NCBI GenBank assembly: GCA_041596235.1
Contig: JBFHIW010000008.1
Span: 12,277-76,276, forward strand
DNA: 64,000 nt
Origin: Paracoccaceae bacterium
Lineage (GTDB): Bacteria; Pseudomonadota; Alphaproteobacteria; Rhodobacterales; Rhodobacteraceae
Direction of reading: 5' to 3'
Part shown: positions 1-64,000 of the stretch, piece after piece
Layout: every line of letters starts with the position of its first letter
Position numbering within the stretch: position 1 is the first letter of the stretch
Made by a program: the position numbers and the translations under genes
Notes under the pieces: model-generated
Seen by the model: the letters and a program-made list of their open reading frames with translations, nothing else
Databases searched by the model: none
What the model was told of the DNA's origin: nothing

Positions 1-756
1 ATGCCCATCCTCGCGCAGCGCCTGCGCCAGCGTTTCGGTCTTGGCGCGGGTGCCGCAATAGACGATGCCGGACTGCCCCTTGCGCGCGGCGGCAAAGGAC
101 AGGATCTGACGGCGCGGATTGTCCTTGGCGGCAAAGGCCAGATGGATATTGGGCCGGTCGAAACCGCGCAGGAATTTCTGCGGCGCCTGCCCGCCGAACA
201 GCCGCGTGACGATCTCGTCCTGTGTTTCGGCATCCGCCGTCGCGGTGAAGGCCGCCAGCGGCACGTCCAGCGCGCGGCGCAATTCGCCGATCCGCAGGTA
301 ATCGGGGCGAAAATCGTGACCCCATTGGCTGACGCAATGGGCCTCGTCCACTGCGATCAGGCTGACGCCCGCGCGCTGGAGCATCCCGAAGGACGAGTGC
401 GCCGCCAGCCGTTCCGGCGCGATATACAGCAGCTTGAGGCGCTTTTCCTCCAGCGCCAGCCAGACGGCGTCGGTTTCCTCGGGCGTGTTGCCCGACGTCA
501 GCGCGCCCGCCTCGACGCCCGCTTCGCGCAGGGCGCGGACCTGATCCCGCATCAGCGCGATCAAGGGCGAGATCACCACGGTGACCCCTTCGCGCATCAG
601 CGCGGGCAGTTGGAAGCACAGGGATTTGCCGCCCCCGGTGGGCATGATGGCCAGCACGTTGCGCCCTTGGGCCACGGCCTCCACGATCTCGGCCTGTCCC
701 GGGCGAAAGCCGTCGAATCCGAAGATGTCGCGCAGCAGCGGGACGGCGCTTTGCAT
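1..756 (-). CDS. recQ: ATP-dependent DNA helicase RecQ, N-terminal part (gene runs off the left window edge)
   Basis: Reverse-strand reading from the ATG at complement 754-756 gives MQSAVPLLRDIFGFDGFRPGQAEIVEAVAQGRNVLAIMPTGGGKSLCFQLPA...IAVDEAHCVSQWGHDFRPDY (helicase motif I and DEAH box). It is open to the window edge, so it is absent from the ORF track. The listed + ORF 1..888 is its antisense shadow. Confidence 0.9.
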   Translation of the reverse strand, partial: MQSAVPLLRDIFGFDGFRPGQAEIVEAVAQGRNVLAIMPTGGGKSLCFQLPALMREGVTVVISPLIALMRDQVRALREAGVEAGALTSGNTPEETDAVWLALEEKRLKLLYIAPERLAAHSSFGMLQRAGVSLIAVDEAHCVSQWGHDFRPDYLRIGELRRALDVPLAAFTATADAETQDEIVTRLFGGQAPQKFLRGFDRPNIHLAFAAKDNPRRQILSFAAARKGQSGIVYCGTRAKTETLAQALREDGH

Positions 757-859
757 GGGACCCCCTGTCGGTCTGTCTATATCTGCTCTTTCCTGACTAA
801 TCCCACACCATGGGTTGTTGGGCAAGAGGCGGATAGACGTCTCAGGGGTCGAAAACGTC

Positions 860-1144
860 TTATCCCAGCAGGATGGCAGGCAGAATGAAATCGCGCAGCG
901 AAATGACCGCGATGAAGGCCACAAGCGGTGCAAGGTCCAGAGGGCTGGTGTCGGGCAGCACGCGGCGGATCGGGGTATAGACCGGTTCAAGCACGCGGTT
1001 CAGCCCGGTCCAGAGCTGATAGACGAGTTGCTGGTTCAGATTCAGCACCTGAAAATTGATCAGCCAGCTCATGATGATATGGGCCAGCATGATGAAGAAG
1101 ACCACATCAAGGATGAGGGCAAGGGTCTGGTAAATCGCAATCAT
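860..1144 (-). CDS. YggT family membrane protein
   Basis: Internal Met of ORF 860..1273. MIAIYQTLALILDVVFFIMLAHIIMSWLINFQVLNLNQQLVYQLWTGLNRVLEPVYTPIRRVLP... is the typical ~95 aa two-TM YggT pattern. The upstream extension is Arg/Ala-rich and does not look coding. Confidence 0.7.
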   Translation of the reverse strand: MIAIYQTLALILDVVFFIMLAHIIMSWLINFQVLNLNQQLVYQLWTGLNRVLEPVYTPIRRVLPDTSPLDLAPLVAFIAVISLRDFILPAILLG

Positions 1145-1286
1145 TCGGTCTGGTCCTCGGGTTAGCCTGACCCACAGGTAAGCGTGTCGCGCCGTGGTGG
1201 CAAGGTCTGGCGCCATCCTGCCCCCACGTTCGGCTTGACGCGCGGCCCGGGCCACCCGAGTAACGGGGCGCAATCAAGAGGCTGCC

Positions 1287-1838
1287 ATGTATCCCGTCAT
1301 CCGCCTTGTCACCGAATTCATCCGCTTTCGTCGCGCGCCCGCGCTGCCTCTGACCGGCATGCATGTCTCGCGCCACATGTGCCTGCCGTGGGACATCGAC
1401 CTGTGGATGGAGCTGAACAACGGCCGCACGCTGACGCTTTATGATCTGGGGCGGCTGCCGCTGGCCAAGCGGGCAGGCCTGATCGGTGCGATGAAGCGCA
1501 ACGGCTGGGGCCTGACCATGGCAGGGGCCATCGTGCGCTATCGGCGTCGCATCCGCGTGTTCGAGGTGATCGAGATGCGATCCCGTGCCCTGTGCTGGGA
1601 TGCGCGCTTCATCTATCTGGAACAGTCGATGTGGAAGGCCGATGGCGAATGCGCCAATCACATCGTCTATCGCGCGGCCCTGACGGACCGGAGCGGGATC
1701 GTCGCGCCGGGAAAGGCTGCGCGCGCCATCACCGGGAACGCCGCTTCGCCGCCGATGCCTGACTGGATCGCGGCCTGGGTGGCGGCCGAGGATCTGCGCC
1801 CCTGGCCGCCGATGCAGGATAGTCCCGCCGGGGCATGA
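1287..1838 (+). CDS. hotdog-fold acyl-CoA thioesterase family protein
   Basis: 183 aa ORF with G/C-ending codons. The pattern LPWDIDLWMELNNGRTLTLYDLGR...MAGAIVRYRRRIRVFE resembles thioesterase-like (4HBT_2/DUF4442-type) proteins. Confidence 0.55.
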   Translation: MYPVIRLVTEFIRFRRAPALPLTGMHVSRHMCLPWDIDLWMELNNGRTLTLYDLGRLPLAKRAGLIGAMKRNGWGLTMAGAIVRYRRRIRVFEVIEMRSRALCWDARFIYLEQSMWKADGECANHIVYRAALTDRSGIVAPGKAARAITGNAASPPMPDWIAAWVAAEDLRPWPPMQDSPAGA

Positions 1839-1929
1839 GGGGCACTATCGAGGATTGACTTGCCACTGTCATGATTTGCTTGTCTTATCTGGCGCAATAG
1901 CCCGTCCAAAGGGCTGACCGGGGGACAGT

Positions 1930-3285
1930 ATGACAGCGATTTCCGTGCGGCGACGCATCTGGGGCTGGTTTTTCTTCGACTGGGCCAGCCAGCCCTACAA
2001 CACGCTTCTGATCACCTTCATCTTTGCGCCCTATGTCAAAGAATTGATGGGCGATGGCACGGCCGCGCAATCGGCATGGGGTTTCGGGATCGGTGCGGCG
2101 GGTTTCGTGATCGCGGTTCTGGCACCTTTCCTAGGCGCGCTGGCCGATACATCGGGCAACCGGCTGCGTTACATCTGGCTTTTCTCGGTCATGTATTTCG
2201 TGGGCGCCTTCGGGCTGTGGTGGGCGGCACCTGATGATTTCAACCTGGTGCTGACGCTGATCTTCTTCGCCATCGGCATGATCGGGATGGAGTTCGCGAC
2301 GATCTTCACCAACTCGATGCTGCCCGACCTTGGCCCGCGCGACCAGATCGGGCGCATTTCCGGCAATGGCTGGGCCTTCGGCTATCTGGGGGGGATGGTC
2401 ACGCTGATCATCATGCTGGCGCTGCTGGCTGAAAACGCCACGACCGGCAAGACCTTCATCGGGATCGATCCGATTCTGGGCCTTGATGCCGGCGCGCGTG
2501 AAGGCACCCGTGCCGTCGGGCCTTTGACCGCGATCTGGTACATCGTCTTCATGATCCCCTTCTTCCTCTGGGTGCGCGATCCCAAGCCGGTGCGCCCAGC
2601 CCCCGGCGCCGTGGCCCGTGCCCTGCGCGAGGTGGTCGGCACCGTGCGCGCCCTGCCGCAGTCGCCCTCGCTTTTCGCCTATCTCGCCTCGTCGATGTTC
2701 TACCGCGATGCGCTGAACGGGATGTATGTCTTTGGCGGCATCTATGCGGCGGGCGTTCTGGAATGGTCGGTGGTGGATACCGGCGTCTTCGGGATCGTGG
2801 CCATCATCTCGGGTACCGTCTTTGCCTGGATCGGGGGCAAGGCGGATGACCGTTTCGGCCCGATGCGGGTGATCCGTACCTGCATCCTCGTGTTGACCTT
2901 CGTGGCCATTTCCATCGTCTTCGTCTCGCGTGACAGCGTCTACGGCATGCCGGTCGATGCGGCCTCGAAGCTACCTGACATCACCTTCTACATCCTTGGC
3001 GCGCTAATCGGGGCTGCGGGGGGCGTGATCCAGGCGGCCAGCCGCACGATGATGGTGCGTCAGGCCAATCCCGACCGGATGACCGAAGCCTTCGGCCTCT
3101 ATGCGCTGGCGGGCAAGGCCACGTCCTTCATCGCGCCGCTGTCCATCGGCATCATGACGGCGGTCACGCAAAGTCAGCAGTTGGGCGTGACCCCGCTGAT
3201 CGTGCTTTTCCTTCTGGGTCTGTTCTTGCTAGGCTGGGTCAAACCGGATGGAGATGGAAAGGCATGGGCTGCACGCGCTACCTGA
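1930..3285 (+). CDS. MFS transporter, UMF1 (Atg22-like) family
   Basis: 451 aa, about 12 predicted TM segments. The N-terminal WGWFFFDWASQPYNTLLITFIFAPY signature is typical of UMF1-family MFS proteins. Confidence 0.75.
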   Translation: MTAISVRRRIWGWFFFDWASQPYNTLLITFIFAPYVKELMGDGTAAQSAWGFGIGAAGFVIAVLAPFLGALADTSGNRLRYIWLFSVMYFVGAFGLWWAAPDDFNLVLTLIFFAIGMIGMEFATIFTNSMLPDLGPRDQIGRISGNGWAFGYLGGMVTLIIMLALLAENATTGKTFIGIDPILGLDAGAREGTRAVGPLTAIWYIVFMIPFFLWVRDPKPVRPAPGAVARALREVVGTVRALPQSPSLFAYLASSMFYRDALNGMYVFGGIYAAGVLEWSVVDTGVFGIVAIISGTVFAWIGGKADDRFGPMRVIRTCILVLTFVAISIVFVSRDSVYGMPVDAASKLPDITFYILGALIGAAGGVIQAASRTMMVRQANPDRMTEAFGLYALAGKATSFIAPLSIGIMTAVTQSQQLGVTPLIVLFLLGLFLLGWVKPDGDGKAWAARAT

Positions 3286-4145
3286 CACTGACGATTGCCC
3301 TGTTTCTGAGTATGGCGCTGGCCGATATGGTCAGCGCACAGGCGGCCAAGCAGCTGTTCGGGGCGCAAAGAACGCCCGCCGCAGCCCAGCCTGCGCCATT
3401 CGGCGGCTATGCCAAGGGCTGCATCGCGGGTGCGGTGGAATTGCCGGAAACCGGGCCGACATGGCAGGCCATGCGCCTGTCGCGCAACCGCAACTGGGGC
3501 CATCCCGATACTGTCGCCTTTCTCAAGGACCTGTCGGCGCAGGCGGCGCGTCAGCCCGGCTGGAGCGGCCTTTATATCGGTGACATCAGCCAGCCGCGCG
3601 GTGGTCCGATGCTGACCGGGCACGCCAGCCATCAGATCGGGCTGGATGCCGACATCTGGATGTTGCCGCCACAACGCCTCAACCTGTCCCGCAACGAGCG
3701 CGAGAATATCTCGTCCATCTCGTTGCGCCGGGCCGAGGGCGCCTATGTCAATTCCAGCTGGACCCGCCAGCATCACGAGGTGATCAAGGCCGCCGCATCG
3801 GATCCGCGCGTGGCGCGGATCTTCGTCTTTCCCGGAGCCAAGGTGCAGATGTGCAAGGATGAACGCGGCGACCGCGCCTATCTGCGCAAGATACGGCCTT
3901 GGTACGGGCACCATTACCACTTCCATGTGCGCCTGAACTGCCCGCGCGGCGCGCGCGGCTGTCTGGATCAGGACACGCCGCCGCCCGGCGATGGTTGCGA
4001 CGAGGCGCAGGGATGGGTCAACAACATCCTGAACCCGCCCCCGCCCAAGCCGCGCGATCCGAACGCGCCCAAGCCCAAGCCGCGCCGTGACCTGACCCTG
4101 GCCGATCTGCCCGATCAATGCGCCGCCGTGTTGCGTGCGCGATAA
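3264..4145 (+). CDS. mepA: penicillin-insensitive murein endopeptidase MepA
   Basis: Signal peptide ([21 protein letters not shown]), then GYAKGCIAG...[15 protein letters not shown]...[13 protein letters not shown]...[17 protein letters not shown], the MepA LAS-metallopeptidase pattern. Confidence 0.85.
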
Positions 4146-5122
4146 GACAAGTATCCCTGGATTTGCGCTTGTCCCGAAGATCAAACTCAGGCTCAGGCCT
4201 GCGCAAGGGCTTTTTGGCCCTCGCGGCACTTGCGACGCTGGGCCTTGGTCTTGGCATGGCCAGCGATGCCGGTCAGATGGATGGCGTGACCTATCTGGGC
4301 AGCTATCGCTGGCAGATGGACAGTCCCGATTTCGGCGGCTTCTCGGCCATTGAACTGGATGATGCGGGTGTGCGGTTCATCGCACTGACCGACAAGGGGC
4401 ATGTGGTCGAGGGGCGGCTGGTCCGTGATGCGGCGGCGCGACTGGTGGCGGTCGAGGCGGGCCGTCTTGTCGCGTTGCGCGACATCGAAGGTGGCCCCCT
4501 GCGCAAGCGGGCGTCGGATTCCGAAGGGTTGGCGATGACGCCGCAGGGCGGCTTTTATGTCTCTTTCGAAGGCCAGCACAGGGTACGCCATTACACCGCC
4601 GTGGATCAGCCAGCGTTGCGGGTGGTCGGGCATCCCGATTTCGCCGATATGCAGATGAATTCCTCGCTCGAGGCGCTGGCCATCGACACGCGCGGGCATC
4701 TGTTCACGCTGCCCGAACGCTCGGGCGCGCTGGACCGGCCCTTTCCGGTCTACCGTTTCGACGGGCAGGGCTGGGATATCCCCTTCAGCCTGTCCCGCAG
4801 TGCAGGGTTTTTGCCGGTCGGGGCGGATTTCGGGCCCGATGGCTGGCTTTACCTGCTGGAGCGGGCCTTGACCGGGCCGGGCTTTCGCAGCCGTGTGCGC
4901 CGCTTCGACATCGCCGGGGACCGGGTGAACGCCGAGGAGGTCCTGTTCCAGACCCGTACCGGGCAGCACGACAACCTCGAAGGGATCTCGGTCTGGCAGG
5001 ACGGGACGGGGCGCATCCGGCTGACCATGATCGCCGATGACAATTTCAAATTCTTCCAGCGTACCGAACTGGTCGAATATGCTGTCACGCCCCCTCTTGC
5101 CAGTGCGCGGAACAAGCAGTAA
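4118..5122 (+). CDS. secreted esterase-like activity of phytase family protein (start codon uncertain)
   Basis: Signal-like [16 protein letters not shown], then [27 protein letters not shown]...SEGLA...LEALAID, reminiscent of the phytase-like beta-propeller domain family. The listed ATG overlaps the mepA 3' end by 28 nt, so the true start may be further downstream. Confidence 0.5.
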
Positions 5123-5193
5123 ACGACGGTCTTCGATCTCATCCGCCCCACACGGGGCCAAGTCGCCGCAACCTTGTAAAAACGGGCATCAAC

Positions 5194-5817
5194 ATGAACC
5201 GCACGCATCTTCCCGGCATTCTTGCCATGGCCGCCATCGTCGTGGCCTCGAACATCCTTGTCCAGTTCCTCTTCGGCCAGTGGCTGACCTGGGGCGCCTT
5301 CACCTATCCTCTGGCTTTTCTTGTCACCGATGTGATGAACCGCGTCTATGGCGTGGGTCCGGCCCGTCGCGTGGTCTTTGTCGGTTTCATCGTGGGCGTT
5401 GTCTGCTCGCTGATCGGCACGCAGATCATGGGTGAATTCGGCCCGCTGGTGACGGTGCGCATCGCCATCGGTTCGGGACTGGCCTTTCTGACCGCACAGC
5501 TGCTGGACGTGGCGATCTTCGACCGCCTGCGCGAGGGCCGCTGGTGGCGCGCGCCGCTGGCCTCGACGCTGATCGGCTCTTCGGTCGATACCGCGCTGTT
5601 CTTCACCATCGCCTTCTCGGCCAGCCTGTCCTTCATCGAACCGGCAAATGACGTGTCCTGGGCGGGTGAGGTTCTTCCGCTTCTGGGTGTCGGCCCGATG
5701 GTTCCGCTCTGGGTGTCGCTGGCCGTGGCCGACTGGGGCGTCAAACTTTTGCTCGCTTTGGTGGCACTTGTGCCCTTCCGCATCATCGTGGGGGCACTTA
5801 CCCCGCGCACCACATGA
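5194..5817 (+). CDS. yhhQ: queuosine precursor transporter (VUT family, YhhQ)
   Basis: 207 aa polytopic protein. AIVVASNILVQFLFGQWLTWGAFTYPLAFLVTDVMNRVYG...SSVDTALFF matches the YhhQ/VUT pattern. Confidence 0.8.
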   Translation: MNRTHLPGILAMAAIVVASNILVQFLFGQWLTWGAFTYPLAFLVTDVMNRVYGVGPARRVVFVGFIVGVVCSLIGTQIMGEFGPLVTVRIAIGSGLAFLTAQLLDVAIFDRLREGRWWRAPLASTLIGSSVDTALFFTIAFSASLSFIEPANDVSWAGEVLPLLGVGPMVPLWVSLAVADWGVKLLLALVALVPFRIIVGALTPRTT

Positions 5818-5825
5818 TTTTGTTT

Positions 5826-6046
5826 TTGACATCTGCTGATTTTGTGGCAACCTGATCTCAGGTGAAACAATTGAAAGGAGGTGCTCTAGTGTCTAACGGG
5901 ATATTGGAGAGAGGTGTCGGAACAGTTCGGGGGGCGCAGTCCTGAGGCAGCCCTCGGGGGATGCAACATCCGAATTGGTGTGAGCCTAACCGGCCCCACC
6001 TCCGTAAGTCTCAGAGGGCCATCCGCAAGGGTGGCCCTTTCTGTTT
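5826..6046 (+). ncRNA. candidate structured leader RNA / sRNA upstream of arfB (unknown family)
   Basis: - TTGACA at 5826-5831.
- GGAGGTG at 5877-5883 is complementary to CACCTCC at 5997-6003.
- Internal hairpins CCTGAGG/CCTCGGG (5941-5958) and GGATG/CATCC (5959-5971).
- 18-codon GTG ORF at 5889-5945.
- The element ends in the intrinsic terminator at 6016-6046, 49 nt before the arfB ATG.
- I recognised no known Rfam family. Confidence 0.4.
6016..6046 (+). terminator. rho-independent terminator (9-bp stem, GCAA tetraloop, T-rich tail)
   Basis: GGGCCATCC-GCAA-GGGTGGCCC followed by TTTCTGTTT. Confidence 0.7.
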
Positions 6047-6094
6047 GCCCGCCGTCCGCGCTATGGTCGGGCGGATCACCACCGGAACAGGTTC

Positions 6095-6517
6095 ATGCTG
6101 CGCATCAACGACGACATCGCGATCGAGGATTGGGAACTGACCGAGCAGTTCATCCGCGCCAGCGGTCCCGGCGGGCAGAACGTCAACAAGGTCTCGTCGG
6201 CGGTCGAATTGCGCTTCGAAGCGGAACGCTCGCCCAACCTGCCCGCGCCGGTCAAGACGCGGCTGCGGCGGTTGGCCGGGCGGCGCTGGACCAAGGATGG
6301 CGCGATCGTCTTGCAGGTCGATGAAACCCGCAGCCAGGTCCGCAACCGCGAGATCGCGCGCGACCGTCTGGCCGATCTGATCCGTGCCGCTCTTATCGCG
6401 CCCAAGCGGCGGGTTGCGACCAAGCCCACTTTCGGGTCGGTCAAGCGCCGCATCAAGGCCAAGAAGGTGCGCGGCGAGGTCAAGGCGATGCGCGGCAAGG
6501 TCGACGGCGAAGAGTGA
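6095..6517 (+). CDS. arfB: alternative ribosome-rescue factor ArfB (peptidyl-tRNA hydrolase, YaeJ family)
   Basis: 140 aa with the GGQ motif in SGPGGQNVNKVSSAVELRF and a basic C-terminal tail (KRRIKAKKVRGEVKAMRGKV). Confidence 0.9.
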   Translation: MLRINDDIAIEDWELTEQFIRASGPGGQNVNKVSSAVELRFEAERSPNLPAPVKTRLRRLAGRRWTKDGAIVLQVDETRSQVRNREIARDRLADLIRAALIAPKRRVATKPTFGSVKRRIKAKKVRGEVKAMRGKVDGEE

Positions 6518-6650
6518 CCCCAAGGTCACGACCGGGCTGCCTGTTGCCAGAATTTCACTTGATATGCCGGGCGATTGCCCCTATCCACCCGCTTCCTGTT
6601 TCGATACCCGCCCGTTGATCCTTTGGGCCGCTATTCTGGGGGAAGGCACG

Positions 6651-7748
6651 ATGCTGCACACGCCTTACTACCTGATCGACAAGGCACATCTGCTGCCCAA
6701 TATGGAAAAGATCGCGCATCTACGCGAAGCTTCGGGCGCCAAGGCGCTGCTGGCGCTCAAGTGCTTTGCCACATGGTCGGTCTTCGACATGATGTCCGAG
6801 TATATGGACGGCACCACGTCCTCCTCGCTGTTCGAGTTGAAGCTGGGGCGCGACAAGTTTCCCGGCGAAACCCATGCCTATTCCGTGGCCTGGGCCGATC
6901 ACGAGATCGACGAGGTGCTGGCCAATTCCGACAAGGTGATCTTCAACACCGCAGGGCAGTTGCAGCGGTTCGAGGCTGTCAGCCGTGGCCATACCCGCGG
7001 GCTGCGCGTCAATCCCGGTGTCTCGACCTCCAGCTTCGATCTGGCCGATCCCGCGCGCCCCTTCAGCCGTCTGGGCGAACATGACCCCGCAGTGATCGAA
7101 CCCGTTCTGGATATGGTCAGCGGCTTCATGTTCCACAACAATTGCGAGAATGCGGATTTCGACCGCTTCGATGCGATGCTGGGCAGTATCGAGCAGCGTT
7201 TCGGCCATCTGATCCGCAAGATGGAATGGATTTCGCTTGGTGGTGGCATCCACTTCACCGGCGAGGACTATCCGCTGGACCGTCTGGCCGAGCGCCTCAA
7301 GCGGTTCGCGGGCCAGAACGAGGTGCAGGTCTATCTTGAGCCCGGCGAGGCGGCGATCACCAAATCGACCACGCTGGAACTGACGGTTCTGGACACGCTT
7401 TTCAACGGCAAGAACCTCGCCATCGTCGACAGCTCGATCGAGGCGCATATGCTGGATCTTCTGATCTACCGCGAAAGCGCCAAGGTCGCCCCGAACGCAG
7501 GCCCCGAGGAATGGATGATCTGCGGCAAATCCTGTCTGGCCGGTGACATCTTCGGCGAGTTCCGCTTTCCGCAGCCGCTGAAAGCAGGCGACCGCATCAG
7601 CATTCAGGACGCGGCCGGTTACACGATGGTCAAGAAGAACTGGTTCAACGGCGTCAAGATGCCCGCCATCGCCATCCGCGAACTGGATGGCACAGAACGG
7701 CTGGTGCGGGATTTCGGCTACGACGATTTCGTGGCCGCCCTCTCGTGA
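6651..7748 (+). CDS. nspC: carboxynorspermidine decarboxylase
   Basis: Internal Met of ORF 6384..7748, preceded by GGGGGAAGG. MLHTPYYLIDKAHLLPNMEKI...ALKCFATWSVFD...GTTSSSLFE...CGKSCLAGDIFGEF matches NspC. Confidence 0.9.
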   Translation: MLHTPYYLIDKAHLLPNMEKIAHLREASGAKALLALKCFATWSVFDMMSEYMDGTTSSSLFELKLGRDKFPGETHAYSVAWADHEIDEVLANSDKVIFNTAGQLQRFEAVSRGHTRGLRVNPGVSTSSFDLADPARPFSRLGEHDPAVIEPVLDMVSGFMFHNNCENADFDRFDAMLGSIEQRFGHLIRKMEWISLGGGIHFTGEDYPLDRLAERLKRFAGQNEVQVYLEPGEAAITKSTTLELTVLDTLFNGKNLAIVDSSIEAHMLDLLIYRESAKVAPNAGPEEWMICGKSCLAGDIFGEFRFPQPLKAGDRISIQDAAGYTMVKKNWFNGVKMPAIAIRELDGTERLVRDFGYDDFVAALS

Positions 7749-7809
7749 TCGCTTGCGCCGCAGAGGCGCTTTCCTGCAACTGGAACCTTAAAGGAGGTCT
7801 GGTGACACC

Positions 7810-9048
7810 ATGAAACGCAACGTGCTTATCATCGGCGCCGGTGGCGTGGCTCAGGTCGTCGCGCATAAATGCGCGCAGAACAACGAGGTGCTGGGGGATC
7901 TGCATATCGCCAGCCGGACGGTCGCGAAATGTCAGGCGATCCTCGACTCTGTCCATGAAAAAGGTGCGATGAAACAGCCGGGCGTGTTCAAGGCCCATGC
8001 GCTTGACGCGCTGGATACCGCTGCCGTAGCGCAGCTGATCCGCGACACGGGTTGCCAGATCGTGATCAACGTGGGCTCCCCCTTCGTGAACATGTCGGTG
8101 CTGCAGGCCTGCATCGAAACAGGTGCGGCCTATATGGACACGGCCATTCACGAAGATCCCGCCAAGATCTGCGAGACCCCGCCCTGGTATGGCAATTACG
8201 AATGGAAACGCCGCGAGGCCTGCGAAAAGGCGGGCGTCACGGCCATCCTTGGCATCGGTTTCGATCCGGGCGTGGTCAATGCCTACGCGCGGCTTGCGGC
8301 GGATGACTACATGGATACCGTCACTTCGATCGACATCGTGGACATCAACGCAGGGTCGCACGGGCGCTGGTTCTCGACCAATTTCGACCCGGAAATCAAC
8401 TTCCGCGAATTCACCGGCACGGTCTACAGCTGGCAGAACGGCGCATGGCAGACCAACACCATGTTCGAAGTGGGCCGCGAATGGGATCTGCCCGTCGTGG
8501 GCAAACAGAAAGCCTACATGACCGGCCATGACGAGGTGCATTCATTGGCCGCCAACTATCCGGGTGCCGATGTGCGCTTCTGGATGGGCTTTGGCGATCA
8601 CTACATCAACGTCTTCACCGTCCTGAAGAACCTCGGCCTGCTGTCGGAACAGCCGGTGAAAACCGCCGAGGGTCTTGAGGTGGTGCCGCTCAAGGTCGTC
8701 AAGGCCGTGCTGCCCGACCCCTCCAGCCTTGCGCCGGATTATGTGGGCAAGACCTGCATCGGCGATCTGGTGAAGGGCACCAAGGATGGCAAACCCGTTG
8801 AGGTGTTCATCTACAACGTCGCCGATCACAAGGACGCCTATAATGAGGTCGGCAGCCAGGGCATTTCCTATACCGCAGGCGTGCCCCCGGTCGCCGCCGC
8901 CATGCTGATCGCCAATGGCACCTGGGACGCCGGCACCATGGTCAATGTCGAGGAACTGGACCCCAAGCCGTTCCTGACGCTTCTGGACCAGATCGGTCTG
9001 CCCACCCGCGTCAAGGATGCGGCGGGCGACCGTGCGTGGAACGCGTAA
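7810..9048 (+). CDS. carboxynorspermidine synthase/dehydrogenase (saccharopine dehydrogenase family)
   Basis: 412 aa with Rossmann motif VLIIGAGGVAQVVAHK, and ...GFDPGVVNAY...TGHDEVHSL... typical of CANSDH. It lies adjacent to nspC. Confidence 0.85.
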   Translation: MKRNVLIIGAGGVAQVVAHKCAQNNEVLGDLHIASRTVAKCQAILDSVHEKGAMKQPGVFKAHALDALDTAAVAQLIRDTGCQIVINVGSPFVNMSVLQACIETGAAYMDTAIHEDPAKICETPPWYGNYEWKRREACEKAGVTAILGIGFDPGVVNAYARLAADDYMDTVTSIDIVDINAGSHGRWFSTNFDPEINFREFTGTVYSWQNGAWQTNTMFEVGREWDLPVVGKQKAYMTGHDEVHSLAANYPGADVRFWMGFGDHYINVFTVLKNLGLLSEQPVKTAEGLEVVPLKVVKAVLPDPSSLAPDYVGKTCIGDLVKGTKDGKPVEVFIYNVADHKDAYNEVGSQGISYTAGVPPVAAAMLIANGTWDAGTMVNVEELDPKPFLTLLDQIGLPTRVKDAAGDRAWNA

Positions 9049-9057
9049 ACTGCATCA

Positions 9058-9083
9058 TCAGGCAGGCCCCACGGCCTGCCTGA
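9058..9083. terminator. 11-bp GC-rich hairpin at a convergent gene junction (possible bidirectional terminator)
   Basis: TCAGGCAGGCC-CCAC-GGCCTGCCTGA starts 10 nt after the CANSDH stop and lies inside the last codons of the convergent ABC ATPase gene. There is no clear T-run. Confidence 0.35.
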
Positions 9084-9723
9084 CCTCACCCAGGGGCGAA
9101 ATGACCTTGCCCCCTGCTGCCAGCGCATCCTCCAGATCATGGGTCACAAGGATCGCCGGAATGCCTTGGGCGCGCACCTGACCAAAGACGAAATCCCGCA
9201 TCTGGCGGCGCAGGTCCGCGTCCAGCCGGGAAAACGGCTCATCCAGCAGCAGCGCATGCGGCGCGCTCAGCAGGCAACGCATCAAGGCCACGCGCGCCCG
9301 CTGGCCCCCTGACAACGTGGCAGGATCGCGCCCCGCGAAGCCGCCCAGATCGGCAGCCTCCAGCGCCGCGGCGATCCGCGCCTCGCGCGCGGCACGGCCT
9401 TTGATCGCGGCAGGCAAGGCAAAGGCCAGGTTCTCGCCAACAGACAGATGCGGAAACAGCAGGTCATCCTGAAACAGTAACCCGATTTGCCGCGCCCGTG
9501 GCCCAAGCCCCTGCAGATCGCGCCCGTCCAGCAGCACCCGTCCTGTCACGGCAAAGCCGGGATCAGGCTGTCCGATCAGCACCGACAGCAACGTGGATTT
9601 GCCAGACCCTGACGGCCCCATCACGCTGAGGATCTCGCCCGGTGCGATGGATTCGTCCAGATCGACAAGCCGCCGGTCGCCCAGCGTGATCTTCAGATGC
9701 TCCAGTTGCAGGCCGTCCGTCAT
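9058..9723 (-). CDS. ABC transporter ATP-binding protein (YnjD/ThiQ-like)
   Basis: 221 aa with Walker A GPSGSGKST, signature LSGGQRARV and Walker B LLLDEP. Confidence 0.85.
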   Translation of the reverse strand: MTDGLQLEHLKITLGDRRLVDLDESIAPGEILSVMGPSGSGKSTLLSVLIGQPDPGFAVTGRVLLDGRDLQGLGPRARQIGLLFQDDLLFPHLSVGENLAFALPAAIKGRAAREARIAAALEAADLGGFAGRDPATLSGGQRARVALMRCLLSAPHALLLDEPFSRLDADLRRQMRDFVFGQVRAQGIPAILVTHDLEDALAAGGKVISPLGEVRQAVGPA

Positions 9724-9725
9724 TC

Positions 9726-11429
9726 CTATCCCCTGTCCAGCATGCCGCGCCGGTTGCGAAACACCAGCGCCGGCAAGGTCAGCGCCAGCGCAAAGCCGAT
9801 CAGCGGCATGATTGTCTGCGACAGGGCATAGACCCCGATCAGCCGCCGGTCACCCCCCGATGACAGGGCCACCGCCTCGGTCGTGAGGGTGGCGACCCGA
9901 CCCATCCCGATCAGGATCGTCGGCAGGTATTGCCCCACGGAGACCGCAAATCCCACCGCTGCCGCCACCAGCACGGGCCGCAGCATCATCGGCAGGCGCA
10001 CCCGCCACAGGATACGCTCTGCCCCCGCGCCAAGGCTGGCCGCCACCAGCCCCTGACGCGCATCCCAGGCTCGCCAGGGATCGGACAGCGACAGGAATAC
10101 GTAGGGCAGCACGAAGATGACATGCGCGGCAATCACCGCCGCCCGCGCGCCGGTCCAACCTGTGCCGATGGCCAGCGTTTGCAACCCGATCAGAAAGGTG
10201 GCCTGCGGCACGATCAGCGGCAGATAGAGCAGCCACAGCGCCCGCCCGGATTGCTTCAGGCCGTGGCGATATTCGGCCTCAAGGCAGGCGATGGTCAGGG
10301 TCACGCTGATCAGCGTGGCCACTGTTCCGATCACCGCCGTTTCCAGCGCGATCCGTGTCAGACCATCCGATTGCCGCATCCAGTTGCGCCATGTGACCTG
10401 ATCGGGCAGCAGGTCCGGGAAGGTCCAGAACCCTGCGACGGACCAGACCGCCAGCCCAAGGATCCCCAGACCCACGGCCAGCGCCATGATCAGCGCCAAC
10501 CCCATCGACAGCGCGCGCATCGCCCCATCGCGGGCCATCCGATGCCCCCGCCGGATGCAGGCACAGCCCGCCCGCGCCACCACATGCTCGCCCAGCCGCC
10601 ACAGCGCCAGCACCCCAAGGATCAGCACCAGTTGCAGCACCGCCCCTGCCGCCGCCTGAAAGCGCAGGCTCAGGTTAGGATCCGACAGCCATTCCAGAAC
10701 CTGCACCGCAAGCGTCGATGGCCGCGTCGGCCCCAGAATCAGCGCCACATCAATGACCGAGGATGAATAGGCCAGCACCGCGTAGACCGGCAGGCGGATC
10801 TGCGCATAAAGCCGGGGGAAGACCGTCAGCACCCAGCCCGCCATGCGCCCGTAACCCATCGTCTGCGCCAGCAGGACCGATCGCCGTGCCGGCACCTGTC
10901 CGAGTGCCGCCAATGTCATCAGCAGCAGGAACGGCACTTCCTTGACCACCAGCCCCGCCATCAGCGACAGGCCCCAGGGGTCTTGCGTGATCAGGATATC
11001 GGGGGGGTGATCCCACCCCGTCGCCCAAGGCGACAGCGCCCGCGCGATCCAGCCCGAGGGCGTGATCAGAAAGGCCAACCCGAAGGCGGCGGCCGCATGG
11101 GGCACGGACAGCAACGGCGACAAGGCCCGTTCGATCACGCCGAAGGCACGGCTACCCTGCCATGCGGCACAGATCATCACCGTGATCATCAGCGACAAGA
11201 CCGTCGCCCCCAAACCGGTGAACAGGCTCAGCCAGATGGCACCCGGCAATCCGGGCCATGCCACCAAGGCGCGCCATGGCTCCACCGACAGGGACGTGCC
11301 GCCTAAGGCGGGAAACCAGCCGAAGGCGGGCGCCAGCACACCCGCCAGCCCCGCACCCACCGGCAACAGCAGAACCGCGATGGTCAGCGCGGGCGCCAGC
11401 GGCAGCAAGGCATTCCGGAACCGGGGCAA
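9726..11429 (-). CDS. ABC transporter permease, duplicated two-domain type (YnjC/ThiP-like)
   Basis: 567 aa polytopic protein of about 12 TM. Its size and position between the binding protein and the ATPase match ynjC-type fused permeases. Confidence 0.75.
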   Translation of the reverse strand: MPRFRNALLPLAPALTIAVLLLPVGAGLAGVLAPAFGWFPALGGTSLSVEPWRALVAWPGLPGAIWLSLFTGLGATVLSLMITVMICAAWQGSRAFGVIERALSPLLSVPHAAAAFGLAFLITPSGWIARALSPWATGWDHPPDILITQDPWGLSLMAGLVVKEVPFLLLMTLAALGQVPARRSVLLAQTMGYGRMAGWVLTVFPRLYAQIRLPVYAVLAYSSSVIDVALILGPTRPSTLAVQVLEWLSDPNLSLRFQAAAGAVLQLVLILGVLALWRLGEHVVARAGCACIRRGHRMARDGAMRALSMGLALIMALAVGLGILGLAVWSVAGFWTFPDLLPDQVTWRNWMRQSDGLTRIALETAVIGTVATLISVTLTIACLEAEYRHGLKQSGRALWLLYLPLIVPQATFLIGLQTLAIGTGWTGARAAVIAAHVIFVLPYVFLSLSDPWRAWDARQGLVAASLGAGAERILWRVRLPMMLRPVLVAAAVGFAVSVGQYLPTILIGMGRVATLTTEAVALSSGGDRRLIGVYALSQTIMPLIGFALALTLPALVFRNRRGMLDRG

Positions 11430-11444
11430 GCGACCTGCCAGCCC

Positions 11445-12656
11445 TTAGCGCGCGACGCCGAAGCGCGCCTCCCAATCCGCCGCGATGCGCTGCATCCAGC
11501 TGGGATGCGGCTCGGGCAGGGCGGGGCCCAGATCGGCGGGCGACAGGGTTGCGATCCCAAGCTCCAGTGCCGCAAATCGCGCGGCATCCTCGGGCGGCAG
11601 CTTGTCCATGGCCAGAACCGTGGGTGTGCCCATGACCGCCGCATCCTGCTTGTGCAACTGCGCCTCCACCGACATCAGATAGTTCGCGACGACCATCGCC
11701 CCGGCCTTTGCGTTGGCGTTGAACGGGATCGCCAGAAAGCTGGCATTGCCGATCGTGCCGCCGTCCAGCACCAGACTCCGCACCGTGTCGGGCAGTTCGA
11801 AATTGGCAATCGCCGCCGAAGCCTCGCCCGGGCTGAAGGAGATCGCGATGTCGATTTCATTGTCGGCCATCAGTTGCCGCTGGGCGGGACCATTCTGCGG
11901 ATAGGCCTGCCCCTGACGCCACAGATGCGGTGTCAGCGCCTCGATATAGGCCCAGAGCGGGGCTGTCACGGCATCGTAGTCGGCCTGATCGACCGGCGCA
12001 TATAGCGGTGCGGTATCGCTGACCAGGCTCAGCAATGCCTGTTTCAGAAAGGTCGTGCCAAGGAAATCGGGTGGCTGCGGATAGGTGAAGCGGCCCGGAT
12101 TGGCGACTGCCCATTCCAGAAAGGCCGGCATCGTGCGCGGCGGCTCTGCAAGGCGCGCACTGTCGTAGTAAAAGACCACGCGCGCCATGCTCCAGGGCGC
12201 TTCCAACCCTTCGACCGGCACGGTGAAATCCGCGATCAGGGCAGGGTTCGCCTCTGGGTCGACCAGCGACCAGTTGGGAATATCCTCGACCCATGGGCCG
12301 AACAGCAGCCCGTTTTCCTTCATCGCGGCGAAATTGGCACCGTTGATCCAGATCATGTCGATCGATCCGCCCTCGATCTGGCCCGCCGCCTTCTCGTTCA
12401 GCACGGTTGAAACGGCTGTGGCCGTGTCGGACAGTTTCACATGCTCCAGCGTCACGCCGAACTGATCCTGCACCTGCTGGCCGGCCCATGCGATATAGTC
12501 ATTGGTGCGCGGGTCACCGCCCCAGGCATTCCAGTAGACCGTCTGCCCGCGCGCCTCTTGCAGTACGCTGTCCCAGGCCTTGGGGTCGGGATCGGCAAAG
12601 GCCGGCAGGGAAAGGCACGCAACAAGCGCGGTGGTCTTTGTCAGTCTGGCAATCAT
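11445..12656 (-). CDS. ABC transporter periplasmic substrate-binding protein (YnjB-like)
   Basis: Internal Met of ORF 11445..12767 gives the signal peptide MIARLTKTTALVACLSLPAFA. It is the first gene of the three-gene importer operon. Confidence 0.75.
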   Translation of the reverse strand: MIARLTKTTALVACLSLPAFADPDPKAWDSVLQEARGQTVYWNAWGGDPRTNDYIAWAGQQVQDQFGVTLEHVKLSDTATAVSTVLNEKAAGQIEGGSIDMIWINGANFAAMKENGLLFGPWVEDIPNWSLVDPEANPALIADFTVPVEGLEAPWSMARVVFYYDSARLAEPPRTMPAFLEWAVANPGRFTYPQPPDFLGTTFLKQALLSLVSDTAPLYAPVDQADYDAVTAPLWAYIEALTPHLWRQGQAYPQNGPAQRQLMADNEIDIAISFSPGEASAAIANFELPDTVRSLVLDGGTIGNASFLAIPFNANAKAGAMVVANYLMSVEAQLHKQDAAVMGTPTVLAMDKLPPEDAARFAALELGIATLSPADLGPALPEPHPSWMQRIAADWEARFGVAR

Positions 12657-12837
12657 TACAGCTCTCTTTATTCTGGGATGGCCTGTCTTGGCCCGTGTCC
12701 GTCGAGAAACACCGCACGGTGCCGTTTCGTCAACCGTTGGCGTTACACAATTTCGTAGAACGCCCACCCTCCGGAGGCCTTTACACCCGTCGCCCCTTGG
12801 ACTTGACTGACCGCAGGACAGGTCCGGGGAGGGGCTG

Positions 12838-14295
12838 ATGGGATTGCGCTTTTTCTCGGATCGCGACAGGCCGGTGCATCTTGGTCCCTATCCGCTGGAG
12901 CGGCTGACGCGGCAGGATGCCCGCCCCGATCATCCGGCTGTGCCCCCGATGCCCGCGCTGGATTTCCACAGGCCCGACACCCCCCGCAGCATCGTCAACG
13001 CGATGGGCGAATATCAGGCCATGCTGGATGCCATCCGCGACGGTATGGTCAATCGCGCGCGCGCGGTCAGTCCCGACGACCCGCAAGAGCGCGCCAACCA
13101 TCTGAAGGCCTTCGGCTATTTTTCCGATGCCTCGATGGTGGGGATCGGCCCTGTGCCCGCCGGGGCGCTTCTGGATCTGCCCCGGCGCAACCCTGATATC
13201 GACCGTCTGGCCCATGATCTGAAAACGCGACAGACCAAGACGCTGGCCTCGGGCATCGACATGATCATGGCCGATCTGAAGGATTCGATGGAGGCCCCGC
13301 CGCGTGGTATCGCCGGGCATCACACGGCGCTGGTCTTTCTGTACGAACATCACCGTGACCCGGCTATGGACGAGGCGGGTGCGGCATGGATCATGGATGC
13401 GCAGGCGCATCGCGCCTGTCTGCGCGGGTCGGAAACCGCCGTGGTGCTGGCCAATTACATCCGGCTTCTAGGCTTCGACGCCTGCGCGCACAGTTACACG
13501 ACATCCGATGTCGATCTGCACCCGCTTGCCGTGGCGGCGGGGCTGATCACCGTAGAAGATGCGGCATTGGTCGCGCCATGGTTGGGGACGCGCTTTGGCC
13601 TTGCCGCCGTGACAACGGATATGGAGCTTGCCCATGACCGCCCGCTTGCCCCCATGGCGCGGCAGCCCTGGTTTCGCACGCAGGGCCTCGCATGGTGGCT
13701 GGGCAAGGGCACGGCCAAGTCGGCGCTCAATCGCGATCCCTTCCGCCGTCGCGCCTATGCCATGGGCGCGCATCCGTTTGAAACGCTCAAGCGCGTGGAC
13801 ACGCCCACCACCTATATCGACGAGGCTCGCGTGGCCCGCGTGCCCAAGCGCGCCGATCTTTTTGCGCGCGCGCAGTTCGGCGACATGGGCAAGGTGGTGC
13901 AGAAAGGGGCGACCGGCGGGCATTACGTGCGCAAGTCCGCGCCCAGTTCGGCGCAGCGCCGGGTGCTGGGGGCTTTCGTGCTGTTGCAGGATGGCGATCC
14001 GGCGCCTGAAAAGACCCGCCTCGATCCGGCAGAGGCCGCCGATCTGGTCAAGGCTTCCGCCTATTTCCTTGGCGTCGATGCGGTGGGCATCTCGCGCTGC
14101 CCGGACTGGGCCTGGTATTCCCATGACGCCACAGGCGCGCCTATCGAACCGCCGCATGATCAGGCGATCAGCATGATCATCGATCAGGGCTACGAGACGA
14201 TGGAGGGCGCCTCGGGCGATGACTGGATCAGCGTTGCGCAATCCATGCGCGCCTATCTGCGGTTCTCGCTGCTGGGTGGTGTCATCGCGCGGTAG
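12838..14295 (+). CDS. reductive dehalogenase-like protein, N-terminal/cobalamin-domain fragment (ends at in-frame TAG)
   Basis: 485 aa. It is in the same reading frame as ORF 14335..16050 and is separated from it only by TAG at 14293-14295. Readthrough gives ...GGVIAR*IRNLGYKAKAH, an RdhA/QueG-type IRxLGYxA motif. Confidence 0.6.
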   Translation: MGLRFFSDRDRPVHLGPYPLERLTRQDARPDHPAVPPMPALDFHRPDTPRSIVNAMGEYQAMLDAIRDGMVNRARAVSPDDPQERANHLKAFGYFSDASMVGIGPVPAGALLDLPRRNPDIDRLAHDLKTRQTKTLASGIDMIMADLKDSMEAPPRGIAGHHTALVFLYEHHRDPAMDEAGAAWIMDAQAHRACLRGSETAVVLANYIRLLGFDACAHSYTTSDVDLHPLAVAAGLITVEDAALVAPWLGTRFGLAAVTTDMELAHDRPLAPMARQPWFRTQGLAWWLGKGTAKSALNRDPFRRRAYAMGAHPFETLKRVDTPTTYIDEARVARVPKRADLFARAQFGDMGKVVQKGATGGHYVRKSAPSSAQRRVLGAFVLLQDGDPAPEKTRLDPAEAADLVKASAYFLGVDAVGISRCPDWAWYSHDATGAPIEPPHDQAISMIIDQGYETMEGASGDDWISVAQSMRAYLRFSLLGGVIAR

Positions 14296-14334
14296 ATCCG
14301 TAACCTGGGCTACAAGGCCAAGGCCCATAGCGTC

Positions 14335-16050
14335 ATGGACGGCGAGGTTCTGCAGCCGCCCCTGCTGCTGCTCTCGGGGCTGGGCGAGGTCAGCCGCATC
14401 GGCGAGGTGATCCTGAACCCGTTCCTTGGCCCGCGTCTGAAATCGGGCGTTGTGACGACCGATTTGCCGATGGCCCATGACCGCCCGATCGACTTCGGAT
14501 TGCAGCGTTTTTGTGAATCCTGCAACAAATGTGCACGTGAATGCCCGTCAGGCGCAATCACCGCCGGTCCCAAGCTGATGTTCAACGGCTACGAGATCTG
14601 GAAATCCGACAGCCAGAAATGCGCGACCTACCGCATCACCACACCGGGTGGTGCGATGTGCGGGCGCTGCATGAAGACCTGTCCCTGGAACCTTGAGGGG
14701 CTTTTCGCTGAAAAACCCTTTCGCTGGGCCGCAATGAACATGCCGGGTGCCGCACCGGCGCTGGCGCGGCTGGATGATGCGCTGGGCCGTGGCGGGCTGA
14801 ACCCGGTCAAGACATGGTGGTGGGATCTGGAGATCGAAGAGGACGGCGGCTATCGCCCCACCCGCTACCCGGTCAACCGGCGCGGCCTGCAAAAGGATCT
14901 GAAACTGCGCTACGCCGATCAGACCCTTGCCGTCTATCCCGCGCCGCTGGCCCCGCATCCCTGGCCCTATCCCGCCCCGATGGATCGCGAGGCAGGGATT
15001 GCCGCCTACCGCGCCATGATCCCGGCGGCCGAACATCGCGCCCGTCTGGCGCAGGGCGACGAGAGCCACGTCCACCGTTACACCGTGCCCTCGGACGCCC
15101 CTGTGATCGAACTGCGCGTGTCACGGATCGAACGCATGACCGCGGATGTGACGAAATTCGAATTCACGGCACCCGATGGTGGCGACCTGCCGGAATGGAC
15201 TGCGGGCGCGCATCTGGATATCGTCGTCGCCCCCGAGTACCTGCGGCAATATTCGATGTCGGGCGATCCGGCGGACCGGTCGCGCTATCAGATCGGGGTG
15301 CTGCGCGAAGATGGCGGGCGTGGCGGTTCGAAACTGATGCACCGCATCTTCACACCGGGGCGGCGCGTCTTCATCTCGAAACCCGTCAACCATTTCGATC
15401 TGGTCCAGGATGCGGAAAGAACCCTGCTGATGGGCGGCGGCATCGGGATCACCCCGATGATCGCCTTCGCGCACCGCCTTCATGCGCTGGGGTGCGATTT
15501 CGCGCTGCATTACTCCTGTTCCAGCCGCATGGCGGCGGCCTACCTTGATGATCTGGCGGCTGCACCCTGGGCTGACAGGGTGCAGTTGCACATGTCCGAT
15601 GAAGGCACCCGCGCCGATCTGGATGCGATCCTGTCAGGCTACCGCCCCGGCTGGCATGTCTATGCCTGCGGGCCGGTGCGCTACATGGATGCGGTGATCG
15701 ATGCGGCCACGCGGCAGGGCTACCCGGATGCGGCGCGACATCTGGAATATTTCGCGGTGCCGGAACAGCCCGACTACGTGAACCACCCTTTCACCCTGCG
15801 GCTGGCGCGGTCGGGGCGGGATCTGCATGTCCCTGCCGATCGCAGCGCCACCGATGTGCTGGCCGATGCAGGTGTGCATGTGGATGTGAAATGCGCCGAT
15901 GGCATCTGCGGCGTGTGCAAATGCACCCTGCTGTCGGGCAAGGTGGAGCACCGCGACTTCGTGTTGTCAAAGGCACAGCGCGCGGGCGCGATCATCCTGT
16001 GCCAAAGCCGTGCGGCAGAACCGGACGGGGTGATCGAGATCGACCTCTGA
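14335..16050 (+). CDS. reductive dehalogenase Fe-S portion fused to a PDR-type reductase (FMN/NAD-binding plus 2Fe-2S ferredoxin)
   Basis: - Two 4Fe-4S motifs: CESCNKCARECP and CGRCMKTCP.
- RQYSMSG flavin motif.
- LLMGGGIGITPM NAD(P)H motif.
- C-terminal CADGICGVCKC plant-type 2Fe-2S motif.
- The frame is open back to the TAG at 14293-14295. Confidence 0.7.
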   Translation: MDGEVLQPPLLLLSGLGEVSRIGEVILNPFLGPRLKSGVVTTDLPMAHDRPIDFGLQRFCESCNKCARECPSGAITAGPKLMFNGYEIWKSDSQKCATYRITTPGGAMCGRCMKTCPWNLEGLFAEKPFRWAAMNMPGAAPALARLDDALGRGGLNPVKTWWWDLEIEEDGGYRPTRYPVNRRGLQKDLKLRYADQTLAVYPAPLAPHPWPYPAPMDREAGIAAYRAMIPAAEHRARLAQGDESHVHRYTVPSDAPVIELRVSRIERMTADVTKFEFTAPDGGDLPEWTAGAHLDIVVAPEYLRQYSMSGDPADRSRYQIGVLREDGGRGGSKLMHRIFTPGRRVFISKPVNHFDLVQDAERTLLMGGGIGITPMIAFAHRLHALGCDFALHYSCSSRMAAAYLDDLAAAPWADRVQLHMSDEGTRADLDAILSGYRPGWHVYACGPVRYMDAVIDAATRQGYPDAARHLEYFAVPEQPDYVNHPFTLRLARSGRDLHVPADRSATDVLADAGVHVDVKCADGICGVCKCTLLSGKVEHRDFVLSKAQRAGAIILCQSRAAEPDGVIEIDL

Positions 16051-16059
16051 CAGGGTCGA

Positions 16060-17352
16060 TCAGACGACGACCTCCATCGCCTCCTGATCGCCCACGCCGA
16101 AGACGCGCTTGTAGCGGTCGATCTCGTCCGCCGGGCCCATCGCCTTGTTGGGATTGTCCGACAGCTTCACGGTGGGCCGGCCATTGGCCGACACGGCCTT
16201 GCAGACAAGGCTGAAGGGTGCCAGCGCATCGCCCTTGACCAGACCGCGGAAATCATTGGTCAGCAGCGTGCCCCAACCAACGGAGGGGCGCACGCGCCCG
16301 GCGAACTGCTTTTGCAGTTCCGCGATCTTCTGCACGTCCAGCCCGTCCGAGAAGATGACCAGTTTCTTGCGCGGATCCTCGCCCCGGCTTTTCCACCAGG
16401 CGATGGCGGTTTCCGCCCCGGTGGCGGGATCACCGCTGTCGATGCGGATGCCGGTCCAACCCGCAAGCCAGTCAGGCGCATTCTGCAGGAAACCCCGGCT
16501 GCCATAGGTGTCGGGCAGGATGATCCGCAGGTTGCCGTCATGCTCTTCATGCCAGTCGGCCAGAACCCGATAGGGCGCTTCGCGCAGCGCCGCGTCATCC
16601 TCGGCCAGGGCGGCATAGACCATCGGCAATTCATGGGCATTGGTGCCGATCGCCTCGATGTCGCGCTTCATCGCGATCAGACAGTTCGAGGTGCCGACGA
16701 ACTTGTCGCCCAGACCCTCGATCAGGGCCTGCACGCAACGATCCTGCCAGAGATAGGAATGCCGGCGCCGCGTGCCGAAATCGGCCAGCCGCAGGCCGTC
16801 GACCTCGCGCAGCGCCTCGACCTTTTCCCACAGCTTCGTCATGGCGCGGGCGTAGAGCACCTGCAGTTCAAACCGCCCCATCGTGTTCAGCACCGCGCGC
16901 CCGCGCAATTCCATCAGTACGGCCAGTGCGGGGATTTCCCACATCATCACCTCGGGCCAGCTGCCTTCGAATGTCAGCTCGTACTGGTCGCCCTTGCGCT
17001 CAAGGTGATAGGGCGGCAGGCGCAGCGCCTCGAACCATTCCATGAAATCGGGGCGGAACATCTGGCGCTTGCCGTAGAAGGTGTTGCCCCGCAGCCATGT
17101 GCTTTCGCCGCGCGTCAGCGAGAGCGAGCGGATGTGATCCAGTTGCTCGCGCAGCTCGCCCTCGTCGATCAGCCTGGCCAGCGGCACATGGGTCGAGCGG
17201 TTGATCAGGCTGAAGGTCACCTGCGTGTCGGGCTTGTTGCGGAATACCGATTGGCACATCAGCAGTTTGTAGAAATCCGTGTCGATCAGCGACCGCACGA
17301 TCGGGTCGATCTTCCAGCGGTGATTCCAGACGCGGGTGGCGATATCGACCAT
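16060..17352 (-). CDS. pncB: nicotinate phosphoribosyltransferase
   Basis: 430 aa. DPIVRSLIDTDFYKLLMCQSVF...FGTRRRHS... is the classic PncB pattern. Confidence 0.9.
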   Translation of the reverse strand: MVDIATRVWNHRWKIDPIVRSLIDTDFYKLLMCQSVFRNKPDTQVTFSLINRSTHVPLARLIDEGELREQLDHIRSLSLTRGESTWLRGNTFYGKRQMFRPDFMEWFEALRLPPYHLERKGDQYELTFEGSWPEVMMWEIPALAVLMELRGRAVLNTMGRFELQVLYARAMTKLWEKVEALREVDGLRLADFGTRRRHSYLWQDRCVQALIEGLGDKFVGTSNCLIAMKRDIEAIGTNAHELPMVYAALAEDDAALREAPYRVLADWHEEHDGNLRIILPDTYGSRGFLQNAPDWLAGWTGIRIDSGDPATGAETAIAWWKSRGEDPRKKLVIFSDGLDVQKIAELQKQFAGRVRPSVGWGTLLTNDFRGLVKGDALAPFSLVCKAVSANGRPTVKLSDNPNKAMGPADEIDRYKRVFGVGDQEAMEVVV

Positions 17353-17416
17353 GGGATGGCTCCGTCAATGTGCGTGGCCGTTAAATCAAAGGCCGGTCCA
17401 TGTGTCCAGCGGTCGG

Positions 17417-17483
17417 ACCGGGGCGCTGCCCCGTAGGTCGAACTGCGTTCGACCATCCCCGGGATATTTGGTGCAAGAAGAAA
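17417..17483 (+). repeat. REP-like intergenic repeat, copy a
   Basis: GGGGCGCTGCCCC..GGTCGAACTGCGTTCGACC..CCCCGGGATATTTGGTGCAAGAAGAAA. It ends 4 nt from the stop codon of pncA (minus strand). Confidence 0.8.
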
Positions 17484-17487
17484 CGGG

Positions 17488-18090
17488 TCAGACCAGTCGG
17501 ACACCCGCCGCGCGCATCGCATCCAGTGCCGCATCCAGCGATCCGTTCAGGTCGATGGCGCGGCACAGATCCAGACGCACGGTCACGCCAAAGCCAAGGC
17601 GTGCCGCATCCTGCGCGGAATAGGCGACGCAGAAATCGGTGGCCAGACCCACAAGGGTCAGGTGGGTGATCCCGCGCGTTTTCAGATATCCCTCAAGCCC
17701 CGTGGCGGTGGTGCGGTCATTCTCGAAGAAGGCGGAATAGCTGTCGATGGCGCGGCGGAACCCCTTGCGGATGATCAGATCTGCCGGATCGGTGTGCAGG
17801 GCGGGATGGAAGGCGGCGCCCCGGCTGCCCCAGACGCAGTGGTCGGGCCACAGAACCTGCGGGCCATATGGCATCTCGGTCATGTCATAGGCGGCGGCGC
17901 CGGGATGTTCCGATGCGAAGGAAGCATGATCGGCCGGGTGCCAGTCCTGCGTGAGGACAACGCAGGGGATCTGCTGCATCGCCGCGTTGATGCCGGGGAT
18001 GATGGCATCCCCCTCGGGCACGGCCAGCGCGCCGCCGGGGCAGAAATCGTTCTGCACGTCGATGACGATCAGGGCTTGGGTCTCGGACAT
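17488..18090 (-). CDS. pncA: nicotinamidase/pyrazinamidase
   Basis: 200 aa. [19 protein letters not shown]...TQDWHP...ATDFCV is the isochorismatase-fold PncA pattern. It is adjacent to pncB. Confidence 0.9.
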
Positions 18091-18200
18091 CGGGGGCCTC
18101 CTGTCTTTGTACCAAAGGGGTAGGGGCTTGGTGCGCGCGCGTCAATGTCACGCTGTGCCAAGGCTTGCGCCACAGCGCGCGCGGGCGTAAATCGCAGCCC

Positions 18201-19115
18201 ATGCATATTGTCGCCGCTCTTTATCACTTCACCCGTTTCGACGATCCCTCCGCGATCAAGCCGGCGCTGGCGCGGCTGTGCTGCGGTCAGGGTGTGACCG
18301 GTACGCTGCTGCTGGCGCGCGAAGGCATCAACGGGACCATTGCGGGCAGCCGCGCGGGCATCGACGCGGTGCTGGCCCATATCCGCGCCTTGCCGGGCTG
18401 TGCCGATCTGGAGTGGAAGGAAAGCACCGCCAGCGCGCCGCCTTTCGCGCGCATGAAAGTACGCCTCAAGCGCGAGATCGTGACGATGGGCCAGCCCGAT
18501 GTGGACCCCAAGGCGCGCGTCGGTCATTACGTTGATCCTGCCGACTGGAACGCGCTGATCACCGCGCCCGATGTGGCCGTGATAGACACCCGCAACGATT
18601 ACGAGGTGGCGATCGGTACCTTCCAGGGCGCGGTCGATCCGCAAACCGCCAGCTTCCGCGACTTTCCTGCATGGTGGGAGGCGAACAAGCACCGCTTTCA
18701 CAACAAGCGCATCGCCATGTTCTGCACCGGCGGCATCCGCTGCGAGAAAAGCACCAACTGGCTGCTGGGGCAGGGGGTGGAGGATGTCTATCACCTGAAA
18801 GGCGGCATCCTGAAATACCTTGAAGAGGTGCCGCAGGATCAAAGCACATGGCAGGGCGAATGCTTTGTCTTCGACCGCCGTGTGTCCGTGGGGCATGGGT
18901 TGGCGGAAGGGCCGCATCTGCTGTGCCACGCCTGCCGTCGACCGATCCTGCCCGAGGATCGCAACAGCCCCGCATATGAGGAAGGCGTCGCCTGCCATCA
19001 TTGCGTCGATGAGACGACGGAAGAGGACAAGGCGCGATTCCGCGAGCGGCAGAAACAGATCGCACTGGCGCGGGCGCGGGGTGAGGCGCATCTGGGTGGT
19101 GTCACCGGCCTCTGA
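18201..19115 (+). CDS. trhO: rhodanese-domain tRNA uridine(34) hydroxylase TrhO (YceA family)
   Basis: Internal Met [13 protein letters not shown]...[10 protein letters not shown]...[17 protein letters not shown]...[12 protein letters not shown] is the UPF0176/TrhO pattern. Confidence 0.85.
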
Positions 19116-19161
19116 CGTCGGAATGTCTTGCGTATCTGAGGAACGATGAACGCGCAGGCCG

Positions 19162-20376
19162 TCAGGCTGCTGCCAACCGCATCGCGCGGCGCGACCGTGT
19201 CAGGATCAGCAGCATGATCCCGATGTTCAGGATATTCCACGCGATCCCGTTGATGAAGGCCATCTGATAGCTGCCGCTCAGGTCATAGATCCAGCCCGAC
19301 ATCCAGCCGCCGATCGCCATGCCCAGAATCGTCGCCATGATCACGAAGCCCACGCGTGCGCCTGCCTCGCGGGCGGGCATGTATTCACGCACGATCACCG
19401 CATAGCTGGGCACGATTCCACCCTGGCTGAGGCCGAAGACAAGGCTGACCATGTAGAGCGAGACCAGCCCGCCCGCAGGCAGATAGAGAAACAGCGCCAG
19501 ACATTGCAGGCCGGACCCGATCAGCAGGGTCATCACCCCGCCAAGCTTGTCGGCCAGCAGACCCGAGATCAGGCGCGACACCACGCCTCCCATCAGCATC
19601 AGCGACAGCATCTCGGCGCCTACGGCAGGGCCGTAACCCAGATCGACGCAATAGGCCACGATATGCACCTGCGGCATCGACATGGCGACACAGCAGCCGA
19701 TCCCGGCCAGACCCAGCAGCCACATCAATGCGCGGGGCGAAAACCCCGCCGATTTCGCCCGTGCGGCGGTGATGCTGTCGGAATGCGCGCTTGCCTCAAG
19801 CGGCACACGCGCGCGCAGGAACAGCGACAGCGGGATCACACCCGCCACGGTGACAAGGGCCAGCACCATATAGACCGCGCGCCAGCCATGATCGGCCAGA
19901 ACGCCCGACAGCAGAAGCGGCCAGATCGCGCCTGACAGGTAATTGCCGCTGGCCGCGATGGCTACGGCAATGCCGCGCCGCTTGAGGAACCACAGCGAGA
20001 TATCGGCGATCAGCGGGCCAAAGCTTGCCGCCGTGCCGAACCCGATCACCAGTTGCAGGAAGGACAGCGTCCAGACCGACCCTGCGATCGAGGCCAGTGC
20101 GAACCCGCCCCCGATGGTCAGGGCCGATGCCGACAGCGCCACGGTGATTCCGAACCGGTCCACCGCGCGGCCGATTACCAGATTGCCAAGGGCAAAGCCG
20201 ATCATCGTCAGCGTATAGGGCAGGGCGGCATCGGCGCGGGCTGTCTGGAACTCGGCCTGCATGGCGGGCATGATGACGATGATCGCCCACATGCCGACAT
20301 TGCCGATCGTTGCGATCAGCAGCGACACGCCAAGGCGGATCCAGGAATAGCGGCTGTCCAGTGCGTCAATACCCAT
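19162..20376 (-). CDS. MFS transporter
   Basis: 404 aa with 12 hydrophobic segments and an OFA-like MFS appearance. Confidence 0.7.
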   Translation of the reverse strand: MGIDALDSRYSWIRLGVSLLIATIGNVGMWAIIVIMPAMQAEFQTARADAALPYTLTMIGFALGNLVIGRAVDRFGITVALSASALTIGGGFALASIAGSVWTLSFLQLVIGFGTAASFGPLIADISLWFLKRRGIAVAIAASGNYLSGAIWPLLLSGVLADHGWRAVYMVLALVTVAGVIPLSLFLRARVPLEASAHSDSITAARAKSAGFSPRALMWLLGLAGIGCCVAMSMPQVHIVAYCVDLGYGPAVGAEMLSLMLMGGVVSRLISGLLADKLGGVMTLLIGSGLQCLALFLYLPAGGLVSLYMVSLVFGLSQGGIVPSYAVIVREYMPAREAGARVGFVIMATILGMAIGGWMSGWIYDLSGSYQMAFINGIAWNILNIGIMLLILTRSRRAMRLAAA

Positions 20377-20513
20377 GGCGCGACGCTAGCCGCGGCTCTT
20401 GCGCTTGTATAGGGCGCCTGCGACCCGGGGGTGACGCAAATGTGTGCCAGTGTGCAAGACAGGCGACACTTGCGCGGTGTAGTCTGCCCCGAAACGATGA
20501 AGGACCCGCAAGA

Positions 20514-21119
20514 ATGATCGATGCTCTGATCCTGCCCACGCAGCGCCGCGTCCTGCATCCGCTGGCGCAGGCGATTCACCGGCGCGGGGTGGCGGCTGAC
20601 CGGATCACGCTGGCGGGCTTTGCCCTTGGGGTGTTGGCGGTGCCGGCCTTGGCCTTGGGCTGGTACGGGGTTGCGCTGGCGCTGATCCTGCTGAACCGGC
20701 TGGCGGATGGTCTGGACGGGGCGGTGGCGCGCATGGGCGCGCCCACGGATCGCGGAGCATTTCTGGATATCGCGCTGGATTTCGTCTTCTACGCCGTGGT
20801 GCCTCTGGGCTTTGCCATGGCCGATCCTGCCACCAATGCGCTGCCCGCCGCCGTGTTGATCGCGGCTTTCGTCGGCACGGGATCAAGCTTTCTGGCCTTT
20901 GCCGTGATCGCGGCCAAGCGCGGCATGCGCGCCGAGGATTATCCGAGCAAGGGCATCTTCTATCTGGGTGGCCTGACCGAAGGGTTCGAGACCATCGCGC
21001 TCTTCGTTGCCATGTGCCTGTTCCCGGTGCTGTTCCCGGTGCTGGCCTATGTCTTTGCCGCCGCTTGTGCGCTCACGACCCTGACACGCTGGTGGCAGGG
21101 CTGGCAGGCGTTCCGCTAG
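20514..21119 (+). CDS. CDP-alcohol phosphatidyltransferase family protein
   Basis: Internal Met MIDALILPTQRR... The motif LLNRLADGLDGAVAR...D...D resembles the D-G-x2-A-R...D-x3-D motif. Multi-TM protein. Confidence 0.7.
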   Translation: MIDALILPTQRRVLHPLAQAIHRRGVAADRITLAGFALGVLAVPALALGWYGVALALILLNRLADGLDGAVARMGAPTDRGAFLDIALDFVFYAVVPLGFAMADPATNALPAAVLIAAFVGTGSSFLAFAVIAAKRGMRAEDYPSKGIFYLGGLTEGFETIALFVAMCLFPVLFPVLAYVFAAACALTTLTRWWQGWQAFR

Positions 21120-21122
21120 CGA

Positions 21123-22124
21123 TCAGATCCGCTTGCCGTCGGCGCCGAAGACCATCATTGCGGCATCATCCCAACCCAGCCACAGGTCCGTGCCTTCCGA
21201 GGGCAGCGGCAGGTGGCCGCCTTGGCGCACGGTGATCAATTGCCCATGCGGCAGCCGCAGATGCACCAGCGTTTCCGCGCCAAGGGCCTCGCAATAGGCA
21301 ACGCGCGCCTGCAACCGGGTGGGGCTGTCGGTCAGCTTGATATGTTCGGGGCGGATGCCCACGGTCTTGCCGACGGATACGCCGATGCTGCCCGCAGGCA
21401 TGAAATTCGTGGCCGGTGAGCCGATGAAGCCTGCAACGAATTCGGTCTGCGGGTTCTCGTAGACCTCCAAAGGCTTGCCGATCTGGTCGGCCACGCCCGC
21501 GTTCATCACGATCATCCGGTCGGCCAGAGTCATCGCCTCGACCTGATCATGCGTCACATACAGGGACGTCACACCCAGTTCCCGCTGCAATTGCTTGATC
21601 TCCAGCCGCATCTGCACGCGCAGCTTGGCGTCAAGGTTGGACAGCGGCTCGTCGAACAGGAAGACGGCTGGCTTGCGCACGATGGCGCGGCCCATGGCGA
21701 CGCGCTGGCGCTGCCCGCCCGACAATTCGCGCGGCTTGCGCTGCAGATAGGGCTCCAGTTGCAACAGCTTGGCGGCCGATGCCACGCGCGCCGCGATCTC
21801 GTCCTTGGGGGTCTTCGCGATCTTCAACCCGTAGGCCATGTTGTCGAAGACCGACATATGCGGGTAAAGCGCGTAGTTCTGGAACACCATGGCGATGTTG
21901 CGCTCCATCGGCTCGGCCTCGTTGACGCGCTTGTCGTCGATGCGGATCTCGCCGCTGGTGATGCCTTCCAGCCCGGCCACCATCCGCAGAAGCGTGGACT
22001 TGCCGCAGCCCGATGGCCCGACGATCACGATGAATTCGCCATCCTGCACGTCGATGTCGACGCCGTGGATCACATCGGTCGCGCCAAAGGATTTGCGCAC
22101 GTTATCAAGGGTCAGGGTCGCCAT
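21123..22124 (-). CDS. ugpC: sn-glycerol-3-phosphate ABC transporter ATP-binding protein
   Basis: 333 aa with [19 protein letters not shown] and [11 protein letters not shown], plus a MalK/UgpC-type C-terminal domain. It is the last gene of the ugp operon. Confidence 0.85.
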
Positions 22125-22979
22125 TTATTTCTCGCTATCAACAAGGCCGCGGATGAAAAGCTTCTGCATCGAGATGACCACGATCACTGGCGGCACCATT
22201 GCCAGGATGGAGGTGGCCATGATCACCGGCCAGTCGGCCAGATCGTCGCCCGAGGGGAACATCTGCCGGATGCCCATGACGATGGTGTTCATCGACGGAT
22301 CGGTGGTGATCAAGAGCGGCCAGAGGTACTGGTTCCAGCCGTAGATGAACAGGATCACGAACAGCGCCGCGATATTGGTGCGGCTCATGGGCAGTAGGAT
22401 ATGCCAGAAGAACTGCATAGGGCTTGCGCCATCGACGCGCGCGGCTTCCGTCAACTCGTCCGGCACGGTCAGAAAGAACTGCCGGAACAGGAAGGTCGCC
22501 GTGGCCGATGCGATCAGCGGAAAGATCAGGCCCGAATAGCTGTTCAGCATCCCGAAATTCGCGATCACCTCATAGGTGGGCACGATACGTACCTCGACCG
22601 GCAGCATCAGCGTCAGGAAGATCAGCCAGAAAAAGATCGTCCGCCCCGGAAAGCGGAAATAGACGATGGCAAAGGCCGATGTCAGCGAGATCACGATCTT
22701 CCCGATCGTGATGCCCAGCGCCATGATCAGCGAATTCAGCATCATCATCGCCACAGGCGCATTGACGCCCGACAGCAGCGCCTTGCTGTAATTCTCGAAG
22801 AACTGATCGCCCGGCAGCAGGGGCATGGGCGGGCGCACGATCTCGGGCTGCGTCACGGTCGAGGCCACGAAGGCCAGCCAGATCGGGAAGAAGATGAACA
22901 ATACGCCGATGATCAGACCCAGATGGGTCAGCTTGTGGCCAAGGCCGCGTTTCTCCACCATGCCGCGTTGCTCAGACAT
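22125..22979 (-). CDS. ugpE: sn-glycerol-3-phosphate ABC transporter permease
   Basis: 284 aa, 6 TM. The EAA-like loop is DELTEAARVDGASPMQFF. Confidence 0.8.
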   Translation of the reverse strand: MSEQRGMVEKRGLGHKLTHLGLIIGVLFIFFPIWLAFVASTVTQPEIVRPPMPLLPGDQFFENYSKALLSGVNAPVAMMMLNSLIMALGITIGKIVISLTSAFAIVYFRFPGRTIFFWLIFLTLMLPVEVRIVPTYEVIANFGMLNSYSGLIFPLIASATATFLFRQFFLTVPDELTEAARVDGASPMQFFWHILLPMSRTNIAALFVILFIYGWNQYLWPLLITTDPSMNTIVMGIRQMFPSGDDLADWPVIMATSILAMVPPVIVVISMQKLFIRGLVDSEK

Positions 22980-23860
22980 CAGTAATGCACCCTGCGTTCG
23001 ATGAATTTGAACTGGATCACGGTCAGCAGGCCCACCAGAACCAGCAGGATCACCGATTGTGCCGCGCTTGATCCCAGGTCCTGGCCCACGAAGCCGTCGG
23101 AATAGACCTTGTAGACGAGGATCGTTGTGGCCTGCTGCGGGCCGCCTGCCGTGATCGTGTGGATCACCCCGAAGGTCTCGAAGAAGGCATAGACCACATT
23201 GACGACCAGCAGGAAAAACGTGGTGGGCGACAGCAGCGGCCAGACGATGGTGCGGAACCGGGTCCAGAATTTGGCGCCATCAATGGCGGCGGCCTCGATC
23301 ACCGACCGCGGGATCGCCTGCAACCCCGCCAGGAAAAACAGGAAGTTGTAGCTGATGCGCCCCCAGCTTGATGCGACGACGACAAGGCCCATCGCTTCGG
23401 CCTCGTTCAGAACGTGGTTCCAGTCATAGCCCAGCACGCCCAGATACCAGGCCACTACGCCCACGCGGGTGTTGAACATGAACATCCACAGCACACCCGC
23501 CACGGCCGGGGCCACGGCATAGGGCCAGATCAGCAGCGTCCGGTAGGTGCCCGAACCCTTGATCAGCCGGTCCGCAAGGATCGCCAGATACAGCGCCACG
23601 CCCATCGACACCACGGTCACGAGGCTGGAAAATATCGCGGTGGTGACAAAGGACGCCCGATAATAGGGATCGCCCAGCAGGTACTCGAAATTGCCCAGAC
23701 CGACGAATTGCGTCTTGAGGCCGAAGGGATCGGGCACGAACATCGACTGCCAGATCGCCTGTCCCGCCGGATAGAAGAAGAAGATCGCGGTGATCACGAT
23801 CTGCGGCAGAAGCAGCAGGGCGGGCAGCATCCAGCCCTTGAAGATGACGCGCTTTTCCAT
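22979..23860 (-). CDS. ugpA: sn-glycerol-3-phosphate ABC transporter permease
   Basis: 293 aa, 6 TM. The EAA loop is [16 protein letters not shown]. Its stop overlaps the ugpE start. Confidence 0.8.
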
Positions 23861-23912
23861 GCGGGGGTCCGGTCTTTGTCAGCGGTGGCGGAAGTATGGG
23901 GCAAGCCCGGCC

Positions 23913-23947
23913 GAAAGAAAACGGCCCCCGATCCTGCCGGGGGCCGT
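23913..23947 (-). terminator. intercistronic hairpin with T-tract between ugpB and ugpA (attenuator or mRNA-stabilising element)
   Basis: On the minus strand, ACGGCCCCCGGCAGGATCGGGGGCCGT is followed by TTTCTTTC. Confidence 0.5.
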
Positions 23948-23963
23948 TCCCATGGCTCGCGCC

Positions 23964-25274
23964 TTAGCGGTTGGCCTGCTCGAAGCGGCGCAGCAGCTGG
24001 TTGCCACGCTCGACGGCGCTGTCCAGTGCGACCTGTGCGGTCTTCTGGCCCGACCAGACGCCTTCCAGCTCTTCGTCGATGATCGTGCGGACCTGATCGA
24101 AGCTGCCCAGACGCAGACCCTTGGAGTTCTCGGTCGGCGTGTTGCGGGTCATCTGAATGCCCGCGATTTCGGTGCCGGGATTCGCGTCATAGAAGCCCTG
24201 CGACTGCGTCAGCTCGCCCGCTGCCGTGGTGATCGGCAGATAGCCGGTATCCTGATGCCACTTGGCCTGCACCTCGGGCGAGGACAGGAAGTTCAGGAAG
24301 GCGGCAACACCATTGTATTCGGCTTCCGGCTTGCCTTCCATGATCCAGACGGATGCACCGCCGATGATCGTGTTCTGCGGCGCGGCCTCGACCGAATCCC
24401 AGTAGGGCAGGTGGCGGATATCGAAGGCGAACTGTGCTTCGGCCTTCACACCGGCATAGCCGGCCGAGCTTTCGGTGAACAGCGCGCATTCACCACCGCG
24501 GAAATTGGCGCCGGCTTCGTTGCGGCGACCGGCATAGATGAACTTGCCATCCTGTGCCCATTTGCCCAGCTGCTCGATATGCGCGACCTGCAGCGGTCCG
24601 TTGAACACCAGCTCGGTGTCAAATCCGCCAAAGCCGTTTTCCTTCGTGGCGAAGGGCACGTTGTGATAGGCCGAGAAGCTTTCCAGATGCACCCAGCTCT
24701 GCCATGAGGTGGTGTAGGGGCAGGTCACGCCCGCGTCCTTCAGCTGCGTCAGCACACCGTCCCAGGCTTCCCAGGTCGACAGGTCCACATCGGGGTCGAT
24801 CCCGGCTTCGGCCAGCTTGTCGCGGTTCACATAGAGAACCTGCGTCGACGAGTTGTAGGGGAAGGACAGCATCTGACCGTCGGCATTGGTGTAGTAACCG
24901 GTCACGGCGGGGATATAGGCGTTCGGGTCAAAGGTCAGGCCCGAGGCCTCCATCACTTCGAAAACCGGTTTGATCGCGCCCGACGCGGCCATCATCGTCG
25001 CGGTGCCGACCTCAAACACCTGCAGCAGGTGGGGCTGTTCGCCCGCGCGGAAGGCCGCGATGCCGGCGTTCAGCGTCTCGGAATAGTTGCCCTTGTGGGT
25101 TGCCACGACCTTGTAGTCGGACTGGCTGGAATTGAACAACGCGACCTGCGCGTCCAGCAATTCACCCAGGCGGCCGGTGAAGGCATGCCACCACTGGATT
25201 TCGGTCTGCGCCGATGCGGCGGTTCCCCATGCCATGGACGCGACCAGGGCCAGGTTCAATGTCTTGATTTTCAT
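23964..25274 (-). CDS. ugpB: sn-glycerol-3-phosphate-binding periplasmic protein
   Basis: 436 aa with a signal peptide. [14 protein letters not shown]...[44 protein letters not shown] closely parallels E. coli UgpB. Confidence 0.9.
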   Translation of the reverse strand: [436 protein letters not shown]

Positions 25275-25552
25275 GTCGTCCTCCCAGACGTTTCATGGTT
25301 CTGATTATGCAGCCTGCGGCTGGGACCAAAAAAACCCCGCGCCGAAGCGAACATTTCTGAAACGATACGAAAGGATTGGGCCGAAGCGCCTGCGCAAGTC
25401 AAGCGCTTTTGGCCCCTGTGATCTGCATCGCCGCGAGGGTTTGGCATCATCCCGTATCATGATGCGCTGGTTAGGGGCGCATTGTAACGGGCGGATGAAG
25501 CCCTCGCGGAAATGTTCGATAATTTTCGCTCAGGTGCGAGAGCGCAGGGCGA

Positions 25553-26578
25553 TCAGCCCTCCAGACAGGTTGCGAAAGAGCCTGCCATGGCGCGCATCAT
25601 CTGCGGATAAAGCCCGGCCCCCGGTGCAAGATCCTGGCCCAGCGGGTCCAGCAATCCGACCTTTGCACTGCCTTCAAAGACCGTGTCGATCAGGCGCTTG
25701 TCGAACTGCGGCTCGGCAAAGACGCAAGCAGCCCCCATGGTTGCGACGGCGTCGCGCAGCTCGGCGATTCGACCGGCGCTGGGCGCGCTGGCATCGCTCA
25801 AGGTGATGGAACCGGCGGCGACCAGATCGAAGCGGCGCTCGAAATACTGGTAGGCGTCGTGGAAGACGACGAAGCCCTTGTCCGATACCGGGGCCAGCAT
25901 GGCTGCGATCTCGGCTTGCAGGGCGTCGATATCTGCCTGCCCGGCCGCTGCATTGGCGGCATATGTTGCCGCGTTGTCAGGGTCCAGCCGCGCTAGTTCA
26001 GCCGCAATGACCCCCAGCCAGAGGCGGGCATTCAATGGGTCCAGCCAGGTATGCGAATCATTGCCGGCATGATCATGCCCCGCGTGGTCATCCGCTTTTT
26101 CCGCATGGTCATGGTCATGATCGTGGGCCTCTGCCTTGTCGTGATCGTGATCGTGATCGTCATGCTTTGCGTGATCATCCTCGCCATGGGCGTGATCGTG
26201 ATGTCCGAACGTCGCGCCTTCGCGATACTCATGGAGGATTGTTCCCTCGACCGACATCAGCTCAATCTTGCCAGCATCTTCGCCCAGCGTGGCGATCGGC
26301 CCTTCCAGCCATGGCGTCAGTGCCGCGCCGACCCAGATGACCAGATCGGCCTCGTCAAGGGCTCGCGCCTCGGAGGGGCGCATCGAATAGCCATGCGGCG
26401 AGGCGCCGGGCTGCACGATCAAGGACGGTTCGCCCACGCCCTGCATGACTTGCGCAACAAGGGAATGCACCGGTGCGATATCCGTGGCGACCCGCGGCAC
26501 CTCGGCCAGAGCAGCAGTGGACAGCAACGTGGCCATCAGGCCGAACGACACGGGGGCAGGGCGTAGCATGGGGCGCAT
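25553..26578 (-). CDS. znuA: zinc ABC transporter substrate-binding protein ZnuA, with a long His/Asp-rich loop
   Basis: Internal Met of ORF 25553..27058, MRPMLRPAPVSFGLMATLLSTAALA (signal peptide). Cluster-9 SBP core with the loop HHDHAHGEDDHAKHDDHDHDHDKAEAHDHDHDHAEKADDHAGHDH. It is divergent from zur-znuCB. Confidence 0.9.
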   Translation of the reverse strand: MRPMLRPAPVSFGLMATLLSTAALAEVPRVATDIAPVHSLVAQVMQGVGEPSLIVQPGASPHGYSMRPSEARALDEADLVIWVGAALTPWLEGPIATLGEDAGKIELMSVEGTILHEYREGATFGHHDHAHGEDDHAKHDDHDHDHDKAEAHDHDHDHAEKADDHAGHDHAGNDSHTWLDPLNARLWLGVIAAELARLDPDNAATYAANAAAGQADIDALQAEIAAMLAPVSDKGFVVFHDAYQYFERRFDLVAAGSITLSDASAPSAGRIAELRDAVATMGAACVFAEPQFDKRLIDTVFEGSAKVGLLDPLGQDLAPGAGLYPQMMRAMAGSFATCLEG

Positions 26579-26624
26579 GGGCGATTCCTCGGTTGATGGC
26601 AAGACGCGGACTGCTCTATTCGAT

Positions 26625-26640
26625 ATGTTATAACATTGCA
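26625..26640. promoter_or_regulatory. Zur box 1 (palindrome ATGTTATAACAT)
   Basis: Perfect 12-bp palindrome within the 16-nt repeat ATGTTATAACATTGCA in the znuA/zur divergent promoter region. Confidence 0.75.
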
Positions 26641-26646
26641 AACCGA

Positions 26647-26662
26647 ATGTTATAACATTGCA
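26647..26662. promoter_or_regulatory. Zur box 2 (palindrome ATGTTATAACAT)
   Basis: Second identical 16-nt copy, 22 nt downstream of the first. Confidence 0.75.
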
Positions 26663-26695
26663 TTCGCAACAGGGATGACCTAGCAAGATGGCAAG

Positions 26696-27178
26696 ATGAC
26701 AGCCCATGGATTCGATCCGCACGACCACGATCACTGTATCGCTGACGCCCTGTCGGCGGCTGAAGAGTTGTGCGCGCAACGCAAACTCAATCTGACACCC
26801 GTGCGCCGACGCGTTCTCGAGATCCTTCTGCAGCAGCACAAGGCGATGGGAGCCTATGATATTCTCTCCCGACTCGAGGCCGAGGGGTTGGGCTCTCAAC
26901 CTCCCGTGGCCTACCGCGCGCTGGACTTTCTGGTCAGCAACGGCTTTGCGCACAAGATCGAAGGGCTGAACGCCTATATCGCCTGTTCGCACCCCAACGC
27001 CACACATGCACCGGCCTTCCTGATCTGCCGCAAATGCGGCGTGGTGCAGGAAACGCAATCCGAGCCTGCCAAGGGTACATTGGGATCGGTGGCGCGGGCG
27101 GCCGGTTTCGTGATCGAAAGCACCGTGGTCGAGGCGCAGGGCCTTTGCCCGGCCTGTCAGGAAGGGGCGGCGGCATGA
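26696..27178 (+). CDS. zur: zinc uptake regulator (Fur family)
   Basis: 160 aa. Winged-helix LTPVRRRVLEILL..., with metal-binding CxxC pairs (CRKCG and CPAC). Confidence 0.85.
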   Translation: MTAHGFDPHDHDHCIADALSAAEELCAQRKLNLTPVRRRVLEILLQQHKAMGAYDILSRLEAEGLGSQPPVAYRALDFLVSNGFAHKIEGLNAYIACSHPNATHAPAFLICRKCGVVQETQSEPAKGTLGSVARAAGFVIESTVVEAQGLCPACQEGAAA

Positions 27179-27972
27179 GCCTGATCGAGGTCCGCGACCT
27201 GAGCGTGCGCTACGGGGGACAGCGGGTTCTCAACCATGTGGACATGTCCATCGACCGGGGTGAGATCGTGACCATCGTCGGACCCAACGGATCGGGCAAG
27301 TCCACGCTCTTGCGCGCCCTGATCGGCGCGGTGCCCGTTGCGGGCGGTCGCGTGTCGCGCGCCACTGGCCTCAGGATCGGCTATGTGCCGCAGAAGCTGG
27401 CGATTGATCCGACCCTGCCGATGACGGTGGCCCGCTTCATGTCGCTGCCACGCCGGCAGCCTGCTGCCGATGTGGCCGCCGCACTGGAACAAGCGGGCGT
27501 GCCCGACCTGAGCAACCGGCAGATGACCGACCTGTCCGGCGGGCAGTTCCAGCGCGGATTGCTGGCCCGTGCGCTGCTGTCGAAACCCGATCTGTTGCTT
27601 CTGGACGAGGCGACCCAGGGTCTTGACCAGCCGGGATCGGCTGCATTCTACCGCCAGATCGAGGATGTGCGCGCCGGCTTGGGATGTGCGATCCTGATGG
27701 TCAGCCACGAGTTGCACGTGGTCATGAGCGCCTCTGACCGCGTCATCTGCCTGAACGGGCATGTCTGCTGCCAGGGTGCGCCGGAAATCGTGGCCTCGGC
27801 GCCCGAATATCGCGCCCTGTTCGGTTCGGGCACCCAGGGCGCATTGGCGCTGTACCGCCACGATCACAACCACAGCCACGATGACGGCTGCGATCATGAC
27901 CACGCAGGTGATCATTCCGGTGGCGCTGCGGTCATGCCGGTGCATCAGGCCGCCCGCAACAAGGTGCATTGA
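27175..27972 (+). CDS. znuC: zinc ABC transporter ATP-binding protein
   Basis: Internal Met MSLIEVRDLSVRYGG (ATGA overlap with the zur stop). Motifs GPNGSGKST, LSGGQFQR and LLLDE are present. Confidence 0.85.
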   Translation: MSLIEVRDLSVRYGGQRVLNHVDMSIDRGEIVTIVGPNGSGKSTLLRALIGAVPVAGGRVSRATGLRIGYVPQKLAIDPTLPMTVARFMSLPRRQPAADVAAALEQAGVPDLSNRQMTDLSGGQFQRGLLARALLSKPDLLLLDEATQGLDQPGSAAFYRQIEDVRAGLGCAILMVSHELHVVMSASDRVICLNGHVCCQGAPEIVASAPEYRALFGSGTQGALALYRHDHNHSHDDGCDHDHAGDHSGGAAVMPVHQAARNKVH

Positions 27973-28763
27973 TGCTGGACGATTTCATGATCCGTGCCGC
28001 CCTGGCCGGTCTGGGCGTGGCGCTGGCAGCGGCACCCATGGGATGTTTCGTGGTCTGGCGGCGCATGGCCTATTTCGGCGATGCCACGGCCCATGCCTCG
28101 ATCCTCGGCGTGGCGATCGCGCTGGCGCTTTCGGTCTCGGTGTTTCTTGGCGCGCTGGTGATGGCGTTGCTGATGGCGCTTGCGGTCACCGCACTGTCCG
28201 GGCGCGGCTATGCTGTCGATACGCTGCTGGGGGTGCTGGCGCATTCGGCGCTGGCCTTCGGCCTTGTTGCGGTATCCTTCCTGTCGGGCGTGCGGATCGA
28301 CCTGATGGCCTATCTCTTCGGGGATATTCTGGCCGTCGGCACCACGGATCTGGCCGTGATCTGGGGCGGCGCCGCGCTGGTCCTTGTGTTGCTGACCTGG
28401 CGTTGGGCCGCGCTTCTGACCGCGACGCTCAATCCCGATCTGGCCCATGCCTCGGGGATCGATCCCCGGCGCGAGCAGCTTGTCCTGACCCTGGCCCTCG
28501 CCGTCGTGGTCGCGGTTGCGATCAAGGTCGTGGGCGTCCTTCTGATCGCGGCCCTGCTGATCATCCCCGCCGCCGCCGCGCGCCCCTTTGCCCGCACGCC
28601 CGAAGGCATGGCCGTGATTGCGGTCATCGTCGCGGCCCTCTCGGTGCTGGGGGGGCTGCAAGCCTCGCTGCTCTATGACACGCCCACCGGCCCCAGCATC
28701 GTCTGTGTCGCGGCCCTGATCTTCGCAGGCAGCGCCTTCGGATCCGCGCTGCGCCGCGCCTGA
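27969..28763 (+). CDS. znuB: zinc ABC transporter permease
   Basis: 264 aa polytopic ABC-3 family pattern. Its start overlaps the znuC stop. Confidence 0.85.
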   Translation: MMLDDFMIRAALAGLGVALAAAPMGCFVVWRRMAYFGDATAHASILGVAIALALSVSVFLGALVMALLMALAVTALSGRGYAVDTLLGVLAHSALAFGLVAVSFLSGVRIDLMAYLFGDILAVGTTDLAVIWGGAALVLVLLTWRWAALLTATLNPDLAHASGIDPRREQLVLTLALAVVVAVAIKVVGVLLIAALLIIPAAAARPFARTPEGMAVIAVIVAALSVLGGLQASLLYDTPTGPSIVCVAALIFAGSAFGSALRRA

Positions 28764-28767
28764 CCGC

Positions 28768-28808
28768 TTCTTCTTGCTTCAAATATCCAATCCTGCCCGT
28801 CCCGCAGG
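28768..28808 (-). repeat. REP-like intergenic repeat, degenerate copy e
   Basis: CTTCTTCTTGCTTCAAATATCCAATCCTGCCCGTCCCGCAGG begins 4 nt after the znuB stop. It aligns with the reverse complement of the copies at 39571 and 62361. Confidence 0.6.
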
Positions 28809-28875
28809 CGATACACTCGCCCTTGGCGCGGGACTGTGGCAGTCTGCATCCTGACCATATCCGAAAGGATCGCCC

Positions 28876-30570
28876 ATGACGCCGCTCTCGACCCTCATTG
28901 CCCAAGGCCGGGGTCAGACCCCCGCCGATCTGGTCCTGCGCGGGGGGCGCATCCTCGACCTGATCACGGGCGCGCTGCTGGAAGGCGATGTCGCCATTTG
29001 CGGCGATACCATCGTCGGCACCTGCGCCAGTTATGACGCGGTCCGGATCATCGACGTGACCGGCCTGATCCTCGTACCCGGCTTCATCGACACCCATCTG
29101 CATATCGAAAGCTCTCTTGTCACGCCCCACGAATTCGACCGCTGCGTCGCGCCGCGCGGGGTGACAACGGCCATCTGCGATCCGCATGAGATCGCCAATG
29201 TGATCGGCACCGATGGCATCCGCTATTTCCAGCGGGCCGCGGAATGCACGTTGATGGATATCAGGGTGCAGCTGTCCTCCTGTGTGCCCTCGACCGACAT
29301 GGAAACCTCAGGCGCGCGGATCGAGGCTGCCGATCTGGCCGCGCTCATGGATCATCCGAAAGGCATCGGGCTGGCCGAGGTGATGAATTTCCCCGGCGTG
29401 CTTGCGGGCGATCCCGGCCTCATGGCCAAGCTCGACCTGTTCCGGGGCGGCCATGTCGATGGACACGCGCCGCAACTGACAGGCCGCGACCTGAATGGCT
29501 ATATCGCCGCCGGCATAAGGACCGAGCATGAGGCGACGACCGCCGCCGAGGCCCGCGAGAAGCTGCAGAAGGGGATGCACGTGCTGATCCGCGAAGGTTC
29601 GGTCAGCAAGGACATGGCCGCGCTGGCCCCTCTCCTGACCGATCTGACGGCCCCCTACATGTGCCTGTGCACCGATGACCGCAATCCGCTGGATATCGCG
29701 GAACACGGCCACCTTGACTACATGATCCGCAGCCTGATCGCATCGGGCGTTCCCCCCTTGGCCGCCTATCGTGCGGCAAGCCTTTCTGCGGCCGAGGCCT
29801 TCGGTCTCAAGGATCGCGGCCTGATCGCGCCGGGCAAGCGCGCCGATATCGTGGTGCTGGACGCGCTTGAAACCTGCCACGCGCGGATGGTGTTCTGCGG
29901 CGGTGTCCAGGTGACCGATGCGGCCTTTGCCGCGCGCACGCCCGTGCCACCGGTCGGGCGCGCCTCGGTCAAGGCTCCCACGGTCACGCCGCAGGATTTC
30001 CGCACCACCGGCAACCGCGAGACGACGGATGTGATCGGCATCATCGAAGGCAAGATCATCACCGAGCATCTGCACGCGGTGATCCCCATCACCGATGGCG
30101 ACAAGCGCCCCGATCCGGCACGCGACCTGATCAAGATCGCGGTGATCGAACGGCATGGCAAGAACGGCAATATCGCCACGGGTTTCGTGCGCGGTTTCGG
30201 CCTGCAGGCGGGGGCCATCGCCTCGACCGTGTGCCATGATCATCACAACATCGCCGTTGTGGGGGCCGATTACGCCGACATGGCACTTGCCGCAAACCGT
30301 CTGGGCCAGATCGAGGGCGGCTTTGTCGTGGTGCGGGACGGGCAGGTTCTGGCCGAACTGGCGCTGCCGGTCGCGGGCCTCATGAGCCTGGAGCCGTTTG
30401 AGGGCGTGCGCGCGCGCCTTGCCACCCTGCGCGCTGCGGCCCGCACAATTGGCGTGACGCTGGAGGAGCCTTTCCTGCAACTGGCCTTCCTTGCGCTGCC
30501 CGTGATCCCCGCGCTCAAGATCACCGACCGGGGGCTGGTCGATGTGAACCGGTTCGAGATCATCGGCTGA
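28876..30570 (+). CDS. ade: adenine deaminase
   Basis: 564 aa amidohydrolase. [11 protein letters not shown]...[14 protein letters not shown]... and the overall length are typical of Ade. Confidence 0.85.
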
Positions 30571-30841
30571 GGCTTTGCCCGATGACGGCGATCGCGGCAT
30601 CCGCCATGTCCCGCTGGTCCCCTTCCATCAGGGTCGTCGGCCTGCTGGCGATGCTGGCGCTGATCCTTGACCTCAGGCACCGTAGGCGGGCCGCAGGCTG
30701 GGTTTGACCCTGCCGTGTCGGGATGCAATCGCGCAGGAATCCGTTGCGTCACATCGTTTATTCCGACAGGCAAAACAGTTTTCCACTGATTGACGGGTCT
30801 GGTCCAAGGCACTACCGTCCTGCCCAATTCGGGAGGATAGA

Positions 30842-32941
30842 ATGTCTGATACCACCGCCATCAACGACAAGATCACCATCGAACGGGCGGGCGAAATCGC
30901 CCTGATCCGGATCGACAATCCGCCGGTCAATGCCACCGGACAGGCCGTGCGCCAAGGGTTGCAGGACGCTGTCGAGAAGATCAACGCCGAAGGTACGGCC
31001 AAGGTCATCGCGATCTATGCGGCTGGTCGCACCTTCGTGGCCGGGGCCGATATCCGCGAATTCGGCAAGCCCTTCGTGCCGCCCGCGCTCCCGGATGTGT
31101 TCAACATCATCGAAGCCTCGGCTATCCCGGTGATCAGCGTGCTGCATGGCACGGCACTGGGCGGCGGGCTGGAATTGGGCCTTGCCACCCATGCCCGTAT
31201 CGGGATCGAAGGGTTGCGCGTCGGCCTGCCCGAGATTTTGCTGGGCCTGCTGCCCGGTGCCGGTGGCACACAGCGCATGCCGCGCCTGACAGGCGTGCCC
31301 TTCGCGCTGGACATGATCCTCTCGGGCCGTCAGGTCGCCGCGCCCGAGGCGCTTTCGGCTGGCATCATCGACCGGCTGGACGCTGGCGATCCGCGCGATG
31401 TGGCCTTGAAGGCCGCGCAGGATGTGATCAAGGGTACGCTGAAAACCCGCCGGACCGACCAGATCGCGGTGGTGCCGGATCAGGCGGCGCTGGATCAGAC
31501 CGCCGCCCATCTGAAGAAGACGCAAAGCCATCTTTTCTCGCCCCATAAATGCGTCGAGGCGGTCGCCGCCGCGACCCTGCCCATGGCGGAAGGCCTCAAG
31601 ATCGAGCGCGCAGCCTTCATGGATTGCATGAACACGCCGCAGCGCGCGGGCCTGATCCACGCCTTCTTTGGCGAGCGCGCCGTCAGCAATATCCCCGAGG
31701 CCAAGGGCCCCGCGCGCGACATCGCCCATGTCGGCGTGATCGGCGGCGGCACGATGGGATCGGGCATCGCCACCGCCTGTCTTCTGGCGGGCCTCAGGGT
31801 GACGCTGGTCGAGGTGGCGCAGGACGGTCTGGATCGTGGGATCGCCACGATCACCGGCAATCTTGACGGGGCTGTCAAACGCGGCAAGCTCAAGGCGGAC
31901 AAGCGTGACGCCACCCTTGCGATGCTGACCCCCGCGCTCGAGATGGGCGCGCTGGCGGATGTCGATCTGGTGATCGAAGCCGTGTTCGAGGACATGGGCG
32001 TCAAGAAGGACATCTTCGGCAGGCTGGATGCGATCTGCAAACCCGGCGCGATTCTGGCCTCCAACACCTCCTACCTCGACGTGAACGAGATCGCCTCGGT
32101 GACTGCGCGACCGCAGGACGTGATCGGCCTGCATTTCTTCAGCCCCGCGCATGTGATGCGCCTGCTGGAAATCGTTGTGGCCGACAAGACCGCGCCTGAT
32201 GTCGTGGCCAGCGGCTTTGCGCTGGCGAAAAAGCTGGGCAAGGTCGGCGTGCGCGCCGGTGTCTGCGACGGTTTCATCGGCAACCGGATCCTCGCGCACT
32301 ACAGCAAGACCGCGTCCTACCTCGTTCTGGACGGCGCCACGCCGCAGCAGGTGGATGCCGCGCTGGAAGGGTTCGGCTTTGCAATGGGGCCGCACAAGGT
32401 GGGTGACCTTGCAGGTCTCGACATCGGCTGGATGACCCGCAAGCGCAAGGCCGCCACCCGCGACCCGAATGAACGCTACGCCGGCGCGGTTGCCGACCGC
32501 ATCTGCGAGGAAGGCTGGTTCGGGCGCAAGACCGGCAAGGGCTATTACGTCTATGAGGGGAAAGACATCACCCCCAACCCCGCCGTTGCGACCTTCATCG
32601 ACGAGGCACGCGCCGCGGCCCAGATCACCCCGCGCCAGTTCACCGATCAGGAGATCGTCGACCGCTACATGACCGCCATGATCGTTGAGGCCGCCCGCGT
32701 GGTCGAAGACGGTACCGCCCGCCGCCCGCTGGATGTGGATATGGTGTTCCTGTTCGGCTACGGTTTCCCGCGTCACCGGGGCGGCCCGCTGCACTATGCC
32801 GACACCATCGGTGCCGCCGCACTGGTCGATCGCATCAAGGCCTATGCCAAAGAGGATGCGACCTATTGGCAGGTGCCCGCACTGCTTGAAAAGATGGCCG
32901 CGAACGGCACATCCTTTGCTGACATGAACAAGGAGGCCTGA
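30842..32941 (+). CDS. bifunctional enoyl-CoA hydratase / 3-hydroxyacyl-CoA dehydrogenase (FadB/FadJ-like)
   Basis: 699 aa. N-terminal crotonase fold (PPVNA...FVAGADI), then an NAD Rossmann motif [14 protein letters not shown] and HFFSPA. Confidence 0.85.
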
Positions 32942-32944
32942 GAC

Positions 32945-34132
32945 ATGGACCTGAGTTTTTCCCCCGAGGAAATCGCCTTCCGCGACGAGGTGCGGGCCTA
33001 TCTGGCCGAGAACCTGCCCAAGCGCATCTCGGACGCCGTGCGCAACGGCACCGAGCAGACCAAGGAAATGGCCGAGGAATGGCACGCCATCCTGAACGCG
33101 AAGGGCTGGCTTGCCACCACGTGGGGCGTGGAATTCGGCGGACCCGGCTGGACCCCCGTGCAAAAGCACATCTTCGAGGAGGAATGCTGCCGCGCCTATG
33201 CGCCGCGCATCGTGCCCTTCGGCCTCAACATGCTTGGGCCGGTGCTGCAAGCCTTCGGCACCAAGGAACAACAGGACACCATCCTGCCGCGCATTCTGGA
33301 CGGCACCGACTGGTGGTGTCAGGGCTATTCCGAACCGGGCGCCGGATCGGACCTTGCCAGCCTCAAGACCCGCGCCGTGCGCGACGGGGATCATTATGTG
33401 ATCAACGGCCAGAAAACCTGGACCACGCTGGGCCAGCACGCCAACAAGATCTTCTGCCTCTGCCGTACCGACCCCGAGGCCAAGCAGCAGGAAGGCATCA
33501 GCTTCATTCTGGTCGATCTGGATACGCCCGGCATCGAAATGCGCCCCATCCGCCTGATCGAAGGCGGGCATGAGGTCAACGAAGTGTTCTTCACCGATGT
33601 CCGCGTGCCCGTCTCGAACCTTGTGGGCGAGGAAAACAAGGGCTGGACCATCGCCAAGTTCCTGCTGACCCATGAACGCACCGGCATCGCGGGCGTGGGC
33701 TTTTCCATGCAGTCGCTGGAAGAGGTCAAGGCGCTGGCCCGCAAGATCCGCCGTGGTGGTCGCCCCCTGATCGAGGATCCGCTCTTCGCCGCGCGTATCG
33801 CGCAGGCCGAAATCGACCTTGAGGCCATGAAGATCACCAATTTGCGCATGCTCTTCAAGGCGCAGCAGCAGGGCGCACCGGGGCCGGAAACCTCGATCCT
33901 CAAGATCAAGGGCACGGTGATCCATCAGGAGCTCAAGGACCTTGCGCGCCGCGCGCTCGGTCCGGTGGCCGCACCCTTCCCCGGCTCGATGACGGACGGG
34001 AACATCATGTTCGGCCCCGAGGGCACGTCGAACAACGCCGCGCGCTATTTCAACAACCGCAAGACCTCGATCTTCGGTGGATCGAACGAGATCCAGCGCA
34101 ACATCCTGACCAAGACCATGCTGGAGCTGTAA
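32945..34132 (+). CDS. acyl-CoA dehydrogenase (catalytic-type subunit)
   Basis: 395 aa. YSEPGAGSDL and C-terminal IFGGSNEIQRNIL with the catalytic-Glu context. Confidence 0.8.
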   Translation: MDLSFSPEEIAFRDEVRAYLAENLPKRISDAVRNGTEQTKEMAEEWHAILNAKGWLATTWGVEFGGPGWTPVQKHIFEEECCRAYAPRIVPFGLNMLGPVLQAFGTKEQQDTILPRILDGTDWWCQGYSEPGAGSDLASLKTRAVRDGDHYVINGQKTWTTLGQHANKIFCLCRTDPEAKQQEGISFILVDLDTPGIEMRPIRLIEGGHEVNEVFFTDVRVPVSNLVGEENKGWTIAKFLLTHERTGIAGVGFSMQSLEEVKALARKIRRGGRPLIEDPLFAARIAQAEIDLEAMKITNLRMLFKAQQQGAPGPETSILKIKGTVIHQELKDLARRALGPVAAPFPGSMTDGNIMFGPEGTSNNAARYFNNRKTSIFGGSNEIQRNILTKTMLEL

Positions 34133-34135
34133 CCG

Positions 34136-35209
34136 ATGGATTTCAATCTGACCGAAGACCGCCGGATGCTGCAGGACAGCCTGACCCGCTATCTTGGCGA
34201 CAAGTATCCCGTCGATCACCGCAACAAGGTGGCCTATGCGCTGCCCTGCCATGACCCCGCGAAATGGGATGAGCTGGCCGAGCTTGGCGCGCTGTTCGCG
34301 CTGGCACCGGAAGATGCGGGTGGCTTTGGCGGCACCGGCTTCGACATCATGGTGGTGTTCGAGGCGCTGGGCCGTGCCCTGAACCCCGAACCGATGCTGG
34401 GCGCCGCGATGGCTAGCCGCCTGATGACCAAGGTCGGCGCGGATCAGGAAGCGCTTTTGTCTGGCGCCACGAAATATGCCGTCGGCGTGGGCGAGGTCGA
34501 AGCCCCCTATGAGCTGGACCAGATCGCCTGCACCGCAACCGCCAAAGGCGCGGGCCATGTGCTGTCAGGGCGCAAGTCATCCGTCTATGGCGGGCAGGCG
34601 GCTGATGTGATCCTTGTCGCCGCCATGCTGGATGGAAAAACCGCCCTGTTTCAGGTGCAGGCATCCGACGCCCAGATCGCGGGCTATCCGATGATGGATG
34701 GCGGCGGTGCCGCCGAGATTCTGCTGGATGACACGCCCGCCACGCTGCTGCTGGCCGACGCGGCCGAGGCGCTGACCGATGCGCTGAACGCAGGCACCTT
34801 GGCGCTTTGCGCGGAAGCCGTGGGCGCGATGGAAGTGACCCACGCGACCACGCTTGATTACCTGCGTACCCGCAAGCAGTTCGGTGTGCCGATCGGCAAG
34901 TTTCAGGTGCTGCAACACCGCGCCGTCGACATGCTGACCGAGATCGAGCAGTCCCGTTCGATCACCATCAAGGCCGCCTCCGAACTGGATGGCCCCGATG
35001 CCTCGCGCTTCGTGTCGATGGCGAAAAACCTGATTGGCCGCGCCGCACGGCTTGTGGCGGAGGAATCGATCCAGATGCACGGCGGCATTGCGATGACATG
35101 GGAATACCCGATCTCGCATTACGCCAAGCGTCTGGTGATGCTGGATGCGCAGCTTGGCGATACCGACTACCACCTGTCACGGGTGATGGCGGGATTGCGG
35201 GCGGCGTAA
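34136..35209 (+). CDS. acyl-CoA dehydrogenase family protein (partner subunit)
   Basis: 357 aa, starting 4 nt after the preceding ACAD stop. QFGVPIGKFQVLQHR and QMHGGIAMTWEYPISHY. Confidence 0.75.
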   Translation: MDFNLTEDRRMLQDSLTRYLGDKYPVDHRNKVAYALPCHDPAKWDELAELGALFALAPEDAGGFGGTGFDIMVVFEALGRALNPEPMLGAAMASRLMTKVGADQEALLSGATKYAVGVGEVEAPYELDQIACTATAKGAGHVLSGRKSSVYGGQAADVILVAAMLDGKTALFQVQASDAQIAGYPMMDGGGAAEILLDDTPATLLLADAAEALTDALNAGTLALCAEAVGAMEVTHATTLDYLRTRKQFGVPIGKFQVLQHRAVDMLTEIEQSRSITIKAASELDGPDASRFVSMAKNLIGRAARLVAEESIQMHGGIAMTWEYPISHYAKRLVMLDAQLGDTDYHLSRVMAGLRAA

Positions 35210-35218
35210 ATATTGTAT

Positions 35219-35255
35219 GGCGAGGGTGGCGTACCACAAATGCGCCGCCCTCGCC
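35219..35255. terminator. 13-bp GC-rich hairpin after the ACAD operon
   Basis: GGCGAGGGTGGCG-(11 nt)-CGCCGCCCTCGCC begins 10 nt after the stop at 35209. There is no strong T-run. Confidence 0.4.
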
Positions 35256-35437
35256 TCGACACCATCGCCGCATCGCCACCCAGCGTGTCGGCGATCCAGG
35301 GTCTTGGCAATTAGGTCTGGTGCGAGCCAGCAACGGTTAAGAAGTCCCTAATGCGCCTCGGCAACCCATTGAAAGCAAAGGGTCTGGAAAATGCCCCATC
35401 ATGGGACACTTTCTCAGAGCATTAGAATCAGGGCCGA

Positions 35438-36067
35438 TTACCGCTTGCGGTCGCGGCGCGAGGACATGGGCTGGAACGCCACGCCGACATGCGCCTCGCA
35501 ATAGGGTTTGCCGGGCTGAGTGGGCAGGCCGCAGAACCAGAAATTGTCGGTTGCGGGGTCACCCACGGGCCATTTGCAGGTCCGCTCGGTCAGTTCCATC
35601 AGGGTCAGGCGGCGGGCCTTCTTTTCGATCTCGCTGACCTTGGCCAAAGCCTCGGGGCTGATTTCGTTGGCCGAAGGCTGCGGGGGCAGGGGCTGACCCG
35701 CCGGGATGATCGCCTTGCGGGTATGGGGCACCGTTGCGGGCCGGGTATCGGTATCGCCGTCGTCCTCGGCCTCAACCACATCGTCTTCGACCGGGCGCGG
35801 TGCCGGCTTTGCGGCGGGCCTTGCCTTGGCTTCGGCCGGTTTCGGCGCGGGTTTCGGCTTGGCCTCGGGCTTGGCAGTGGTGCCTGCAGCGGCAGGCGCG
35901 GCCGGCGCCGGTGTCGGGCCGGCACGGTTGGACAGGCCAAGGCGGTGAACCTTGCCGATCACGGCATTGCGCGTCACGCCGCCAAGTTCCTTGGCGATCT
36001 GGCTGGCCGACTGGCCCTCGCCCCACATTTTCTTCAACAGTTCGACGCGCTCATCGGTCCAGGACAT
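35438..36067 (-). CDS. gcrA: cell cycle regulator GcrA
   Basis: MSWTDERVELLKKMWGEGQSASQIAKELGGVTRNAVIGKVHRLGL, a Pro/Ala-rich linker, and the conserved C-terminus CKWPVGDP...FCG. Confidence 0.9.
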   Translation of the reverse strand: MSWTDERVELLKKMWGEGQSASQIAKELGGVTRNAVIGKVHRLGLSNRAGPTPAPAAPAAAGTTAKPEAKPKPAPKPAEAKARPAAKPAPRPVEDDVVEAEDDGDTDTRPATVPHTRKAIIPAGQPLPPQPSANEISPEALAKVSEIEKKARRLTLMELTERTCKWPVGDPATDNFWFCGLPTQPGKPYCEAHVGVAFQPMSSRRDRKR

Positions 36068-36245
36068 GGTCTTTCCTTACCCAAAAGGCGGCCCGCATTG
36101 TCCGGGGCCGCCCTGTCATCTCAGAGCGTCCTATTCTAAACAACCCTTGCCGAGTTACAAGGTGCCGAATCACGCCTGTCGTCCGGATAGGCACCTGCGG
36201 CGCCGCCAATGCTCTTTCATGGGCGCAACCAAGAGGGACCCCCCG

Positions 36246-37049
36246 ATGCCGCAGACACTGGACATGGGAAACCGCCGCTTTGGCCGTGTGAACTGGCTTG
36301 GACTTTACACGCTCGCCCTGCGCGAGGTGATGCGCTTCGTCTCGGTCTGGACGCAGACACTGTTGGCGCCCCTCGTCACGGCCGCGCTATTCCTGCTGAT
36401 CTTCTCGATTGCCATCGGTCCCAACCGGGGCGAGGTGCTGGGCGTGTCCTTCACCGCCTTCATCGCGCCGGGGATCCTGATGATGACAGTGATCCAGAAC
36501 GCCTTTGCCAATACCTCGTCCTCGATCGTGATTTCGAAGGTACAGGGCAATATCGTGGACACGCTGATGCCCCCGCTCTCGGCGGGCGAACTGGTGATCG
36601 GTTACCTGGCGGGCGGGCTGGTGCGCGGTCTGGCCGTGGCGCTGGCGATCGGGCTTGGTATCCTCTTGGTGCTGGGCCTTCCGATCGTGCATCCGCTCTG
36701 GGCGCTTGTCTTCGTGATCCTCGGGTCCACCCTGATGGGGGCGGTCGGGCTGGTTGCGGGGATCTTCGCCAACAAGTTCGACCAGATGGCGGCGATCACC
36801 AACTTCATCGTCACACCGCTGGCTTTTCTGTCAGGCACCTTCTATTCCGTCGCCGCCTTGCCGCCGGTGATCTACGAGATCACCCATGTGAACCCGGTGT
36901 TCTACCTGATCGACGGGGTGCGTTTCGGGGTGCTGGGGGTGTCTGACAGCTCGCCCTGGCTGGGGCTGGCCGTGTGTTCCGTGACGACGCTTGCCGCAGC
37001 GCTTGTCGCCTGGGCGATGTTCCGCACCGGATATCGGCTGAAGGCCTGA
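36246..37049 (+). CDS. ABC-2 type transporter permease (YadH-like)
   Basis: Internal Met of ORF 35952..37049. 6 TM, with a LYTLALREVMRF... start typical of ABC-2 permeases. No ATPase gene is adjacent. Confidence 0.7.
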   Translation: MPQTLDMGNRRFGRVNWLGLYTLALREVMRFVSVWTQTLLAPLVTAALFLLIFSIAIGPNRGEVLGVSFTAFIAPGILMMTVIQNAFANTSSSIVISKVQGNIVDTLMPPLSAGELVIGYLAGGLVRGLAVALAIGLGILLVLGLPIVHPLWALVFVILGSTLMGAVGLVAGIFANKFDQMAAITNFIVTPLAFLSGTFYSVAALPPVIYEITHVNPVFYLIDGVRFGVLGVSDSSPWLGLAVCSVTTLAAALVAWAMFRTGYRLKA

Positions 37050-37342
37050 TCCCGTGCGGGTGGGCGGGCGCGATTTCATCTTGGCGCGACCGCAGATTGA
37101 CGCTATGCAAAATCGCATGAGCACAAGCATCCGCCTCTCCGCGATCAGCCGACGTCGACGCATCCGCGCCTGACGGCACCGCCGCTGTGTTCACTGCGCC
37201 ACTGCGCAACCCACCCCCGCCCATACCGATCGAAGGCAGTGCTTGCCATTTATTGCGTCACAAGGCGCATTTCCTTCGAGATTGTTGACTTGAGGTCCCT
37301 GCTGATGCACTCACAGGGCCTTGCCATGAAAGGAAGATCGCG

Positions 37343-38524
37343 ATGATCCCGTCCATATTGCCAACTTACAACCGCGCTGCCCTGCAATTCGTCAAGGGCG
37401 AAGGTAGCTGGATGATCGAGGCTGACGGGCGACGCTTTCTGGACATGGGGGCAGGTATCGCCGTGAACGCGCTGGGACATGCGCATCCCGCGCTTGTCGC
37501 GGCGCTGACCGAACAGGCTGGCAAGCTGTGGCATGTGTCGAACCTCTACCAGATCCCGCAGCAGCAGGCGCTGGCCGACAAGCTGGTCGAGACGACCTTT
37601 GCCGATACGGTCTTTTTCACCAATTCGGGCACCGAAAGCTGCGAACTGGCCGTGAAGATGGCGCGCAAATACTGGTATGACAAAGGTCAGCCAGAGCGGA
37701 CCGACATCATCACGTTCAACGGATCGTTCCATGGCCGATCCTCGGCGGGTATCGCCGCTGCCGGCTCGGAAAAGATGATCAAGGGCTTTGCACCGCTGCT
37801 GCCCGGTTTCGTGCATCTGGACTGGGGCGATCATGACGCCCTGCACGCGGCCATTAATGAGCGCACCGCAGCCATCCTGATCGAGCCGATCCAGGGTGAG
37901 GGCGGGATCCGCCCGCTGCCGGATCAGTGCCTCAAGGGGCTGCGCGCGCTGTGCGACCAGACCGGAACGCTTCTGATCCTGGACGAGGTGCAATGCGGCA
38001 TGGGCCGGACGGGGCGTCTTTTCGCCCATGAATGGGCCGGTGTCAGCCCTGACATCATGATGGTCGCCAAGGGCATCGGCGGGGGTTTTCCGCTCGGTGC
38101 GGTTCTGGCCACCGAGGATGCGGCATCCGGCATGACCGCGGGCACCCATGGGTCGACCTATGGCGGCAACCCGCTGGCCTGTGCGGTGGGTCTGGCCGTG
38201 ATGCAGATCCTGTCTGATCCCGCGTTTCTTGACGGGGTCCGCGCCCGCGCCGGTGCCTTGCGCCAGAAGCTTGAGGGGCTTGTCGCCGCGCATCCCGATG
38301 TCTTTGACTCCGTGCGTGGCACCGGCCTGATGCTGGGTCTGAAATGCAAGCCGTCGAACCTCGATGTGGTGGCGGCCGGCTATGCCGAGCAGCTGATCAC
38401 CGTTCCTGCGGGCGACAATGTCATCCGGTTGCTGCCCCCGCTGAACCTGTCGGAAGAGGAGGTCGCCGAGGCGGTTGCACGCCTCGACCGCGCCGCCACC
38501 GCGCTCGAGGGCCAGTCCGCCTGA
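37343..38524 (+). CDS. argD: acetylornithine aminotransferase
   Basis: 393 aa class-III aminotransferase (FTNSGTESCE, ILDEVQCGMGRTG, VAKGIGGGFP). It is upstream of argF. Confidence 0.85.
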   Translation: MIPSILPTYNRAALQFVKGEGSWMIEADGRRFLDMGAGIAVNALGHAHPALVAALTEQAGKLWHVSNLYQIPQQQALADKLVETTFADTVFFTNSGTESCELAVKMARKYWYDKGQPERTDIITFNGSFHGRSSAGIAAAGSEKMIKGFAPLLPGFVHLDWGDHDALHAAINERTAAILIEPIQGEGGIRPLPDQCLKGLRALCDQTGTLLILDEVQCGMGRTGRLFAHEWAGVSPDIMMVAKGIGGGFPLGAVLATEDAASGMTAGTHGSTYGGNPLACAVGLAVMQILSDPAFLDGVRARAGALRQKLEGLVAAHPDVFDSVRGTGLMLGLKCKPSNLDVVAAGYAEQLITVPAGDNVIRLLPPLNLSEEEVAEAVARLDRAATALEGQSA

Positions 38525-38592
38525 GCTTCTTCTTGCCACAAATATCCCGGGGGGATCGCTCAACGCAGTTGAGCGTGGGGGGCTGGCCCCCC
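38525..38592 (-). repeat. REP-like intergenic repeat, copy b
   Basis: GCTTCTTCTTGCCACAAATATCCCGGGGGG..GCTCAACGCAGTTGAGC..GGGGGGCTGGCCCCCC begins immediately after the argD stop. Confidence 0.8.
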
Positions 38593-38623
38593 TTTGGTCC
38601 TCCCTTTTCAGGAAAAGATCCAC

Positions 38624-39550
38624 ATGCCGCATTTTCTGGACATCAATAAAACCACGCCTGCCGATCTGCGGCGCATGATCGACAATGCTCGTGCGATCAA
38701 GGATGCGCGCGCTGGCCGGCCCAAGGGCATGCGCGATGACGATCAGCCACTGGCCGGTCAGATGGTCGCGCTGATCTTCGAGAAACCCTCGACCCGGACG
38801 CGCGTGTCATTCGATGTCGGGGTGCGCCAGATGGGCGGGCAGACCATGGTCCTGTCCGGGGCGGACATGCAGCTTGGCCATGGCGAGACCATTGCCGATA
38901 CGGCCCGCGTGCTGTCGCGCTATGTGGACATGATCATGATCCGCACCTTCGAGGAGGCGACGCTTCTGGAGATGGCCGAACATGCGACGGTTCCGGTGAT
39001 CAACGGGCTGACCAACCGCACCCATCCCTGCCAGATCATGGCCGATATCATGACCTTCGAAGAGCATCGCGGCCCGATCCGCGGGCGCAAGGTGGTCTGG
39101 TCCGGCGACGGCAACAATGTCTTTGCCAGCTTTGCCCATGCGGCCGGACAATTCGGGTTCGACCTGGTGTTCACCGGCCCGCCGCCGCTGGACCCCGAGC
39201 AGGTCTTCATCGACGAGGCCCGCGCCAAGGGCGTGAACGTCACCATCGAGCGCGATCCCTACAGGGCTGTCGAGGGGGCCGATCTTGTCGTGACCGATAC
39301 ATGGGTCAGCATGCATGATCCGCAATCGGCCCGCGAACGGCGGCACAACCAGCTGCGCGCCTATCAGGTGAACGAGGCGCTGATGGCGCGCGCCAAGCCT
39401 GACGCGCTGTTCATGCATTGCCTGCCTGCCCATCGCGATGACGAGGCGACAAGCGCGGTGATGGATGGCCCGCATTCGGTGATCTTCGACGAGGCCGAGA
39501 ACCGCCTGCATGCGCAAAAGGCGATCATGCGCTGGTGTCTGGCCAAGTAG
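38624..39550 (+). CDS. argF: ornithine carbamoyltransferase
   Basis: Internal Met MPHFLDINK... The motifs [16 protein letters not shown] and HCLPA are the OTCase hallmarks. Confidence 0.9.
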
Positions 39551-39570
39551 CGGTTGCCGATCGGGCGGGC

Positions 39571-39630
39571 AGGGGGGCTCTGCCCCCCGTCCTGCGGACT
39601 CCCCCCGGGATATTTCGGGCAAGAAGAAAA
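39571..39630 (+). repeat. REP-like intergenic repeat, copy c
   Basis: AGGGGGGCTCTGCCCCCCGTCCTGCGGACTCCCCCCGGGATATTTCGGGCAAGAAGAAAA ends 11 nt from the stop of pit (minus strand). Confidence 0.8.
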
Positions 39631-39641
39631 CGCCGACCGCG

Positions 39642-41117
39642 TTAACCCGGCAGCCTCGAGAGGCCCAGGAAGATGACGCCGGACAACAGGGCGGCGGCGG
39701 GGACCGTGATCACCCAGGCTGCGATGATCGTCAGGAAATGCGAGCGGCGCACCAGTTTGCGACGGCGCCGTTCCTCGGGGGCGATGCGCTTGGCCGCGGC
39801 CGGGACATGGTTGCCGTTGCGCGCACGCCTGTCGTGATCCCATTCCCGGAAGAAGCCCACACCGAAGACCGCGCCCACGGCGATATGGGTGGAGCTGACC
39901 GGCAGGCCAAGCCAGCTTGCGACGATGACGGTGATGGCGGCGGAGAGTGACACGCAATAGGCGCGCATCGGGTTGAGCTTGGTGATCTGGCTGCCCACCA
40001 TGCGGATCAGTTTGGGGCCGAACAGGAACAGCCCGAAGGAGATGCCGAAGGCGCCGATCACCATGACCCAGCTTGGGATCGAGACTTTCGCCGCGGTTCC
40101 GCCATCCTCGATCGCGTGAACAATGGCGGCCAGCGGACCGACCGCGTTGGCCACGTCATTCGCGCCATGGGCAAAGGACAGAAGTGCCGCCGAAAAGACA
40201 AGTGGCAGGCCGAACAACACCTTGAGCGACTTGTTGCGGTTCTCCATCCCTTCGGACTGGCGCCTGATCAGGGGCACGCAGACCGCGTAGCAGATGACCC
40301 CCGCGACGAGGCCGATCAGAAGCGCCGTTCCGATGTCGATCTTGATGACCTTGCTGAGGCCCTTGAGAGAGAGGTAGGTGCCGAAAGCGCCAGCCATGAT
40401 GCCCAGCAGAACGGGCACCCAGACGCGGGCTGCGGCGATCTTGTCTTCACGGTAGATGATGCGGCTCTTGATCAGGGCCAGAAACGCTGCGGCGATCAGC
40501 CCGCCCAGAAGCGGCGAGATCACCCAGCTTGCGGCAATGGCGCCCATGCTGGGCCAGTTCACTGCACTCATCCCGGCCGCGACGATGCCGGCGCCCATCA
40601 CGCCACCGACCACGGAATGCGTGGTCGAGACCGGTGCGCCGACCCATGTCGCGAGGTTGACCCAGAGCGCCGAGGAAATCAGCGCCGCCATCATCGCCCA
40701 GACAAAGATGCGCGGATCGGCGATGCCGGCGGGATCGATGATCCCGCGCGAGATCGTCGAGACCACGTCGCCACCCGCCAGCAGCGCACCCGCGCTTTCG
40801 AAGATGGCGGCGATCACGATCGCGCCGCCCATGGTCAGCGCATTGGCCCCGACCGCCGGGCCCATGTTGTTGGCTACATCATTCGCGCCGATATTCAGTG
40901 CCATGTAGGCCCCGAAGACGGCTGCTGCGACGACCACGATGTTCAGGTCCTCGGTGCCCATCAGGATGGCGGCCATCAGGCCCGCCAGCACGATGAACGC
41001 GAGGGCGATCCCCATGCCCACCAGCGGCCGCGAGACATAGGCCGTCGCGGATTCAACCCGTGAGATGCGATTGAGATCCCTGTCCAGCGTGGCCCAGCTG
41101 TTGCCATGCTCCGACAT
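39642..41117 (-). CDS. inorganic phosphate transporter, PiT family
   Basis: Internal Met MSEHGNSW... About 490 aa, with duplicated GANDVAN signatures (IGANDVANNMGP and HGANDVANAVGP). Confidence 0.85.
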   Translation of the reverse strand: MSEHGNSWATLDRDLNRISRVESATAYVSRPLVGMGIALAFIVLAGLMAAILMGTEDLNIVVVAAAVFGAYMALNIGANDVANNMGPAVGANALTMGGAIVIAAIFESAGALLAGGDVVSTISRGIIDPAGIADPRIFVWAMMAALISSALWVNLATWVGAPVSTTHSVVGGVMGAGIVAAGMSAVNWPSMGAIAASWVISPLLGGLIAAAFLALIKSRIIYREDKIAAARVWVPVLLGIMAGAFGTYLSLKGLSKVIKIDIGTALLIGLVAGVICYAVCVPLIRRQSEGMENRNKSLKVLFGLPLVFSAALLSFAHGANDVANAVGPLAAIVHAIEDGGTAAKVSIPSWVMVIGAFGISFGLFLFGPKLIRMVGSQITKLNPMRAYCVSLSAAITVIVASWLGLPVSSTHIAVGAVFGVGFFREWDHDRRARNGNHVPAAAKRIAPEERRRRKLVRRSHFLTIIAAWVITVPAAALLSGVIFLGLSRLPG

Positions 41118-41238
41118 CGTGATGCGCCTTCTTTTCCGATGGCGCATCCGCAGGGACGAGCCGTTGACAATCAGCCACGGCCCTAGAGGGGTTTGCCCTT
41201 CAATTCAAGCAAGGTGTCATGAAATCGTAACAAAACCG

Positions 41239-41697
41239 TTACAATTCGATCAGGATATCCCGCAAGCCAGGTTCGTCCACAAGGGCGGCAGCCTTGCTTG
41301 GGGGAAACCAGCGGCGATTGCGCTCATCGGCTTCGGGATAGGCTTCGGCCATCTGCACATCGGTGACGGCAAAGACCTTCACTTCGACCGGGACGGGCAC
41401 GCCGCCTTCCATGCGCTTGGCATAGTCATAGCTGCCGATCGGTTGTTCCGCGATATGGCCGGTTTTCACCCCGGCCTCTTCCCAGGCTTCCTGCAGGGCC
41501 GCGCCGGGTGCCGACAACCCGTCGATCGGCCAGCCCTTGGGCAGGATCCACCGACCGGTGTCGCGTGACGTGATCAGAAGGACTTCGCGGTCGGGGCCTT
41601 CGCCACGCAAGCAAAGTGCCGCGACTTGCAACCGCTTGGGCCGTGTCAGAAGGGGTTGGACCATATTGGTCCATGCTGCTTTCAATGGATTGAACAT
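41239..41697 (-). CDS. NUDIX hydrolase
   Basis: Internal Met MFNPLKAAW... The Nudix box is ILPKGWPIDGLSAPGAALQEAWEEAGV. Confidence 0.8.
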   Translation of the reverse strand: MFNPLKAAWTNMVQPLLTRPKRLQVAALCLRGEGPDREVLLITSRDTGRWILPKGWPIDGLSAPGAALQEAWEEAGVKTGHIAEQPIGSYDYAKRMEGGVPVPVEVKVFAVTDVQMAEAYPEADERNRRWFPPSKAAALVDEPGLRDILIEL

Positions 41698-41844
41698 AGC
41701 TGTAAGTCCGCGCCTGCCTGGCAATATCTGCCTGTTTGTTTTTTTCGTTATCCTTCGATTATACGCTGTCTTGCGCAGAAACGCAAAGTGATGCGTGATT
41801 GTTGTGCAGTGATCGGCCATGTGCGGCGAAAAAAGTGGCAGGTG

Positions 41845-44307
41845 TCACGTGCCGCGCGGCTTGGCGCGCAGGGTCGGATCGGCCTCGCGCGGGTTGTCGG
41901 GCCAGGGATGGCGCGGGTAGCGCCCGCGCATGTCGCGGCGCACATCGGCGTAGGAGCTGTCCCAGAAGCCGGGAATGTCCATCGTGGTCTGCACCGGGCG
42001 GCCTGCGGGCGACAGAAGCGTCACGCGCAGTGGTTGGCCTGCGACCGTGGGATGGACGGTCTGACCGAACATTTCCTGCAGGCGCAGTTCGATGGCAGGG
42101 GCCGCGCCGTCATAATCGATGGGGATGTTGCGCCCCAGCGGCGTGGTGAAATGTGAGGGCACCGCGCGGTCCAGGGCTTGCTGGCTGTTCCAGTCCAGCA
42201 TGGCGCGCAGGGCGGGCAGCAGGTCGAAGGCTTTCCACTCTGCGGCGCTGCGCACCCCGGCCAGATGGGGCAGCAGCCAGTCCGCGAGGCTGTCCAGCAA
42301 GGCTTCGTCGGCCATGTCGGGCAGGTCAAGCCCGCCCTTGCGCGCCAGCGCCACGCGGGCGCGAAAGCGTTGCGCGGCGGCTGAAGGGGCGAGGCCCAGA
42401 TCGCACACACCGTCCAGCATGGCGCGCGCGACCATGTCGGCTGGCGCATCGGACCATCTGCGATCATCAAGGACCACCGCGCCGAACCGTTCCTGCCGTC
42501 GCGCGATCACGCGCCGGTCACGGCGGGACCATTCGCACATGTCGACCCAATGGATCTGATCGGCAAAAAGCCCGCGCAGCGCGCTTTCGGTGATCGCCAC
42601 TGCCTGCCTGATCCGGGCCTCGCGCGGGTTGCCGTCCAGATCGGTCGCCACGATCAGGCGCACCGCGGCCAGCGGATCGTGATCGTCCAGAATCGCCCCC
42701 TTGCCACCCGAAAGGATGAAGCGCGCGGCATCGCCCTTGCGCCGCTGTCCGATCCTGTCGGGATAAGCCAGGGCGGCCATTTCGGCGGGGCCGATCTTGC
42801 CGGTTGTGCCCTCGCCCGTGCCTGCGGCAAGGCGCTTTGCCTCGGCCTTGATCCGTTCGATCGCGGCGCGATTGGCGGGATGGGGACGGGTATCATGGTA
42901 GCGCCGCAGGTCGTTGATCGCCTCGAGCCGCAGGGTCAGATCGACCGGGGCGGCGCGTGGCAGCGGGTCACGTTCGGCCAGAAGGGCGGCCAATGGCGCG
43001 GCCTGTCGCCCGGCCAGGGCCAGCATATGGGCCAGGCGCGGATGCAGGGGGAGGGCCGCCAGCTTGCGACCGTGATCCGTGATCCGGTTGGTATCGTCCA
43101 GTGCGCCCAGCATCTGCAGCAGGGCTTGGGCCTCGGCGTAGACGCCTGCGTTCGGCGGTGTCAGAAAGGCCAACTGGTCCGGCGTTGCCCCCCAGAGCGC
43201 CAGTTCCAGCGCAAGCGGGGACAGGTCAGCCGCCTCGATCTCGGCGGGGGGGTAGGCGGTCAGCGCGCCTTCCTCGCCCTTGGTCCAGAGGCGGTAACAG
43301 ATGCCGGGAGCGACGCGGCCTGCACGACCCGCGCGTTGGGTGGCTTCGGCCCGGGTGACGCGCTCGGTCACCAGCCGGGACATCCCCGAGCCGGGATCGA
43401 AACGGGCGCGCCGCGCCCGTCCTGCATCGACGACGACGCGGATGTCTTCGATCGTCAGGGATGTTTCCGCGATCGATGTGGCCAGCACGATCTTGCGGGT
43501 GCCGGGTTGCGTGACAGGTGCGATGGCGGCGCGCTGTGCCGCGAAATCCATGGCGCCGAACAGGGGGCGGATTGCGCAGGATGCGGGCAGGCGTCTGGAC
43601 AAGATCGCCTCGACCCGCCGGATCTCGCTCTCGCCGGGCAGGAAGACCAGAACGCCGCCTTCGGTTGCGGCAACCGCCCGGGTGATCAGATCGGCGCAGG
43701 CATCCTCGAGCCGGGTGGCCTTTGGCAGCGGCGCGTCCAGCCATTGCAGATCGACCGGATAGCTGCGCCCCGCTGAGGTGATGACCGGCGTGCCCGCGCC
43801 CATCAATGCGGCGACGGGTTCGGCGTCGAGCGTGGCGGACATGGCCAGCAGGATCAGATCCTCGCGCAAAGCGCCCGCGATTTCGAGGCAGAGCGCAAGG
43901 CCCAGATCGGCATTCAGGGATCGTTCGTGGAATTCGTCGAAGATCACCGCGCCTACGCCGGTCAGGCCGGGATCGGACTGGATCATGCGTGTCAGAATGC
44001 CTTCGGTCACGACCTCGATCCGCGTGGTCTTGCCGATCCTGCTATCGCCCCGGATGCGGTAGCCGACGGTCTGCCCAATGGCTTCGCCCAGCGTTTCCGC
44101 CATCCTTTCGGCTGCGGCCCGTGCTGCCAGACGGCGGGGTTCCAGCATCAGGATGCGGCCTTGGGTCAGCCCCGCCTCCAGCATGGCCAGGGGCACGACC
44201 GTGGTCTTGCCTGCGCCTGGCGGAGCTTGCAGCACGGCGCGGCCATGGGCGCGCAGCCCCGCAATCAGCGGGGGCAGCGCGTCATGGATGGGAAGGGTGG
44301 TCTGCAT
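41845..44307 (-). CDS. hrpB: ATP-dependent RNA helicase HrpB
   Basis: Internal Met MQTTLPIHDALPPL... of ORF 41845..45000. PPGAGKTT, DEFHER and SATL motifs; about 820 aa. The upstream 230 codons overlap meaB antisense and are rejected. Confidence 0.9.
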   Translation of the reverse strand: MQTTLPIHDALPPLIAGLRAHGRAVLQAPPGAGKTTVVPLAMLEAGLTQGRILMLEPRRLAARAAAERMAETLGEAIGQTVGYRIRGDSRIGKTTRIEVVTEGILTRMIQSDPGLTGVGAVIFDEFHERSLNADLGLALCLEIAGALREDLILLAMSATLDAEPVAALMGAGTPVITSAGRSYPVDLQWLDAPLPKATRLEDACADLITRAVAATEGGVLVFLPGESEIRRVEAILSRRLPASCAIRPLFGAMDFAAQRAAIAPVTQPGTRKIVLATSIAETSLTIEDIRVVVDAGRARRARFDPGSGMSRLVTERVTRAEATQRAGRAGRVAPGICYRLWTKGEEGALTAYPPAEIEAADLSPLALELALWGATPDQLAFLTPPNAGVYAEAQALLQMLGALDDTNRITDHGRKLAALPLHPRLAHMLALAGRQAAPLAALLAERDPLPRAAPVDLTLRLEAINDLRRYHDTRPHPANRAAIERIKAEAKRLAAGTGEGTTGKIGPAEMAALAYPDRIGQRRKGDAARFILSGGKGAILDDHDPLAAVRLIVATDLDGNPREARIRQAVAITESALRGLFADQIHWVDMCEWSRRDRRVIARRQERFGAVVLDDRRWSDAPADMVARAMLDGVCDLGLAPSAAAQRFRARVALARKGGLDLPDMADEALLDSLADWLLPHLAGVRSAAEWKAFDLLPALRAMLDWNSQQALDRAVPSHFTTPLGRNIPIDYDGAAPAIELRLQEMFGQTVHPTVAGQPLRVTLLSPAGRPVQTTMDIPGFWDSSYADVRRDMRGRYPRHPWPDNPREADPTLRAKPRGT

Positions 44308-44407
44308 GACCGCCTTATCGGGGATTTCGCCCGCCCCGTCCATCGCCTGACTGGACAGGCCCGGCCCGCCAAGGCATGAAGTCCGGGCAGAGTGAAGGAC
44401 CGACCCG

Positions 44408-45391
44408 ATGGATATGACCGAGCTTGCCCGGCGCATCATGGCGCAGGACCGCCGCGCCCTGGCCCGTGCGATCACGCTGGTCGAAAGCAGCCGTGCCGAC
44501 CACCGCGCCCAGACGACCGAGTTGATCGAGGTGCTGCGGGCGGCGTCGGACAAGCAGGCGTTGCGGGTCGGTCTGTCGGGCACACCGGGGGTGGGCAAAT
44601 CGACCTTCATCGAAAGCTTTGGTCTGATGCTGTTGCGCGAAGGGCTGCGGGTGGCGGTTCTGGCGGTTGATCCAAGCTCGGCCCGGTCGGGCGGGTCGAT
44701 CCTTGGCGACAAGACGCGGATGGAGCATCTGAGTCGCGAGCCGAATGCCTTCATCCGCCCCTCGCCTGCGCAATCGCATCTGGGCGGTGTGGCGCGGCGC
44801 ACGCGCGAAGCGGTGGCACTGTGCGAAGCGGCGGGGTTCGACGTGGTGCTGATCGAGACTGTCGGCGTGGGGCAGTCCGAAACCGTCGTGGCCGAGATGT
44901 CGGACCTGTTCCTGCTGCTGCTGGCGCCTGCGGGGGGCGACGAGTTGCAAGGCGTCAAGCGCGGCATCATGGAGATGGCCGATCTGATCCTTGTGAACAA
45001 GGCCGATGGCGATCTGAAGGCAGCGGCGCAACGGACCTGTGCCGATTATGCCGGCGCGCTGCGCCTGTTGCGCAAACGACCGCAGGACCCCGAGGGATAT
45101 CCTAAGGCGATGACCGTATCGGCGTTGCAGGTCGAAGGGCTGGAAACCGCCTGGTCCGAGATGCGGGCGTTGATCCAATGGCGGCGCGAGGCCGGGCATT
45201 TCGCCGCGCGCCGTGCAGCACAGGCGGAGTACTGGTTCGGACAGGAGGTGCGGCAAGGGCTGCTTGCCCGGCTGGAACAGCCGCAGGTGCGGTCAATGCT
45301 GCAGGCCGTGGGCCGCGATGTGGCGCAGGGGCGCGTCACTCCTACGGCGGCGGCGCAGGAAATGCTGGAAAAATTGCGCATATCCGGATGA
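44408..45391 (+). CDS. meaB: methylmalonyl-CoA mutase-associated G3E GTPase MeaB/ArgK
   Basis: 327 aa. GLSGTPGVGKSTFIE, SGGSILGDKTRM, ETVGVGQSE and LVNKAD. Confidence 0.9.
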   Translation: MDMTELARRIMAQDRRALARAITLVESSRADHRAQTTELIEVLRAASDKQALRVGLSGTPGVGKSTFIESFGLMLLREGLRVAVLAVDPSSARSGGSILGDKTRMEHLSREPNAFIRPSPAQSHLGGVARRTREAVALCEAAGFDVVLIETVGVGQSETVVAEMSDLFLLLLAPAGGDELQGVKRGIMEMADLILVNKADGDLKAAAQRTCADYAGALRLLRKRPQDPEGYPKAMTVSALQVEGLETAWSEMRALIQWRREAGHFAARRAAQAEYWFGQEVRQGLLARLEQPQVRSMLQAVGRDVAQGRVTPTAAAQEMLEKLRISG

Positions 45392-45424
45392 TGTGCGCAA
45401 TCCTGTTGCGTCGATTGGTTCGGA

Positions 45425-46255
45425 TCAGGCCGGGCGCAGGCCGAGCATCTCGCGCGCCTGTGCCGGTGTCGCCACGGGGCGTTCGTATTTGCCGCAGAGG
45501 TCGGTGACGCGTCTGACCAGCGCGGCGTTCGATGGGGCCAGCGTGTCGCGATCCAGACGGATGTTATCCTCGAGCCCGGCGCGGGTATGGCCACCGGCGG
45601 CAACGCACCATTCGTTCAGGATGATCTGACCCGGCCCGATCCCGGCCGCACACCATTCCGCATCGGGCATCAGGCGTTCGACCGTCTTGATGTAGAAATC
45701 AAAGGTCTCGCGGTCCACGGGCATGGCGTTCTTCACGCCCATCACGAACTGCACATAGAGCGATCCGGGAATGCGCCCGTCCCGGTTCATTTTCGCCGCC
45801 TGATGGATATGACTCAGATCGAAGCATTCGATCTCGGGTTTCACATCATATGTGACCATCTCGCCGGCCAGCCAATCCACCAGATCCGGCGGGTTTTCGT
45901 ATACGCGCGAGGGGAAGTTGTTCGATCCCACCGAGAGCGAAGCCATGTCGGGCCGCAGCGGCAGCATACCGCCCCGTGTCTTGCCCGCGCCCGAACGACC
46001 GCCGGTCGAGAACTGGATGATCATGCCGGGGCAGTGTTTCTCGAGCCCTTCCTTGAGGCGTGCGAATTTCTCGGGGTCGGATGAGGGCGTGCCATCGTCG
46101 TTGCGCACATGGGCGTGCACGATGCTGGCGCCGGCCTCGAAGGCTTCATGCGTGCTTTCGACCTGTTCGGCGACGGTGATCGGCACGGCCGGGTTGTCGG
46201 CCTTGGTCGGAACCGATCCGGTGATGGCGACACAGATGATGCAGGGTTTTGTCAT
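45425..46255 (-). CDS. 3-keto-5-aminohexanoate cleavage enzyme family (BKACE/DUF849) protein
   Basis: 276 aa. CIICVAITGSVPTKADNPAVPITVAEQVEST...GASIVHAHVRNDDG is the typical BKACE N-terminus. Confidence 0.8.
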   Translation of the reverse strand: MTKPCIICVAITGSVPTKADNPAVPITVAEQVESTHEAFEAGASIVHAHVRNDDGTPSSDPEKFARLKEGLEKHCPGMIIQFSTGGRSGAGKTRGGMLPLRPDMASLSVGSNNFPSRVYENPPDLVDWLAGEMVTYDVKPEIECFDLSHIHQAAKMNRDGRIPGSLYVQFVMGVKNAMPVDRETFDFYIKTVERLMPDAEWCAAGIGPGQIILNEWCVAAGGHTRAGLEDNIRLDRDTLAPSNAALVRRVTDLCGKYERPVATPAQAREMLGLRPA

Positions 46256-46364
46256 GAACAGGTCTTTCCGGTTGCGCAGGATTTGGTTGACACTGGCACA
46301 TACAAGCAGCGCCCGGCAAGAGCGGGTGGCATTTGGGTATTTGAGGGGCGATGAAAGGGTCGGA

Positions 46365-46976
46365 TCAGCCGCGCCGGCGGCGCAGCAGCACCCAGGCGCG
46401 CAGGTCGGTCAAGGCCTTGAGGGTCGCCGCCACCACAAGCACCGCGAGAATGATCTTTGACACCTGACCCATCGTGCCCTCGATCAGCAGGGCGTGCAGA
46501 ACGGTGCCGGATGCAATGACGATGGCCAGTGCCGAATGGCCAAGCCGCCATGCGCGCGGGCCAAGGGCGCGGCGAGAGCGCAGCAGGGCCAGAAGGGCGG
46601 TGGCAAAGATCGCCCACATTGCGAGCACACCCCAGACCGAGAAAGCTGTGGGCGAGGCGAAGAGCAGCGCGTCGATCACGTCAGGCGGGCTGGTGATCCA
46701 GAGGCCCGCGACATGGACGATGACCGCAAGGACAAGCGCCGCACCGGTCCAGCGGTGAACGGCGCGGCCACGCCGCGCCGGGAGGCCGGGAAGGTAGCCC
46801 CCCGCCAGCAGGGGCTGCAGCAGGATCAGGGCCATACCCACCACGCCCGCGAAACCCGCGATGATATACACAGGCTGTCGCCAAGCCAGAAGCGGGCTGG
46901 TTGCGGCGATGGCAAGCGGCGCGGCGATGGTCAGGCTCAGTGCCGCCCAGATCAGGAGGGAACGCTTTGTGGGCAC
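46365..46976 (-). CDS. ferric reductase-like / YedZ(MsrQ)-like transmembrane heme-b protein
   Basis: 203 aa, about 6 TM, with two His pairs in TM helices (HRWTGAALVLAVIVH and HSALAIVIASGTVLH). Confidence 0.6.
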   Translation of the reverse strand: MPTKRSLLIWAALSLTIAAPLAIAATSPLLAWRQPVYIIAGFAGVVGMALILLQPLLAGGYLPGLPARRGRAVHRWTGAALVLAVIVHVAGLWITSPPDVIDALLFASPTAFSVWGVLAMWAIFATALLALLRSRRALGPRAWRLGHSALAIVIASGTVLHALLIEGTMGQVSKIILAVLVVAATLKALTDLRAWVLLRRRRG

Positions 46977-46980
46977 AGGG

Positions 46981-47493
46981 TCAGACAGGTTCCAGCACGA
47001 AATCGGCGTGCAATGTCGTGTCGTTCGGGCTGCGCATCACGGGGCGCAGGAAGACGGTCTTGAACGGGCTGTTGTCGATGTCGCGATCATAGGCCAGATG
47101 CCCGTGCGGTTGACCAAAGGCCGGCACGATCTGCGGCATCTCAAGGCGAAAGGTGCCGTCGGCGGCGGTCAGGGTGGCGCCATGGCTTTGCGGATCGCGT
47201 TCATGCCCCTCGGTCGTGTGGGCCCAGATCTGGATGCGGATGCCCGCCAGTGGCATGCCGTCACCCGCGCGGCGCGCGGTGCCGGTCATCCAGAACCCAC
47301 CGCCACCGATACGTTCGACGATGGGGGCGCCGGGCCGGTAGTTGTTGGCACCGCCACGCATCGTGGGTGTCGGGGCAAGGGATTGTGCGCGGGCCGGGAC
47401 CAGCAGGCCGGTGGTTCCGGTTGTCAGGATGGCGCCTGCGGTGGCGCTGCCGGCCAGAAGAAAGCGGCGGCGGGTTGGCGGTGTCTGGGTCAT
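46981..47493 (-). CDS. Tat-exported intradiol-dioxygenase-like (PCDO beta-like) small protein
   Basis: Internal Met with a twin-arginine signal, MTQTPPTRRRFLLAGSATAGA. The core GDGMPLAGIRIQIWAHTTEGH resembles the dioxygenase-like beta-sandwich. It ends 4 nt before the next gene start. Confidence 0.45.
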   Translation of the reverse strand: MTQTPPTRRRFLLAGSATAGAILTTGTTGLLVPARAQSLAPTPTMRGGANNYRPGAPIVERIGGGGFWMTGTARRAGDGMPLAGIRIQIWAHTTEGHERDPQSHGATLTAADGTFRLEMPQIVPAFGQPHGHLAYDRDIDNSPFKTVFLRPVMRSPNDTTLHADFVLEPV

Positions 47494-47640
47494 CGCGGTC
47501 TCTCTCCTGCTTTGGTCCGACAAGACTGATGCCACTGCGGATGCAGATGGTCCTCTTGTGATTATGGCGTGAAAGCGCGGTCTTTGAACCGGCCCTACGG
47601 ATTTGTGATCGGGCCTGACATGGGCGCCACGAAAACATGG

Positions 47641-47680
47641 GGAAAACGAAAAAGCCCCGCAGTTTGATCCTGCGGGGCTT
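47641..47680 (-). terminator. rho-independent terminator of the ACAD (mcd-like) gene
   Basis: On the minus strand, AGCCCCGCAGGATCAAACTGCGGGGCT is followed by TTTTCGTTTTCC. Confidence 0.75.
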
Positions 47681-47702
47681 GGGACGTGGATGTGAAAGGC
47701 GA

Positions 47703-49388
47703 TCAGTCCAGCAGGCGCCGAGCGATGACCTGCGCCTGAATTTCGGCCGCGCCTTCGAAGATGTTCAGGATGCGGGCATCGCAGAGGATGCGGCTGATCT
47801 TGTATTCCAGCGCGAAACCGTTGCCGCCATGGATCTGCAGACCGTTGTCGGCGGCGGCCCAAGCGACGCGCGCGCCGAGCAGCTTGGCCATCCCAGCCTC
47901 GAGGTCGCAGCGGCGATCGTTATCCTTCTCGAAGGCCGAGAAATAGGTCAGCTGGCGCGCAACCATGATTTCCACCGCCATCATCGCCAGCTTGCCAGAG
48001 ACGCGGGGGAAGTTGATCAGCGACTTGCCGAACTGCTTGCGGTCGATCGCGTATTGCATCGACACGTCCAGAGCGGCCTGAGCGACGCCCACGGCGCGGG
48101 CCGCGGTCTGGATGCGGGCGGATTCGAAGGTCTGCATCAACTGCTTGAAGCCCTTGCCCTCTTCGCCACCCAGAAGGTTCTCGCCCTTCACATGGAAGTT
48201 GTCGAAGCCAAGCTCGTATTCCTTCATGCCGCGGTAGCCCAGAACCTCGATCTCGCCGCCGGTCATGCCGGGGGTGGGAAAGGGCGCCTCGTCCGTGCCG
48301 GGGGTCTTTTCGGCCAGGAACATCGACAGGCCGCGATGATCGGTGCTGGCGGGATCGGTCCGGGCCAGCAGGGTCATCACATGGGTGCGCGCGGCATGGG
48401 TGATCCAGGTCTTGTTGCCGGTGATGCGATAGTCATCGCCATCCTTGACCGCACGGGTGCGCAGGCTGCCCAGATCCGAGCCGGTGTTGGGTTCGGTGAA
48501 GACGGCCGTGGGCAGGATTTCGGCGCTGGCGAGGCCCGGAAGCCATTTCTGCTTCTGCTCTTCGGTGCCACCGCAGAGGATCAGCTCTGCCGCGATTTCA
48601 GAACGGGTAGCGAGACTGCCGACGCCGATATATCCGCGCGACAGTTCCTCGGACACGACAGCCATCGAGGCCTTGGACAGACCGAAGCCGCCGTATTCTT
48701 CCGGGATCGTCAAGCCGAACACGCCCATTTCGGCCAGTTCGGTGATGATCTCCATCGGGATCAGTTCGTCCTTGAGGTGCCAGTCATGGGCGAAGGGCTC
48801 GACCTTTTCGATGGCGAAGCGGCGGAACTGCTCGCGGATCATCTCAAGCTCGTCTTCAAGGCCTGATGTGCCCACGGTGATGTTGGCGGCATGTTCCTGC
48901 ATCAACGCGACAAGGCGCGTGCGGGCCGTCTGGGTGTTGCCGCCCTGGATCAGGGCCATCACCGCCGGATCGGACAGGCCGCGCGCATCATCGGCAGACA
49001 GGCCCAGATCCTGCAGGCGCACCACTTCGCCCTGGTTCATCTGGATGCCGCCTGCGATCTGGGACAGATACTCGCCGAAAGCGATCTGCTGGATCAGTTG
49101 CTCGACCTCGCCGAACTTGCCCTCTGCGGTCAGGTGTTCGGCCCATTTCTGCATCTGGCGGAGGGATTCCACATATGTCGCCAGCCATGCCAGCCCATGG
49201 GCTGCTGTCTGCTCGGCTTCGATCAGCGCGCCAGAGACCTTGCCCGCTTCGCTGACGCGCGCGCGCACGCGATCCTTGGCCTTGTCGAACAGCTTTTCGA
49301 CTGGGGCCAGCGCCGCACCGGTGCGCGACAGCAGGTCTGGCAGAATCACCACATGGGTCATTGCAATATCTTGTCCGTCATGGGCCAT
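47703..49388 (-). CDS. mcd: acyl-CoA dehydrogenase with a ~170 aa N-terminal extension, probable (2S)-methylsuccinyl-CoA dehydrogenase
   Basis: 561 aa. ACAD core (FTEPNTGSDL, IHGGNGFALEYKISRIL) preceded by a long helical extension, as in ethylmalonyl-CoA pathway Mcd. The alternative start MTHVV is 9 codons downstream. Confidence 0.5.
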   Translation of the reverse strand: MAHDGQDIAMTHVVILPDLLSRTGAALAPVEKLFDKAKDRVRARVSEAGKVSGALIEAEQTAAHGLAWLATYVESLRQMQKWAEHLTAEGKFGEVEQLIQQIAFGEYLSQIAGGIQMNQGEVVRLQDLGLSADDARGLSDPAVMALIQGGNTQTARTRLVALMQEHAANITVGTSGLEDELEMIREQFRRFAIEKVEPFAHDWHLKDELIPMEIITELAEMGVFGLTIPEEYGGFGLSKASMAVVSEELSRGYIGVGSLATRSEIAAELILCGGTEEQKQKWLPGLASAEILPTAVFTEPNTGSDLGSLRTRAVKDGDDYRITGNKTWITHAARTHVMTLLARTDPASTDHRGLSMFLAEKTPGTDEAPFPTPGMTGGEIEVLGYRGMKEYELGFDNFHVKGENLLGGEEGKGFKQLMQTFESARIQTAARAVGVAQAALDVSMQYAIDRKQFGKSLINFPRVSGKLAMMAVEIMVARQLTYFSAFEKDNDRRCDLEAGMAKLLGARVAWAAADNGLQIHGGNGFALEYKISRILCDARILNIFEGAAEIQAQVIARRLLD

Positions 49389-49545
49389 GAATCACATCCT
49401 TTTTTCGTTTGGACCCGTCCTATCCATTTCGCAGTTGCAGCGCAACAAAAATACCCAGAAAGCCCATTGGGATAACTGAAAGTTGCGCATTGAATTATTG
49501 CACTGCGGCACTAGCAGCCGTCGCTGCGCATGGTATGAGAAGCGG

Positions 49546-50316
49546 ATGAGCAGCATCCTGTCTTTCATGACACCGGAAATACTGGGCTTTGCCCTGTTGG
49601 TCGCCCTTCTTGCGGGTATCGTCAAGGGGATGGTCGGCTTCGCCATGCCGATGATCATGATATCCTTGCTTGGCTCATTTGTCGCACCTGATGTGGCGCT
49701 GGCCGGGCTGATCCTTCCGACGCTGGTGACAAACGGGATGCAGGCCTTGCGGCAGGGCTGGGGACAGGCCTGGGCCTCGATCAAGAAGTTCCGTCTGTTC
49801 ATGCTGATCGGGCTGGTGGCCATGCTGATCAGTGCGCAACTGGTGCGGATCCTGCCGCAAGAGACGCTTTTGCTGATGATCGGCCTGCCTGTGGTGCTGT
49901 TCTGCGCGGTTCAGCTTATGGGTGTAGAGCTGCGTTTGCCGGAACGTGGCCGCGCCTGGGCCGAAGGTGCGATTGGCGGCTTTGCCGGATTCATCGGCGG
50001 GTTCTCGGGGGTCTGGGGGCCGCCCACGGTCATGTATCTGACGGCGCTTGATACGCCCAAGGTGGAACAGATGCGTGTTCAGGGCGTAATCTATGGCCTT
50101 GGTGCCGTTGCGCTGTTCGGAGCGCATGTCGGCTCTGGCGTGATGCGGGCCGAAACCCTGCCGTTTTCGGCGGCCATGATTGTTCCGGCCGTGCTGGGCA
50201 CATGGATCGGGTTCCAGATCCAGGACCGCATAGATCAGCGTGCCTTTCGCAAGGCAACGCTGGCCGTTCTCATGATTGCAGGCGTCAATCTGGTCAGGCG
50301 CAGTCTGATGGGGTGA
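49546..50316 (+). CDS. sulfite exporter TauE/SafE family membrane protein
   Basis: Internal Met MSSILSFMTPEILGFALLVALLAGIVKGMVGFAMP... is the typical TauE/SafE N-terminus. About 8 TM. Confidence 0.75.
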   Translation: MSSILSFMTPEILGFALLVALLAGIVKGMVGFAMPMIMISLLGSFVAPDVALAGLILPTLVTNGMQALRQGWGQAWASIKKFRLFMLIGLVAMLISAQLVRILPQETLLLMIGLPVVLFCAVQLMGVELRLPERGRAWAEGAIGGFAGFIGGFSGVWGPPTVMYLTALDTPKVEQMRVQGVIYGLGAVALFGAHVGSGVMRAETLPFSAAMIVPAVLGTWIGFQIQDRIDQRAFRKATLAVLMIAGVNLVRRSLMG

Positions 50317-50359
50317 CCCACCCCAGCGCCGCGCCTGCAGGATTGTGAGGTTTCCGTGC

Positions 50360-50737
50360 TCAGCGCGCAGCGCTGCTGCGCGGCTCTGACGATTGGCTGT
50401 TGGCGATCTCGGTGATGAAGCTGCGGATCTGGCCCCGCAGTCGATCATCCTTGATGCGTGTCAGCATGGAGGCAATCTTGGTTGCTTCCTCATCCAGAAC
50501 CTGCGGCGATGCCGCACCGCTTTCCAGCCCGTCGAAGAAATAAGAGGGGGCGACTTTCAGGATATGTGACAGTTCGAACAGTTTGCTTGCGGAGATACGG
50601 TTGCGGCCAAGTTCGTATTTCTGGACTTGCTGAAACGATATGTTCAAGCCATCGGCAACATCGGTCTGTGTCATCCCGCGCAGGATGCGCAGCTGTTTCA
50701 GCTTCTGACCAACGTGAACGTCTACCGGATGTGACAT
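50360..50737 (-). CDS. XRE-family HTH transcriptional regulator (PraR/PhrR-like)
   Basis: 125 aa. VHVGQKLKQLRILRGMTQTDVADGLNISFQQVQKYELGRNRISASKLFELSHILKVAPSYFF. Confidence 0.8.
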   Translation of the reverse strand: MSHPVDVHVGQKLKQLRILRGMTQTDVADGLNISFQQVQKYELGRNRISASKLFELSHILKVAPSYFFDGLESGAASPQVLDEEATKIASMLTRIKDDRLRGQIRSFITEIANSQSSEPRSSAAR

Positions 50738-50985
50738 GGTGCACTCTCATATATTTCTACTATTGAGAGAATGGCGCAACCGTCGAATCAATCAACTTGT
50801 TAGTTTTTTACGCTTTATTGTGATCAATAATGAAGAAATTGACACAAATCATACTTGGATGTATGATCTATTCTACGTTAATGGGTTATAAATTTACAGT
50901 CATTCGTCTCTCTCCCAATCTGCCACCGGTTCCTTAGGCAATGTGTTGTGTGGTCAAGTGACGAGCCTGTGTAGGGGCAAGCAAG

Positions 50986-51870
50986 GTGAAACAGCAAAGT
51001 AATCAATCCCTTCTTTTCGAAATGCTGCGATCCTTCGTTACCCTCGCAGACACTTTGAATGTGTCGCGCGCCGTGAACGAACTGGGTGTCACGCGTCAGA
51101 CATTGCGGCGCCATATCGAGCTGCTGGAGGAGGCGCGGGGCAAGTCCCTCTTCTACCTCGAGGACCGGCAATACCATCTGACCGAGGATGGGCAGGGCGC
51201 TGTCCATGAGGCGCGCAGCCTTCTGGCGCGCGGACGCGCGTGGCTTGACGGGCAGGCGCGGCATCGCGAGGGGCTGTTCAACTTCACGCTCACGCGCGAG
51301 AACGGGTATTACTATCATCTGCAGCAGCACCCCATCTCGCGGATCTGGACGCATGAGGGGCCGATCCTGCGGGAAACCATCAAGTCATGGGCACTGTCCG
51401 AAGGGCAGATCGAACATCCCGCTTTCCAGTCGGTGCGCCCGCATGCGCTTGTGTTCCGGTATATCGACAATTACTGGCTTTGCGCCGAAGTGGGTGAGCG
51501 TTCGGATTTCGCCCATTGGTACGGGTGGAGCTGGGCGCGCAGCAGCGTCGGCCTTAAGATTGATGGCCTGCCCGGCGCGGGTCGCTTCAACTTCTCTGCT
51601 GCGCAATCCTATGACGAATTGCGCGCGACCCAGGGGTTGCGTCTGGATCACGTGGCAACGCAGATGCCGCATGGCCCCGATGACGAGATGCGCCCGATCT
51701 GCTTTGCGCGTCTTCTGCTGGGCAGCCGGTTTCCCGATGGCAGCTTTGCCATGATCTCGATGGTGGATCGGTCCAGTCAGATCGACATTCCCGGACTGGA
51801 TCCACAGCTCATCGAAGCCGCCAGCGGGATTGAGACAGTGGCGCATGAAATAGTGAGTCGCCGCGCATAA
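50986..51870 (+). CDS. LysR-type HTH regulator with an atypical C-terminal domain (GTG start)
   Basis: The N-terminus LRSFVTLADTLNVSRAVNELGVTRQTLRRHIELLEEARGKSLF is a LysR wHTH. The remaining ~200 aa (Trp/His-rich, e.g. WYGWSWARSS) does not look like the usual LysR effector domain. Confidence 0.55.
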   Translation: MKQQSNQSLLFEMLRSFVTLADTLNVSRAVNELGVTRQTLRRHIELLEEARGKSLFYLEDRQYHLTEDGQGAVHEARSLLARGRAWLDGQARHREGLFNFTLTRENGYYYHLQQHPISRIWTHEGPILRETIKSWALSEGQIEHPAFQSVRPHALVFRYIDNYWLCAEVGERSDFAHWYGWSWARSSVGLKIDGLPGAGRFNFSAAQSYDELRATQGLRLDHVATQMPHGPDDEMRPICFARLLLGSRFPDGSFAMISMVDRSSQIDIPGLDPQLIEAASGIETVAHEIVSRRA

Positions 51871-51940
51871 CGTCTGCGTGAAAACTATCGGATAGTTTAC
51901 AATCCTTGGTGGGCCTTTCACCACCAAGGAGATCCCTTGC

Positions 51941-52648
51941 ATGTCGATACATGATGTTTTTTTGCGTTGGCCGTTGCTTTCTGAAGCGGCCGAAATCCTG
52001 CGTGAGCAGAAAATGATCGTGACAATAGGTCACGATTTTAACGAGTACCGGAAGATCGTCACTGCGGGTCGACCTCATCAGCCGGTCAGCCTCCCTTTCA
52101 ATGCTGATTTGCATAACCTTTCAAAAACAAATGCGTTTTGGGTGTGTGGTCATACAGTGCAAGGTCAGTTGGCCCATACCCAGGCGGTGCGGTTGGTGGA
52201 TGTGGGCGAACAGTCCCTTGGGGGATACCTCAGGCGGTCGTTCCGCGACTTCCCCCCTGCTGGCGTATCCCTGGACATGACGGCTTCGCGCTATCGCGCC
52301 GGACCCGGTGCGCGGCGAATCAAGGGGCGGCTCTGCTACCATGGCGAGATGTGGATTGATGAGAATGCGGGCAGTTATCGTGGCCGCGGGATGTCGTCCG
52401 TGTTGTCGCGACTTGGGTTTGCCATCGCGCTGCGCGATCTGAACCCCGACTTCATCTTTGCCTTCATGGTGCGGTCGGTTGCCTTCAAGGGTTTGGCGGA
52501 GCGGGCCGGTTTCATGCATACCGAGCCGGCGTCGCTGTCATGGAAGCTGCGCGACAAGGATCGCGCGATCGAAGCCTTCACGGCCTATCTGTCGCGCGAA
52601 GACCTGCGGTATCTGCTGCGGCTGCCGCTGGAAGAACTGGTGTCCTGA
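51941..52648 (+). CDS. hypothetical protein, possible divergent GNAT-fold acyltransferase
   Basis: 235 aa. MWIDENAGSYRGRGMSSVLSRLGFAIAL resembles GNAT motif A (R-x-x-G-x-G/A). The gene is visibly AT-richer than its neighbours. Confidence 0.35.
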   Translation: MSIHDVFLRWPLLSEAAEILREQKMIVTIGHDFNEYRKIVTAGRPHQPVSLPFNADLHNLSKTNAFWVCGHTVQGQLAHTQAVRLVDVGEQSLGGYLRRSFRDFPPAGVSLDMTASRYRAGPGARRIKGRLCYHGEMWIDENAGSYRGRGMSSVLSRLGFAIALRDLNPDFIFAFMVRSVAFKGLAERAGFMHTEPASLSWKLRDKDRAIEAFTAYLSREDLRYLLRLPLEELVS

Positions 52649-52667
52649 GAGCCTGAGCACGACAGGC

Positions 52668-52856
52668 TCAGAGATCGTTCCGGCATTGGTCGATCAGTTG
52701 AGTGACCCTTGCCGGATCGTTCAGGGCATGTGCCAGGGCAAGCACCAGCTTGGCCAGATAGACCGGGGTGGCGGATTGGCCCGCTGTCGCCTCGGTCGCG
52801 TCGATGGCCTTCGCCAGTGCTTCGTACACGGTTTCGATCCCGGAATGCGGTGTCAT
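52668..52856 (-). CDS. DUF2783 domain-containing small protein
   Basis: 62 aa. VYEALAKAID...YLAKLVLALAHALNDP... Its start overlaps the stop of the upstream FAD monooxygenase by 4 nt, the usual pairing for this family. Confidence 0.6.
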   Translation of the reverse strand: MTPHSGIETVYEALAKAIDATEATAGQSATPVYLAKLVLALAHALNDPARVTQLIDQCRNDL

Positions 52857-54469
52857 GTCCTGTCCTTCTGTCTTGCGGTCACGTGATCCATGGCGGCCTC
52901 TACCGCAGCTTCTGAGGGCATCTTGTGCCAGCGGGCTGCTATGTGCAGGTCGGGCCGGATCAACCAGGCGTTGCCCGCCCTCGCGCCCAGCACGGACGCG
53001 GCATGGTCTGTCGGATCAAGCGCCAGAACAGACAGGCCCGGGCAGGCGATCATTTCGGGGGCGTCGCCGAAGCATAGCAGCGTAAAGCCCCGTCCCAGCA
53101 TGTCGGTCAGAAAACCGCCCCGCGCCATTGCGACCGAGGGTATGACCGCACCGGGCACCGGGCCGGTTTCCCCGGCTGCGTCATCCCACAGGGTCGCCGG
53201 GCTGTCTGCATAGGTATAGGGCTGCATCTGGCGCGGATTGGCCAGCTGGCCTGCCCATTCGTGCTGCAGCGCCAAAGACAGGGCCGCATCGCGCAGGATC
53301 TGCCATCCACGGGTGGGCGGCGTCATGAAGCGTGTGCTTTTGGTTGCATTGGCAAAGACATCCAGCGTCGCACCGCGCCGTTCGGGCGTATAGCTGTCCA
53401 GCAGGCCTTCGCCTGCGCGACCGGACAGTACCCAGCCCAGTTTCCAGCCGATGTTCTGTGCGTCTGCCAGACCGTTGTTCAGCCCGCGGACCCCGAAGAT
53501 CGGCACGATATGGGCGCTGTCACCGACAAAGAAGATGCGCCCGTCGCGGTAGTCGTCCAGCGCAAGGGTATTGGCGGAATAGACGCTCCACCATTCAAGC
53601 TCCCAGGGGCCATGGTGCCCGATGTCCTTGAGAACGGCCGCGACACTGGCGCGCACGGTGTCCTCGCGTGTCGCCTCCTCGGCGGTTTCGCCCTCTTGCA
53701 GCTGGTAGTCGATGCGCCAGATGTTGTCGGGCTGGCGATGGATCAGAACGGTGCCACCGGGACGGCAGGCGGGATCGAAAAGTGCGCGGCGGATGGTGGG
53801 GTAGTCATGGTCCATCTGCACATCGGCGATGACATACCGGCCTTCGTAATTCTCGCCGCGCAGGCGCAGGCCGCGCATCGCGCGGATGGGTGAGCGGGCG
53901 CCGTCCGCCGCCAGAAGCCAGTCGGCGGTCAGGCTGTAGTCGCCCGCAGGATCGTCGAGCGTGACCGTCACGCCATCATCCAGATCGGATACAGCCGTCA
54001 CCTCGGTCTGCCAGCGCGTTTCGATCAGGGGATGGGCGGCGACCGCCTGCCACAGATAGGCCTCGATATACTGCTGTTGCAGATTGTACATCGGCCGGAA
54101 CTTTTCATCCGGGCTGTCGGCCATGTGGAATTCAAGGATCTGGCGGCCACGATAGAAGCTGCGCCCGGTGGTCCAGCCAAGCGCCTTGTCGAGGAACGGA
54201 GACAGCGCGCCGATCCGTTCGAGGATGTGAAAGCTGGACCGCGCGATGCAGATGGCGCGGCTGCCATCGTTGAACGTATCCTTGCGATCCACCAGCAGGA
54301 CGGGCACGCCCTCTGCGGCAAGGCTCAGGGCGGCGGTCATGCCGATCGGGCCGGCACCGGCCACGATGACCCGGTGGCGCCCCTGCCGCGCCGCATCCGG
54401 ACCCGGTGCGCCGAACCGCGGATAGGTGAAGTAAAGCGAGTCTGTCTCGTTGCGCCCTGCCGGTCTCAT
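52853..54469 (-). CDS. FAD-dependent aromatic-ring monooxygenase (MhpA/PheA-like)
   Basis: Internal Met MRPAGRNE... The motifs VIVAGAGPIGMTAALSL, ADGARSPIR and GDSAHIVPIFGVRGLNNGLADA are the class-A flavoprotein monooxygenase fingerprints. Confidence 0.85.
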   Translation of the reverse strand: MRPAGRNETDSLYFTYPRFGAPGPDAARQGRHRVIVAGAGPIGMTAALSLAAEGVPVLLVDRKDTFNDGSRAICIARSSFHILERIGALSPFLDKALGWTTGRSFYRGRQILEFHMADSPDEKFRPMYNLQQQYIEAYLWQAVAAHPLIETRWQTEVTAVSDLDDGVTVTLDDPAGDYSLTADWLLAADGARSPIRAMRGLRLRGENYEGRYVIADVQMDHDYPTIRRALFDPACRPGGTVLIHRQPDNIWRIDYQLQEGETAEEATREDTVRASVAAVLKDIGHHGPWELEWWSVYSANTLALDDYRDGRIFFVGDSAHIVPIFGVRGLNNGLADAQNIGWKLGWVLSGRAGEGLLDSYTPERRGATLDVFANATKSTRFMTPPTRGWQILRDAALSLALQHEWAGQLANPRQMQPYTYADSPATLWDDAAGETGPVPGAVIPSVAMARGGFLTDMLGRGFTLLCFGDAPEMIACPGLSVLALDPTDHAASVLGARAGNAWLIRPDLHIAARWHKMPSEAAVEAAMDHVTARQKDRT

Positions 54470-54547
54470 GCGGGAAATGATCCTTCTTTTGCCGTTGTTG
54501 CTTGTAGCAAGTCTTTGTGCCGCATTCTGTCCTTCTTTTGGTGGGAC

Positions 54548-54812
54548 ATGCCCGATGCGATCCTGCCGATCCTCGGGCACCTTGCGTTGCTGCATGTCGA
54601 ACGGCGCAGTGCCGGTGGTGTGCCTGATGCCCTGATGGCGCTTTCGGCACGGGAGCGCGGTTTGCCTTGGCATGCTGGACGGCAAGAAGGCCGAGGCAAT
54701 TGCGGATGATCTGGGTGTCGCCCCGACCAGCGTGGTGACCTATCGCAGGCGGGCCTATGACAAGCTTGGCATCTCATCACGCGGCGAGTTGTTTGCGATC
54801 TGCCGCGCATGA
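54548..54812 (+). pseudogene. LuxR/GerE-type HTH regulator, frameshifted
   Basis: Frame A reads MPDAILPILGHL...ALMALSARERG. From 54660, frame B reads VCLGMLDGKKAEAIADDLGVAPTSVVTYRRRAYDKLGISSRGELFAICRA* (stop 54810-54812). The canonical LSxRE...GxxxxEIA...TVxxHxxxIxxKLG helix-turn-helix is split by a 1-nt shift near 54659. Confidence 0.6.
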
Positions 54813-54850
54813 AAAGACCCCGGTCATCGCTGGCCGGGGTCCTTGATCAT
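54811..54850. terminator. bidirectional terminator between the luxR-like gene and pckA
   Basis: The hairpin GACCCCGG-(10 nt)-CCGGGGTC is flanked by AAAA on the left (a T-run for pckA on the minus strand) and CTTGATCATTT on the right. Confidence 0.6.
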
Positions 54851-54891
54851 TTCCGGGCCGACCCTGCGGGCCAGTCCCTGTGCGGAAAGGT

Positions 54892-56490
54892 TCAGCCGAT
54901 GGCTGCGGCCTTCACGTCCTCGTCGATATAGGGAACGTATTGGGCGAAGTTGTCGGCGAACATCTGCACCAGTTTCGCGGCCTGACGGTCATAGGCTTCG
55001 GCGTCATGCCAGGTGCGGCGCGGATCCAGCAGAACCTCCGCCACGCCTTCCACGGCAACAGGCACATCAAAGCCGAAGTTCTCGTCCTTGCGGAACTCGA
55101 CGTCATTCAGGCTGCCGTCAAGTGCGGCCGTCAGAAGCGCGCGGGTCGCGCGGATCGGCATCCGGCTGCCGGTGCCATAGGCGCCGCCGGTCCAGCCGGT
55201 GTTCACCAGCCAGCAGGTCGCACCATGCTTGGCGATCTTGGCTTGCAGCAGCTTGCCATAGGCTTCGGGGCGGCGCGGCATGAAGGGGGCGCCAAAGCAG
55301 GTCGAGAAGGTGGGTTCGGGCTCGGTCACGCCACGCTCGGTCCCGGCGACCTTCGAGGTGAAGCCCGACAGGAAGTGATACATCGCCTGCGCCGGCGTCA
55401 GCCGCGCAATCGGAGGGAGGACGCCGAAGGCATCGCAGGTCAGCATGATGACATTCTTGGGATGCCCACCGAGTGCTGTTTCGGACGCGTTCGAGATATA
55501 GCCCAGCGGATAGGCGCAACGCATGTTCGCCGTCAGGCTGTCATCGTCGAAATCCAGCTCGAACGTCTCGGGATCGAAGATCATGTTCTCGATCACGGTG
55601 CCGAACTTGGTGGTGGTCGCGTAGATCTCGGGCTCGGCCTCGGCGCTAAGGTTGATGGTCTTGGCATAGCAGCCGCCTTCGAAGTTGAAGGTGCCGCGAT
55701 CCGACCAGCCATGTTCATCGTCACCGATCAGCGTGCGCGCGGGATCAGCCGACAGCGTGGTCTTGCCGGTGCCCGACAGGCCAAAGAACACGGCGGTGTC
55801 GACCGGGTTGCCGGTGGCGTGGTTGGCCGAGCAATGCATCGGCATCACGCCTTTTTCCGGCAGCAGGTAGTTCAGAAGGGTGAAGACGGATTTCTTGTTT
55901 TCTCCCGCATATTCGGTGCCGCCGATCAGGATCATCTTGGCGTCGAAGTTCATCGCGATGACGGTTTCCGAGCGGCAGTTGTGACGCGCGGGGTCCGCCT
56001 TGAAGCTGGGGCAGTTGATCACGGTGAAATCGGCGGTGAACCGGTCCAGCGCCTCACGTTCGGGGCGGCGCAGCAGGTGGCGGATGAACAGGCCATGCCA
56101 GGCCAGTTCGGTCACCATGCGCACGTTGATCGCCAGTTCGGGATCGGCGCCAGCCACGAGGTCCTGCACGTAGTAGGTGCCACCCTTCATGTGTTCCAGC
56201 ATGTCGGCATGCAGCGCATCGAACCCTTCGGGCGACATGGCGGCGTTGTTTTCCCACCAGATGCTGTCTTCGACGGATGCCGTGCGCACCACGTGCTTGT
56301 CCTTGGGCGAGCGTCCGGTGAACTTGCCGGTCGTCACGAGGAAGGCGCCGCCGTTGCCCAGCGTGCCCTCGCCGTTCTTGAGCGCCGATTCGATCAGCGC
56401 TGGCTCCATAAGATTGTAAAAGACATTGCCCAGCCCGTTGATCCCTTGATCTTCAAGCCGGAATTGCGGGTTTACCCGTCCAAATGCCAT
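54892..56490 (-). CDS. pckA: phosphoenolpyruvate carboxykinase (ATP)
   Basis: Internal Met [10 protein letters not shown]... [17 protein letters not shown] and [13 protein letters not shown] are ATP-PEPCK hallmarks. Confidence 0.9.
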
Positions 56491-56632
56491 ATTGCCAAAC
56501 TCCTGTAGCCGCGCGTGGGGCGGCGGTCCCGTGTTCACGTGAAGCGGGCAAATTGCCCGACTGGGCGGCCTCTGTCCGGGCCGATGCGTCGCCTCTTAAC
56601 ATGATGGTTCGTTGAAGGAACAGAAGGGTTTT

Positions 56633-56670
56633 TCGCAGTTAGCGCAACCAGTCGCAGTTTAGCGCAACCA
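56633..56670. promoter_or_regulatory. tandem direct repeats in the pckA-chvI intergenic region (candidate response-regulator operator)
   Basis: TCGCAGTTAGCGCAACCA (56633-56650) and TCGCAGTTTAGCGCAACCA (56652-56670). They are bracketed by the 10-bp inverted repeat GAAGGAACAG (56615-56624) / CTGTTCCTTC (56691-56700). Confidence 0.35.
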
Positions 56671-56864
56671 TGGCGGAATTCCCCATTGGACTGTTCCTTC
56701 ACCGGAAACTGTAACTGATGCAATTTAGCCATTGCTTAGGTTTTTTACGACTAAATACGACACAGGTTCGGCCTGATTCGTAGTTAGGGATTGATTGTAA
56801 AGACCAAAAAGACGATGAATTAAGGAAAAAATCAGGCGTAACGAGCAGTACAAGGAAATCCGCC

Positions 56865-57566
56865 ATGTCAAAAATCGCCCTCGTGGACGATGACAGGAAT
56901 ATTCTGACATCGGTTGCCATGACCCTCGAAGCCGAGGGTTTTGAAGTAGAAACTTACAACGACGGGCAATCCGCCCTCGATGCATTCAACAAGAAATTGC
57001 CCGATATGGCTGTGCTGGACATCAAGATGCCGCGCATGGACGGGATGGATCTTCTGCAGCGCCTGCGTCAGAAGACCTCGATGCCGGTCATTTTCCTGAC
57101 CTCCAAGGATGACGAGATCGACGAGGTGCTTGGTCTGCGGATGGGGGCCGACGACTACGTCAAGAAGCCCTTCTCGCAGCGCCTGCTGGTCGAGCGTATT
57201 CGCGCCCTCCTGCGCAGACAGGATGCGGTTGCCGGTGACATCGTCGGGGATACCGAAGAAACCAAGGTGATGGAGCGGGGCGAGCTGCGGATGGATCCGC
57301 TGCGCCATTCCGTGACATGGAAAGGCCGTGACGTGTCGCTGACCGTTACCGAATTCCTGCTGCTTCAGGCGCTGGCGCAGCGTCCGGGCTTCGTGAAAAG
57401 CCGTGACCAGTTGATGGACGTGGCTTATGATGATCAAGTGTATGTTGATGACCGCACGATCGACAGCCATATCAAGCGGCTGCGCAAGAAGATGCGGACG
57501 GCGGATCCTGAGTTTTCAGCGATCGAGACCCTGTATGGTATCGGCTACAGATATAACGAAGAGTGA
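56865..57566 (+). CDS. chvI: OmpR-family response regulator ChvI
   Basis: [34 protein letters not shown]...[67 protein letters not shown] is nearly collinear with rhizobial ChvI. Confidence 0.9.
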
Positions 57567-59269
57567 TGGCACTCGCGGAAAGGATCAGCTTGCGCGACGC
57601 GACGCCCCGGCGGGACGGTGATGTAATTCTGGGCGACGATTTCGTCGCCCCGGATGCCGTTGTCGAAGGGGAATTGCGTCACAAGCGCGAACGGCGCGGC
57701 TTGTTCTCACTCAAGGACTCGCCGCTCACCCGCAAGATCATCACCTTCAACCTGGTGGCCTTGAATATTCTGGTGGCGGGTATCCTGCTGATGAACTCCT
57801 CGCGGGAGCCATTGGCGGTGCAGCGTATCAACAGCCTTCTGGGTGAAGCCGAGCTGATTGCCAGTGTCTTCGAAGTTCAGGCGGCAACGGGTCTGTCCGT
57901 CGATACGGGCCCAAGCACACAGACCACGCTCGCCGCTCTTGACCTGCGCAGCGGGCTTGAAGTGTTCGTCTTCGATGCGAAAGGCGCCTTGCTGGGGCAA
58001 GGATCCGGCGCCGGTATCCTGCAATCCGGCGGCACGGTGCGCAATGAGCCCACTATCATCGTCGATTTCCTGTCCTGGCTCTGGTCCGGCGTGGCCGCTT
58101 TGACACCCTTCGGTGACGAACAGCCCGGTCTGACCCATGAACAGCTTGCGCGCGCGCAGGTCGAACAGGCGCTGGCCAGCGGCACCACCTACAGTACCGC
58201 GCATGATGTCAGCGGGACGACCACCTTCACGGTGGCAAGCCCGGTGATCAAGGACGGAAAGCTATTCGGCGCCGTTGCCCTTGTCAACGCGGGTGGCGAG
58301 ATCGATACACTTGTCCGGATCGAGCGGGAACGCGTGTTGCAGATGTTCCTGATCGCCACGCTGGTCTCGATCGGGCTAAGCATCGTTCTGGCCTCGACCA
58401 TTGCGAATCCCATTTCCGATCTGGCGGCCGCAGCCGAGATCGGGCGCGACCGCGACCGTCGCAAGGCGGCCAACGGGCGCATCCGCATCCCCGACATGAC
58501 CGCGCGCCCCGACGAGATCGGCCGCCTGTCCGGTGCGCTGCGCGGCATGGTGTCCGCGCTTTACGACCGGATCGACGGGAACGAACAGTTTGCCGCAGAT
58601 GTGGCGCATGAGATCAAGAACCCGCTGGCCTCGCTGCGCTCGGCTGTCGGCACGTTGCGCGTGGCCAAACGTGACGATCAGCGCGCCAAGTTGCTGGACG
58701 TGATCGAACATGATGTCCGCCGGCTGGATCGTCTTGTCTCGGACATCTCGAACGCCTCGCGTCTGGACAGTGAGCTGGTCAAGGAAGAGCAGGAGCCTTT
58801 CGATCTTCTCAGGATGCTGGGGAATCTTGGCGATTATCTGGGGCAGGAAGCCGGTGCGCAGGGGATCGACTTCATCACGGACCTTCCGGATGAGCCGATT
58901 GTCGTGCATGGCCTTGAGGCGCGGTTGGCACAGGTCTTTGTCAACCTGATCACCAATGCGATCAGTTTCTGCGAGGATGGTGATGCCATTCGCGTCTGGG
59001 CCCGTCAGCGCGAGAACCGCGTGCTTGTCGTGGTCGAGGATACAGGCCCCGGCATCCCCGAAGAGGCGCTGACCAAGGTCTTCAAGCGCTTCTATTCGGA
59101 ACGCCCTGCAGGCCAGTTCGGCAACAATTCGGGCCTTGGGCTGGCGATCTCCAAGCAGATCGTCGAAGCGCATGATGGTGTGATCTGGGCCGAGAATATC
59201 CGCCCGACCGATGCGGATCCGACGTCAGAGCCGCTGGGCGCGCGTTTTGTCGTGGGCCTGCCGGTCTGA
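57563..59269 (+). CDS. chvG: sensor histidine kinase ChvG/ExoS
   Basis: 568 aa with two TM segments flanking a periplasmic domain, a HAMP domain, the H-box [13 protein letters not shown], and N/G boxes. Its start overlaps the chvI stop. Confidence 0.85.
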
Positions 59270-59270
59270 G

Positions 59271-59744
59271 ATGAAAGAGAGCCAGCAGGGCGCGGGACGG
59301 TCTGACAACGAGACGCGTCTTGTCCTGCACTCCACGACCGTCGCCCTGCATGGTCACGCTGTCCTGATCCGGGGTGAATCCGGGCGCGGAAAGTCATCGC
59401 TGGCACTGCAACTCATGTCGCTGGGTGCAGGCTTGGTTGCCGATGATCGCACCATTATCTGGCGCGAAGATCGCGGTGCCGAGGATGATCGGATCATCGC
59501 GGACGCGCCGGACGCGTTGCGTGGCCAGATCGAGGCGCGTGGTGTCGGCATCCTCGGGGCGAAGGCTGTCGGCCCCTGCCGGATCGGCCTTGTCGTGGAT
59601 CTGGACCGGCTGGAAGAGGCGCGCCTGCCGCCTTATCGAACGATAGATCTGCTGGGGCTTTGCCTTCCGTGCGTTCACAGAGTAGATAGCCCTGCTTTTC
59701 CTGCCGCAATTCTGCAATATCTTGCAGCAGGGCGGGTGGCGTAG
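59271..59744 (+). CDS. hprK: HPr kinase/phosphorylase, short alphaproteobacterial form (C-terminal domain only)
   Basis: Internal Met MKESQQG..., one nt after the chvG stop. P-loop [14 protein letters not shown] and EARGVGIL. Confidence 0.8.
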
Positions 59745-59761
59745 GCGAAAGGCGAACCGAC

Positions 59762-60715
59762 ATGGCCGTCAAGACAGGACAGATTTCGGATGGCACGCCG
59801 CAAGCGGCCAATGCCGGAAAGCGCATCGTGCTGGTCACCGGCCCATCTGGCGCAGGACGATCCACCGCGATCAACGCGCTTGAGGACTCGGGCTTTGAGG
59901 CGATCGACAATCTTCCCATATCGATGCTGCCGCGCCTGCTGGACGGGCCGCCACTCAGCCGTCCGCTGGCGCTGGGTCTGGACGTGCGCAACCGTGACTT
60001 CTCGACCAATGCCTTGATCGAGACGATCGACCGGTTGGGCCTGACGCCGGGGCTTGAGCCTGCGCTGCTATATCTCGACAGCCGGACCGAGGTGCTGGAG
60101 CGGCGCTATTCGGAAACGCGACGGCGCCACCCGATGGCACCCGCCGAAAGCCCCGAAATCGGTATTGCGCGCGAACTGGACCTGCTGGGGCCGATCCGCG
60201 CGCGCGCCGATATCCTGATCGACACGTCTGACCTGACGCCGCATGAGCTGCGCGCCGAAATCGAGCGCATGTTCACCGGCGGTGGTGGACGGCATCTGGC
60301 GGTGACGATCAACTCTTTTTCCTACAAGCGCGGCATGCCGCGCGGGATGGACATGGTGTTCGATTGCCGGTTTCTGCGAAATCCCTATTGGGAAGAAAGC
60401 CTGCGCGCGCTGGATGGCCGCGATCCCAGGGTCGCGGCCCATATCGCTGGCGATCCGCGGGAAGATGCGTTCTATGCCAAGGTCCTGGACCTGATCCTGT
60501 TGTTGCTGCCGGCCTACAAGGAAGAGGGAAAGTCCCATTTTGCGATCGGATTCGGGTGTACCGGAGGGCAGCACAGGTCGGTTGCCATGACGGAAAAGCT
60601 GGCCTTGACCCTTGCTAAGGAGGGCTGGCAAGTGTCAATAAGGCATCGCGAACTGGAGCGACGCGATGCCTCTCTGCCAGCCAACCGGCCCGGAGCCGGC
60701 GCAACATTGATGTGA
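59762..60715 (+). CDS. rapZ: RNase adapter protein RapZ (YhbJ family)
   Basis: 317 aa. [30 protein letters not shown] and the C-terminal [10 protein letters not shown]. Confidence 0.85.
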
Positions 60716-60727
60716 GGGAAAACATCC

Positions 60728-61126
60728 GTGATCGGTATCGTGATCGTCGCCCATGGTGGTCTGGCCAAGGAATATCTTGCCGCCGTCGAGCATGTCGTCG
60801 GCAAGCAGAAGGGCATTCGCGCCATCTCGATCGAGGCTGATCACGATCGCGCCCAGAAGCAGCAGGAGATCATGGAGGCGGCGGATGCGGTCGATACCGG
60901 CAGCGGCGTCGTGGTCGTGACGGACATGTTCGGCGGCTCACCCAGCAACCTGTCCCTGCGCGCCTGCGCGCCTGATGACCGACGTATCCTTTATGGCGCC
61001 AATCTTCCGATGCTGATCAAACTGGCGAAAAGCCGCCATCTGCCGATCGGCGATGCCGTGCGCCATGCGCTGGAAGCAGGCCGCAAGTACATTGACACAC
61101 AGAACATAACTTCGGACCAAGATTAA
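60728..61126 (+). CDS. PTS EIIA component, mannose family (GTG start)
   Basis: 132 aa. IGIVIVAHGGLAKE (phospho-His context) and VVVVTDMFGGSPSN. Confidence 0.8.
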   Translation: MIGIVIVAHGGLAKEYLAAVEHVVGKQKGIRAISIEADHDRAQKQQEIMEAADAVDTGSGVVVVTDMFGGSPSNLSLRACAPDDRRILYGANLPMLIKLAKSRHLPIGDAVRHALEAGRKYIDTQNITSDQD

Positions 61127-61128
61127 TC

Positions 61129-61407
61129 ATGACGCAGACAGTGCACCGCAGCCTGAAGATCATCAATGAAAAGGGTCTTCATGCCCGCGCCTCGGCCAAG
61201 CTTGTGGAAGTGGTGGAAGGGTTCGACGCCACGGCGGAGGTCAGCCGCGAGGGGCTGAGCGCCTCGGGCGACAGTATCATGGGGCTTTTGATGTTGGCAG
61301 CATCGAAAGGAACCACTATTGAGGTTCAGACCAGCGGCCCGGATGCCGGGGCCCTTGCCGATGCCCTTGAGGCCCTTGTGGCCGACCGGTTCGGCGAAGG
61401 CATGTAA
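61129..61407 (+). CDS. ptsH: phosphocarrier protein HPr
   Basis: 92 aa. NEKGLHARASAKLV (His15 context) and GDSIMGLLMLAA (Ser46 context). Confidence 0.85.
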   Translation: MTQTVHRSLKIINEKGLHARASAKLVEVVEGFDATAEVSREGLSASGDSIMGLLMLAASKGTTIEVQTSGPDAGALADALEALVADRFGEGM

Positions 61408-61450
61408 GCCGGCCCTGGGATACTGAGGACGGCACGACAGCGAGCTCGAG

Positions 61451-62335
61451 GTGGTCGATATTCAAGAACATAGCCCCGCAACGGACCACGACGGTCCCGC
61501 CGAGCCGCATCAGACGGTGTACGACCGAGGCAGCCTGACCTATTCGAACACGTTCGACAGCCCGTTGCGCGGGGCAATCATCCGCGTGATGGAGTGGATG
61601 ACCGGAAAGATCAGCATCATCCGGCGCGTCAAGGAATTCGAACAGCGCGGCGCGCCGACCGGCCAGGCCTTCTGGCCGGCAACGATGGATGTGATGGGGA
61701 TCGATCTGCTGACCCCTGCCGAACAGCTGGCGCGCATTCCGGCCAAGGGGCCTGTGGTATTCGTGGCAAACCACCCGCATGGTCTGGTGGACGGGATGAT
61801 CCTTGCCGATCTGATCGGCAGGGTCCGCGATGACTATCGCATCCTGACGCGATCGCTGCTGACGGGCATCGACGAGAGCGCCGCCAGCTACATGATCCCC
61901 GTGCCTTTCCCGCATGAACCCGATGCGCAACGCAAGATGATCGAGATGCGCAACGCGGCGATGGATCACCTGGCACAGGGTGGATTGATCGCATTGTTCC
62001 CCTCGGGTGTGGTGGCGACATCGAAGACCATGTTCGGTCCTGCGATCGAAGCGGAGTGGAACGTCTTTACAGCAAAGATGATCCGCCGCTCGGGGGCGAC
62101 GGTCGTGCCCTGCTATTTCCCGGGATCGAATTCGCGCTGGTATCAGATTGCCAACCGGATTTCGCCCGTGTTGCGGCAGGGGTTGTTGCTGCATGAGGTG
62201 GTGCATGCTTTCGACAAGCCGCAGGCGCCGGTGATCGGGCATCCCATCTCGCCTGAGGAGGCTGATCAGCGCGGTCGTGATCCGCGCGCCTTCATGGCCT
62301 GGCTGCGCGAGCACACCTTGGCCCTGCGGGACTGA
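61451..62335 (+). CDS. lysophospholipid acyltransferase family protein (GTG start)
   Basis: 294 aa. VFVANHPHGLVDG acyltransferase motif and FPSG motif. Confidence 0.65.
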   Translation: MVDIQEHSPATDHDGPAEPHQTVYDRGSLTYSNTFDSPLRGAIIRVMEWMTGKISIIRRVKEFEQRGAPTGQAFWPATMDVMGIDLLTPAEQLARIPAKGPVVFVANHPHGLVDGMILADLIGRVRDDYRILTRSLLTGIDESAASYMIPVPFPHEPDAQRKMIEMRNAAMDHLAQGGLIALFPSGVVATSKTMFGPAIEAEWNVFTAKMIRRSGATVVPCYFPGSNSRWYQIANRISPVLRQGLLLHEVVHAFDKPQAPVIGHPISPEEADQRGRDPRAFMAWLREHTLALRD

Positions 62336-62360
62336 AGGAACCTGCGCGGCAAAACGCGCA

Positions 62361-62424
62361 AGGGGGGCTGTCTGCCCCCCTGTCCCTGCGGGACTCCCCC
62401 CGAGGATATTTCAGGCAAGAAGAT
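62361..62424 (+). repeat. REP-like intergenic repeat, copy d
   Basis: AGGGGGGCTGTCTGCCCCCCTGTCCCTGCGGGACTCCCCCCGAGGATATTTCAGGCAAGAAGAT ends about 3 nt from the stop of hbd (minus strand). Confidence 0.8.
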
Positions 62425-62426
62425 GC

Positions 62427-63302
62427 CTAGCGGGTGGGAACGGGAACCTCGCCGCGATAATCGTAGAAGCCGCGCTGCGTCTTGCGGCCAAGCCAGCCCG
62501 CTTCCACGTATTTTGTCAGCAGCGGGCAGGGGCGGTATTTTGTATCGGCCAGACCGTCATGCAGAACGTTCATGATGGCCAGACAGGTATCCAGCCCGAT
62601 GAAATCCGCAAGTTCCAGCGGCCCCATGGGGTGATTGGCCCCGAGCTTCATGGATTCGTCGATGGATTTCACCGATCCGACGCCTTCATAGAGGGTATAG
62701 ACCGCCTCGTTGATCATGGGCATCAGGATGCGGTTGACGATGAAGGCCGGGAAGTCTTCGGCGGAGGCTGCGGTCTTGCCCAGTTTTTCGACCACCTTGA
62801 GGCAGGCGGCATAGGTGGGTTCATCGGTCGCGATGCCGCGGATCAATTCGACGAGTTGCATGATCGGCACCGGGTTCATGAAGTGGAACCCCATGAACCT
62901 TTCGGGCCGATCGGTGCGGCTGGCCAGTCTGGTGATCGAGATCGACGAGGTGTTGGAGGTCAGGATCGTGTGCGGCGCGAGATGCGGCAGAAGCTCGTCA
63001 AAGATCTTCTGCTTGATCGTCTCGCGCTCTGTTGCCGCCTCGATGATCAGGTCGCAGGGGCCCAGATCCGTCAGCGTCAGTGTCGTTCCGATGCGCGCCA
63101 TCGCGGCATCCTTGTCGACCTGGCTGACCTTGCCGCGGCTGACCTGACGGTCCAAGTTGCGCGAGATCAGCGCGACAGCCGCATCAAGCGCGTCCTGGCT
63201 GATATCGGTCATCAGCACGTCATACCCGGCCAAGGCCATGACATGCGCGATGCCATTGCCCATCTGGCCTGCGCCAACGATGCCGATGCTTTGAATATCC
63301 AT
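62427..63302 (-). CDS. hbd: 3-hydroxybutyryl-CoA dehydrogenase
   Basis: Internal Met MDIQSIGIVGAGQMGNGIAHV... The pattern HFMNPVP...GRKTQRGFYDY is that of the 3-hydroxyacyl-CoA dehydrogenase family (~291 aa). Confidence 0.85.
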   Translation of the reverse strand: MDIQSIGIVGAGQMGNGIAHVMALAGYDVLMTDISQDALDAAVALISRNLDRQVSRGKVSQVDKDAAMARIGTTLTLTDLGPCDLIIEAATERETIKQKIFDELLPHLAPHTILTSNTSSISITRLASRTDRPERFMGFHFMNPVPIMQLVELIRGIATDEPTYAACLKVVEKLGKTAASAEDFPAFIVNRILMPMINEAVYTLYEGVGSVKSIDESMKLGANHPMGPLELADFIGLDTCLAIMNVLHDGLADTKYRPCPLLTKYVEAGWLGRKTQRGFYDYRGEVPVPTR

Positions 63303-63484
63303 GGGCGTCCTGCTTTCCCTATTGCCTGTCGCCGCCGACAATAGGCCGGGGCGGCGGGGCCGTGCAAGGCCACAGGCGCCGGGATGGTTCGTTAATAATT
63401 TCGCTGAATTGCGCGTTTAAGAGAATCGCAAGTTCTTTGCGTGATTCTGCCCGACGGGTGAGTTTCAACAATCGGGTGGGATAG

Positions 63485-64000
63485 ATGAGCTATGACGCAA
63501 TTGGCCAAGGTGGCCTGAACTATTATTCTTGCCGCTACGGACGATCGCGTTTGCTGTTTCGCGGTCCGAGGCGGCGACTTGACGGTGATTATGCCCTCTT
63601 TCTGGGGGGAACCGACACCTACGGGCGTTTCATTGCGAAACCCTTTCCTGCGTTGATCGAAGGCGCGACCGGCCTGAAATGCGTCAATTTCGGTTGGCAG
63701 AACGCAGGGGTGGACGCCTTTTTGAATGACGCCACGGTGATGGAGATTGCCAACCAGTCACGCGTGACGGTCGTGCAGGTCATGGGCGCGCAGAACATGT
63801 CGAACCGGTTCTACGCGGTGCATCCCCGGCGCAATGACCGGTTCCTGAACGCATCCGGCTTGATGAAGCAGATGTTCCGCGATGTCGATTTCACCGATTT
63901 TGCCTTCAACCGGCATATGCTGTCCTCGATCCGGCAGCTTTCACCGGATCGCTACCGCATGATCCGGGAGGAGTTGAAACAGGCCTGGCTGGCGCGCATG
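63485..64000 (+). CDS. conserved hypothetical protein (partial; runs off the right window edge)
   Basis: Open frame from ATG 63485: MSYDAIGQGGLNYYSCRYGRSRLLFRGPRRRLDGDYALFLGGTDTYGRF...NQSRVTVVQVMGAQNMSNRFY..., with G/C-ending codon bias. It is not in the ORF track because no stop falls inside the window. It resembles a Rhodobacteraceae-restricted DUF family. Confidence 0.55.
   Translation, partial: MSYDAIGQGGLNYYSCRYGRSRLLFRGPRRRLDGDYALFLGGTDTYGRFIAKPFPALIEGATGLKCVNFGWQNAGVDAFLNDATVMEIANQSRVTVVQVMGAQNMSNRFYAVHPRRNDRFLNASGLMKQMFRDVDFTDFAFNRHMLSSIRQLSPDRYRMIREELKQAWLARM

Follow-up and report, generated by a model that had tools for sequence, protein, structure and literature searches.

The yhhQ–arfB spacer probably carries a Rhodobacterales form of the CC2171 RNA

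Features of the yhhQ–arfB spacer

The stretch of DNA analyzed in this study (hereafter, the window) is 64 kb in length. In it, a yhhQ-family gene and arfB are separated by a 277-nt spacer, for which a structured leader or sRNA had originally been predicted. The sequence was checked directly, and all of the listed features were present: the TTGACA hexamer, GGAGGTG, an internal GAGGTG, CACCTCC, an 18-codon ORF initiated by GTG, and a terminator with a GCAA loop lie where they had been placed (Table 1). The terminator had been described as a 9-bp stem at 6016–6046; the stem is longer, with 12 pairs. Two small hairpins that had been named, CCTGAGG/CCTCGGG and GGATG/CATCC, can also be found, but they are sited in a variable apex, and the conserved helices are elsewhere.

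A 191-nt stretch of the spacer had a calculated folding energy of −86.1 kcal/mol (z = −3.74), and none of 200 shuffled sequences equaled it. The extended Shine-Dalgarno (SD) motif GAAAGGAGGTGNTCNAG occurred once in the 64 kb, against an expectation of 0.08. The GC content at third codon positions (GC3) was 0.58 in the micro-ORF vs. 0.79 in yhhQ and 0.87 in arfB. For comparative purposes, 33 non-identical Rhodobacterales homologues were aligned, and consensus helices were obtained using RNAalifold. The promoter, SD, ORF, anti-SD, and terminator were all kept among these homologues. In the aligned upstream regions, the sequence and the micro-ORF are conserved, and two inner helices and the terminator stem covary. 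The “sRNA” half of the original title is apt for what is found here, a structured RNA with an SD that looks functional, a micro-ORF, a pairing anti-SD, and a terminator.

Table 1. Positions of genes, signals, and predicted RNA helices in and around the yhhQ–arfB spacer (numbering of the window; fractions refer to the Rhodobacterales homologues).
Feature	Position	Strand	Remarks
yhhQ-family gene	5194–5817	+	Pfam Vut_1; stop codon 9 nt ahead of TTGACA
Putative −35 hexamer TTGACA (promoter of the element itself)	5826–5831	+	Perfect in 27/33 homologues, 46–50 nt before GAAAGG
Putative extended −10, TGTGG then hexamer CAACCT	5843–5853	+	16-nt spacer from the −35
Predicted transcription start	5860–5862	+	Tentative; placed by promoter geometry (weak evidence)
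Whole predicted transcript, ca. 185 nt	5862–6046	+	Rhodobacterales-type CC2171-like RNA; RF01867 match and homologues
Extended SD GAAAGGAGGTGCTCTAG, core GGAGGTG at 5877–5883	5873–5889	+	Invariant in at least 120 alphaproteobacterial loci, in part because of the search pattern
P2, hairpin enclosing the GTG start	5885–5893:5900–5908	+	Kept in 32–33/33; one-sided wobble changes only
GTG micro-ORF, 18 codons (MSNGILERGVGTVRGAQS)	5889–5945	+	Encodes (M)SNGILERGVGTVRGAQS and a stop; optimal SD–start spacing
Second SD-like site GAGGTG, inside the ORF	5911–5916	+	Lies in GGAGAGAGGTGTCGGAACAG, a conserved block without pairing; all codon positions conserved
Inner domain (P3, P4, and a variable apical hairpin with the stop codon)	5923–5977	+	Compensatory changes
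P3	5923–5930:5970–5977	+	Compensatory; columns 68/116 are CG10, AU7, GC4, GU4, UA3
P4	5938–5941:5959–5962	+	Compensatory; 7–12 double changes per pair
Anti-SD CACCTCC	5997–6003	+	Forms P1 (5877–5883:5997–6003), which closes the whole domain; pairs kept in 31–33/33
Intrinsic terminator	6013–6046	+	12-bp stem 6013–6024:6029–6040, GCAA loop, tail TTTCTGTTT; stem covaries; core found by pattern scan
arfB	6095–6517	+	ATG at 6095, 48 nt past the terminator tail; RF-1 domain, ArfB-type, 140 aa

In 25 of the 33 homologues, TGTG[GCT] starts 17 nt after the start of TTGACA (11 nt between the two), and CANNCT comes next. This TGTGn element probably represents an extended −10 of the σ70 type, to judge from its sequence. 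From the geometry of the −35 and the extended −10, transcription was predicted to start near 5860–5862; the Rfam model of CC2171 likewise begins 8–9 nt ahead of GAAAGG. Evidence at the RNA level was taken from assembled Logan contigs (metatranscriptomes and a related isolate), in which read-through is not separable from DNA carry-over. A salt-lake metatranscriptome (X26) held one adapter-flanked RNA insert that extended from 5862/5864 to 5996 with 2 mismatches, and contigs from two other RNA runs stopped at 5995/5996, directly 5′ of the anti-SD. RNA contigs of the related isolate ran unbroken from yhhQ through the element into arfB. A start near 5862 and read-through would each fit the contig data.

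Relation to CC2171 and genomic setting

When Rfam was applied at its gathering thresholds, no family was matched anywhere in the 64-kb window. A permissive scan of the spacer returned one meaningful match, RF01867 (CC2171), at 5865–6037 with 34.2 bits and an E-value of 1.7e-5, which is below the gathering score of 75. Matches to CRISPR-DR27, suhB/mmgR, and Mcr7 (E-values of 0.8–2.8) were rejected as chance or terminator-only. The RF01867 alignment covers the first 30 nt (AAACAAUUGAAAGGAGGUGCUCUAGUGUCU), where the conserved 5′ block of the family (cAAcaAucGAAAGGAGGUGAUCCAGUGUCU) is recognized with a posterior probability of ca. 1, and the terminator, to which model positions 133–159 align; the middle of the window copy is unaligned. 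Homology to CC2171 is argued from this match together with the common 5′ motif and architecture, and the RNA, which had earlier not been matched to a known family, does relate to one.

The 22-nt 5′ motif GAAAGGAGGTGNTCNAGTGTCT was searched for in 185,579 species genomes, and at least 120 species were matched. Among the matches listed, all were in Alphaproteobacteria, with one match per locus, and a short GTG ORF and an intrinsic terminator always came next. The taxa among these matches were Rhodobacterales, Bradyrhizobium, Afipia, Xanthobacteraceae, Methylobacterium, Bosea, Ancylobacter, Caulobacterales, and Acetobacteraceae. Eight loci of the O-type (Caulobacter, Methylobacterium, Bosea) scored 88–120 bits against RF01867; of the others that were tested, six further Rhodobacterales loci, three of the Bradyrhizobium type, and one from Ancylobacter fell below the gathering score. 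Rfam therefore captures only part of the superfamily, and the CC2171 family reaches past the Rfam threshold into Rhodobacterales, Bradyrhizobium-type, and Ancylobacter-type genomes. The closest genome among the matches listed was that of Seohaeicola saemankumensis (L068), with an ArfB that is 97% identical and an identical micro-peptide. The window's own ArfB sequence was found in metagenome assemblies only.

The window element shares with RF01867 a nearly identical 5′ segment of 30 nt (a CA-rich leader, GAAAGGAGGUGAUCCAG, GUG, and UCU), a short ORF right behind this block, a length of 170–210 nt, a GC-rich intrinsic terminator, one copy per recovered locus, and an SD/start region that is paired to an internal complement. 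It differs in several respects. The closing helix CAUUGUC:GACAAUG, which abuts the terminator in O-type loci, is lacking, and the domain is closed instead by GGAGGUG:CAYCUCC, with the anti-SD downstream of the ORF rather than within it. The ORF has 18 codons and an unrelated peptide, and the synteny yhhQ–element–arfB is fixed. The preferred reading, to which a probability of about 0.7 was assigned, is that the spacer holds a small, self-contained gene that represents the Rhodobacterales branch of an alphaproteobacterial CC2171/CCNA_R0051 RNA superfamily. In this classification, the window element is a divergent Rhodobacterales subtype with its own fold and is not a dedicated arfB attenuator.

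The presence of both yhhQ upstream and arfB downstream was confined, among the matches listed, to Rhodobacterales (33 loci), and it was not found in all of these. yhhQ was the upstream neighbor in most Rhodobacterales homologues, and the element and arfB were adjacent and co-oriented at 22 of the 33 loci. A transporter gene lies between them at L001 and L051, and a convergent gene was inserted at L088. The element is followed by an amidase gene at L065 and by smpB, another ribosome-rescue gene, at L021 (a metagenome-assembled genome, or MAG); the occurrence of smpB in place of arfB is suggestive and is a single case. Among the matches listed, the element is conserved with no arfB next to it at L021, L065, L116, and all non-Rhodobacterales loci. 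Outside of Rhodobacterales, the neighbors were unrelated, and clustering gave only small lineage-specific groups (YaiI-like, acyl-CoA dehydrogenase). The strands of the downstream genes were broadly mixed over all loci, as judged by crude GC3-based calls that mis-stranded arfB.

The distance from the terminator tail to arfB was 10, 12, 25, 27, 27, and 37 nt in six relatives; overall, it was unconserved and ranged from 10 to 120 nt. In the window, no promoter-like site was found in the 48-nt gap between 6046 and 6095. Gaps as short as those in the relatives could not accommodate a promoter for arfB alone, and arfB is therefore probably expressed by read-through of the terminator from the element's promoter, or from yhhQ. 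Roseobacter arfB thus appears to depend on read-through from the promoter of the element, which gives a concrete arrangement for its regulation. The idea of a regulator dedicated to arfB did not survive the comparison, because the element sits in unrelated contexts across Alphaproteobacteria and the downstream gene in Caulobacter is convergent. arfB would accordingly be a lineage-specific downstream passenger of the element, which should not be annotated as an arfB riboswitch or attenuator.

Caulobacter R0051 is transcribed from a promoter of its own, and the next gene downstream is convergent with it (PMC6237742). The RNA there is reported to be 193–209 nt long with a triphosphate at its 5′ end. 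Its start-site signal peaks in swarmer cells, and it rises 4.4-fold upon treatment with mitomycin C, a non-specific response. CC2171 RNA has been seen on Northern blots in Caulobacter and Methylorubrum. A literature search for R0051, CCNA_03965, or an arfB-linked sRNA in Rhodobacter returned no functional work.

Ribosome-binding region, fold, and micro-ORF

The extended SD is presumably complementary to the 3′ end of 16S rRNA; the universal 16S reverse primer is taken to be AAGGAGGTGATCCAGCC, and GAAAGGAGGTGATCCAG is taken to be the region of that primer. RNAalifold recovered the originally predicted pairing between the SD and the anti-SD as helix P1, with its pairs kept in nearly all homologues (Table 1), and the same helix formed in the single-sequence minimum-free-energy folds of 28 of the 33. 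Because the SD never varies, P1 displays only one-sided wobble changes: the anti-SD occurs as CACCUCC, CAUCUCC, or CGCCUCC (CAYCTCC/CGCCTCC in the DNA), and G-U wobbles keep its pairing with the SD. These changes are compatible with SD:anti-SD pairing without proving it. The alternative pairing of the anti-SD with the internal GAGGTG had also been put forward; it is possible in 86% of cells, but no covariation supports it. Compensatory changes were observed in P3 and P4 (Table 1) and in the terminator stem, where single pairs had as many as 9 double changes.

The SD/start region is engaged differently in the other subtypes. All 16 sequences of the Bradyrhizobium type form the helices GAGGUGA:UCACCUC and CAGUGU:GCGCUG, with the anti-SD inside the ORF. 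In the Caulobacter/Methylobacterium type, a segment within the ORF, CUGGAUC...CCUCC, is similar to the 3′ end of 16S rRNA and can base-pair with GGAGGUGAUCCAG; its sub-helices were paired in 94% and 80% of cells, vs. 33–55% when the partner was slid. Thus, an invariant SD/start region is paired with a different internal partner in each of the three subtypes. That one invariant strand has three different partners suggests an external source of the invariance, for which the 3′ tail of 16S rRNA is the obvious candidate. Neither the peptide nor the inner fold is constant across orders; the 16S-complementary ribosome-binding region is, and this suggests the ribosome itself as the conserved partner.

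At every locus listed, a GTG ORF lies behind the SD at optimal spacing. It is 17–22 codons long in each of the 33 Rhodobacterales homologues, 14 codons long in the Bradyrhizobium type, and 20–30 in nearly all others, with one outlier of 43. Its stop varies among TGA, TAG, and TAA, is always kept, and occupies the same column in nearly all sequences of the Rhodobacterales and Bradyrhizobium-type alignments. In O-type loci, the motif C[CT]TGG[AG] is located 36, 39, 42, 45, 48, or 57 nt from the GTG and is in frame in 48 of 48 cases; the indels are therefore multiples of three. The peptides of the three subtypes (MSRVILERGVGTVRG, MSxxKRCHLAGIAR, and MSHCLSPRS..TWILAS) have only Met-Ser in common. 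Among the Rhodobacterales peptides, conservation of the core ILERGVGTV is good. For one Caulobacter locus, NCBI lists the 22-aa ORF as a hypothetical protein (in Caulobacter segnis, WP_252635264.1).

According to Schrader et al. (2014), the Landt probe CC2171_CC2172 corresponds to CCNA_R0051 and is flagged “Translated CCNA_03965” (PMC4117421). A CCNA_03965::YFP strain was built for verification in that study, and four of four fusions to small coding sequences gave bands of the expected size (PMC4117421). CCNA_03965 is the putative Caulobacter counterpart of the GTG micro-ORF. On an RNA whose SD is so strong, some of the ribosome footprints may represent binding without productive translation. 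For the Rhodobacterales micro-ORF, conservation of the frame and of the stop supports translation, which has been publicly reported for Caulobacter only.

Among the 33 Rhodobacterales homologues, third codon positions were no less conserved than the other two, and the majority of changes were non-synonymous. Conserved codons keep their rare A/T endings, and the C-terminal third of the ORF follows compensatory RNA pairs. The simplest reading of these patterns is that selection acts on translation and on the RNA fold rather than on the peptide sequence. The A/T-ending codons, originally ascribed to slow decoding, are thus explained without slow-codon sensing: the usage is indeed unusual relative to the flanking genes, but equal conservation of third positions is better explained by constraint at the nucleotide level (pairing, 16S complementarity) than by selection that favors slow decoding.

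Rival readings and proposed mechanism

The original prediction featured a classical attenuation layout. In such a scheme, the speed or availability of ribosomes on the micro-ORF would set the terminator in cis and tune the rescue factor to translational stress. Several observations accord with such a translation-coupled arfB attenuator: the frequent adjacency and shared orientation of element and arfB (22/33 Rhodobacterales loci), gaps that are sometimes only 10–27 nt (and over which arfB is therefore read through or co-transcribed), the rescue gene smpB in the arfB slot of the MAG L021, the isolate's RNA contigs that are unbroken from yhhQ into arfB, and the rare A/T-ending codons of the ORF. 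Constrained folding of the 33 homologues, however, predicted no ribosome-dependent antiterminator. The terminator retained 91–93% of its pairs whether the ORF was left free or was masked as far as codon 8, at the stop, or along its full length. It formed in 32 of the 33 homologues in all of these ribosome-position states (with 93% of its pairs kept), and the remaining homologue lost it in every state; in the RNAalifold consensus, it stands alone. Because the terminator is predicted whatever the position of the ribosome, classical attenuation is unsupported. The stop codon is, moreover, ca. 70 nt upstream of the terminator stem, and the peptide contains no run of a regulatory amino acid and differs between subtypes. 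The rare codons fall on nucleotides that are paired or conserved; codon identities are fixed at the nucleotide level by pairing and do not vary synonymously. The element also persists away from arfB (at L021, L065, L116, and outside of Rhodobacterales), and its Caulobacter neighbor is convergent. An arfB attenuator is accordingly considered unlikely.

If the locus were instead a small-protein gene, the 18-aa peptide would be the effector, and the RNA structure would serve only stability and translational control. The conserved frame and stop, the translation reported in Caulobacter, and the conserved core ILERGVGTV in Rhodobacterales are in line with this. The peptides of the three subtypes are, however, unrelated past Met-Ser, the C-terminal third varies freely and tracks compensatory RNA pairs, and third positions are as conserved as the others, with rare A/T endings kept despite flanking GC3 values of 0.79 and 0.87; a peptide effector is thus rather improbable. 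The converse proposal, a purely non-coding sRNA that acts in trans by base pairing and whose SD-like motif and ORF would be by-products of an SD-rich or anti-SD-rich regulatory sequence, could draw on the Rfam sRNA entry, on the Northern detection in Caulobacter and Methylorubrum, and on the conserved C/U-rich block CCTAACYGGCCCAYCTCC, which resembles seeds that target ribosome-binding sites. An incidental ORF is very hard to reconcile with a frame kept in 48 of 48 cases despite indels, a stop that varies in identity and is always there, optimal SD–start spacing, and the published Caulobacter ribosome profiling and YFP fusion, and this proposal is regarded as highly improbable. Three further candidates were rejected: a type I toxin (no antisense partner or hydrophobic peptide in the window subtype), a CsrA sponge (no repeated GGA loops), and a ribosomal-protein leader (no constant downstream gene).

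The preferred reading, a free-standing RNA gene of the CC2171 superfamily, was also compared to known systems. Ribosome-mediated attenuators of the trpL type (including Sinorhizobium rnTrpL/peTrpL) likewise have a small ORF, a structured RNA, and a terminator ahead of a co-oriented gene, and the terminated, released RNA can be an entity in itself. In contrast to them, the present element has no predicted antiterminator, no regulatory codon runs, and no constant downstream gene, and its stop is far from the terminator. Dual-function sRNAs (SgrS/SgrT, RNAIII/hld, SR1/SR1P) are similar in being short, abundant, terminator-ended RNAs that are structured and, as predicted for the window element, translated. 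They differ in that the peptide of the present family is not conserved between orders, its constant feature being the ribosome-binding region. The conserved C/U-rich block at 5983–6003 could act as a base-pairing seed for targets in trans. As in ROSE and fourU thermometers, an internal anti-SD holds the SD and the start codon in helices, which have to open for initiation. Unlike the thermometers, the element is not a heat-shock 5′ UTR, the only ORF under control is a micro-ORF of 14–26 codons, and the presumed 13–17-nt complementarity to 16S rRNA is far above what a thermometer needs; no ROSE or fourU match from Rfam was found in the window.

For the free-standing RNA gene, the following course of events may be proposed. 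A σ70-type promoter (TTGACA, a 16-nt spacer, and a TGTGn extended −10) would give rise to an RNA of ca. 185 nt that ends at the strong intrinsic terminator. The 5′ end of this RNA would comprise a short CA-rich leader, an 11–17-nt complement of the 16S 3′ end, the GUG start, and the 18-codon ORF. Once folded, the RNA would be self-closed, with the SD shut by the downstream anti-SD (P1) and the start codon held in a hairpin (P2). A 30S subunit might then displace the internal anti-SD, an exchange that the extra complementarity, including an unpaired GAAAG “toehold,” would permit, and the micro-ORF could be translated after this displacement. Selection would act on ribosome loading and translation along with the RNA fold, not on the sequence of the peptide, and arfB would be expressed from the same promoter by partial read-through of the terminator.

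A more speculative extension, which is considered unlikely to be correct, holds that free 30S subunits are sensed or soaked up by the RNA, that the RNA is opened by toehold displacement with the 16S 3′ tail (13–17 nt), and that it was recruited in Rhodobacterales as a transcriptional entry for rescue genes (arfB, and smpB in one lineage). If this were true, the supply of rescue factors would be coupled to the availability of ribosomes by a route other than classical attenuation.

Genes downstream of the element in relatives

In L021, a Rhodobacterales MAG locus (JAACVA010000007.1), the gene directly 3' of the element's terminator was smpB, which encodes the tmRNA partner, and not arfB; the same slot therefore holds two different ribosome-rescue genes, depending on lineage. 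In L007, smpB was present ca. 2.5 kb upstream. An ORF located between the element and arfB was found in two further loci (L001 and L051), beginning ca. 25 nt past the terminator; it was judged by eye from its sequence to be a putative EamA/DMT-type transporter. Because this ORF precedes arfB, the element can, judging from the gene order, head a two-gene downstream unit.

Features near the element (offsets are relative to the element's GAAAGG)
Feature	Position	Remark
smpB, L021	+223 to +700	co-oriented with element
Putative EamA/DMT-type transporter ORF, L001 and L051	+200 to +1070	by eye
Phytase-like esterase-domain protein	window 4118-5122	
PLP decarboxylase resembling carboxynorspermidine decarboxylase	window 6651-7748	
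Putative saccharopine/carboxynorspermidine dehydrogenase ORF	window 7810-9048	by eye only

CC2171 relatives and their promoters

Four loci of the Bradyrhizobium/Afipia type (L047, L078 and L043) and Ancylobacter (L031) scored below the gathering threshold of RF01867 (CC2171 sRNA). They are nevertheless clear CC2171 relatives: each has the element's 5' motif and a terminator, together with a micro-ORF whose length is 14 codons in the Bradyrhizobium/Afipia type and 25 in Ancylobacter; the family is under-annotated across several alphaproteobacterial orders. Promoter sequences were located 40-60 nt 5' of GAAAGG, reading CTTAAC-N17-CTATAT in the Bradyrhizobium type (L011-L117) and CTTGC-N~17-CCCATAT-like in many other (O-type) loci. 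By sequence, both are similar to RpoH-type promoters as well as to the housekeeping consensus of Alphaproteobacteria.

RNA contig ends and gene neighbourhood

In three independent RNA libraries (X22, X24 and the metatranscriptome X26), assembled contigs shared an end at window position 5995/5996, where the anti-SD CACCTCC follows immediately 3'. In X26 the contig was an adapter-flanked insert of 133-135 nt (start 5862/5864). RNA processing may account for the common 3' end, or else it may be an assembly or RT artefact.

The element's neighbouring genes occupy window positions 3264-5122 and 6651-9048; these wider surroundings are of an ordinary kind, concerned with polyamine synthesis, and have no relation to the element.

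Follow-up and report, generated by a model that had tools for sequence, protein, structure and literature searches.

Two open reading frames on the + strand, 12838..14295 (485 aa) and 14335..16050 (571 aa), share a common frame within the window, that is, the whole 64,000-nucleotide stretch of DNA that was analyzed. One-frame translation across 12700-16080 revealed a single internal stop in this frame, the TAG at 14293-14295 (codon context cgg tag atc), and reading through it from 12838 to 16050 gave 1070 codons, the internal stop position included. Both the shared frame split by this one TAG and a read-through product of about 1070 aa had been proposed in a first-pass annotation of this DNA, and translation confirmed them. 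The predicted N-terminus, MGLRFFSDRDRP, agrees with the N-termini of orthologues. The rdhA-PDR frame is interrupted at codon 486, and as the sequence stands the gene is a disrupted RdhA member, either a pseudogene or an error. The features of the locus are listed in Table 1.

Table 1. Features of the interrupted rdhA-PDR locus (window coordinates)
Feature	Position	Strand	Evidence
Complete rdhA-PDR fusion gene	12838..16050	+	Translation, TIGR02486 score, NpRdhA/PDR matches, 120 homologues
Premature amber codon TAG in place of Gln486	14293..14295	+	Homologue column and codons of relatives
N-terminal fragment, 485 aa: vestigial duplicated N-domain and first part of the corrinoid-binding core, including Tyr473	12838..14292	+	
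Downstream ORF, 571 aa from Met500: remaining corrinoid core (Lys535, Arg599), two [4Fe-4S] motifs, linker, FMN/NAD(P)H/[2Fe-2S] reductase module	14335..16050	+	
5' leader carrying GGGGAGGGG, a strong Shine-Dalgarno-like run located a few bases 5' of ATG 12838	12798..12837	+	

As the first-pass annotation had suggested, both halves were searched with an RdhA model, here the NCBIfam RDH model TIGR02486, and the domain was found to cross the junction. Residues 441-650 of the read-through product were matched, spanning the stop site, and only this product passed the curated cut-off (207.9 versus 160.35 bits), whereas the fragments alone scored 52.8 and 129.4, both below it. The model matched the read-through product a second time at residues 80-270 (model positions 4-199), which corresponds to a duplicated domain. 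The domain matches of the downstream ORF were Fer4_16, Fer2, and the RDH model (154-312). The NCBIfam model was the informative one, as the Pfam search returned Fe-S and Fer2 domains only and no RdhA-specific domain.

The alignment with NpRdhA (4RAS) was unbroken over residues 160-746 (E=1e-161), and residues 749-1066 matched the phthalate dioxygenase reductase 2PIA (E=9e-61). CYP116B reductase domains matched the read-through product at about 1e-60, and fold matches of the reductase module were obtained with 2PIA, 6KBH, and 6LAA. Foldseek comparison with NpRdhA structures gave an E value of about 1e-47 and a target-normalised TM of 0.66-0.68. Among the matches listed were 120 homologues of about 1070 aa with 74-92% identity to the read-through product, and the gene, at 3213 nt, has the same length as those of the relatives L001-L003, with no indels. 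The 4RAS and 2PIA matches, together with 77% identity to JtRdhA, bear out the earlier proposal of an RdhA fused to a PDR-type reductase. The module order is that of an NpRdhA-like corrinoid/2x[4Fe-4S] unit fused to a phthalate-dioxygenase-reductase module, and sequence comparison clearly shows the read-through protein to be orthologous to JtRdhA, BhbA, and the Roseobacter MED193 debrominase, which are self-sufficient catabolic reductive dehalogenases.

The Fe-S, flavin, and NAD(P)H motifs quoted in the first-pass annotation were all present in the read-through product: CESCNKCARECP at position 559, CGRCMKTCP at 608, RQYSMSG at 803, GGGIGITPM at 866, and CADGICGVCKC at 1019. All [4Fe-4S] cysteines are in place (C559, C562, C565, and C569, and C595, C608, C611, and C615; Fer4_16/Fer4_7 match), and these eight columns were invariant among 50 homologues (alignment A1). 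The plant-type [2Fe-2S] cysteines are C1019/C1024/C1027/C1055, within a Fer2 match. Y473, K535, and R599 align with Y426, K488, and R552 of NpRdhA, which have been named as key residues (PMC10463259). No twin-arginine motif was found in the N-terminus.

The locus is collinear with the chromosome of Seohaeicola saemankumensis ac14 (88% nucleotide identity over window positions 6848-22161), where the gene occupies the same place. An ABC transporter lies on one side of rdhA-PDR and pncB/pncA on the other; there was no rdhB anchor gene among these neighbors, and no pathway genes were found nearby. The traits of the catabolic NpRdhA-type clade were all observed, namely, the catalytic Tyr/Lys/Arg, a duplicated N-domain, no TAT signal, and no rdhB. 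A plasmid origin was rejected, as PLSDB gave only distant rdhA matches (73-77% nucleotide identity) and the window is collinear with the Seohaeicola chromosome. The host is a marine bacterium with a Seohaeicola-like Rhodobacteraceae genome, and the locus represents the chromosomal orthologue of the self-sufficient catabolic dehalogenase of the Roseobacter group.

Among the 120 best homologues, the column of codon 486 holds Q in 113, H in 6, and L in 1. In all 83 related genomic loci, codon 486 is a sense codon and the ORF runs without a break for 1050 codons or more; 80 of these loci were read by motif scan (CAG 54, CAA 16, CAT 6, CAC 4) and 3 were read as Q, H, and Q. The codon is CAG in L001-L003 and in every close relative. 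By this comparison, the stop is a single C-to-T transition at 14293 that turns CAG (Gln486) into TAG. The first-pass annotation had guessed that a Tyr was lost (TAC to TAG); this was not borne out, and an ancestral Tyr codon is ruled out by the CAG and Gln of relatives and homologues. The orthologue alignment that it had also recommended showed intact relatives, with no orthologue split at the TAG among the 120 proteins and 83 loci. Exact patterns across the junction, with the variable base set to N, gave no match in genome_contigs, and two such patterns gave none in metagenome_contigs, so the same allele was found in neither. Exact-sequence look-ups of both fragment proteins and of the neighboring PncB returned no record.

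The stop does not lie at a natural domain boundary. It falls in a conserved block that is contiguous in homologues, residue 486 being inside a predicted helix (463-489; pLDDT of about 90 at residues 481-490). The HMM match runs across the site, as does the alignment with NpRdhA, in agreement with the earlier view that the stop replaces one residue. The stop separates the catalytic Tyr473 on the 5' side from Lys535, Arg599, all Fe-S cluster cysteines, and the reductase on the 3' side.

Apart from the stop, the gene shows no decay. Relative to L001, dN/dS was 0.091 upstream of the stop and 0.093 downstream. Lineage-specific nonsynonymous/synonymous changes numbered 53/208 here; the intact sisters had 44/177 (Fisher p=1.0) and 40/185 (p=0.81). 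Neutral evolution could account for no more than about 4% of the terminal branch. Deviations at near-invariant columns (2 of 414) were within the range of intact homologues. An old pseudogene is ruled out by the dN/dS values and the lineage-specific counts. Since the rest of the gene shows no decay, the stop, if real, must be very young. However, the same absence of decay is equally expected from an error in an intact gene, and the observation cuts both ways.

Two origins remain for the stop, a very young nonsense mutation and an error at one base of the sequence, and sequence alone cannot separate the two. We lean toward a real, very recent nonsense mutation, which would make this chromosomal rdhA-PDR orthologue of the Roseobacter group a nascent pseudogene. 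Two points count against this reading: selection might be expected to oppose the loss of rdhA-PDR, given its strong conservation across the group, and no independent copy of the allele turned up in the public collections searched.

The main competing explanation, which we consider rather unlikely, is that the organism carries CAG at codon 486 in an intact and functional gene and that the T at 14293 was miscalled in the consensus. A single base change would give back the codon of every close relative, and the gene is otherwise flawless: it has no indels, no catalytic or cofactor residue is missing, and dN/dS is about 0.09 to either side of the stop. In some long-read basecallers, methylation motifs are places of systematic substitution errors, and the stop site abuts GATC and lies near a CCWGG motif, which offers a lead only. 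However, the window contains no ambiguous bases (no Ns), and there are no frameshifted or truncated neighbors among about 50 genes. The other genes scanned in the window (roughly 40) gave full-length domain matches, and the 12 genes common to the window and L005-L007 are collinear. Moreover, substitution errors are rare in polished assemblies, and few of those that occur produce a stop codon. The base at 14293 is probably real rather than a sequence error.

It is very unlikely that a suppressor tRNA or a leaky context passes enough ribosomes over the UAG to yield functional full-length enzyme under continued selection. Purifying selection downstream of the stop is indeed indistinguishable from that upstream, and near-cognate decoding of UAG commonly inserts Gln, the ancestral residue; however, a recent stop explains the lack of decay more simply. 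Two neighboring genes end in TAG at the end residue of their orthologues, and in a third the stop is TAG in one genome and TGA in another. Suppression or recoding is disfavored because TAG ends neighboring genes exactly where orthologues end, and the same termination sites rule out a reassignment of TAG. A stop at codon 486 occurred in 0/120 proteins and 0/83 loci. No read-through-stimulating RNA structure was found 3' of the stop, as positions 14290-14400 (111 nt, from the codon before the stop) folded no better than shuffles (z = +0.99). The 64-kb window contained no tRNA gene and, by Rfam, no cobalamin riboswitch or other known RNA element. Of the three explanations offered in the first-pass annotation, the nonsense mutation and the sequence error remain, and the leaky or suppressed amber has lost ground owing to the use of TAG by neighboring genes. 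A still more remote variant, which we regard as highly improbable, is an amber that is real and maintained, with full-length enzyme made only when UAG read-through is raised, for example by a suppressor tRNA gene outside the window or by less faithful termination under stress; if true, an alphaproteobacterium would possess a cobalamin-dependent enzyme that is naturally gated by an amber codon.

Equally improbable is re-initiation at ATG 14335 after termination at 14295, with polypeptides 1-485 and 500-1070 assembling into an active dehalogenase: a canonical ATG does lie 40 nt downstream in the same frame and short-range re-initiation is known in bacteria, but Met500 is a conserved internal residue of intact orthologues (conserved 'HSVMDGEV') and no evolved start, the sequence before it offers just a weak AAGG at a distance of about 11 nt, 14 highly conserved residues (486-499) would be missing, including the end of helix 463-489 and core strand 494-498, and a natural split at this point occurred in 0/83 loci and 0/120 proteins. 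The locus is very probably neither a natural split nor a case of recoding.

For the favored nonsense mutation, the following course may be proposed. In the intact enzyme, a hydride from NADPH would be passed to FMN, and single electrons would then travel via the plant-type [2Fe-2S] and the two [4Fe-4S] clusters to cobalamin, which would remove bromine or iodine from phenolic substrates at positions ortho to the hydroxyl. A lone C-to-T transition would have made Gln486 an amber codon within a helix of the corrinoid-binding core, and translation would be expected to terminate after 485 residues. The resulting fragment would keep Tyr473 and is probably inactive because it would have lost Lys535 and Arg599 along with the reductase and all Fe-S clusters. 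Thus, the stop probably causes loss of function. In bacteria, tRNA-Gln is known to misread UAG, a near-cognate codon, at a low level; such misreading would restore Gln486 and might leave traces of wild-type enzyme.

For annotation, the locus should be treated as one disrupted (or mis-sequenced) rdhA-PDR gene and not as two proteins, and it has little importance beyond that. If the stop is real, nature has knocked out in this strain an enzyme that is otherwise strongly conserved in the Roseobacter group. As the physiological substrates of this enzyme are not yet clear, setting the strain beside its intact sisters could then shed light on what the enzyme does for the cell. An error at this base would mean one more intact orthologue.

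As reported previously, JtRdhA of Jhaorihella thermophila (WP_104007082) is a biochemically characterized self-sufficient catabolic reductive dehalogenase (Fisher et al. 2023, PMC10463259). The window protein resembles it over the full length (P0015, 1069 aa versus the 1070-aa query), with the same order of vestigial N-domain, corrinoid core, 2x[4Fe-4S], and PDR-like FMN/NAD(P)H/[2Fe-2S] module and with counterparts of Y426/K488/R552, but JtRdhA has Gln where the window copy has TAG. NADPH-driven dehalogenation of ortho-halogenated phenols, with cobalamin and FMN bound, was demonstrated for the relatives JtRdhA (PMC10463259) and Ros_A3X954 (PMC13101508) only; for the window protein, such activity would be predicted from sequence if the stop were read through.

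NpRdhA from Nitratireductor pacificus pht-3B (PDB 4RAS, 6ZXU, 6ZY1) likewise has a duplicated N-terminal domain, no TAT signal, and the same catalytic triad, but it is without a fused reductase and carries His439 at the position of the stop. BhbA was the first described member of the fused RdhA-PDR class (PMC10463259). Its gene in the bromoxynil pathway of Comamonas sp. 7D-2 (plasmid NC_021077) matches part of the query at 75% nucleotide identity; it is plasmid-borne in a dedicated catabolic cluster, whereas the window gene is chromosomal. Ros_A3X954 of Roseobacter sp. MED193 is a 2,6-dibromophenol debrominase for which bromophenol debromination was shown (Li et al. 2026, PMC13101508). It and the window gene fall in one Roseobacter-group orthologue family (L063 is the MED193 locus, whose 74% identity refers to the search query P0001, not to the window); in contrast to the window copy, it is intact, and the Seohaeicola orthologues are closer than it is.

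Single-frame translation of window 12700-16080 contained only one internal stop, a TAG at 14293-14295 (codon 486; context cgg-tag-atc). The two same-frame ORFs of the first-pass annotation are thus indeed parted by this codon alone, and the 1070-codon read-through product contained every motif quoted there (residues 559, 608, 803, 866, and 1019). The gene is an orthologue of a known enzyme class, otherwise perfect, bearing one premature amber codon.

Features of the rdhA region and of other parts of the window
Feature	Position	Strand or orientation	Remark
Upstream ORF	12838..14295	+	485 aa
Downstream ORF	14335..16050	+	571 aa
ABC transporter (binding protein, permease, ATPase)	one side of rdhA	divergently transcribed	same in relatives
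pncB and pncA	other side of rdhA	convergent	same in relatives
Vut_1 family transporter gene	5194..5817	+	Pfam "putative vitamin uptake transporter"
Adjoining Orn/DAP/Arg-decarboxylase-like and saccharopine-dehydrogenase-like genes	6384..9048	+	
Three successive same-frame genes	30842..35209	+	each start 4 nt after the preceding stop
Antisense ORF	12781..13410	-	
Antisense ORF	15634..15951	-	

Of 120 aligned homologues, 113 have Gln at the stop column, 6 have His, and 1 has Leu; the flanking columns were near-invariant. At the DNA level, CAG was found in all three closest contigs. All 83 related genomic loci had a sense codon here and an unbroken frame of at least 1050 codons; a motif scan of 80 of them gave CAG in 54, CAA in 16, CAT in 6, and CAC in 4, and the remaining three encoded Gln, His, and Gln. 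These codons and residues indicate that the TAG arose by a single C-to-T transition of Gln486 unique to the window sequence, and not from the Tyr codon guessed initially. Neither this allele nor the same species was found in any sequence collection searched.

The stop position aligned with His439 of NpRdhA, the Nitratireductor pacificus enzyme without a fused reductase. Upstream of it lies the catalytic Tyr473 (NpRdhA Y426); downstream lie the catalytic K535 and R599 (K488 and R552), both [4Fe-4S] motifs, and the entire reductase. In an AlphaFold model, which was used solely to place residue 486 locally since its confidence was only moderate elsewhere (mean pLDDT, 66), this residue is predicted to lie within helix 463-489 (pLDDT about 90 over residues 481-490), followed by strand 494-498.

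The gene matched its orthologues exactly in length and carried no indels. Compared with the closest relative (88% nucleotide identity; dS, 0.46), dN/dS was 0.091 before the stop and 0.093 after it. After outgroup polarisation, the codon changes assigned to the window lineage were 53 nonsynonymous and 208 synonymous, versus 44/177 and 40/185 in intact sister lineages (Fisher p = 1.0 and 0.81); replacements were also divided in the same way between the two sides of the stop. A simple mixture calculation estimated that about 1% of the terminal branch, and at most about 4%, could have evolved neutrally. The window deviated at two of 414 near-invariant columns (Y733H in the linker and T943A in the reductase), compared with 0 to 10 deviations (mean, 1.3) in intact homologues. 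Given the absence of indels, the even dN/dS, and the ordinary replacement counts, the stop is either very recent or not real.

The former is the better reading: the TAG is probably a genuine nonsense mutation of very recent origin, one that abolishes enzyme function and makes the gene a nascent pseudogene. Traces of the wild-type protein would presumably still arise through basal near-cognate decoding of UAG by tRNA-Gln. The main rival, a one-base consensus error in an otherwise intact gene, is possible but clearly less likely. The TAG shares its final base with a GATC (14295-14298), and 9 nt downstream is a CCTGG (14304-14308); speculatively, if the assembly is a long-read one, methylation of these sites could provide a context for systematic base-calling error. 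No sign of genome-wide decay or sloppy assembly was evident, since all 12 other genes common to the window and the related loci L005-L007 were intact and matched end to end, about 40 genes across the window had full-length Pfam matches, and there were no ambiguous bases.

The Seohaeicola saemankumensis ac14 chromosome was collinear with the window (88% nucleotide identity over 6848-22161), as were other Seohaeicola-like genomes. In the window, as in L005, rdhA and pncB lie only 9 nt apart (16051-16059), versus about 500 bp in the Seohaeicola-like relatives L006, L007, and L008 (about 9214-9757); in the more distant L002 and L003, a 205-aa gene without a Pfam hit followed rdhA in place of pncB. 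No rdhB, cobalamin genes, aromatic-catabolism genes, or known RNA elements were found near rdhA. The Vut_1 family includes the queuosine-precursor transporter YhhQ, and the location of its member 7 kb from a QueG/RdhA-superfamily gene is probably a coincidence. The decarboxylase- and dehydrogenase-like pair may correspond to the polyamine pathway through carboxy(nor)spermidine decarboxylase and dehydrogenase, which it resembles. The three same-frame genes, encoding a fused enoyl-CoA hydratase/3-hydroxyacyl-CoA dehydrogenase and two acyl-CoA dehydrogenase-like proteins, form a tight operon and not a second interrupted gene, because each has a start codon of its own and the encoded domains differ. 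Long antisense ORFs with high third-position G+C lay opposite the two rdhA regions tabulated and many other real genes; a 209-aa one faces the rdhA start, and in L006 the antisense frame of rdhA is open for >1000 codons. These were rejected as genes, being typical of a 63% G+C genome, the value of the window. Five stretches of about 0.7-1 kb (25275-26050, 41148-41844, 46977-47702, 50317-50985, and 51871-52852) contained no ORF passing the G+C-by-codon-position filter, no Rfam family, and no tRNA.

Maintained read-through is highly improbable. TAG serves as a stop here: the permease gene (9726..11429) and the gene at 20310..21119 both close with a TAG, level with the last residue of their orthologues, and the gene at 18165..19115 has the same length as in two relatives, which use TAG in place of the TGA present in the window. 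Folding of the 111 nt that begin one codon ahead of the TAG (14290-14400) was not superior to that of shuffled controls (z = +0.99), and the window has no tRNA gene. The 64 kb covered thus lend no support to recoding or programmed read-through. A functional two-piece enzyme is similarly improbable, because the first canonical start past the stop (ATG 14335) encodes Met500, conserved inside intact orthologues, is preceded by a weak AAGG alone about 11 nt away, and would yield a product lacking the nearly invariant residues 486-499, which contain the modelled core-helix end and next strand.

The initial assignment as an RdhA fused to a PDR-type reductase was right, because profile, structure, fold, and homologue matches agree with it. 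The read-through product scored 207.9 bits with the NCBIfam reductive dehalogenase profile TIGR02486 (cut-off, 160.35), with the main match (residues 441-650) spanning the stop; the separate halves scored 52.8 and 129.4 bits, both below the cut-off. A second, weaker match (residues 80-270) reflects the vestigial domain at the N terminus, a duplication typical of catabolic-clade enzymes. Among solved structures, residues 160-746 matched NpRdhA (4RAS; E = 1e-161) and residues 749-1066 matched phthalate dioxygenase reductase (2PIA; E = 9e-61), and reductase domains of self-sufficient CYP116B P450s were also matched. By fold, the AlphaFold model of the closest intact orthologue matched NpRdhA (E about 1e-47), then 6KBH, 6LAA, and 2PIA. 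The best 120 database homologues were each about 1070 aa (74-92% identity), many annotated as reductive dehalogenase and the majority from Rhodobacteraceae, such as Ruegeria, Seohaeicola, Shimia, Phaeobacter, and Jhaorihella. Debromination of 2,6-dibromophenol has been shown for the orthologue from Roseobacter sp. MED193 (locus L063; PMC13101508). JtRdhA of Jhaorihella thermophila (P0015), which is one of the 120 homologues and 77% identical to the read-through product, binds cobalamin, FMN, two [4Fe-4S] clusters, and one [2Fe-2S] cluster, and debrominates and deiodinates phenols with NADPH (PMC10463259).
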